DNA of 32,000 nt from Flavobacteriaceae bacterium (GTDB taxonomy: Bacteria; Bacteroidota; Bacteroidia; Flavobacteriales; Flavobacteriaceae), in the NCBI GenBank assembly GCA_965224465.1, contig OZ245049.1, forward strand, positions 30,001 through 62,000. Direction: 5' to 3'. The position numbers and the translations under genes are program-made. This document shows, one piece after another, positions 1 to 32,000 of the stretch. The stretch's first letter is position 1; the number at the start of each line of letters is the position of its first letter. A model generated the notes under the pieces. That model saw only the letters and a list, made by a program, of their open reading frames with translations, ran no database searches and was not told where the DNA came from.

Positions 1-100
1 TAAAAAAATAATTCTATTTCTAAACCATCACTTGGACATTTAATTGGTAGAACAAAAAATAATTCTATTTTTAAACTGTCATTTGGGAAAGTATTTGGTA
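1..100 (+). repeat. Two tandem copies of dispersed repeat family F2 (AAAATAATTCYATTTYTAAACNNTCAYTTGG..TTTAATTGGTA)
   Basis: 1-49 and 54-100 resemble each other. Both also resemble 18018-18069 directly, and 10533-10575 and 24635-24680 in reverse complement. Confidence 0.7.
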
Positions 101-252
101 TAAGTGAATATTCGTTCACAAAAGGATTGTTAAAATACGCGTGCGTAATGCTTGTTATGATGTCATTTAACCTCTCTAAATTGTTATTTCTTTATGAAAA
201 TCTTATAATTGGAGTATATTTCTTTATCTTTCACAAGTTTTAAAATAAAAAT

Positions 253-1554
253 ATGAAGAAATTAGCGTTACACTGGAAGATATTATTAGGTATGGGATTA
301 GGAGTAGGATTTGCGCTGCTGATGTTAAACTTTAGTTTTGGGAAACAATTTGTAATAGATTGGGTCAAACCTTTTGGAAGTATTTTTATTAAGTCATTAA
401 AGCTGATAGCAGTACCTTTAATATTGGCATCATTAATAAAAGGGGTATCGGATTTAAAGGATATTTCCAAACTTTCTAAAATGGGAGGTCGTACTATTGG
501 GGTGTATATTTTGACTACAATTCTAGCGGTAAGTATAGGTTTGGCTATTGTGAACATTGTAAAACCAGGGAGTTATATAGATACTCAAACGCGTAAAGAG
601 TTAATGGAAAGCAGTAAGGAAAAGGCTGCGAGTAAAATTTCAGCAGCACATCAGCAAAAAGAAACAGGTCCTCTACAAGCTCTTGAAGATTTAGTTCCTT
701 CCAATATATTTTCTGCGGCTTCTAGTAATAGAAATATGCTGCAAGTCATCTTTTTTGCAATCTTTTTTGGGATTGGATTGATTTTAATTCCAGAAAAAAA
801 AGCAAAACCAGTAAAACGATTTTTTGATAGTTTTAATGAAGTTATTTTAAAAATGATCGATTTAATAATGTTGGCAGCTCCCTATGGAGTATTTGCGTTA
901 TTGGCATCATTGATTGTAGAATCTCCGAGTTTGGCTTTGTTTAAAGCCTTAGGGATGTACGCTGTTTGTGTGGTGTTTGGATTGTTAATTATGATTGGGT
1001 TCTATGTTTTATTGGTGTTTTTGTATACCAAGAAATCCCCTCAGTTTTTCTTAAGAGGAATTTCTCCAGCACAATTGTTGGCGTTTTCTACCAGTAGTAG
1101 TGCAGCGACCTTGCCTGTTACTATGGAGCGAGTAGAAGAACATTTAGGAGTTGAGGGAGAAGTCACAAGTTTTGTGTTGCCTATTGGAGCTACTATTAAT
1201 ATGGATGGAACTAGTTTGTATCAAGCCGTAGCAGCTGTGTTTATTGCCCAGGCTTTTGGTATGGATTTATCTTTAGGCGTACAATTAGGAATTATTGCCA
1301 CGGCGACTTTAGCGTCTATTGGCTCCGCAGCTGTTCCTGGAGCAGGAATGGTAATGTTAGTAATTGTATTAGCCCAAGCGGGAATTCCAGAAGCAGGATT
1401 GGCACTTATTTTTGCGGTGGACAGACCTTTAGATATGTGTAGAACGGTAGTAAACGTTACAGGCGATGCAGCGGTAACTATGATTGTTGCAAAATCTGTT
1501 GATAAATTAGGAACGCCAAAAGTAAAAGATTGGGACGATAATTATCCGTCTTAA
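253..1554 (+). CDS. Dicarboxylate/amino acid:cation symporter (DAACS / GltP-like family)
   Basis: 433-aa polytopic membrane ORF. It has family-typical segments (SSSAATLP, NMDGTSLYQAVAAVFIAQ, DRPLDMCRTVVNVTGD). Confidence 0.9.
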   Translation: MKKLALHWKILLGMGLGVGFALLMLNFSFGKQFVIDWVKPFGSIFIKSLKLIAVPLILASLIKGVSDLKDISKLSKMGGRTIGVYILTTILAVSIGLAIVNIVKPGSYIDTQTRKELMESSKEKAASKISAAHQQKETGPLQALEDLVPSNIFSAASSNRNMLQVIFFAIFFGIGLILIPEKKAKPVKRFFDSFNEVILKMIDLIMLAAPYGVFALLASLIVESPSLALFKALGMYAVCVVFGLLIMIGFYVLLVFLYTKKSPQFFLRGISPAQLLAFSTSSSAATLPVTMERVEEHLGVEGEVTSFVLPIGATINMDGTSLYQAVAAVFIAQAFGMDLSLGVQLGIIATATLASIGSAAVPGAGMVMLVIVLAQAGIPEAGLALIFAVDRPLDMCRTVVNVTGDAAVTMIVAKSVDKLGTPKVKDWDDNYPS

Positions 1555-1557
1555 AAA

Positions 1558-1965
1558 TTAGATAAATCGATCGTGGTGTCTGTTTGTGAAAAGTGCGCAT
1601 TGTTCTTTTTTTCCAAACCATTGATACCTATGCTTTGCGATGTATCTGTAAATGGAATCTCGTAGTTTTTTTGGGATATATATTAGAAAATAACAATATT
1701 TCCAACATCCAGAAAGGTGTTTGCAAATGTGTAAAGCAGCCGAAGATTGTTTGTACAATACGCCGTTTTCAATGTATATGATACTATCGATTGTAGGATC
1801 AGTTATGCCGTGTTTTTTTAAGACTTGTTTAGCTTTTTCGGATTGTAAAGAAGCAAAACTAAAAACGGCTGATGCATCATGTTTTAAAATAAATAAAACA
1901 GAGGAATTACATAGGTTACAGACCCCATCAAATAGAATAATATAATTATTTTTATTTTTTTTCAC
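1558..1965 (-). CDS. DCC-family thiol-disulfide oxidoreductase (DUF393)
   Basis: 135-aa ORF with the N-terminal FDGVCNLCN motif (CxxC) typical of DCC1-like proteins. Confidence 0.8.
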   Translation of the reverse strand: MKKNKNNYIILFDGVCNLCNSSVLFILKHDASAVFSFASLQSEKAKQVLKKHGITDPTIDSIIYIENGVLYKQSSAALHICKHLSGCWKYCYFLIYIPKKLRDSIYRYIAKHRYQWFGKKEQCALFTNRHHDRFI

Positions 1966-2066
1966 GTTTCAAAGTTACAATATTGTTTTTAAGTCGTCTT
2001 TTAACAAAAGATTAATAGATACTGTGTAACGCATTGTTTAAATTCGTAACAAATCCATACGCTATA

Positions 2067-2765
2067 ATGATCAAAATTAAAAACTTACATAAGTCATACC
2101 CGATAGGGAAAGATTCCTTACATGTTCTTAAGGGCATTGATTTACATATTAAAGAAGGAGAATTTGTCTCTATTATGGGCTCTTCTGGTTCAGGAAAATC
2201 TACTTTGTTAAACATTGTAGGACTTCTGGACGAACATGATGAAGGTGATTATTTCTTGAATGGACAGAAAATTGAAAAGTTAGATGAAAAGAAAGCCGCA
2301 ATCCTTAGAAATAAATTTTTAGGTTTTGTATTTCAATCTTTTAATTTGATTGCCTATAAGAATGCACTTGAGAATGTAGCATTGCCATTGTATTACAAAG
2401 GGGTAGGGCGTAAAGAACGTCAGATAATTGCCATGGAGTATTTAGATAAAGTGGGCTTAAAGGATTGGGCTAACCATTTACCAAACGAACTTTCAGGAGG
2501 TCAAAAACAACGTGTAGCCATCGCGAGAGCATTGGTTGCAAAACCTAAAGTAGTGTTGGCAGATGAACCTACAGGCGCCTTGGATTCTACTACTTCAGAA
2601 TCAGTGATGAAATTGTTAAAAGATATTAATGACGAAGGGATGACGGTTTTTGTAATTACACACGAAGAGGATATTGCAGCACAGACAGATCGTATAGTAC
2701 GCTTAAAAGATGGTGTTATTATTAGCGATGAATTAGTAAAAAAAGTAACTGTTAAAACCTCGTAA
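2067..2765 (+). CDS. ABC transporter ATP-binding protein (MacB/LolD-like)
   Basis: Walker [10 protein letters not shown], signature LSGGQKQR, Walker [13 protein letters not shown]. The start is set at the internal ATG (MIKIKNL), which is the typical N-terminus; the track ORF begins at 2034. Confidence 0.9.
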
Positions 2766-2768
2766 TAT

Positions 2769-4001
2769 ATGTTTAGCATAGATCGTTGGCGAGAGATATT
2801 TCAAAACATTACAAAAAATAAACTGCGTACAGCCTTGTCTGGTTTTACCATTGCCTTTGCAATTTTGTTGTTTACTTTATTGTTTGGGATTGCAAATGGA
2901 TTATTTAATACCTTCCAAAAAGAATTTAAAGGAGATGCGCAAAATTCTGTTTATATCAGAGCCGGACTTACAACAAAACCATACAAAGGTTTGCAAAGTG
3001 GGAGGAGAATTCAACTTAAAAATGATGACACTCAATTTATTTTAGATGAATTTGAAAATAGCATTCAATATTTTAGTCCTAATATAGAGAGATATGCTGT
3101 CCAAGCAGTGTACAAAGGAGAACAAAATAATTATACAGTTAGGGCGGTTTATCCAGACTATCAACCCTTAGAATCTTCGGAAATATTGAGCGGGAGATTT
3201 TTATCCATGTTTGATTTGCATGAGTTTAAAAAAGTGGTAGTTATTGGTAGAATGGTTGAGAAAGATTTATATGCACCTTTTAGAGCTGTAGGGAAAAATA
3301 TAACCTTAAATGGAATATCATATCTTGTAGTAGGTGTCTTTACAGATCCTGGAGGGGATGAAGATGAACGGTATATTTATACGCCTTTTACGACTGCACA
3401 ACGTTTGTATGGAGGTACAGATCACGTAGATAAGTATGGATTGACTTACAACCCAAATTTAAGTGTAGATCAAGCACTTTCTTTTACAAGATTGTTAACC
3501 AAGAAGCTAAAAGTTAAACACGGAATTGCACCGAAAGATCAAAGAGCAATTCGTGTACAGAACTACGCAGAAGGAAAGAGAGATGTTCAGAATTTTATGA
3601 TGGTATTGAATGTCATAATTCTATTTATTGGAATTGGTACTTTGATAGCTGGTATTATAGGAATTTCTAATATTATGGTCTATATCGTAAAAGAGAGAAC
3701 CAAGGAATTAGGAATAAGAAAAGCATTAGGAGCTACCCCGAGTTCTATTATCGGTATGATTATGCACGAATCTATTTTTATTACAGCTGTGTCTGGGTAT
3801 TTTGGACTGCTTCTCGGGATGTTTATATTAAAATTATTAGGCACTAGTTTGGAAAAATATTTTATTTTGAACCCAAGTGTAAAACCAGGGGTTGTAATAG
3901 GAGCTACCATTATATTAATTCTTGCAGGTACTTTGGCAGGGTATATTCCTGCAAAAAGAGCTGCTAGAATTAAACCTATAGAAGCATTAAACGATACATA
4001 A
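2769..4001 (+). CDS. ABC transporter permease, MacB-like (FtsX domain)
   Basis: 410 aa with an N-terminal TM segment, a large periplasmic domain and a C-terminal FtsX-type motif (KERTKELGIRKALGA). Starts 4 nt after the ATPase stop. Confidence 0.85.
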   Translation: MFSIDRWREIFQNITKNKLRTALSGFTIAFAILLFTLLFGIANGLFNTFQKEFKGDAQNSVYIRAGLTTKPYKGLQSGRRIQLKNDDTQFILDEFENSIQYFSPNIERYAVQAVYKGEQNNYTVRAVYPDYQPLESSEILSGRFLSMFDLHEFKKVVVIGRMVEKDLYAPFRAVGKNITLNGISYLVVGVFTDPGGDEDERYIYTPFTTAQRLYGGTDHVDKYGLTYNPNLSVDQALSFTRLLTKKLKVKHGIAPKDQRAIRVQNYAEGKRDVQNFMMVLNVIILFIGIGTLIAGIIGISNIMVYIVKERTKELGIRKALGATPSSIIGMIMHESIFITAVSGYFGLLLGMFILKLLGTSLEKYFILNPSVKPGVVIGATIILILAGTLAGYIPAKRAARIKPIEALNDT

Positions 4002-5249
4002 ATGAAGAATTTTATATTAGATATTGATACCTGGCAGGAAATTTATAGTAGCATTCGTAAAAATAAAATACGTACTGCTATTACCGTTATTGGTGTAATG
4101 TGGGGGATTTTTTTATTGATTGTTTTATTGGGAACTGCCCGTGGAGTAGAAAATAATTTCAATAAAATATTTGGAGATTTTGCGACCAATAGTGTTTTTA
4201 TATGGGCGCAGCAAACAAGTAAACCCTTTAAAGGCTTTCAAGAAGGCAAGAGGTTGAGGCTTAAAATGACCGATGTAGAGAGTATACGTAAAGAAGTGGA
4301 GGGACTAGAATTTGTAGTTCCCAGACATCAGGCGACTGCTTTGGCTGTGCATGATTTTAAATCTGGTTCTTTTGGTATTTTTGGAGATTATCCTACCCTA
4401 GATCTAGTTCAAAAAAAGAACATGGTTGAAGGTCGTTTTATAAATGATCTTGATATTCGTGAAAAACGTAAAATATGTGTTATTGAAAGCGAAATCTATA
4501 AACAACTTTTTGATAAAAATGAAGTAGTTATAGGCGAGTATATGAAGATAAATGATATTAATTATAAGATTGTGGGTCTTTATAAAGATAAGAAAATTGG
4601 CGGAGGGGGACCTAAAGGAGCGATACATATACCGTTTACTACATTTCAGCAGGTATATAATCGTGGAAATGAAATAGGATGGATGATGGTGACTGGAAAA
4701 CCAGCGTTTAGTATTACCCAGATAGAGGCGGATATTAAATTGTTATTGAGGAATTTGCATAAGGTACACCCCAAAGATGAAAGAGCTTTTGGAAGTTTTA
4801 ACCTTGGTAAAGAGTTTAAAAAAGTAACAGGTTTTTTAATGGGTATGCAGTTTTTAACTTGGTTTGTAGGTATAGCTACACTAATTGCAGGTGTTTTTGC
4901 TATTGGGAATATTTTGCTGATTACCGTAAAGGAACGGACAAAAGAAATAGGGATTAGAAGGGCTTTAGGTGCGAAACCATGGGAGATCAAAAGACAAATT
5001 ATATTGGAATCTGTTTTTTTAACAAGTCTGGCAGGGGTGTTAGGAATTATTTTAGGAGGTTTTGTATTAATGATTATTGATGCAACCCTAGGTAAGGCAG
5101 AAGGGGGCACCATCACAAATCCAACGGTAGATATTCCAGTGGTGATTATTTCTTTAACTACCTTAGTGGTTTTAGGAACTTTAATTGGATTGATTCCTGC
5201 CCATACGGCGGTGAGTATTAAGCCAATTGATGCATTAAGAGAAGAATAA
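4002..5249 (+). CDS. ABC transporter permease, MacB-like (FtsX domain), paralog of the preceding gene
   Basis: 415 aa with the same architecture (KERTKEIGIRRALGA). Its start abuts the previous stop. Confidence 0.85.
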   Translation: MKNFILDIDTWQEIYSSIRKNKIRTAITVIGVMWGIFLLIVLLGTARGVENNFNKIFGDFATNSVFIWAQQTSKPFKGFQEGKRLRLKMTDVESIRKEVEGLEFVVPRHQATALAVHDFKSGSFGIFGDYPTLDLVQKKNMVEGRFINDLDIREKRKICVIESEIYKQLFDKNEVVIGEYMKINDINYKIVGLYKDKKIGGGGPKGAIHIPFTTFQQVYNRGNEIGWMMVTGKPAFSITQIEADIKLLLRNLHKVHPKDERAFGSFNLGKEFKKVTGFLMGMQFLTWFVGIATLIAGVFAIGNILLITVKERTKEIGIRRALGAKPWEIKRQIILESVFLTSLAGVLGIILGGFVLMIIDATLGKAEGGTITNPTVDIPVVIISLTTLVVLGTLIGLIPAHTAVSIKPIDALREE

Positions 5250-5278
5250 AATTTAATAAAAGTAGAAAAATAAAAGAA

Positions 5279-6391
5279 ATGAAAAAAATTATAGCGTTTT
5301 CAATAATTGGAATTTTATTTATTACTGTATTGGTGTGGTTTGGGAAAAAGAATACCGCCTCTCCAATATCGTATGAGACAGAGAAAGCATTTAAAGCAAC
5401 TATTGTAAAAAAAACCGTTGCTACAGGTAAGGTTGTACCTCTTGAAGAAGTGGAAATTAAACCTAAGATTTCTGGAATTATAGAAAAAATATATGTAGAA
5501 GAAGGGGCTGTAGTTAAGATTGGTGATCTGATTGCCACAGTACGCGTAGTACCCAATGTACAATCTTTAAACTCCGCTAGAGGGCGTGTTAAAAATGTGC
5601 AGTTGCAATACGAAAACTCAAAAATATCTTTTGAGAGATCTAAAGGTTTGTATGAAAAAGGAGTGGTTTCTCGCCAAGATTTTGAAAAAGCTGAATTGGA
5701 CCTTAATAGTGCAAAACAAAACCTTAGAAATTCACAATCCGATTATCAAATTATCAAAAAAGGTTCTGCCGCTGGAATGGGGAGCTCTGCCAATACCTAT
5801 ATAAAAGCAGAAATTTCTGGAACTATTCTTGAAATACCAGTACGTAAAGGATATCAAGTAATTGAATCTAATACGTTTAATGCAGGTACTACTATTGCTA
5901 CCATTGCTGATATGAGTAAAATGATTTTTGAAGGGAAAGTGGATGAAGCAGAAGTAGGACGTATTAAAAATGGAACCATATTGGAAATCTCCCTTGGTGC
6001 TATTGAAAATAAAACATACAAAGCAAAACTGAATTTTATTGCTCCTAAAGGCACGGAAGAAAATGGAGCTGTGCAATTTAAAATTAAAGCTGATATCTCT
6101 TTGGATGATGAGTATTTTGTGCGTGCCAATTATAGTGCCAATGCAGATATTATCTTGGCGCAAAAGGACAGCGTGTTATCTATAAAAGAAGCATTGCTAC
6201 AATTTCATAAAAGAACAGAAAAACCTTACGTAGAAGTTAAAATAGGTGATCAGAAATTTGAAAAAAGAGATCTAGAATTAGGGATCTCAGACGGAATTAA
6301 CGTTGAGATCCTATCAGGTATCACAATGGATGATGAAATTAAAATTTGGAATAAAACCTCAAAGAAAAAAGAGGATGATGACGAAGACTAA
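5279..6391 (+). CDS. Efflux transporter periplasmic adaptor subunit (HlyD/MacA family)
   Basis: 370 aa with an N-terminal membrane anchor, a lipoyl-like segment (GDLIATV), a coiled-coil hairpin and a beta-barrel region. It is the last gene of the ABC operon. Confidence 0.85.
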   Translation: MKKIIAFSIIGILFITVLVWFGKKNTASPISYETEKAFKATIVKKTVATGKVVPLEEVEIKPKISGIIEKIYVEEGAVVKIGDLIATVRVVPNVQSLNSARGRVKNVQLQYENSKISFERSKGLYEKGVVSRQDFEKAELDLNSAKQNLRNSQSDYQIIKKGSAAGMGSSANTYIKAEISGTILEIPVRKGYQVIESNTFNAGTTIATIADMSKMIFEGKVDEAEVGRIKNGTILEISLGAIENKTYKAKLNFIAPKGTEENGAVQFKIKADISLDDEYFVRANYSANADIILAQKDSVLSIKEALLQFHKRTEKPYVEVKIGDQKFEKRDLELGISDGINVEILSGITMDDEIKIWNKTSKKKEDDDED

Positions 6392-6423
6392 TTAGATTTT
6401 AAAATAAATTGATTTTTAAAAAT

Positions 6424-6453
6424 GTCTCAAAGCAATTTGAGGCGTTTTTTTTT
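6424..6453 (+). terminator. Rho-independent terminator of the ABC efflux operon
   Basis: GTCTCAAA-gcaa-TTTGAGGC stem (one G-U pair) followed by a run of 9 T. Confidence 0.7.
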
Positions 6454-6477
6454 GTATCTTTAGTGTAGGAATTGTTT

Positions 6478-6625
6478 CAGTAAGGCAGTAAGGCAGTAAG
6501 GCAGTAAGGCAGTAAGGCAGTAAGGCAGTAAGGCAGTAAGGCAGTAAGGCAGTAAGGCAGTAAGGCAGTAAGGCAGTAAGGCAGTAAGGCAGTAAGGCAG
6601 TAAGGCAGTAAGGCAGTAAGGCAGT
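6478..6625. repeat. Perfect 8-bp microsatellite (CAGTAAGG) x 18.5
   Basis: Read directly: 148 nt of uninterrupted 8-nt periodicity, and the first deviation is at 6626. It lies between the operon terminator and the ATG at 6675. Confidence 0.97.
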
Positions 6626-6674
6626 GAGATGATTAGCAACGAATAGGCAGCAACAAAATCAAAAAAGAGATTAT

Positions 6675-7055
6675 ATGGAAAGTCAGTTTATGTACCTTAG
6701 TGATCTGAATTTTAATTTAGATGTTTGGAAAAGAGAGTTAAAGTTTCAAGAAAATGAAATGGAGTATTTTGATGAACAATTGGAAACAATTGTGATGAGA
6801 AATCTCGAAAAGGATACCTTGAAAACCTTGGAGCGATTTCAAAATAAAATCATTATTGAAAGGAAGGAAATTCGTAAACTTAGACATAGAATTCGCTTGA
6901 AAAAACGTGAATTGGCACAAGTAAATGTAGTGGTAGAACCGGTAACTAATTATCATTCTAAACAATTGCATTTAAAAGATGATATGAGAACCTTTCACAA
7001 ACTTAATTATGATTTTAAAGAAGGTATTATGGATTTCTTTTTAAAGAATCTTTAA
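6675..7055 (+). CDS. Hypothetical small coiled-coil protein
   Basis: 126-aa ORF rich in charged heptad-like sequence, followed by a terminator. No family recognised. Confidence 0.5.
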   Translation: MESQFMYLSDLNFNLDVWKRELKFQENEMEYFDEQLETIVMRNLEKDTLKTLERFQNKIIIERKEIRKLRHRIRLKKRELAQVNVVVEPVTNYHSKQLHLKDDMRTFHKLNYDFKEGIMDFFLKNL

Positions 7056-7063
7056 GTCTATAT

Positions 7064-7095
7064 AAAAAAAAGCTGCCTTTGGTGGCTTTTTTTAA
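7064..7095 (+). terminator. Rho-independent terminator
   Basis: AAAAAAGCTGCC-ttt-GGTGGCTTTTTTT: a GC-containing stem with two G-U pairs plus a T-run. The A-run upstream suggests it could work in both directions. Confidence 0.55.
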
Positions 7096-7221
7096 TGGGT
7101 ATAATTTAGTGTTAAGAGGGGATGTATGGACTTATCGTGAATGTAAAATAAGAAGCCTTAATGTTGAATTCTATAAGTAGAAAATATAATGGATGAATTC
7201 AGGGCTAGAGTGTTTGTAAAG

Positions 7222-7484
7222 CATTATTCATTCCTTTTCGCTATCACCTAGTAGCTATGATTACTAATTGATGTTTATTTATAAGCTGAAATCATATTTT
7301 ATAGTTAAGAGACTGACTCGTAATTTATTACCAATCACTCATTCCTTTTACTATTACCTAGTTGCTATGATTACTAGTTGATGTTTATTTACAAGCTAGA
7401 ATCATATTTTACAGTTAAGAGCTTGCTTCATCATTCATCACCCATCCCTTATTTCTTTTCGCGATCACCTAGTTGATCTTCTGG
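7222..7484. repeat. Tandem direct repeat, ~111-bp period, ~2.4 copies
   Basis: 7229-7330 and 7340-7440 align at high identity (CATTCCTTTT.C.AT.ACCTAGT.GCTATGATTACTA.TTGATGTTTATTTA.AAGCT.GAATCATATTTTA.AGTTAAGAG). A partial third unit (TTCTTTTCGCGATCACCTAG) lies at 7454-7484. Confidence 0.85.
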
Positions 7485-7493
7485 ACTTTCTAA

Positions 7494-7955
7494 TTAAATA
7501 TTATACTCCGTAGTTCTCATAATTTCCTTTAATACAAAGTAGCTTTCTAAGACACCTATATTTTCAATTTTAGAAAGTTTTTTTCGTATAAAGTGGTGGT
7601 ATTCATCAAGACTGGATAGGTTGATTTTTAAAAAAAAATCTACTTTTCCTGCCATGTGGTAACATTCTTGTACTTCTTTTAATTCTTTTATTTGGCGTTC
7701 AAAAGTATCAATAAAACCTTCGTTGTGATAGCGGAGCGATACCATACAAATGGCTGTTACAGGAATGTTTAGTTTTTTTCGGTCTAGTAAGGCGACGTAT
7801 TTTTGTATAAACCCTCTTTTTTCCAAGCGTCTTGTACGTTCATAAATAGGAGAGGAGCTAAGGTTGAGTATTTCTGCCACTTCTTTGGTCGTTTTCTTAG
7901 AATCCTTTTGTAGGATGCGTAAAATATTAAGGTCTATTTCGTCTAGTTTTTCCAA
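7494..7955 (-). CDS. Lrp/AsnC family transcriptional regulator
   Basis: 153 aa with an N-terminal HTH (DLNILRILQKDSKKTTKEVAEILNLSSSPIYERTRRLEKRGFI) and a C-terminal RAM/AsnC_trans_reg-like domain. Confidence 0.9.
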   Translation of the reverse strand: MEKLDEIDLNILRILQKDSKKTTKEVAEILNLSSSPIYERTRRLEKRGFIQKYVALLDRKKLNIPVTAICMVSLRYHNEGFIDTFERQIKELKEVQECYHMAGKVDFFLKINLSSLDEYHHFIRKKLSKIENIGVLESYFVLKEIMRTTEYNI

Positions 7956-8123
7956 GGGCAGATGATTTTACTGGCTATTTACTTTTGTGAGGTCTTAAAA
8001 AGTAAATATGTATTAATATTGGCTAATATACAGGTAAAATCACTTAGTTAGGTCTGTTTGTAAGTTTTTTTAACGATTTTTATTTTATTTAATGTAAATT
8101 TATTCTTTTATAAAAGGTATATC

Positions 8124-9083
8124 ATGAGCAGAGAAATCATATTAATAACAGGAGCTAGCGGACAATTAGGAACGGTATTGACGGAACAATTACAAGAAAA
8201 ATTTGGTTTAGAGAACGTAATTGCTACTGATTTAAGAAGTAGAGACAATTATAGCGGAAGATTCGAATTATTAGATGTAACGGATTTAGATGCTTTAACT
8301 GCGATTGTTTTGAAAAATAATGTCACTCAAATTTATCATTTGGCAGCTATATTGTCAGCCAATGGAGAGAAATTTCCTTTAAAAACTTGGGATATTAATA
8401 TGCAGACATTTTTTAATGTTGTTGAAGTTTCTCGTTTGTACAAGGTAGATAAGGTGTTTTTTCCAAGTTCTATCGCTGTGTTTGGTGATAATATCCAACG
8501 AAATAATACACCTCAAACTACTAATTTAACACCTTCTACAGTATACGGAATGAGTAAAGTGGCTGGAGAAAATTGGGCGAATTATTATTTTAATCGTTAT
8601 GGATTGGACATTCGCTCTATTCGCTATCCTGGTGTTATAGGATATCAATCGTTACCAGGCGGTGGTACTACAGATTATGCAGTAGATATTTTTCACAAGG
8701 CAGTAGCCAACGAGAATTATGAGTGTTTCTTAAACGGAGAAACTTCTTTGCCAATGATTTATATGGAAGATGCCATTAGAGCGACCATTGCGCTAATGGA
8801 TGCACCTAAAGAGGCGATTACCATTCGTACTTCATACAATTTATCAGGAATGAGTTTTAATCCTTCGGAATTGGCTTTAGAAATCAAAAAAACATATCCA
8901 GAGTTTGAAATTACTTATGCACCTGACTTTAGACAGGCCATTGCAGATTCTTGGCCTATGAGTATCGATGATTCTGATGCAAGAAAAGACTGGAATTGGA
9001 AGCCGAAATACGACATCACGTCTTTAACGGAAGATATGATTAAAAATCTTAAACCAGCGGTTCAAGAAAAGGAGATGGTTTAG
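8124..9083 (+). CDS. NAD-dependent epimerase/dehydratase family protein, probably SDR-type L-threonine 3-dehydrogenase
   Basis: 319 aa with a GASGQLG Rossmann motif and a YGMSK catalytic Tyr-x3-Lys. The N-terminal layout (..ENVIATDLR) resembles extended-SDR threonine dehydrogenases of Flavobacteria. Divergent from the Lrp/AsnC regulator. Confidence 0.7.
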   Translation: MSREIILITGASGQLGTVLTEQLQEKFGLENVIATDLRSRDNYSGRFELLDVTDLDALTAIVLKNNVTQIYHLAAILSANGEKFPLKTWDINMQTFFNVVEVSRLYKVDKVFFPSSIAVFGDNIQRNNTPQTTNLTPSTVYGMSKVAGENWANYYFNRYGLDIRSIRYPGVIGYQSLPGGGTTDYAVDIFHKAVANENYECFLNGETSLPMIYMEDAIRATIALMDAPKEAITIRTSYNLSGMSFNPSELALEIKKTYPEFEITYAPDFRQAIADSWPMSIDDSDARKDWNWKPKYDITSLTEDMIKNLKPAVQEKEMV

Positions 9084-9163
9084 ATTATTCCAGTTAAAAA
9101 TCGGTTTTAAAAACAATATTTAACGGTTTTAAAATAAAGAGTATCGATTGATTTTATATAGGT

Positions 9164-9213
9164 GAGTTCAAAAAAGTAAATTTTATATTTATTATTTTGA
9201 ACTCGTTTTTTTT
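9164..9213 (+). terminator. Rho-independent terminator
   Basis: GAGTTCAAAA ... TTTTGAACTC 10-bp stem with a long AT loop, followed by 8 T. Confidence 0.6.
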
Positions 9214-9313
9214 GGATTTTTTCAAAGGAGTGTTTCATAGGAGTAATTGTTGTTAGCTGTCTAATTTATTTGTTTTGATGTGTGTACGATAGTTGTACGA
9301 AGTAAATAGTAGT

Positions 9314-9392
9314 TAAGCTATCGTTCTATTTTTCAACAACGCTTGAACGTAAAATAAACTATTTATATCTGTCATGTTGGATTGTAATTGGT
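9314..9392 (+). repeat. Dispersed repeat family F1 (AGCTATCGTT..AACAACGCT.GAACGTAAAA..AAC.TATTTATATC..TTGGATTGTAATTGGT)
   Basis: Aligns with 21950-22003 and 24680-24738 on the same strand, and with 17911-17990 in reverse complement. Confidence 0.75.
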
Positions 9393-9602
9393 GTACTAAC
9401 TTTGATTGCTCAATGCTGTAAAACAAATAAAATAAAAGGGAAGTACGCGTTGAGGTACAATCTTTATTGATGGCTGTTTTATTTGCGAAGATTGATATAG
9501 AGGAGAGTAGCTTTCTTGTACACAAAAAGTTAAACAACAAAAATCACGTACCTTTGTCAATTGTTAAAATCACCAAAACGGGTCAACTTATTACAAAACA
9601 AA

Positions 9603-10391
9603 ATGTACATGAATAGATTAAATCATATTGAAAATGAATTATCGGGATTGAGAAAACAATTGCGAAACCATAAATTATATCAGCATTTAAAAAACATGGA
9701 TGATATAAAAATATTTATGGAAAATCACATTTTTGCAGTGTGGGATTTTATGTCGTTATTAAAAGCTATTCAGGTACAATTAACGAATACTAGTACGCCG
9801 TGGACTCCTAGAAAAAAACCTGTATTGTCTAGGTTTATAAACGAAATAGTACATGCAGAAGAAAGTGACATTAATGAAATAGGCGAACCTAAAAGTCATT
9901 TTGAAATGTATTTAGAGGCTATGAATCAGATGAATGCTGATACAGAAGCTATTGATTTATTAATTGATTTGATTGAGTCTGGTACTGAGGTAAGTTATGC
10001 ACTTAGTCAAATAAATATTGATAAGCGTGTTGTAGATTTTGTTGAATTTTCTTTTAAAATTATCGAAACTCAAAAAATACATCTTATTGCATCAGCATTT
10101 ACTTTTGGTAGAGAAGACGTGATACCAGATATGTTTATTGAAATTCTGAAAAATTCTGATTCTGAAAATATCCGCTATAACAAACTAACGTATTATTTAG
10201 AAAGGCATATAGAACTTGATGGTGATGAGCATGGCCCTCTTTCGTTACAAATGATTTCTGAATTATGTTTGTCAGATTCAAAGAAATGGGAAGAGACTTT
10301 ACAAGTTGCTAAAGAGTCTTTGATTCACAGAATAAAATTATGGGATTGTATTACGGAATTGATCGTGAATAAAAAAAAGAACATGTCCTAA
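9603..10391 (+). CDS. DUF3050 family protein (heme-oxygenase-like fold)
   Basis: The N-terminal segment [33 protein letters not shown] matches my memory of DUF3050 proteins. The start is set at the first ATG (MYMNRL); the track ORF starts at a TTG at 9561. Confidence 0.65.
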
Positions 10392-10454
10392 CTAATATGT
10401 ATTGAATGTACTAGTAGTACTCATAGTTTTACAAATTATACCCTTAAAATAAAA

Positions 10455-10510
10455 AGCTTCAATAGCTATCTTAAAATTGTTAATTCTATGATAGCTATTG
10501 AAGCTGTTTT
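10455..10510. terminator. 16-bp perfect hairpin between convergent genes (probable bidirectional terminator)
   Basis: AGCTTCAATAGCTATC (10455-10470) pairs with GATAGCTATTGAAGCT (10490-10505), followed by GTTTT. Confidence 0.55.
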
Positions 10511-10532
10511 ATCCACTTAAAAAGGGAACTTA

Positions 10533-10590
10533 TACCAAATACATTTCCAAGTGACAGTCTAGAAATGGAGTTTTTGGAATTTAATTGGTA
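10533..10590. mobile_element. Minimal (~58 bp) copy of the F1/F2 MITE-like element
   Basis: TACCAAATACATTTCCAAGTGAC...TTGGAATTTAATTGGTA. The terminal inverted repeats are the same as in the 159-bp copy at 17911-18069. Confidence 0.6.
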
Positions 10591-10600
10591 TCACATGATA

Positions 10601-11779
10601 CTAATAGGATGTTCGGGATTGTTTGTAATCATCTGCTTCTTTTATAGCCTCACTGGTTTTAGTACCTCCTAAAACTTTACTTGCTACGTTTAGGAAAGAA
10701 TAGGATGAAGACGTTGAATTTTTTAATAGCAATTGCCAAATCATCACCCCGTCTTTTTTACTTTTAGATGCGATATGTTTAGAAAGTTCCGCTGTGTTTT
10801 TATAAGTATAGGTATAATACGGTCCCCAAGGTTCATTTGGGAAATGAATTCCAGCAGCAATAGAAAATCCATAGATATCGCTATAATATTTGTAGGCATC
10901 ATACATTATTTTTCTATTAGATGCTGCACCTGTGTTATACCCCTGATATGCGATTAAATCAATGTCTTTACCGACTGCTTTAAGAACGGGAATCATGTGT
11001 CCAGTTGTAGCAAAACCAAACAAACTAATTGCTTTATTAGGTACGGTAGATTTGTAGAGATTGGTGTCAGATTCTCCAGTTACTTTATTTCTTTTTGCAT
11101 AGCTAAAAGGAGAAGCACTATCATCATTATTAAGACCTCCTAATACACCAACACCAGCGGGAGCACAAGCTAGTAGATATTTTCCTTTAGGCATTACTTT
11201 TCTAGATTCTTTAAAAAAGCTTATGAAGCGTTGTACATTCTCAGCATTCCCAATGGTTGCAAAACTTCCTGCTGGCTCAAAATCCCAATCTATACCTTCC
11301 AATCCTAAATCATCTACAAGGTCTTTTATTTGTTGATAATTTATATCGTATGATTTCGCATCATTCCAATAGGTTTCTCCTCCTATAGACAAAACAACTT
11401 TAGTTCCTCTCGCTTTTAAATAAGCAATGGATTCTTTTAATATTTTTCCTTTGTAAGGGGTTTGAATACCAGTTTTTGTAATGTCAAAAGAACCTTTTAC
11501 ATATCGTAAATTGGGCTTTGCAAAAGCTAGAAAAACATGGGTTACATGCTTTGGGATATTTCTTAATTTTGATCCATCTGTAGGCTTAGACACCCATGTT
11601 TCTGACCACGAAGGGAAATATCCGAGTACAATAGCTTTTCCTTTTCCTGTGGCAGGAGTGTCTCCTCCATCTGTTTTTGGGTCGTCTTTTGTGGGACTAT
11701 CTTCAGAACTACATGATAGAACGGAAATAGATGCGAAGACATATAGGATTGTTTTAAAAATATATTTTTTTATTTTCAT
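10601..11779 (-). CDS. Glycoside hydrolase family 18 (chitinase-like) lipoprotein
   Basis: 392 aa with a signal peptide and lipobox (ISVLSCSS), and the GH18 catalytic motif DxxDxDxE as LEGIDWDFEP. Confidence 0.85.
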   Translation of the reverse strand: MKIKKYIFKTILYVFASISVLSCSSEDSPTKDDPKTDGGDTPATGKGKAIVLGYFPSWSETWVSKPTDGSKLRNIPKHVTHVFLAFAKPNLRYVKGSFDITKTGIQTPYKGKILKESIAYLKARGTKVVLSIGGETYWNDAKSYDINYQQIKDLVDDLGLEGIDWDFEPAGSFATIGNAENVQRFISFFKESRKVMPKGKYLLACAPAGVGVLGGLNNDDSASPFSYAKRNKVTGESDTNLYKSTVPNKAISLFGFATTGHMIPVLKAVGKDIDLIAYQGYNTGAASNRKIMYDAYKYYSDIYGFSIAAGIHFPNEPWGPYYTYTYKNTAELSKHIASKSKKDGVMIWQLLLKNSTSSSYSFLNVASKVLGGTKTSEAIKEADDYKQSRTSY

Positions 11780-11859
11780 TATACTTATTATTTGTTGTTA
11801 ATTGTAGCTTTCATTTTATTCAAATAATCGTATAAAACGTATGGTATATCTATTTAGTC

Positions 11860-12984
11860 CTTAAATTCAACTAATAAACGCAACTTTTCGATTTGATTCT
11901 ATGATGGTTATATTTTCAAAACAGAAAAGTAGGAAAACCTACCTTTCTTGTCTTGATGGATATGTATCTTACGGTCTCAAATCTCGAAAAAAGAAGTTGT
12001 ATGAAACACATCACCCAAGCGCAAAGATACACAATTTGTTGCATGTTAAAACAAGGTTATAAACAGGTTGAGATAGCAGCTGCTATAGGAAAAGACAAGT
12101 CTGTTATTAGCAAAGAGATTAAGCGTAATTCAGACAAAAGAAATGGAGTTTACAAGCATGAATTAGCCCAAAAAAAGTATGCTAAACGTCATAAAGAAAA
12201 GCCTAAAAGAAAACGCTTTACAGAAGATATTCAACAAGCAATAGAGTTGTTATTGCGAGACGATTATAGTCCTGAGCAAGTAGTTGGTGTCCTAAAAAAA
12301 CAAGGTAAAGAAACGGTGTCTATTGAGCGTATATATCAGCATATTAGGGAAGACAAGAGGAATGATGGTGATTTACATACACACCTTCGCAGACAGGGAA
12401 GGAGATATAGAAAACGTGGCTCATCAAAGGATTCTAGAGGGGTTATAAAGAATCGTATTAGTATAGAACAACGCCCTGAAGTTGTTGAACAAAGAAATCG
12501 ATTTGGAGATTTAGAGGTCGATTTAATCATAGGTAAAAACCATAATCAAGCCATACTTACCGTAAATGATAGAGCTTCTGGAATGCTTAAAATGAAAAAA
12601 GTAAGCTCTAAAGAAGCAGTTGTTGTCACTAAAGCTATCAATGAAATATTAGAAGACTGGAAGCCTTATCTACATACTATAACAGCTGATAATGGAAAAG
12701 AATTTGCAGGCCATGAGCAGGTTGCAGAAAATTTATGTATTGATTACTTTTTTGCGCATCCATATCACTCTTGGGAAAGAGGATCTAACGAAAATTTAAA
12801 TGGTTTGATTAGACAATATTTTGCCAAAGGAAGTGACTTTACAAACCTAACAGATCAAAGAATCAAAGAGGTAGAAACAAAATTAAATAACAGACCTAGG
12901 AAGAGACATAAATATCAAAACCCTATATTTGTAATGGAACAATTATTATTTAACTAAAAGTTGCGTTTGTGACTTGAATTCAGC
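11860..12984 (+). mobile_element. IS30-family insertion sequence, complete copy
   Basis: Imperfect terminal inverted repeats AAATTCAACTAATAAACGCAACTTTT (left) and AAAAGTTGCGTTTGTGACTTGAATTC (right) flank a single transposase ORF. The right end recurs in inverted orientation at 31920-32000. The left boundary is good to about +/-3 nt. Confidence 0.85.
12001..12957 (+). CDS. IS30 family transposase
   Basis: N-terminal HTH (ITQAQRYTICCMLKQGYKQVEIAAAIGKDKSVISKEIKRN) and a DDE core (DLIIGK..TADNGKEF..WERGSNENLNGLIRQY). The MKHITQ start is preferred over the upstream TTG/ATG at 11953. Confidence 0.9.
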   Translation: MKHITQAQRYTICCMLKQGYKQVEIAAAIGKDKSVISKEIKRNSDKRNGVYKHELAQKKYAKRHKEKPKRKRFTEDIQQAIELLLRDDYSPEQVVGVLKKQGKETVSIERIYQHIREDKRNDGDLHTHLRRQGRRYRKRGSSKDSRGVIKNRISIEQRPEVVEQRNRFGDLEVDLIIGKNHNQAILTVNDRASGMLKMKKVSSKEAVVVTKAINEILEDWKPYLHTITADNGKEFAGHEQVAENLCIDYFFAHPYHSWERGSNENLNGLIRQYFAKGSDFTNLTDQRIKEVETKLNNRPRKRHKYQNPIFVMEQLLFN

Positions 12985-13364
12985 AAAGTAAAGGGAGTGT
13001 CTCAAAAATGTAAAATCCTCCGAAACTACCACCAAATATCTTACATAGTGCGGACAGCGTTGGTTTTATGTTTCGTCCAATTTATAGACCCTGAAAAACC
13101 GTTGATTTGATGTTAGTAAAAAAAGATAAAAACAAAATCAACGGTTTGACTCAGAGTAAATTTAGAGTTTATTTCTTTAAACTATACACCACGTGTCATA
13201 TTTCACCGTTACCTGCAAGCACTACAGAAGATAAATTATGCTAAAAAAGAACAACCAACCGCACAAAATGCACGTTTTATTTTGCCATGTAAAGACAAAT
13301 TTATATAGTTTTACTTCTTTCTATTCGCAAATAGAAGTCAAGAAATGATTGCACTCATAGGGAT

Positions 13365-14012
13365 TTATTTTTTGTAGTCTATTGTAACTTTAATCAGAGA
13401 GTAGATATAAGAAAAGATAAATCCAGCTGCAATTACAGGAGCAGTGTATGGAACCAACCATGCCAAAATAAGTGATACGTTAACCAACGCTATTGCTGTA
13501 GCACTTTTGGTCATACTTCTAATCAAATAAGGCATAGGATAGGGCACAAACATAGTTATAGTGTTTGCTACAAATATAATAATTAACATCCAAGTAGGAT
13601 CAAAACTAAATAAATTAGCTAATAGAAGTGCAAATAAAGTGTGACGTATAAGTTCATTAGTAGGTGAGCCTGCTGATTTTGAAATAGCTGGGTCAAGTCT
13701 AGCTACTGATCGTATCAAAATTGCAGCTACAGCAATTAAACCTATAATACCACAAATGATACCATAGTGAAATCCTATAAACATAACAATAATAGTATGA
13801 GATACTGCATCACAAACATTATCCATCCGGGCTCCAAATTCACTTTTAGCATTTAGTTTTATTGCTAGAATACCATCAAGGTCATCCATGATGTTGTTGT
13901 AGATTATCAAAGGGATAATGTACAAGAAGCCACTATCTGAAAATAGTATCACCAAGGGTAAAACGCCAAGGATTGATACAAGGTTTGGGATATTTTTATA
14001 TATTTTATTCAA
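13365..14012 (-). CDS. CDP-alcohol phosphatidyltransferase family protein
   Basis: 215-aa polytopic membrane ORF with DDLDGILA(x11)GARMDNVCD. This is the Dx2DGx2A..Gx3Dx3D signature, with Ile replacing the usual Arg. Confidence 0.85.
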   Translation of the reverse strand: MNKIYKNIPNLVSILGVLPLVILFSDSGFLYIIPLIIYNNIMDDLDGILAIKLNAKSEFGARMDNVCDAVSHTIIVMFIGFHYGIICGIIGLIAVAAILIRSVARLDPAISKSAGSPTNELIRHTLFALLLANLFSFDPTWMLIIIFVANTITMFVPYPMPYLIRSMTKSATAIALVNVSLILAWLVPYTAPVIAAGFIFSYIYSLIKVTIDYKK

Positions 14013-14022
14013 AATATTATTT

Positions 14023-14817
14023 TTATACTATAGTTAATAATGGTCGCTTTGTGTGTAACATGTTCTTTTCACATTCCTGCAAATCTTCTATGGTATCTAT
14101 TTCGTACCAGAAATCATTATTAAAGTAAACACATTCAAAATTTAGACTAGCATCTGTTACCATCTCTGCAAACACGGCCTCATAATAATCATTTACTTTA
14201 CCTAACGAAATCCATGTGTCTAATCGTTTGCTAATCTGGCTCCAAGATTCGGGTGAAAAACTATAAATATTAACGGTCTTAAAATTGGTGTCATTTGTTG
14301 AGTGTTTACCAAGATTAAACGTAGTTACAATCTTAGGTGATTGTTTGTCAATACTTATGGATGTCCCGTTCATCCAAGGTAATATCTTAGAAACAGCAAT
14401 TTTATTTGGTGAAAGCATTTCTTCGAGTAGAGAAGGCTTAAAGATTAAATCACTTTCAATTAAGACGAACGATTCCTTCATTTTTTCTCTTGCCAACCAT
14501 AATGAGTAGATATTGTTTGTTGTTTTATATAATGGACTTACGATATACTCAATTATAATATTTTTGGACACACTTTCAAGGTAATCTCTAATTTGTTGCT
14601 CAAAGGGACCAATAACAATAACTAAGCGTTTAAAATTGTAGAGATGAAGAGTTTCTATAAGCCGTCCTAGAATTTCAATTTCATTAACTCTGGTCAAACA
14701 TTTTGGAGCGTCGTTGGTTAAGGGACTTAAACGGCTCCCTGTACCTGCAGCAAGGACAAGTGCTGTTGTGATTTTTTCTGAGCATTCAGAGTTATTCAAA
14801 TTGTGAATTTGCTTCAT
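14023..14817 (-). CDS. NTP-transferase, LicC-like cytidylyltransferase
   Basis: LAAGTGSRLSPLTNDAPKCL nucleotide-binding loop, NNIYSLW, and a C-terminal WYEIDTIEDL, all as in phosphocholine/phospho-alcohol cytidylyltransferases. Its stop is 10 nt upstream of the next gene's start, so the two form an operon. Confidence 0.8.
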   Translation of the reverse strand: MKQIHNLNNSECSEKITTALVLAAGTGSRLSPLTNDAPKCLTRVNEIEILGRLIETLHLYNFKRLVIVIGPFEQQIRDYLESVSKNIIIEYIVSPLYKTTNNIYSLWLAREKMKESFVLIESDLIFKPSLLEEMLSPNKIAVSKILPWMNGTSISIDKQSPKIVTTFNLGKHSTNDTNFKTVNIYSFSPESWSQISKRLDTWISLGKVNDYYEAVFAEMVTDASLNFECVYFNNDFWYEIDTIEDLQECEKNMLHTKRPLLTIV

Positions 14818-15104
14818 GTAAAATAATAATTTTAAATTAAAAAACTTATATTAATACTGTAATTTGCAGTTGAACTTAGCAAATTAACAGTAGAGAATAG
14901 TACTAGCGTAGACTGCGTAGTTACTCTTTTTTTAATATTCTTAAACAAGTGTGAAACGAACTCTATTTATAATTCAGTGGTAGAATTAGTCAGTTCATTT
15001 TTTCTGATAAATATTTTGCAAATATAGTGATAAATTATTAGAATAAAAACCTCTATTTTAAAACTTTGTTATTTTAGATATCCCTAAGGTAATGTGTCAA
15101 TCTA

Positions 15105-15935
15105 AGGTGCTTAATATCGGTCAATTGAGTTAGAAAATAGAGGTGTCAAATCTCTCAAAATCCTAAGTGTATCGCGTATAGGTTGTAGTAGAATGCAATG
15201 GTCCACTTCATCAAAGAACCCTTTTAGGTCAATATCCATAATATCTTGGTAACCATTATTGACATACTGCTGCCCTTGTAATATTGTTTTTTGGATGTTC
15301 TTTTGAGGTCTAAACCGACCCACGGGAGCACATGAACACTCTAAAATAAAAAGCGGTGAATAATCCAAAACTCAAAGGTTCAAAATTATATTCGAATGGA
15401 ACCATTAATTGTTGGCTTACCACTTGCTGTAACCATCTATCTACTACTGTTGGGATTCCTAAAAGTCTGGTTTTACCCTTTTCTTTTGGAATGCTTACTC
15501 CTAAGATAGAGTTTGGAACATCGCTATTCTTTCGGGCGTTGCAATAATGTGGTTACTTGCCCAAGTAATTATGCCTCTGAATACGATTTATTCATGAGAT
15601 CCTGTTTTTATTGTGTTCTTGTGTGTCTACGCTTAGTTCTGTTCGTCAGTACCGAGATTTGCAGGGTTTTTGCTCATTCCTCAATCGCAAATAATCTTCA
15701 GATAAAACGGCACGGTTTACACCCTTGCGACTTCCTAATGCGTATTCACAGTTTTCCGTTTTATGGAGTTCATGAGAGCTACGGCGTTATTCACTCCCTT
15801 TTATTTTTTTAGAGGTGTTCATGAGAGCTACGCAGTTCAGAACCTTACTCCTGTGCATAAGGGACTTGCGCCCTCTAGATTAATTAATTTCCTTTCCGTA
15901 GTTAAAAGACGTCCATGCTGGTCACACACACACAT
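15105..15935 (-). mobile_element. Decayed, 3'-truncated group II intron remnant
   Basis: On the minus strand there is non-coding structured-looking sequence, then RT motifs, then an abrupt loss of homology near 15105. No RT domains 4-7, maturase or domain V were seen. The 5' boundary is uncertain; a GTGTGTG run at 15923-15934 is one possible intron 5' end. Confidence 0.55.
15111..15560 (-). pseudogene. Group II intron reverse transcriptase pseudogene (N-terminal third only, frameshifted)
   Basis: Minus-strand translation gives SIPKEKGKTRLLGIPTVVDRWLQQVVSQQLMVPFEYNFEPLSFG in one frame. After a ~49-nt insertion it continues as FRPQKNIQKTIL..DIMDIDLKGFFDEVDHCILLQ in another frame (RT domains 1-3). 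A stop occurs at 15111. Confidence 0.75.
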
Positions 15936-16050
15936 ACAAAGTCTATAGTTAATGGCTATTTCTTGCTAAATCGAAGCTAATTGATTTTTTATAAAGTTAG
16001 TATTTAACTTAAAAATTTGTATCTTTAAACTCGTAAGAAACCATACACCG

Positions 16051-16104
16051 AGAATTGGCAGAATTGGCAGAATTGGCAGAATTGGCAGAATTGGAAGTAA
16101 TGGA
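16051..16104. repeat. 9-bp tandem repeat (AGAATTGGC) x4 perfect plus 2 or more degenerate units
   Basis: Read directly. The units decay as AGAATTGGA, AGTAATGGA and so on. Confidence 0.9.
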
Positions 16105-16244
16105 TGTAAAATAGAATTCATAGAATTAAATAAATACCTAAATCAGAGAGTAAACATCACGTAATAATATACAATCTTAATATTAAATATACACTAAAAT
16201 AACATTAGATAAGTAAGTTTGCTGTCAGATATAAAATTTAAAAA

Positions 16245-17288
16245 ATGATGATAAACGTACCTTCCTTGATAGTACAAGGAAAGCCCAATATCAAGGATAC
16301 TATTCACGCTTTGAAACTTATAGAGCGTGTTGAGCACATAGAATTACATGCGCATACCTATGCATTTTACCTCAACTTGCAGCATGGTACCTTCGATATT
16401 TTTGATTTCTGTGCCTTTGCATCAGAAAACAACCTGCAAGGAGTAAATATTCATATAGACGCAGGAAACGATAAGAGTATTTCTAATTATAGTCCAAAGA
16501 AGTTGCGGAAGCTAAGAAACTATCTAGAATCACATAATCTCAATATCAATATTGAAGCCAGTAGCACTTCAAAAAAAATAATTCGTAGATCTGTATATCT
16601 AGCGAATAGCCTAGGTGCGAAAAACATAAGAGTATACGATCGTTATAAGGGGCAGTTGAGTGACATTATTCAAAAATGTATCAAAAGAATGAAAGACGTA
16701 GCACGAACAGCAGAAAAGCATGATTTGTATTTTGTTGTAGAACCTCATGAGGTGCTTAAGTCCGTAGAGTTAGTACAAATAATAGAAGCTGTAAAAAGCC
16801 CTCGGGTGAATTTGTTATTTGACTTTGGTAACATGTTGAGTACGGGTGAGCAGCCACTTGAGGCCTTAGAAATTATGCATCCATATATCACGCAAGTTCA
16901 CCTTAAGGGAGCCAATATTGCAGCAGTAGGACAAAATGGGTTTGCGCAAATTGGATTGAGACAAGGAGACGATGATTTACCCCATGAATTAATGCTTTTT
17001 AAATTGCTTATGTTAGGTGAGCGTACTCCACAGGTAGCTACCTTTTCACTGGAACAACAAGTAGGTTATTACGCACCAGCTTACCGATTTAAAAATGAAC
17101 CCCAAGATCCAGTTATCCCCAAAAGAAAACCAAGTAAAACTCAAATGAATCCAAAACTTACTTTGAATGAAAACCTGAGTTTAGAGTTACAGAATGCATA
17201 TCACCAAGTTGCATTTGTTAATAAAACTCTTGAGAACCTAACAAATATTGCTTTAAAGGAATTAAGAAAAAAGTTAATGATAGCTTAG
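16245..17288 (+). CDS. Sugar phosphate isomerase/epimerase (xylose isomerase-like TIM barrel)
   Basis: 347 aa with VVEPHE, LLFDFGNM and QVHLKG, which are metal-ligand-type motifs of the AP_endonuc_2/xylose-isomerase-like fold. Confidence 0.7.
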   Translation: MMINVPSLIVQGKPNIKDTIHALKLIERVEHIELHAHTYAFYLNLQHGTFDIFDFCAFASENNLQGVNIHIDAGNDKSISNYSPKKLRKLRNYLESHNLNINIEASSTSKKIIRRSVYLANSLGAKNIRVYDRYKGQLSDIIQKCIKRMKDVARTAEKHDLYFVVEPHEVLKSVELVQIIEAVKSPRVNLLFDFGNMLSTGEQPLEALEIMHPYITQVHLKGANIAAVGQNGFAQIGLRQGDDDLPHELMLFKLLMLGERTPQVATFSLEQQVGYYAPAYRFKNEPQDPVIPKRKPSKTQMNPKLTLNENLSLELQNAYHQVAFVNKTLENLTNIALKELRKKLMIA

Positions 17289-17910
17289 TGTTTAGAATTA
17301 CATATATGATTGATATAAGCAGTCGTATTATCCGATTATTGCGGTGAAATAATAAGAATCGCATGTAATAAATTCAATTATGCCCTACAATAAATGCTAA
17401 AACACAGATACAATACGAATGTTTATACCGGTTTTACTAACTTATAACTAAAATAGAGATATAGTTCTAGTAACGATACATAATTGTTGAAAGCTATAAA
17501 AAATGACCGACTTGTTTTTAGGTTTGAATGCTTGATTTTAGATAAATTCAATGGATTAGATAAATTAAAAATTTTCATTTGACCGAAAACAATTTGATTT
17601 TAAAGTTTCCTCTTTTCCCTTTTAAAATTGTTCAGAAAAATTACCCTCTGACTAAAATTTAAGAAGTCAATTCAACTAAATTCAACTACGTTTTGGTATA
17701 CCTCATTTAAGTGTGCTTTTGAAAAGAAAAAATGAATATTTTAGAATTGATATATCAAAAAAAAACTTCAAATTTGAATTATAAACGTAAGTAAAAACTA
17801 CAAGAATTAGAATGTGAAAAATAAGACACTATTGCAATAACTGAGGTTTGTGCGGTGCGAACCGTTCAACATGAACATCCTGTTGACTATACCAGTTCAA
17901 AAGATGATAA

Positions 17911-18069
17911 TACCAATTACAATCCAAAATGATTGATGTAAATAGTTTATATTACGTTGTAGCGTTGTTAAAAAACAGAACAATAGCTAAGGCTATCCAT
18001 CCATTTTTCGCCTAGATAAATTAAAAAATAATTCCATTTTTAAACCGTCACTTGGAAATTTAATTGGTA
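17911..18069. mobile_element. MITE-like element (F1 in reverse plus F2) with terminal inverted repeats
   Basis: The left end TACCAATTACAATCCAAAA and the right end TTGGAAATTTAATTGGTA are inverted repeats (about 15 of 18 positions). The element has no coding capacity. The same composite is found reversed at 24635-24738. Confidence 0.7.
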
Positions 18070-18103
18070 TTACACTGAAAAAAAATCTAAAAACCGAATG
18101 GCA

Positions 18104-18685
18104 TTAAAGATTGTTATATTTTTCAAAAGCCTCTTTTTTAGTTTGTTCTATTGTAGAAATGTAAAATCTATATATTCCAGTATTATAATCAAAATGATAA
18201 GTCGCATTACAAAACACTGAATCTTTTATGGAGTACATAGGCATCTCAAAATGAATTTCAGATGCTCGACTATAGGTATGTCTGGTAGCTAATAAATGAA
18301 AATTATCAAGATTTATACTGTCTTTGTTGTTTTTTTTGTACAAATCTGTAATTGTTTTTTTGTTGATTAGAAGATTAATCAAAGTGTCATTCAGTTTTTC
18401 ATAATCCTCTCCTCGCATTTTTTTATCCCTGATTAACAGCAATGTGTATTCCATGTTGTTTCTGGGTTTGGATAAATTAGGAGTTATTTTTAGTATATGA
18501 GTATAATTTCCTAATTGTATTTGTTTATAAAATAGTTTGTCTAGATAGACTTTATAATCTTCTGTTTTTTGTGCTTTTTCTGATTTTTCAGATGATTCTT
18601 TGTGTGTTTTCGGTTTTTCGGTTTTACAACAACACAAACAAAAATTGAAAATTAGTAAGATTAAAAAATAGAATAGCTTTTTCAT
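18104..18685 (-). CDS. Hypothetical lipoprotein
   Basis: The MKKLFYFLILLIFNFCLCCCK signal/lipobox start at 18685 is preferred. The track ORF extends to 18781 into repeat F3-A. No family recognised. Confidence 0.6.
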   Translation of the reverse strand: MKKLFYFLILLIFNFCLCCCKTEKPKTHKESSEKSEKAQKTEDYKVYLDKLFYKQIQLGNYTHILKITPNLSKPRNNMEYTLLLIRDKKMRGEDYEKLNDTLINLLINKKTITDLYKKNNKDSINLDNFHLLATRHTYSRASEIHFEMPMYSIKDSVFCNATYHFDYNTGIYRFYISTIEQTKKEAFEKYNNL

Positions 18686-18754
18686 AATATTATTTCTAAA
18701 TTCGACGTGAATATAAGTTGTTTTTATAGAATTTCTTATATTTATATTTGTTTG

Positions 18755-19140
18755 CCCTGTGTTTTTTACAACGATTGCCAAACGTATCCTACAATAAAAC
18801 TCTAATTCCTTCCCTTTACACGTCTAAAAACGCCGAATAAACAATATAAAAACCATTATAAACACCTGAGAAATACTAAATACACCTAAATTTTCCCGTA
18901 AAAACTACCAAACCATCTACTATTAAGGTAGCACGTTTAGGATAAGAACAATAACGCTTGTTGAGGTTCTGGAAAAGAGAGGTTAAGGGGTGTGTTTTTT
19001 ACATAAAAAAATTTAATTGTTAGTATGCGAAAACAATTTATTTTGTATATTTGAAGAAAGCAGTTTACTGTATATAGTGAACGGAATACTAAATAAGTAC
19101 TTAGCCCTGTATTGTAGTTATGGAGGTATTAGCAATAATA
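18755..19140 (+). repeat. Repeat family F3, copy A (promoter-bearing intergenic module)
   Basis: Shares ACAACGATTGCCAAAC, CGTAAAAACTAC, CACGTTTAGGATAAGAA..CTTGTTGAGGTTCT, TTTTGTATATTTGAAG and a downstream leader with copies B and C. Confidence 0.85.
19046..19053 (+). promoter_or_regulatory. Putative Bacteroidota -7 promoter box TATATTTG (TAnnTTTG)
   Basis: Lies within a 16-nt block (TTTTGTATATTTGAAG) that is identical in all three F3 copies, about 105 nt upstream of the proposed radical SAM start. Confidence 0.5.
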
Positions 19141-19157
19141 CAAAAAGAACGATCCCA

Positions 19158-20402
19158 TTGAAAAACATCTTATTCATTTCTTTCGATTTCTTAAGAAAAA
19201 GTGACCCCAAAACATCTTTAGCTATTGGTTCTATTTTAGCTTATTTACACTCAAAAAAAGATTACGGTTTAAAATTTAAAGCTTTTCATCATACTGTTGA
19301 CATGTATACTTTAAATGTAAACACGTCCGTAAGTGATATTTTAAATAGTATGCCATATACTGATTATAGTTCTTATCAATATATTGCAATTTCAGCCTAT
19401 GTATGGAGTGAGAAGTATTTGAATGACTTAATGTTTGTATTAAAAAGGGATTATTCTTTTACAGGGGAGTTTGTTTTAGGTGGCTATCAAATATCATATT
19501 CTAACAATCCTGAATTAGAATATCCTTTATGTAATTTATTTATTGATGGTTATGGTGAACAATCTGTTTACGAAATATTAATAGGTAAACACAAATCAGG
19601 TGTTATAAAATCAGTTATTGACTACAATTCTATTCCTTCTCCATACCTGTCTAAAATCATAACCGTAAACCCTTTTCAGGCCAAGGTTAGAATTGAGACA
19701 AAACGAGGTTGTCCTTATAATTGTACTTTTTGTGCTCATAAAGATTTGACAAACAAAAAAGTTTTAGTAAGAGAAGTAAGTATGTGTTTCGATGAATTAT
19801 TACTTTTTAAAAACCTAAAGGTTCAGAAAATAAATATTTTAGACCCTATTTTTAATGCTGGTAACGGATATTTAGAATTTCTTGAGGAAATGGTCCGAAT
19901 AGGTTTGGATTCAGAAATTTCAATTCAAGTTAGGTTTGAAACTATTTTCGGAGACGATGGAGATCGGTTTTTAGATTTATGTGGAAAATTAAATATTCAC
20001 CTTGAGTTTGGTCTTCAAACGGCTTCTAGGGAGGAGAGTATTTTGATTAAGAGAAAGAATCGCCCAGAAAAAATAATTTCAGCGATGAATAAACTGAATT
20101 CTAGAGGCATAAGTTATGAAGTTAGTTTGATATATGGTTTGCCATCTCAAACAGTTGAATCTTTTAAAGATAGCATCAAATTTATACAAAGGAACGGTTG
20201 TGATAATATTACAGCCTTTCCTTTGATGCTATTGAAAGGGACTGAATTATTTCTGGAGAAAGAAAAGTATAATTTTAAAGAAAAGAAAATTAATGATTAT
20301 GATATTCCTGTTGTCGTAAGTAGTACTAGTTTTAATGAAAAAAATTGGCGTGAAATGAAAGAATTGGCTGAACTTTTATCCTATGATATAGTTAGGGTAT
20401 AA
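19158..20402 (+). CDS. Radical SAM protein with N-terminal Rossmann-like (B12-binding-domain-like) region
   Basis: CxxxCxxC cluster motif in ETKRGCPYNCTFCAHKD, and GLQTAS..IYGLPSQT as in HemN/B12-rSAM families. A TTG start (MKNILFISFDF) is proposed because the upstream part of the track ORF (19017-) overlaps the repeat and promoter. No in-frame ATG occurs until about residue 95 of the track ORF. Confidence 0.75.
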   Translation: MKNILFISFDFLRKSDPKTSLAIGSILAYLHSKKDYGLKFKAFHHTVDMYTLNVNTSVSDILNSMPYTDYSSYQYIAISAYVWSEKYLNDLMFVLKRDYSFTGEFVLGGYQISYSNNPELEYPLCNLFIDGYGEQSVYEILIGKHKSGVIKSVIDYNSIPSPYLSKIITVNPFQAKVRIETKRGCPYNCTFCAHKDLTNKKVLVREVSMCFDELLLFKNLKVQKINILDPIFNAGNGYLEFLEEMVRIGLDSEISIQVRFETIFGDDGDRFLDLCGKLNIHLEFGLQTASREESILIKRKNRPEKIISAMNKLNSRGISYEVSLIYGLPSQTVESFKDSIKFIQRNGCDNITAFPLMLLKGTELFLEKEKYNFKEKKINDYDIPVVVSSTSFNEKNWREMKELAELLSYDIVRV

Positions 20403-20495
20403 AGTGAAATTTCTATAATTCAGATTCTTTGAGTAAACAAGTCCAAATTCTCCTAGTATTATTAACTACATCAAAACAATAAAAGGGAGAGGTTA

Positions 20496-20815
20496 CCCTA
20501 TATTTTCTACAACGATTGCCAAACTGTCCCCTAAATAAGCCCGCAATTCCTTTCCTTTATACATCAAAAAAAGCCGAAAACACATTCTAAATAAGCTAGT
20601 AAACCCCTGGGGAATATTACAATCCCCTAAAATATCCCTGTAAAAACTACGAGAATATCTAATGTTGAAACAGCACGTTTAAGGTAAGCACTAGTAGCCT
20701 TGTTGAGGTTTTTAGTAACACGGGTTAACGCTTTAAAACTTTTATATAAAATAATTAAATTAGAAGTATGTAAAAAGGGTGTTTTGTATATTTGAAGGAT
20801 GCTGTATGGAGAGTG
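20496..20815 (+). repeat. Repeat family F3, copy B
   Basis: Same conserved blocks as copy A, in the same order. More divergent between the blocks. Confidence 0.8.
20797..20804 (+). promoter_or_regulatory. Putative -7 promoter box TATATTTG
   Basis: Identical 16-nt block TTTTGTATATTTGAAG, about 70 nt upstream of the ATG at 20874. Confidence 0.5.
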
Positions 20816-20873
20816 GATGGTGTTTTTGAAAAGGGATTAAGATTAGCTAATTAAATAGATTATTATTTACAAA

Positions 20874-21917
20874 ATGACCAATAAAATTGAAATTAATTGT
20901 CCTAAATGTTCAGGGAAAATGAACGTTCCAGAAGGAAAACACATTAAGTTTGTTTGCCCTTCATGTAAAGAAAATCTTGAATTTGATGATCGTTGCGATA
21001 CTGATAAAAAGAGCCCGGAATTCGAAAATAAAGAAGATAAAGGTTCGTTAAGTGATACCTTGATAAATTATACGAGTTGGTTTGTAGTACTTCCAGTTTT
21101 TATAATTGCTCACAAATTACTTCCCAACCCTGATTGGATTTTTAATTTAGATAGATTTCTTATAGGAATATTGATAATAGTAGTATTACGATTTGTATTA
21201 AAAAAGTTTAGAGTACTTGTAATTGGAGCACTTGTAGTTTCTGTGATTTGGGGTGTATACGGAAGTTTTGTTGGTGATTATGGATTTGTTGAGGTGTACC
21301 GAGATTATAAAAAGATGGTTTTTACAATGCTGAAAAACCCACATCCAGAAAGAATTGTACTTGCGACCTTAAAACCATTTCAAAACAAGGCGGCTATTAA
21401 AAAGGCGATAGATTTTGAGAAACCTCTTGTTAGAAATTTTGCGGTTTCTTCCTCTAAAAATTTCACAAAAAACATAAAAAATCATAAGGAATACAGAACA
21501 ATTATTCAATGTTTATCTATATTTAAAGAAATAAAGGGAAAATGGGAGTATGTAAGTGATCCAATAAGTCGCGAATATTTTGCAAAGGCGAGTGAATCAA
21601 TTGATCACTTTTCTGGCGATTGTGATGATTATTCAATCTTAATGGCTGCCTGTATAAAGGCAATTGGTGGAACTACAAGGTTAATACATACGAATGGGCA
21701 CCTATATCCTGAATTATTAATAGGGACAGAAAATGATTTTATGACTATTAATCGTTTGGTGAAAAGGAAGCTCTTTAGCGATGAAAGTAACAATAAAAGA
21801 TTAAAATACCATATAGATCAATATGACCAGGTGTGGCTAAATTTAGATTATACGGCTAATTATCCAGGAGGACCATTTATGTCTGAAAGCATATTGGGAG
21901 TGTTGACTTTAGATTAA
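20874..21917 (+). CDS. Zn-ribbon / transmembrane / transglutaminase-like cysteine protease domain protein
   Basis: N-terminal CPKC..CPSC zinc ribbon and three hydrophobic segments. The C-terminal domain has GDCDDYSILMAACIKAIGG ... GHLYPELL ... WLNLDYT, a Cys-His-Asp arrangement typical of the transglutaminase core. Confidence 0.7.
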   Translation: MTNKIEINCPKCSGKMNVPEGKHIKFVCPSCKENLEFDDRCDTDKKSPEFENKEDKGSLSDTLINYTSWFVVLPVFIIAHKLLPNPDWIFNLDRFLIGILIIVVLRFVLKKFRVLVIGALVVSVIWGVYGSFVGDYGFVEVYRDYKKMVFTMLKNPHPERIVLATLKPFQNKAAIKKAIDFEKPLVRNFAVSSSKNFTKNIKNHKEYRTIIQCLSIFKEIKGKWEYVSDPISREYFAKASESIDHFSGDCDDYSILMAACIKAIGGTTRLIHTNGHLYPELLIGTENDFMTINRLVKRKLFSDESNNKRLKYHIDQYDQVWLNLDYTANYPGGPFMSESILGVLTLD

Positions 21918-21949
21918 AAATCTAAATCTAATTATGTAAGAAAAACAAA

Positions 21950-22003
21950 GGCTATCGTTAAAAACAACCTATTTATATCGATCATTTTGGATTTTAATTG
22001 GGA
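21950..22003 (+). repeat. Repeat family F1, short copy
   Basis: GGCTATCGTTAAAAACAACCTATTTATATCGATCATTTTGGATTTTAATTGG aligns with 24690-24738 and 9318-9392. It abuts F3 copy C. Confidence 0.7.
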
Positions 22004-22013
22004 GTACACCTCT

Positions 22014-22320
22014 AAAAACGCCAAAAAAATAATCCAAAGGAACTAGTAAACAACGGAAAGCTACTATATACTCTTAGATTCTTCACGTAAAACCCACGAT
22101 ACGATCTAGTAGTAAAACACCACGTTTAGGATAAGAATAAACACTCTTGTTGAGGTTCTATAAAACAGTGGCTACTAGTTGAAAACTTTTCTAAAAAAAT
22201 AATTAAAAGGTTAGTGTGCGAAAAAGGATGTCTTTTGTATATTTGAAGCACGCTGTATGCCGTATATGACGGATTTATAAATAAATACACCGCTATTGTA
22301 GCTATTACGGAAATAACGTC
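22014..22320 (+). repeat. Repeat family F3, copy C (lacks the ACAACGATTGCCAAAC left block)
   Basis: ACACCTCTAAAAACGCC.. through CACGTTTAGGATAAGAATAAACACTCTTGTTGAGGTTCT, TTTTGTATATTTGAAG and a leader (GCTGTATG..TATATGACGGA..CTATTGTAGCTATTACGG) that is homologous to copy A. Confidence 0.85.
22238..22245 (+). promoter_or_regulatory. Putative -7 promoter box TATATTTG
   Basis: Identical 16-nt block, about 165 nt upstream of the ATG at 22408. Confidence 0.5.
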
Positions 22321-22407
22321 AAATTTCGGCTTGTTATTGTGGATATAGAGGTGTTGTGTGTCAGCTAAAAAAAAGACCGTGGATAAGCTCAAAGAAGATA
22401 TAATATA

Positions 22408-22974
22408 ATGAACGAATTAACAACCAAATATTTCACGGATAGAAAAGAATGGAGAAAGTGGCTCGAAACTAATTTTGAGACAGAAGATGCTGTTTGGTTG
22501 GAGTATCCAGTTAAGAGGTCTGGTAAAAAACGAATCTTGTATAATGATGCGGTTGAAGAAGCCCTTTGTTTTGGATGGATTGATAGTATTAATAAATCAC
22601 GAAACGAAGATACTACTATTCAAAGATTTTGTAAGAGAAGAAAAAACGCTACATTCTCACAGCCAAATATTGAACGACTGAACTGGCTTTTTGAAAATAA
22701 TTTGATTCATAGCTCAATTAATAATGAAGTTCTACAAATAATTCAACTAAAATTCGTTTTTCCAGAAGATATAATAAAGAAATTGGAGTCAGATAAGCTT
22801 GTTTGGGAAAATTATCAAGCCTTTTCTGAGCCATACAAACGGATTCGAATTGCATATATTGATAGTGCAAGAAAAAGACCTGATGAATTTGACAAACGAT
22901 TGAATAACTTTATTAAAAAGACAAAAAAGAATAACCTGATTAAGGGATTCGGGGGAATTGATAAATACTATTAA
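22408..22974 (+). CDS. YdeI/OmpD-associated family protein
   Basis: 188 aa with WRKWLE..AVWLEY..YNDAVEEALCFGWIDS, characteristic of the YdeI (OmdA) family. Paralog of 24917-25492. Confidence 0.75.
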   Translation: MNELTTKYFTDRKEWRKWLETNFETEDAVWLEYPVKRSGKKRILYNDAVEEALCFGWIDSINKSRNEDTTIQRFCKRRKNATFSQPNIERLNWLFENNLIHSSINNEVLQIIQLKFVFPEDIIKKLESDKLVWENYQAFSEPYKRIRIAYIDSARKRPDEFDKRLNNFIKKTKKNNLIKGFGGIDKYY

Positions 22975-23044
22975 CAATAAGACTACTGTCGGAACTTTGT
23001 TTAGTCACTAAAAAAAGACCGCACACAAACTTAAAAAAAATAAT

Positions 23045-23623
23045 ATGAAGAAGAAAATATATGTGTTTCTATTTGATGGGTATTCTGATTGGGAAATATC
23101 TTATCTAAGTCCAGAGATTACTAAAGATGACCGTTTTGATTTGATTTATTTCTCGGAAACGGGAGATAAAGTAACCTCAATGGGTGGCTTACAAGTGATT
23201 CCAACGACATCACTCAATGAAATAAAAATTGAAGAAGTCGAGATGTTAATTCTTCCAGGAGGAGTAGCTTGGGAGAAGAGAGAGATAACAACGATTAATA
23301 ATTTGGTTTCAGAACTATTTGAAAAGGGGAAAACAATTTCCGCAATTTGTGGGGCAACTTTTTATTTAGGACAGTTGGGGATTTTAGACAACCTGAAACA
23401 CACAAGCAACGATTTGAATTATCTAAAAGCTGTCGTTCCAGAGTATAGTGGACAAGAAAATTACCAAAATAAATTAGCAGTGACCGACAAAAATATTATT
23501 ACAGCTAATGGAATTGCCCCGATTGAATTTGCGACTGAAATTTTTAAGAAAACAGCATTAAAATCTGATGATGAAATTGAAAAATGGTTTCAATTATTCA
23601 AAAATGGTATATGGAGTGAATAA
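23045..23623 (+). CDS. DJ-1/PfpI family (type 1 glutamine amidotransferase-like) protein
   Basis: 192 aa with LILPGG and a nucleophile-elbow-like ISAICGATFYLG. Confidence 0.8.
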   Translation: MKKKIYVFLFDGYSDWEISYLSPEITKDDRFDLIYFSETGDKVTSMGGLQVIPTTSLNEIKIEEVEMLILPGGVAWEKREITTINNLVSELFEKGKTISAICGATFYLGQLGILDNLKHTSNDLNYLKAVVPEYSGQENYQNKLAVTDKNIITANGIAPIEFATEIFKKTALKSDDEIEKWFQLFKNGIWSE

Positions 23624-23834
23624 CAAAGCAGAACACACTCCAATGTATAAAAATAATAGCCGAAACAGTAGTAAATTCAAGGGTTGTAGCCCGCTTCAAT
23701 TTCATCGTGAATTGGAAGATTTGAGTTCCGCAGTCGGCTACTATTTTTATGCCTAGCGTTACCTGCAAGGCGAAGAGAGTACCTGCGATAATTATAGGTC
23801 AACGATAGAAGATTTAAAAAAGAAGATAACTGAA

Positions 23835-24632
23835 ATGAAAGTATTAAAAGATAAAATTGCACTTGTAACAGGCGGAACACGAAATGTCGGAAAAGGAATT
23901 GCTCTGGCACTTGGAGAAGCAGGAGCTACAGTTTATGTAACAGGAAGAAGTATTACTGAAAATGATGTCAAAGGTATTACAAAAGCAGGGGGGAAAGGAA
24001 TTGCTGTTATTTGTAATCACGAAAACGATGCTGAAGTTAAAGCCGTATTTGAACACATCGAGAATATGGAAGGTAAATTGGATATTCTTGTTAATAACGC
24101 TTGGGGAGGATATAATCGACTAAGAAATAGAAAAGAATATTCAGGATTTAAATGGAAAGCTCCTTTTTGGGAACAGCCATTAGATTTATGGAACGAAATG
24201 AATAATGTTGGAGTTCGCTCAAATTACGTATCAAGTTTCTACGCTTCTAAATTGATGCTAAAACAAAAGCAAGGATTAATTGTGAATATCTCTTTTTATG
24301 CCAGTCAGAAATATTATGGAAATGTAATTTATGGCGTTGCAAAAGCAGCAGTTGATAAAATGACAATGGATATGTCAGAAGAATTGAAAAAAAATAAAAT
24401 CACTTGTGTTTCGCTTTATCCAGGATATATCGATGACAAGAAAAGTAAGAATAAACCTAATCCTAAAAAAGAGACATCTATATTTGTTGGAAGAGCAATT
24501 GCAGCACTTTCTTCTGATAAAAATTGTATAAATAAAACAGGACAAATATTAGTAGCGGCTGAACTTGCAAAAGAATATAATTTCACTGATATTGACGGAA
24601 TTCAGCCAGAACCTTTTGATAAATTGGAATAA
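23835..24632 (+). CDS. SDR family oxidoreductase
   Basis: TGGTRNVGKGIALAL cofactor motif, NNAWGG, and YGVAKAA (Yx3K). Confidence 0.85.
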   Translation: MKVLKDKIALVTGGTRNVGKGIALALGEAGATVYVTGRSITENDVKGITKAGGKGIAVICNHENDAEVKAVFEHIENMEGKLDILVNNAWGGYNRLRNRKEYSGFKWKAPFWEQPLDLWNEMNNVGVRSNYVSSFYASKLMLKQKQGLIVNISFYASQKYYGNVIYGVAKAAVDKMTMDMSEELKKNKITCVSLYPGYIDDKKSKNKPNPKKETSIFVGRAIAALSSDKNCINKTGQILVAAELAKEYNFTDIDGIQPEPFDKLE

Positions 24633-24634
24633 TA

Positions 24635-24738
24635 CCCACTACATTTCCGAGTGACTGTTTAGAAATGGAATTGTTTTTTAACAACGCTAGAACGTAAAAC
24701 AACCTATTTATATCGATTATTTTGGGTTTTAGTTGGTA
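24635..24738. mobile_element. MITE-like element (F2 reversed plus F1), shorter copy
   Basis: CCCACTACATTTCCGAGTGACTGTTTAGAAATGGAATTG...AACAACGCTAGAACGTAAAACAACCTATTTATATCG..TTTGGGTTTTAGTTGGTA. It is the reverse-complement arrangement of 17911-18069 and starts 3 nt after the SDR stop. Confidence 0.65.
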
Positions 24739-24916
24739 TAGGCCAGCAAGTATCAAAAGCTAAAATTTAGGGACGTTGATGCTCAAATTGAAAGTTTGTT
24801 CAAATAATAGACACCAGCAAGCCAATTAAATGGGTTTGCTTAAAAATACAAACAAATTAAATCGCTACGCAACTTAGAAAGGCCGTTGTAAGCCATTATA
24901 GAAACCAAATTCACGA

Positions 24917-25492
24917 ATGAAAGAAGCTGAAGAAATTTGTCCAAAAAACAAACAAGAATGGAGAGAATGGCTTGAATTGAGTCATAAAGAAAAGGACGCT
25001 GTCTGGTTGGTTTTTTATAAAAAAAGCTCTCCAAACTTTAACCTTAGCTGGAGTGAATCTGTTGACGAAGCACTTTGTTTTGGTTGGATTGATAGCACAA
25101 AAAAGACAGTTGATAACGAGCGATTCAAACAATATTTCAGCAAAAGAAAGCCAAAAAGTAATTGGTCAAAAGTGAATAAGGACAAAGTAAAAAACTTAAT
25201 CGATCAGAGACTTATGAAAGAAGCTGGTTATAAAAGTATTAAGGTCACAAAAGAAAATGGTTCTTGGGTATTTTTAGACGCAGTTGAAAACCTAGAGATA
25301 CCAAAAGATTTAGAACAAGAACTTAAAAGTCAGAAAGGAGCAATGGAATACTTTGAAAATCTAACTAAATCGTTTAAAAAGTCGCTGTTGTATTGGGTTG
25401 TTTCAGCTAAACGAGATGAAACAAGAAATAAAAGAATTATGGAAATCGTTGAAAACGCAAGTGTACAGATGAAGCCAAAACAATTTAGATAA
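24917..25492 (+). CDS. YdeI/OmpD-associated family protein (second paralog)
   Basis: 191 aa with WREWLE..AVWLVFYKK..SVDEALCFGWIDS. Confidence 0.75.
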   Translation: MKEAEEICPKNKQEWREWLELSHKEKDAVWLVFYKKSSPNFNLSWSESVDEALCFGWIDSTKKTVDNERFKQYFSKRKPKSNWSKVNKDKVKNLIDQRLMKEAGYKSIKVTKENGSWVFLDAVENLEIPKDLEQELKSQKGAMEYFENLTKSFKKSLLYWVVSAKRDETRNKRIMEIVENASVQMKPKQFR

Positions 25493-25551
25493 AAAACGAC
25501 TTACAATACCTAGCGATTAAAATTATGTGGGTCCGTGGGATCTCACTAATT

Positions 25552-26301
25552 CCCGCTGCGCAAAGCCGCTGCGCAAAGTCTCCCGACTTAGCGCCACCAT
25601 ATTACTCACGTTAACAAAGAAAAAGAATAACAAAAAATGAAAGAAGGTTACATTATAAGAGATCAAGAAAAAATATATTTTATTACAGCTACGGTAGTGG
25701 ACTGGGTAGATGTGTTTACAAGGAAATCGTACAAAGATGTAATTATAGAAAGTTTGGAGTTTTGTATTCAAAAAAAGGGAATGATACTTTATGGCTATGT
25801 AATTATGAGCAATCATATTCATTTAATAGTGCAATCAGAAAATGGTAAACTGTCGGATTTATTGAGAGATTTTAAGAAATTTACGGCATCAAGCATTTTA
25901 GAGAAAATACAAAGCGAACCAGAAAGCAGGAGAGAATGGATGCTAGAATGCTTTAAAAAGGCTACTAAAACGCATAATAGAAATAAAAATCATCAATTCT
26001 GGCAATATGGCAACCATGCAGAAGAAATATATTCGGTAAAGTTTATGTGGTCAAAACTGGATTATATTCATTTGAACCCTGTAAAGGCAGGTGTGGTAGA
26101 AAAAACGGAACATTATATATATTCAAGTGCAACAAATTATATAAACAATGAAGGATTACTTCCAGTGACACTTGTGGACAATTCAGTAATTGAAGTATTA
26201 AAAAAAGCATCGATTAAGAAATTGAATCAAGAATAAAAATGAATGTAGGAAAAATAACACATAAAAACAACGCTCAAAGTCGGGAGACTTTGCGCAGCGG
26301 G
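25552..26301 (+). mobile_element. REP-flanked Y1 (IS200/IS605-superfamily, RAYT-like) transposase unit, intact copy
   Basis: CCCGCTGCGCAAAG(CCGCTGCGCAAAG)TCTCCCGACTT at the left and AAGTCGGGAGACTTTGCGCAGCGGG at the right form ~25-bp inverted terminal palindromic sequences around one Y1 transposase ORF. Confidence 0.8.
25637..26236 (+). CDS. Y1 tyrosine transposase (REP-associated tyrosine transposase-like)
   Basis: 199 aa with an HUH motif in MSNHIHLIV and a catalytic-Tyr region YIYSSATNY, plus the LDYIHLNPVKAG segment common in this family. Confidence 0.8.
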   Translation: MKEGYIIRDQEKIYFITATVVDWVDVFTRKSYKDVIIESLEFCIQKKGMILYGYVIMSNHIHLIVQSENGKLSDLLRDFKKFTASSILEKIQSEPESRREWMLECFKKATKTHNRNKNHQFWQYGNHAEEIYSVKFMWSKLDYIHLNPVKAGVVEKTEHYIYSSATNYINNEGLLPVTLVDNSVIEVLKKASIKKLNQE

Positions 26302-26307
26302 TAGTTC

Positions 26308-26365
26308 GCCAAATGTATTACTTTTATGTTTGAAAAAAAGTAAACATAAAAGTAATACATTTGGC
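26308..26365. repeat. Perfect 24-bp stem hairpin (10-nt A-rich loop)
   Basis: GCCAAATGTATTACTTTTATGTTT (26308-26331) is the exact reverse complement of 26342-26365. Duplicated at 30736-30793. Confidence 0.95.
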
Positions 26366-26445
26366 TAATTGATAAATGAAAATCAGTACTTTTAACTTGC
26401 CCTACGATTTTTTATACTGGGCGTTGTATATAACTAAAAAAGACT

Positions 26446-27072
26446 ATGAAAATAAAAATACTTGGAATTACATTGGGTTTAATTGCCTTACTTAGTTGTA
26501 GTGAAAAAGATGAAAATAAAGTAGAATTGCAAGAAGTTCAGAATGAAACACCTCAAGTACTTGACCAAAATACTGATTACAAATTAAGCTCTATTTCCAA
26601 AAGATACAGTTCTGATATTATTTCAAAATTATATAATGAAGCTCTTGAGAAAAGTTCAAAACTCAATCAACTTAATGATGAAATAAATGGCGTTTTAGAA
26701 ACTAAAAATGATAGCGTTTTAAATTACTCGAAATTTTCACAAACAAATACTAATTATTGGACAACAGCAAATAGTTATGTAAATCAGATACAAGATTCTG
26801 TTCTTAAAGAATCAACTCTTGAAGTTATCAAGGTTCTCGAATCAACATACAAGAATAAAATGTCTATTTACGAGCAGAAACTAATAGAAATTGACAAAAA
26901 GACAATTTCATTAAATGACCAATTGATATTAATGAAATTAGTTGTTACTGAGCCAATGATGAAAAATTATCAGCGAAATGAAAAACCTAACATTAAATCT
27001 TTAGAAATGATTATTAGTGAATATGACAGACTTATAAAAGAAACTGAAGAATACACTAATTTTGAAAAATAG
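26446..27072 (+). CDS. Hypothetical coiled-coil lipoprotein (copy 1)
   Basis: 208 aa with the signal/lipobox MKIKILGITLGLIALLSCSE. The near-identical copy at 30873-31499 differs by 2 aa. Confidence 0.7.
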   Translation: MKIKILGITLGLIALLSCSEKDENKVELQEVQNETPQVLDQNTDYKLSSISKRYSSDIISKLYNEALEKSSKLNQLNDEINGVLETKNDSVLNYSKFSQTNTNYWTTANSYVNQIQDSVLKESTLEVIKVLESTYKNKMSIYEQKLIEIDKKTISLNDQLILMKLVVTEPMMKNYQRNEKPNIKSLEMIISEYDRLIKETEEYTNFEK

Positions 27073-27092
27073 CAACGTACAAACAACTAAGT

Positions 27093-27319
27093 TCCGCTGC
27101 GCAAAGTCTCCTGACTTAGCGCCACCATATTGCTCACATTAGCAAAGGAAAACAAATTATATAAACAATGAAGGATTACTTCCAGTGACACTTGTAGACA
27201 ATCCTGTAATTGATTATTAAAAAATCCACGATTAAGAAATTGAATCAAGAATAAAATCGAATGCAGGAAAAATAACACATAAAAACAAAGCTCAAAGTCG
27301 GGAGACTTTGCGCAGCGGG
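27093..27319 (+). mobile_element. Non-autonomous deletion derivative of the RAYT unit (~227 bp)
   Basis: Keeps both terminal palindromes, the subterminal GCGCCACCATATTGCTCACATTA and the last ~110 nt of the transposase gene region. The interior is deleted. Confidence 0.8.
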
Positions 27320-27371
27320 GAAAGAGGCCGAAAAAGTTAAGAAAGTTTCACCAAAAAAAGAAGAAAGTAAA

Positions 27372-28235
27372 ATGAGTGAAATAAAAATATTCCAAGCTAA
27401 AGACAATAAAGTTGAAGTTACTGTTCAATTTGATAACGAAACTGTATGGTTAAATAGGAATCAACTTGCTACTTTATTTGATAGAGATGTAAAGACTATT
27501 GGTAAACATATAACTAATGTTTTTAAAGAAGGTGAATTAAGTAAAGAAGCAACTGTCTCAAAATATGCGACAGTTCAGAAAGAAGGAGATAGAGAAGTAA
27601 CTAGAGAAGTAGCACATTATAATCTAGATGTAATAATATCTGTAGGTTATAGAGTTAAATCACAAAGAGGTACACAATTTAGAATATGGGCAAGTAGTAT
27701 TTTAAAAGACTTTTTAGTAAAAGGATATAGTGTTAACGAAAAAAGATTGACTCAAAAAGAACAAGAAATACAAATATTAAAAGATGGTATCACCATTTTA
27801 AGTAGAGCTATTGAAGAAAAGACAGAAAATAATGAATGGTTAACAATTTTCGCTAAAGGACTAAGCTTATTAGATGATTACGACCACGAAGAATTAGATG
27901 CTAAAGGATTAACTACAACAGAAGCAAATTACCCTAGTTTAGAAGATTATCAAAAAATAATCAATCAAATGCTAGCAGAATTTGATAGTGATGTGTTTGG
28001 AAAAGAAAAAGACAAAAGTTTTCAAAGTTCTGTAGCACAAATAACGAAAGGGTTTGGAGCAAATGATTTTTATACTTCATTGGAAGAAAAAGCAGCAATG
28101 CTTTTATATTTAGTGGTAAAAAACCATTCGTTTGTAGATGGCAATAAACGAATAGCAGCAGCTTGTTTTCTGAAATTTTTACAACAAAACAATATGCTTT
28201 TTAATAGTAAGCGTACGGAGAACTACATCTTGTAA
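27372..28235 (+). pseudogene. RhuM-family / Doc (Fic-fold) fusion gene, interrupted at codon 279 by IS66
   Basis: N-terminus IKIFQAKDNKVEVTVQFDNETVWLNRNQLATLF..VGYRVKSQRGTQFRIWAS (RhuM). C-terminus HSFVDGNKRIAAA (Doc-type HxFxDGNKR). From 28207 the reading frame runs into the IS end, giving a chimeric ..KRTENYIL tail. Confidence 0.85.
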
Positions 28236-28285
28236 GAAGTTAAAAATAATCTAATTTTTGCATCTAAACAAAAACGAAAATATAA

Positions 28286-28639
28286 ATGTTAGGATTAGGT
28301 ACAGAACACACGTATTATTATCACTTATCTGCAGTTGATATGCGAAAAGGATTTAATGGATTAAGTGGATTAGTTAGTGAGCACATGGAACAAGAGCGAG
28401 ATAGAAATAGTGTTTATGCATTTATCAATAAGCAAAAAAATAAACTAAAACTTCTTCATTGGCGACCTGGAGGATTTGTACTGTATTATAAACGATTGGA
28501 ACGAGGTATTTTTGAGCTTCCAAAATACGACATTGAAGATGGATTAGTAGTTTTGAGTTATACCCAAATGGTTATGGTTTTAGACGGAATTAGTATTATA
28601 AATACTCAGAAAAACGAACGTTATTTAGAGGCTAAATAA
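28286..28639 (+). CDS. tnpB: IS66 family accessory protein TnpB (Orf2)
   Basis: 117 aa with DMRKGFNGLSGLV and LKLLHWRPGGFVLYYKRLE, typical of IS66 Orf2. Confidence 0.85.
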   Translation: MLGLGTEHTYYYHLSAVDMRKGFNGLSGLVSEHMEQERDRNSVYAFINKQKNKLKLLHWRPGGFVLYYKRLERGIFELPKYDIEDGLVVLSYTQMVMVLDGISIINTQKNERYLEAK

Positions 28640-28682
28640 TTCAATAAAACTGTAGGTTTTACCTGCTATTTAGTCTTGTTTT

Positions 28683-30185
28683 TTGTATATTTATAGTGTG
28701 GAAAACAATACAATAGACATACAAAAAGAGCTGGTAATTTTAAAGATTGAACTTGAAAAAACAGCTCAAGAACTAGCTGAAATTAAGCAGCAATACGAGC
28801 AGCTTAAAAGAATGGTTTTCGGGTCTAAAAGCGAACGTTTTATCCCTGTTGACACAAATCAATTGTCGCTTTTCGGAAAAATAATAGCTGAGAAAGAAGA
28901 GGCATACAAAAAACATATTGTAATCTACGAAAGAAAACAAAAGAAGAAAGGAAAGAAAAAACCTGTTCGCTCTTCTATACCTGCGCATTTTCCGCGAGTA
29001 GAAGAGATTATAGAGCCTAAGCACATAGAAGAAGGAGCTGTAAAAATAGGAGAAGAAGTTACAGAACTTTTAGAAATAACGCCTCTTTCCGTTTTTGTAA
29101 GACGAATTGTAAGACCTAAATATGCACTTCCGGAAGAAAAAGGCGTTGTTATAGCAGAATTACCAAGCTTACCGATACCTAAAGGAAATGCATCAGCAAG
29201 TTTATTGGCCTTTATACTTATTTCAAAATTTGTAGACCATTTACCACTTTACAGATTAATTCAAATTTTTAAACGACAAGATTTAAAAGTAAGTAAATCA
29301 ACAATTGGAGGATGGGTATCTAAAAGTTCGGAGCTTATCGCTCCTTTATACGATACATTTAAGGCTCAGTTTTTAGAAAATGCCAATTATATTCAAGCAG
29401 ACGAATCTCCTATAAAGGTTTTAGATAAAGACAAGAAAAAATCAACACACAGAGGGTATATGTGGGTGTATCGAAATCCTGTTAAAAATTTAGTTCTTTT
29501 TGAATACAATAAAGGGAGAGGAAAAGTTGTTCCAGAAGAGTTTTTTAAAGATTTCAATGGGACACTACAGTCCGATGGGTATGCTGCATACCAAAACTTA
29601 ACAACAAAAGGAGAAATTACTCTTTTAGGTTGCATGGCTCATGCTAGGCGGTATTTTGAGAAGGCGCTGGATAATGATCCTAAAAGAGCGGATGTTGTTT
29701 TGTTGGAAATTCAAAAGCTATACAAGATAGAACGTAAAATAAAAGAACAAGAATTAACTATTGAGCAAACTAAAGCATATAGAGAAAAACATGCATCACC
29801 TGTTTTAGACGGAATAGAAATTTATCTTACAAAAGAGCGAAAAAACGTACTGCCTAAAAGTGCCATAGGAAAAGCAATTGCTTATACTCTTAAAATATGG
29901 CAAAACCTAAAACTATACATCGATGATGGCAGGTTTGAAATAGACAACAATAATATAGAAAATGCCATAAGACCTTTAGCTATTGGCAGAAAAAATTATC
30001 TCTTTGCTGGCAGTCATGAGTCCGCACAAAACATAGCTCTATTTTATAGCTTTTTTGCTACTTGCAAAAAGAATAACGTAAACCCACATACGTGGCTATG
30101 TGATGTCCTTAATAGATTACCAGAACATAAGGCTAATAAACTTTCGGAGTTACTGCCTCAAAATTGGAAGCCTGTTGATAAATAA
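28683..30185 (+). CDS. IS66 family transposase (TnpC)
   Basis: N-terminal leucine-zipper-like region followed by RMVFGSKSERF, and a DDE region (QADESPIKVL..LQSDGYAAY..LGCMAHARRYF). There is no in-frame ATG near the 5' end, so the start is probably the TTG at 28683 or the GTG at 28698. Confidence 0.85.
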   Translation: MYIYSVENNTIDIQKELVILKIELEKTAQELAEIKQQYEQLKRMVFGSKSERFIPVDTNQLSLFGKIIAEKEEAYKKHIVIYERKQKKKGKKKPVRSSIPAHFPRVEEIIEPKHIEEGAVKIGEEVTELLEITPLSVFVRRIVRPKYALPEEKGVVIAELPSLPIPKGNASASLLAFILISKFVDHLPLYRLIQIFKRQDLKVSKSTIGGWVSKSSELIAPLYDTFKAQFLENANYIQADESPIKVLDKDKKKSTHRGYMWVYRNPVKNLVLFEYNKGRGKVVPEEFFKDFNGTLQSDGYAAYQNLTTKGEITLLGCMAHARRYFEKALDNDPKRADVVLLEIQKLYKIERKIKEQELTIEQTKAYREKHASPVLDGIEIYLTKERKNVLPKSAIGKAIAYTLKIWQNLKLYIDDGRFEIDNNNIENAIRPLAIGRKNYLFAGSHESAQNIALFYSFFATCKKNNVNPHTWLCDVLNRLPEHKANKLSELLPQNWKPVDK

Positions 30186-30221
30186 TCAAGGGTGTACTTT
30201 ACCGTACGCTTACTTTTAATA

Positions 30222-30349
30222 GCCAACAACAACCAATAATTAGTAATGATACACTAGCCACTTTAACGCTGTTTATTGCTTCAAGTAAACCAGATGAAAT
30301 GGAAACAGTAAAACGATTAGTAATTAGCGTACTCAATAGAAATAAATAA
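30222..30349 (+). pseudogene. 3' fragment of the RhuM-Doc gene displaced by IS66
   Basis: Joining 28206 to 30222 restores the frame: ..QQNNMLFNS QQQPIISNDTLATLTLFIASSKPDEMETVKRLVISVLNRNK*. The reconstructed protein is 320 aa. Confidence 0.85.
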
Positions 30350-30396
30350 ATAAAATGACAGATGCAACTATAATATCAAAAATATGGAACCTTGTA

Positions 30397-30729
30397 CCCG
30401 CTGCGCAAAGTCTCCCGACTTAGCGCCACCATATTGCTCACATTATCAAAGAAAAAATATAAGAAGATTACATCGTAAGAGATCAAGAAAAGATACATTT
30501 TATTACAGCTACTGTTAAAGATGTAATTATAGAAAGCTTAGAGTTTTGTATTCAAGTGCAACAAATTATATAAACAATGAAGGGTTACTTCCAGTGACAC
30601 TTGTGGGCAATCCAGTAATTGATTATTAAAAACATCAACGATTAAGAAATTGAATCAAGAATAAAAATGAATGTAGGAAATTAACACATAAAAACAAAGC
30701 TCAAAGTCGGGAGACTTTGCGCAGCGGGT
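30397..30729 (+). mobile_element. Non-autonomous deletion derivative of the RAYT unit (~333 bp)
   Basis: Both terminal palindromes are present. The remnant coding sequence has two internal deletions (junctions GCTACTGTT|AAAGATGTAATT and TGTATTCAA|GTGCAACAAATT). Confidence 0.85.
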
Positions 30730-30735
30730 AGTTCG

Positions 30736-30793
30736 CCAAATGTATTACTTTTATGTTTGAAAAAAAATAAACATAAAAGTAATACATTTGGCT
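30736..30793. repeat. Second copy of the perfect 24-bp stem hairpin
   Basis: Same arms as 26308-26365. The loop differs by one base. Confidence 0.95.
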
Positions 30794-30872
30794 AATTGAT
30801 AAATGAAAATCAGTACTTTTAACTTGCCCTACGATTTTTTATACTGGGCGTTGTATATAACTAAAAAAGACT

Positions 30873-31499
30873 ATGAAAATAAAAATACTTGGAATTACAT
30901 TGGGTTTAATTGCCTTACTTAGTTGTAGTGAAAAAGCTGAAAATAAAGTAGAATTGCAAGAAGTTCAGAATGAAACACCTCAAGTACTTGACCAAAATAC
31001 TGATTACAAATTAAGCTCTATTTCCAAAAGATACAGTTCTGATATTATTTCAAAATTATATAATGAAGCTCTTGAGAAAAGTTCAAAACTCAATCAACTT
31101 AATGATGAAATAAATGGCGTTTTAGAAACTAAAAATGATAGCCTTTTAAATTACTCGAAATTTTCACAAACAAATACTAATTATTGGACAACAGCAAATA
31201 GTTATGTAAATCAGATACAAGATTCTGTTCTTAAAGAATCAACTCTTGAAGTTATCAAGGTTCTCGAATCAACATACAAGAATAAAATGTCTATTTACGA
31301 GCAGAAACTAATAGAAATTGACAAAAAGACAATCTCATTAAATGACCAATTGATATTAATGAAATTAGTTGTTACTGAGCCAATGATGAAAAATTATCAG
31401 CGAAATGAAAAACCTAACATTAAATCTTTAGAAATGATTATTAGTGAATATGACAGACTTATAAAAGAAACTGAAGAATACACTAATTTTGAAAAATAG
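30873..31499 (+). CDS. Hypothetical coiled-coil lipoprotein (copy 2)
   Basis: 208 aa. Differs from copy 1 at D22A and V90L plus one silent change seen by eye. Confidence 0.7.
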   Translation: MKIKILGITLGLIALLSCSEKAENKVELQEVQNETPQVLDQNTDYKLSSISKRYSSDIISKLYNEALEKSSKLNQLNDEINGVLETKNDSLLNYSKFSQTNTNYWTTANSYVNQIQDSVLKESTLEVIKVLESTYKNKMSIYEQKLIEIDKKTISLNDQLILMKLVVTEPMMKNYQRNEKPNIKSLEMIISEYDRLIKETEEYTNFEK

Positions 31500-31520
31500 C
31501 AACGTACAAACAACTAAGTT

Positions 31521-31863
31521 TCGCTGCGCAAAGTCTCCTGACTTAGCGCCACCATATTGCTCACATTAGCAAAGGAAAAAGAATTAAAAAATAAAAGAAG
31601 GTTACATCATAAGAGATCAAGAAAAGATACATTTTATTACAGCTACTGTTAAAGATGTAATTATAGAAGCTTAGAGTTTTGTATTCAAGTGCAACAAATT
31701 ATATAAACAATGAAGGATTACTTCGAGTGACACTTGTGGACAATCCAGTAATTGAAGTATTAAGAAAAGCATCGATTAAGAAATTAAATCAAGAATAAAA
31801 ATGAATGTAGGAAATTAACATATAAAAACAAAGCTCAAAGTCGGGAGACTTTGCGCAGCGGGG
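31521..31863 (+). mobile_element. Non-autonomous deletion derivative of the RAYT unit (~343 bp)
   Basis: Has the same two internal deletion junctions as the 30397-30729 copy, and both terminal palindromes are present. Confidence 0.85.
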
Positions 31864-31919
31864 AAAGAGGCCGAAAAAATTAAGAAAGTTTCACAAAAAA
31901 AAGAAGAAAGTAAAATGAG

Positions 31920-32000
31920 GCTGAATTCAAGTCACAAACGCAACTTTTAGTTAAATAATAATTGTTCCATTACAAATATAGGGTTTTGATATTTATGTCT
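31920..32000 (-). mobile_element. Second IS30 copy, inverted, truncated by the window edge
   Basis: 31920-32000 is the reverse complement of 12904-12984 (the right end of the IS30 at 11860-12984, including the transposase 3' end). Confidence 0.9.

Follow-up and report, generated by a model that had tools for sequence, protein, structure and literature searches.

Background

Homologous promoter regions ahead of non-homologous genes, i.e., promoter reuse, have been documented as putative mobile promoters (PMPs) by Matus-Garcia, Nijveen and van Passel in 2012 (PMC3575422). The screen in that study accepted at least 80% identity over at least 50 nt in the region from -150 to -50. Promoter-bearing miniature elements (MITEs) such as Correia and ERIC, which are cited in the same paper, also bring promoters to neighbouring genes. 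Among integrons, Vibrio superintegrons (10.1101/2023.11.21.568050) and oral Treponema integrons (PMC6557892) contain gene-less cassettes with sense promoters, which switch on promoter-less downstream cassettes; these cassettes are bounded by recognisable attC sites near intI. Integrons are present in Bacteroidota (PMC8618304). The hallmarks of the rAID-1 systems of Bacteroidales, which have been described as integron-like, are a XerD-family recombinase and immunity genes in arrays (bioRxiv 10.1101/471110).

Here we analysed a non-coding repeat module, F3, of which three copies (A, B, and C; Table 1) are found in a window of 32 kb (the whole stretch of DNA analysed) out of a 5.24-Mb genome of a marine flavobacterium. 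All three copies have the same orientation (+), and each is located 76-159 nt ahead of a plus-strand gene. Like PMPs, F3 consists of homologous non-coding regions upstream of non-homologous genes in one genome, has neither an associated transposase nor an Rfam family, and has the rewiring or enabling of expression as its proposed role. F3 differs from PMPs in its far greater length (300-380 nt), in its triplication in tandem order, and in the joining of two copies to their cargo at one fixed module position. It is also older (68-72% identity): the best 50-column windows between the copies were 76%, 84%, and 76% identical, and the 84% window, found in the A-C pair only, lies at -228..-179 / -289..-240, outside the -150..-50 region, so that F3 falls outside the range of the PMP screen. 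With moderate confidence, we favour the reading that the F3 copies are paralogous promoter regions of one family, namely a reused ("mobile") promoter module; the preliminary description had proposed the same among several readings.

Methods

The F3 copies were delimited by self-BLAST of the window and by alignments; the 3' edge of copy B is approximate and was placed by eye. The predicted transcription starts were placed about 5 nt past the -7 box, with the position of the box relative to the start taken from the sigma-A box of Flavobacterium, TAnnTTTG at -12..-5 (PMC9723704). The related loci L015, L017, and L018 are metagenomic contigs. The attC right-arm models were trained on the sites of Ancylomarina L019, Flagellimonas L020, and L008; the position weight matrix (PWM) from the L019 and L020 sites placed these sites themselves in the top 0.8% or better in leave-one-out evaluation.

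Table 1. Positions of F3 and associated features in the window
Feature	Position	Strand	Basis or remark
Divergent lipoprotein-like gene upstream of copy A	18104..18685	-	ORF list
F3 copy A, full length	18752..19128	+	Self-BLAST, alignments
Invariant 12-mer CTTGTTGAGGTT	A 18957-18968; B 20699-20710; C 22146-22157	+	Identical in A, B, and C
Core promoter of copy A, TAGTATGCGAAAA..TTTTGTATATTTGAAG	19017..19056	+	-33-like TATG 19024-19027; -7 box TATATTTG 19046-19053; predicted start ~19058
B12-binding radical SAM gene (TTG start), cargo behind copy A	19158..20402	+	Pfam Radical_SAM, NCBIfam
F3 copy B, upstream region of transglutaminase-like gene	20493..~20824	+	Self-BLAST, alignment
Core promoter of copy B	20760..20797	+	-7 box 20787-20794; predicted start ~20799
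Zn-ribbon / membrane / transglutaminase-like protein gene, behind copy B	20874..21917	+	Pfam
Half copy of "X" intergenic palindromic repeat at 5' end of copy C	21961..22008	+	Families D11, D14, D15, I7
F3 copy C, 5'-truncated, longest leader of the three	22005..22352	+	Self-BLAST, alignments
Core promoter of copy C	22208..22248	+	-7 box 22238-22245; predicted start ~22250
A/C-type leader element	22266..22342 (C); counterpart in A 19080-19131	+	Similarity to L017
YdeI (22408-22974) and DJ-1/PfpI (23045-23623) block behind copy C	22353..23636	+	Nucleotide identity, shared left edge
Imperfect palindrome after DJ-1, candidate attC-like site	23638..23750	+	Duplex scan

Results and Discussion

Homology and edges of the F3 copies

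In the self-BLAST of the window, A 18752-19064 matched B 20493-20805 (71%, E = 5e-35), A 18817-19121 matched C 22005-22305 (72%, E = 4e-36), and B 20558-20808 matched C 22005-22259 (69%, E = 9e-20). The copies are thus 68-72% identical in BLAST (E, 1e-20 to 1e-36) and colinear across 250-313 nt with hardly any gaps. The three same-strand copies of the preliminary description are therefore real (69-72%, E 9e-20 to 4e-36), with the edges revised to those in Table 1. The genes behind them are indeed unrelated, being assigned by Pfam to Radical_SAM, to a Zn-ribbon with a weak Transglut_core, and to OmdA/YdeI. The order of the parts in copy A is the 5' block, the G-poor body, the 12-mer, the core promoter, and the A/C-type leader. 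Copy C lacks the first ~65 nt of F3, and half of the palindromic repeat "X" sits there instead. A 16-mer and a 12-mer are invariant across the three copies, as previously noticed; TTTTGTATATTTGAAG and CTTGTTGAGGTT occur three times each, against 0.15-0.17 expected, and both invariant runs are above chance in a run-length shuffle (P = 0.003 for a second run of at least 12). ACAACGATTGCCAAAC is present in A and B only. A and C remain homologous for ~70-100 nt past the promoter, up to ..GAGGTR|TT, which is one module position for both 3' ends. The 5' edges of A and B and every 3' edge of F3 lie at a GTT/ATT triplet.

Two partial matches had been proposed at 9425-9470 and 13020-13075. The nhmmer profile of the three copies found neither at E <= 10, and the local alignments at 9425 and 13020 were no better than shuffles (p = 0.06-0.95). 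Since the match at 13020-13075 is at chance level, nothing indicates that IS30 inserted into a fourth F3 copy. Four pattern scans of public collections for F3 gave chance matches only.

Promoter elements

The -33 element of Bacteroidota sigma-A promoters is TTTG/TTG at ~19 nt from the -7 box. A sigma-A-type promoter is predicted in each F3 copy (TRTG, 18 nt, TATATTTG), in which the -33-like element, TATG/TGTG, lies 18 nt 5' of the -7 box with one mismatch to TTTG. All three copies have an exact TATATTTG, which fits the TAnnTTTG box (PMC9723704), in agreement with the earlier claim. In 180 kb (the window and the related loci) we found eight copies of the core promoter, all eight on the coding strand and 5' of a gene; TATATTTG is exact in seven of the eight, the exception being the L018 copy before the transglutaminase-like gene (TTTCGTATATTTGAAT). 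The distance from the predicted start to the start codon is about 75-160 nt in the three F3 copies. We infer promoter activity and the start sites from these sequence features: sigma-A transcription would start ~5 nt past the box and read through the 75-160 nt leader into the downstream gene. The 12-mer, at about -101..-90 from the predicted start, is identical in L015 and retained at 10 of 12 positions in L017, and it is a candidate protein-binding site. Visible selection on F3 is limited to the ~45-nt core promoter and this 12-mer; the remaining ~250 nt is a decaying duplication relic that diverges at about the synonymous rate.

The conservation of the core promoter and the 12-mer far above their surroundings, together with the recurrence of the core alone before an Ion_trans gene in L017 and L018, would also be expected if independent promoters had converged under one transcription factor, with the transglutaminase-like, ion channel, radical SAM, and YdeI/DJ-1 genes as its regulon. 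Convergence cannot yield nearly gapless colinear homology over 250-313 nt, and the private substitutions of the copies go back to one ancestral sequence; we consider this origin extremely improbable, and as the sole explanation it is refuted by the self-BLAST homology of the copies. Co-regulation of the F3 genes may well exist as a consequence of the duplication.

Copy B as the native copy and the age of the duplication

The transglutaminase-like gene is widespread in Flavobacteriaceae. A full F3 is found 5' of its orthologue in L015 (nhmmer, E = 4e-63) and a decayed F3 5' of its orthologues in L017 and L018, copy B being orthologous to L015 163-508, L017 431-618, and L018 9793-9893. The next gene (Ion_trans) of L017 and L018 is likewise preceded by the core promoter. 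Because the orthologues in three related contigs carry the same module, copy B is native to the region upstream of the transglutaminase-like gene. Copy B and its gene are vertically inherited in four genomes and are not a shuffled cassette. Compared with A, B, and C individually, the L015 copy has 74-75% identity in every case; it follows the majority at 64 of the 79 two-against-one columns, i.e., the phylogeny is star-like; four-fold degenerate sites of orthologous genes are 75% identical. The duplication of F3 is thus about as old as the split from the nearest sampled relative.

The discrete F3 with its defined ends ahead of unrelated genes, the star-like relation of the four full copies (A, B, C, and L015), and the richness of the window in mobile DNA could suggest a non-autonomous transposable element (MITE) or a solo IS end with an outward promoter. 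However, no terminal inverted repeats were detected when the 5' ends were compared with the reverse-complemented 3' ends (p >= 0.15 in all ten pairs), and F3 resembled no plasmid or phage record and, in self-BLAST, none of the IS copies in the window, which also speaks against F3 being a fragment of a known element. In addition, the copies are 25-30% diverged, with the age of a species split, unlike a recently active element, and copy B and its gene keep their synteny from genome to genome. Unlike Correia and ERIC, F3 is not palindromic, and its few known copies have a single orientation relative to the genes. A transposable element is therefore a quite improbable explanation of F3.

Leader sequences

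The leader of copy B is unlike those of A and C. The A/C-type leader element is 92% identical to L017 159-207 over 49 nt; as neutral sites between the source genome and L017 are saturated, this conservation indicates that the leader has a function, for which the reused-promoter explanation does not account. The element common to A and C, its conservation in L017, and leader lengths that are long by bacterial standards are the points in favour of a shared cis-regulatory RNA (a riboswitch-like leader) or a small RNA, in which the conserved blocks would be RNA structure. Against this, F3 gave no Rfam match at the gathering score or at E <= 1, its minimum free energies on the two strands did not improve on those of shuffles (z, +0.7 to +1.3), and the consensus fold of the three leaders was weak (-2.7 kcal/mol, compensatory changes being seen in 2 of 11 pairs among only three sequences). 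Furthermore, 250 nt of the F3 homology, the bulk of it, precedes the predicted start. Given also the different leader of copy B, the RNA leader of the preliminary description is very unlikely indeed.

Cargo of copies A and C

In copy A, the homology to C stops at 19128, and the radical SAM unit is homologous to Nonlabens from 19129 onward; the closest radical SAM homologues, 65% identical, are in Nonlabens and are without F3. The YdeI/DJ-1 block behind copy C, which opens with GTTGTGTGTCAGC, is 94% identical in nucleotide sequence to L008-L010 and 91% to Ancylomarina L019. L008 and L019 have exactly the left edge seen at 22353 (G|TTGTGT), preceded there by an attC-like arm, so that in three genomes the block begins at the same GTTGTGT core with different upstream sequences, and copy C terminates exactly at the start of the block common to L008 and L019. 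DJ-1 alone (23011-23646) was found in Flagellimonas L020. In L019, L020, and L008, these genes belong to same-strand arrays of small unrelated genes, with spacers that are imperfect palindromes of 70-230 nt (..AAC.. to ..CCGTT|..). In view of these arrays, YdeI and DJ-1/PfpI are integron-type cassettes acquired horizontally. One of the three gene units was thus recently imported from other bacteria, and the foreign cargo begins exactly at the shared end of A and C. The palindrome after DJ-1 had an energy of -15.1 kcal/mol and an empirical p of 0.0025 in the duplex scan.

In the reused-promoter explanation, F3 would be native to the transglutaminase-like gene and would have been copied to two further places, where copies A and C were fused at GAGGTR|TT to cargo without its own promoter, namely the radical SAM gene and the YdeI/DJ-1 cassettes. 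Because A and C end at one module position and are fused to promoter-less cargo, the extra copies may serve as ready-made expression platforms for acquired genes. F3 would then be a clear instance of promoter reuse, for which precedents exist, with three unrelated gene units each read from its own copy. The GTT/ATT triplets at the F3 edges, beside integron-type cargo, speak against this explanation, since they suggest that the copies may have arisen by site-specific recombination and not by random duplication.

Relation to integrons and rAID-1

The edges also bear on whether F3 is part of an integron-like system, either as a gene-less promoter cassette or as a Pc-attI-like landing pad. In the latter case, an integron-type integrase would have used ..GAGGTR|TT, the 3' end of F3, as its crossover site when inserting the radical SAM unit and the YdeI/DJ-1 cassettes. 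Such a system is suggested by the integron-type cargo of copy C, by the invariable G|TTGTGT start of the YdeI block, by the common stop of A and C just before TT, by the start of A and B at G|TT, and by the pairing of the region around the radical SAM stop codon (TAGGGTA) with the start of copy B (TACCCTA); gene-less promoter cassettes and Bacteroidota integrons also provide precedents. F3 resembles those cassettes in being non-coding, a few hundred bp long, and provided with a predicted sense promoter ahead of cassettes (YdeI and DJ-1). The order of a promoter, a short non-coding stretch, a G|TT junction, and a first cassette is that of a Pc-attI platform. Two direct repeats lie ahead of the junction in attI1, and the corresponding stretch of copy C, its leader, holds an internal direct repeat (TATTGTAGCTAT / TATTGTGGATAT).

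However, under the right-arm PWM the F3 edges reached no better than the 6-27% quantile, and the gapped HMM of the same attC right arms had no match at any F3 edge. The hairpin scan at the F3 edges gave p = 0.08-0.8, with low power on the positive controls too. No tyrosine recombinase or Phage_integrase-type match was found in the window among the ORFs scanned (29 of the 64 ORFs of at least 60 aa), as the preliminary description had noted. A cassette boundary at G|TT common to several genomes was found for the cargo of copy C and not for F3; GTT triplets are frequent, and the 3' edge of the B type had been set by eye. Moreover, unlike a gene-less cassette, one F3 copy is a promoter that has been passed on vertically with a housekeeping-like gene, and an integron has one attI beside intI, whereas F3 is present in three copies with no intI in the window. 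Membership of F3 in an integron-like system is therefore unlikely. The previously suggested cassette array holds for YdeI and DJ-1/PfpI, which are shared with the Ancylomarina and Flagellimonas arrays; it does not extend to F3, which does not score as attC, or to copy B and its gene.

Somewhat less likely still, F3 might combine a promoter with an attachment site in one self-contained unit, as part of an integron-like system by which Flavobacteriaceae capture genes. The leader end ..TATTGTRG-TAT-GAGGTR|TT would then be an attI-like or divergent attC recombination site, into which an integrase encoded elsewhere inserts promoter-less cassettes circulating among Bacteroidota. If so, multiplied F3 would provide several independently expressed capture slots, compared with the single Pc-attI of classical integrons.

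The likeness to rAID-1 is confined to architecture, in that both are Bacteroidota arrays of genes on one strand with repetitive sequence between them; unlike in rAID-1, neither a recombinase nor immunity-type domains were found in the window.

Other mobile DNA in the window comprises IS30, IS66, a REP/RAYT nest, and an RT fragment. The exact product of the lipoprotein-like gene divergent from copy A is recorded as a singleton cluster.

F3 copies and their conserved blocks

Self-comparison of the window (G+C content, 32%) upheld the three co-oriented copies of the non-coding module F3 that the preliminary description had reported: copy A 18752-19064 matched copy B 20493-20805 (71%, E 5e-35), copy A 18817-19121 matched copy C 22005-22305 (72%, E 4e-36), and copy B 20558-20808 matched copy C 22005-22259 (69%, E 9e-20). 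The repeat thus stands, but some of its edge coordinates did not and were replaced by those in the table. It was also correct that the copies precede unrelated genes, the products being a B12-binding radical SAM protein (A), a Zn-ribbon/membrane/transglutaminase-like protein (B) and YdeI (OmdA) (C). The 12-mer CTTGTTGAGGTT and the 16-mer TTTTGTATATTTGAAG, described as invariant across A, B and C, each occurred exactly three times in the window (expected, ~0.15), and a second invariant run of at least 12 among the F3 columns arose in 0.3% of trials when conserved and variable columns were shuffled. The block restricted to copies A and B was confirmed as ACAACGATTGCCAAAC. The partial copies proposed near 9425 and 13020 were discarded; the alignments there were at the level of shuffled sequence, and a profile built from the three copies found no further copy in the window at E<=10. 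In all, the three copies in the window and five in three relatives were compared.

Copy C is without the 5' block, and half of an 'X' palindromic repeat (21961-22008) adjoins there. The claim of a -7 promoter box held, TATATTTG matching the sigma-A consensus TAnnTTTG. As this box spans -12 to -5 in Flavobacterium psychrophilum (PMC9723704), transcription is predicted to start near the three positions in the table, which lie 100 nt (A), 75 nt (B) and 158 nt (C) 5' of the start codon. TRTG is found 18 nt 5' of the -7 box, at the expected site of the -33 element.

Features of the F3 region and other elements (window positions unless a contig is named)
Feature	Position	Length	Remarks
F3 copy A	18752-19128	377 nt	full copy
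F3 copy B	20493-~20824		
F3 copy C	22005-22352		
F3 part 1, 5' block		65 nt	common to A and B
F3 part 2, body		~180 nt	G-poor on + strand (9-11% G vs 23-26% C)
F3 part 3, 12-mer			CTTGTTGAGGTT
F3 part 4, A+T-rich stretch			after the 12-mer
F3 part 5, core promoter		~45 nt	TAGTATGCGAAAAGG..TTTTGTATATTTGAAG
F3 part 6, leader			after the core
Predicted transcription starts	near 19058, 20799, 22250		
Leader element	22266-22342; 19080-19131; L017 151-225	~50-75 nt	
Radical SAM gene	19158-20402		
Transglutaminase-like gene	20874-21917		
SDR gene	23835-24632		
Displaced non-coding piece	17835-17902; L015 2620-2688	68 nt	80% identical
Repeats in L006 (Nonlabens sp. JBDVDQ010000014)	5833-5934, 7427-7709, 8374-8438	60-80 nt	palindrome CCAGTTTGTAACTGG
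Probable CALIN-like cassette array	L019 3520-8570		Ancylomarina salipaludis SAXA01000018
Probable CALIN-like cassette array	L020 1724-8055		Flagellimonas aquimarina QGEG01000001
tRNA-like sequence (by eye), then decayed resolvase-like frame	L020 908-1723		
'X' intergenic repeat	3-105, 9312-9395, 10528-10595, 17908-18074, 21961-22008, 24630-24740	110-165 nt	nested inverted repeats, TACCAATTAAA..TCCAAGTGA ... TCATnTTGGA..TAATTGGTA
REP-like nest	25566-31919	29-32 nt	inverted repeats, CCGCTGCGCAAAGTCTCCCGACTTAGCGC
IS200-like Y1 transposase	25637-26236		RAYT-like
Duplication in REP nest	26120-27182 = 30549-31608	1.06 kb	98%
Tandem 8-mers	6478-6629	~19 units	perfect, CAGTAAGG
Tandem repeat	7236-7455	110-nt unit x2	
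Tandem repeat	16051-16103	9-mer	AGAATTGGC
IS30-family element	11953-12984		
IS30 end	31920-32000	81 nt	inverted, 100%
RhuM+Fic protein	27372-28235		
IS66 TnpB/TnpC pair	28286-30185		
Reverse-transcriptase fragment	15111-15368		

Rejected or disfavoured identities of F3

A coding function was rejected, with stops throughout six frames in every copy. The preliminary description had offered a shared cis-regulatory RNA leader; this reading is very improbable, as Rfam gave no match at gathering score or E<=1 (against a known RNA), and the folds of copies A and B, on either strand, were not more stable than those of sequences with shuffled dinucleotides (z, +0.7 to +1.3; against a structured RNA). 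That F3 is a MITE or IS end is improbable, although slightly less so; comparison of the 5' ends with the reverse-complemented 3' ends gave no inverted repeat beyond chance. The tests disfavoured both readings and likewise pure regulon convergence, which we rank as the least probable origin of the copies.

With copy A as the query, BLAST found no similarity to plasmid and phage records. Four scans with F3 patterns, covering collections of genomes, metagenomes and viruses, gave chance matches only: CACGTTTARG-N14-24-CTTGTTGAGGTT was found in 0 of 185,579 species genomes, and its single metagenome match, inside a sucB gene, was attributed to chance; none of the four genome matches to TTGTTGAGGTT-N60-88-TTGTATATTTG was confirmed by nhmmer; and the viral collection contained no match. 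CCCTRTRTT was uninformative as a possible core site (five matches in all, two of them inside IS30). In a synteny walk over neighbouring genes, the stretch common to the NTP-transferase relatives (L011-L014) covered only 13215-15089, short of F3.

Native copy and age of the triplication

Three related metagenomic contigs (L015, L017 and L018) were reached via homologues of the transglutaminase-like protein. The orthologous protein is 86% identical in L015, 77% in L017 and 74% in L018. A complete F3 (nhmmer E 4e-63) is located directly 5' of the L015 gene; L017 and L018 have an intact core promoter and a decayed distal F3, and both of these contigs have a second core copy before the next gene (Ion_trans channel). 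A regular-expression search detected eight core copies in 180 kb (window plus loci), all on the coding strand and 5' of genes. The presence of F3 or its core upstream of the three orthologues marks copy B as the promoter region native to the transglutaminase-like gene and inherited vertically with it.

The L015 F3 was 74-75% identical to A, B and C, equally to each, and agreed with the majority in 64 of the 79 two-against-one columns; from these comparisons, the F3 copies form a star phylogeny, with private substitutions from one ancestral sequence. For the orthologous genes, four-fold degenerate sites in the window were 75% identical to those in L015 and 50% to those in L017. Since the identity of F3 is close to the value for L015, the F3 body drifts at an approximately neutral rate, and the triplication dates from around the time at which the L015 lineage diverged. 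Selection visible on F3 is limited to the core and the 12-mer, of which the latter is unchanged in L015 and retained at 10/12 positions in L017. A non-coding piece found in both the window and L015 differs in its position relative to the transglutaminase-like gene, and this displacement points to rearrangement around the locus.

Module/cargo junctions

The alignment of copies A and C extends right up to the module/cargo boundary (marked by a slash), which reads ..TATGGAGGTA/TTAGCAAT in A and ..TATAGAGGTG/TTGTGTGT in C. The radical SAM unit is homologous to its Nonlabens relative from 19129, where the Nonlabens sequence is CGTTAGCAATAATA, and the YdeI block matches L008 and L019, two other loci of these genes, from 22353. 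Because the ends of A and C coincide with these homology starts, two different cargoes are fused to one module position. L017 (159-207) also has the leader element that lies just before the junction, with 92% identity to copy C across 49 nt even though neutral sites are saturated, and there too unrelated DNA follows, after ..GGGGTG/TT; the element showed no Rfam match, no convincing fold and, in copy C, no ORF. Copies A and B begin at G/TT. Equivalence of the B-type 3' edge was judged by eye, and MAFFT left this region unaligned.

The most likely reading, which we hold with moderate confidence, is that F3 is a reused promoter module: the native copy would drive the transglutaminase-like gene, and two old duplicates would supply transcription to cargo lacking its own promoter on arrival. 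The junction coincidences would also be as expected of site-specific capture. The main rival is an integron-like route, in which F3 would be either a cassette with a promoter but no gene or a landing pad similar to Pc-attI that has been multiplied; the fixed fusion point adjoining integron-type cargo and the G/TT edges favour it, but no F3 edge scored with the attC right-arm PWM, the gapped right-arm HMM had no match at these edges, and no tyrosine recombinase was present among the 29 window ORFs scanned, and we consider it unlikely. The attC models were home-made (~12 training sites, ~7 families, spacers very different), and a duplex-energy hairpin scan, of low power even on positive controls, was non-significant at the F3 edges.

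Origin of the cargo behind copies A and C

Clusters of at least 90% identity that contain the YdeI and DJ-1/PfpI proteins span Flavobacteriales and Marinilabiliales. At the DNA level, 22353-23636 showed 94% identity with L008-L010 and 91% with the Ancylomarina locus (L019), with an identical left edge in all (GTTGTGTGTCAGC), and DJ-1 alone (23011-23646) was 92% identical in Flagellimonas (L020). F3 was absent upstream of YdeI/DJ-1 in all of these loci. It was also absent from the Nonlabens radical SAM locus, which has an unrelated intergenic repeat of its own; these repeats, with no sequence relation to F3, precede the radical SAM homologue and each of the next two genes, and the upstream genes encode HAD, a 210-aa protein and a DprA-like protein.

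In L019 and L020, the YdeI/DJ-1 genes lie within same-strand arrays of small unrelated genes, including glyoxalase, SnoaL, GyrI-like and RidA. The spacers are imperfect palindromes of 70-230 nt, which start with ..AAC.. and finish with ..CCGTT/, and some recur within one array at 82-92%; in a leave-one-out analysis, the right-arm motif placed its own sites in the top <=0.8% of all window positions. We infer that these palindromes and genes are probably integron-type attC sites and cassettes; integrons have been reported in Bacteroidota (PMC8618304). No integrase was found within 5 kb of the arrays.

In the window, a palindrome lies 3' of DJ-1 (23638-23750; p 0.0025), and the best + strand right-arm match ends 30 nt 5' of the second YdeI gene (24887). 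The SDR protein belongs to a cross-phylum cluster (at least 90% identity) including Desulfobacterales and Cytophagales. Homology of its gene to L023-L025 (23833-24625) is limited to the coding sequence, its edges coinciding with the start codon and the stop codon, and is therefore uninformative on the cassette edge; DNA identity to L023 5999-6785 was 89%, the contigs coming from unrelated settings.

Comparison with known systems

F3 matches the phenomenon of putative mobile promoters (PMC3575422) but fails the thresholds used for them, its best 50-nt windows being 76-84% identical and outside -150..-50. Gene-less promoter cassettes of Vibrio and Treponema integrons work alike, but the attC site that defines them was not detected in F3. 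The likeness to rAID-1 is in layout only. The resemblance to integron-like arrays noted earlier holds for this layout and for the type of cargo, but not for the F3 edges as attC.

Promoter reuse is already known, and F3 adds another case. Acquired genes are of no use before transcription, and F3 would be a concrete, datable case of promoter reuse as a route to foreign-gene expression in Flavobacteriaceae, with the radical SAM gene and the YdeI plus DJ-1/PfpI pair (91-94% across Bacteroidota orders) fused to resident promoter copies. The compact, strongly conserved ~45-nt promoter, TAGTATGCGAAAAGG..TTTTGTATATTTGAAG, might serve to express genes in marine flavobacteria. Were the junction a recombination site, the locus would capture genes much as an integron does but with its expression platforms multiplied, in a phylum with little integron study; the fixed fusion point beside integron-type cargo is the one feature meriting experiment.

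Other repeats and mobile DNA

The 'X' repeats, where the neighbour is known, are located 3' of a gene in constant relative orientation, and two copies (17908-18074 and 24630-24740) flank the entire F3 region as inverted repeats; 'X' is either REP/terminator-like, or attC-like with AAT/ATT replacing AAC/GTT. The REP-like nest surrounds the Y1 transposase and truncated copies, and its duplication encodes a 208-aa ORF with no Pfam match. The tandem 8-mers lie between an HlyD-family gene and a 126-aa ORF. The end of the IS30-family element recurs at the right edge of the window, which indicates a second IS30 copy.
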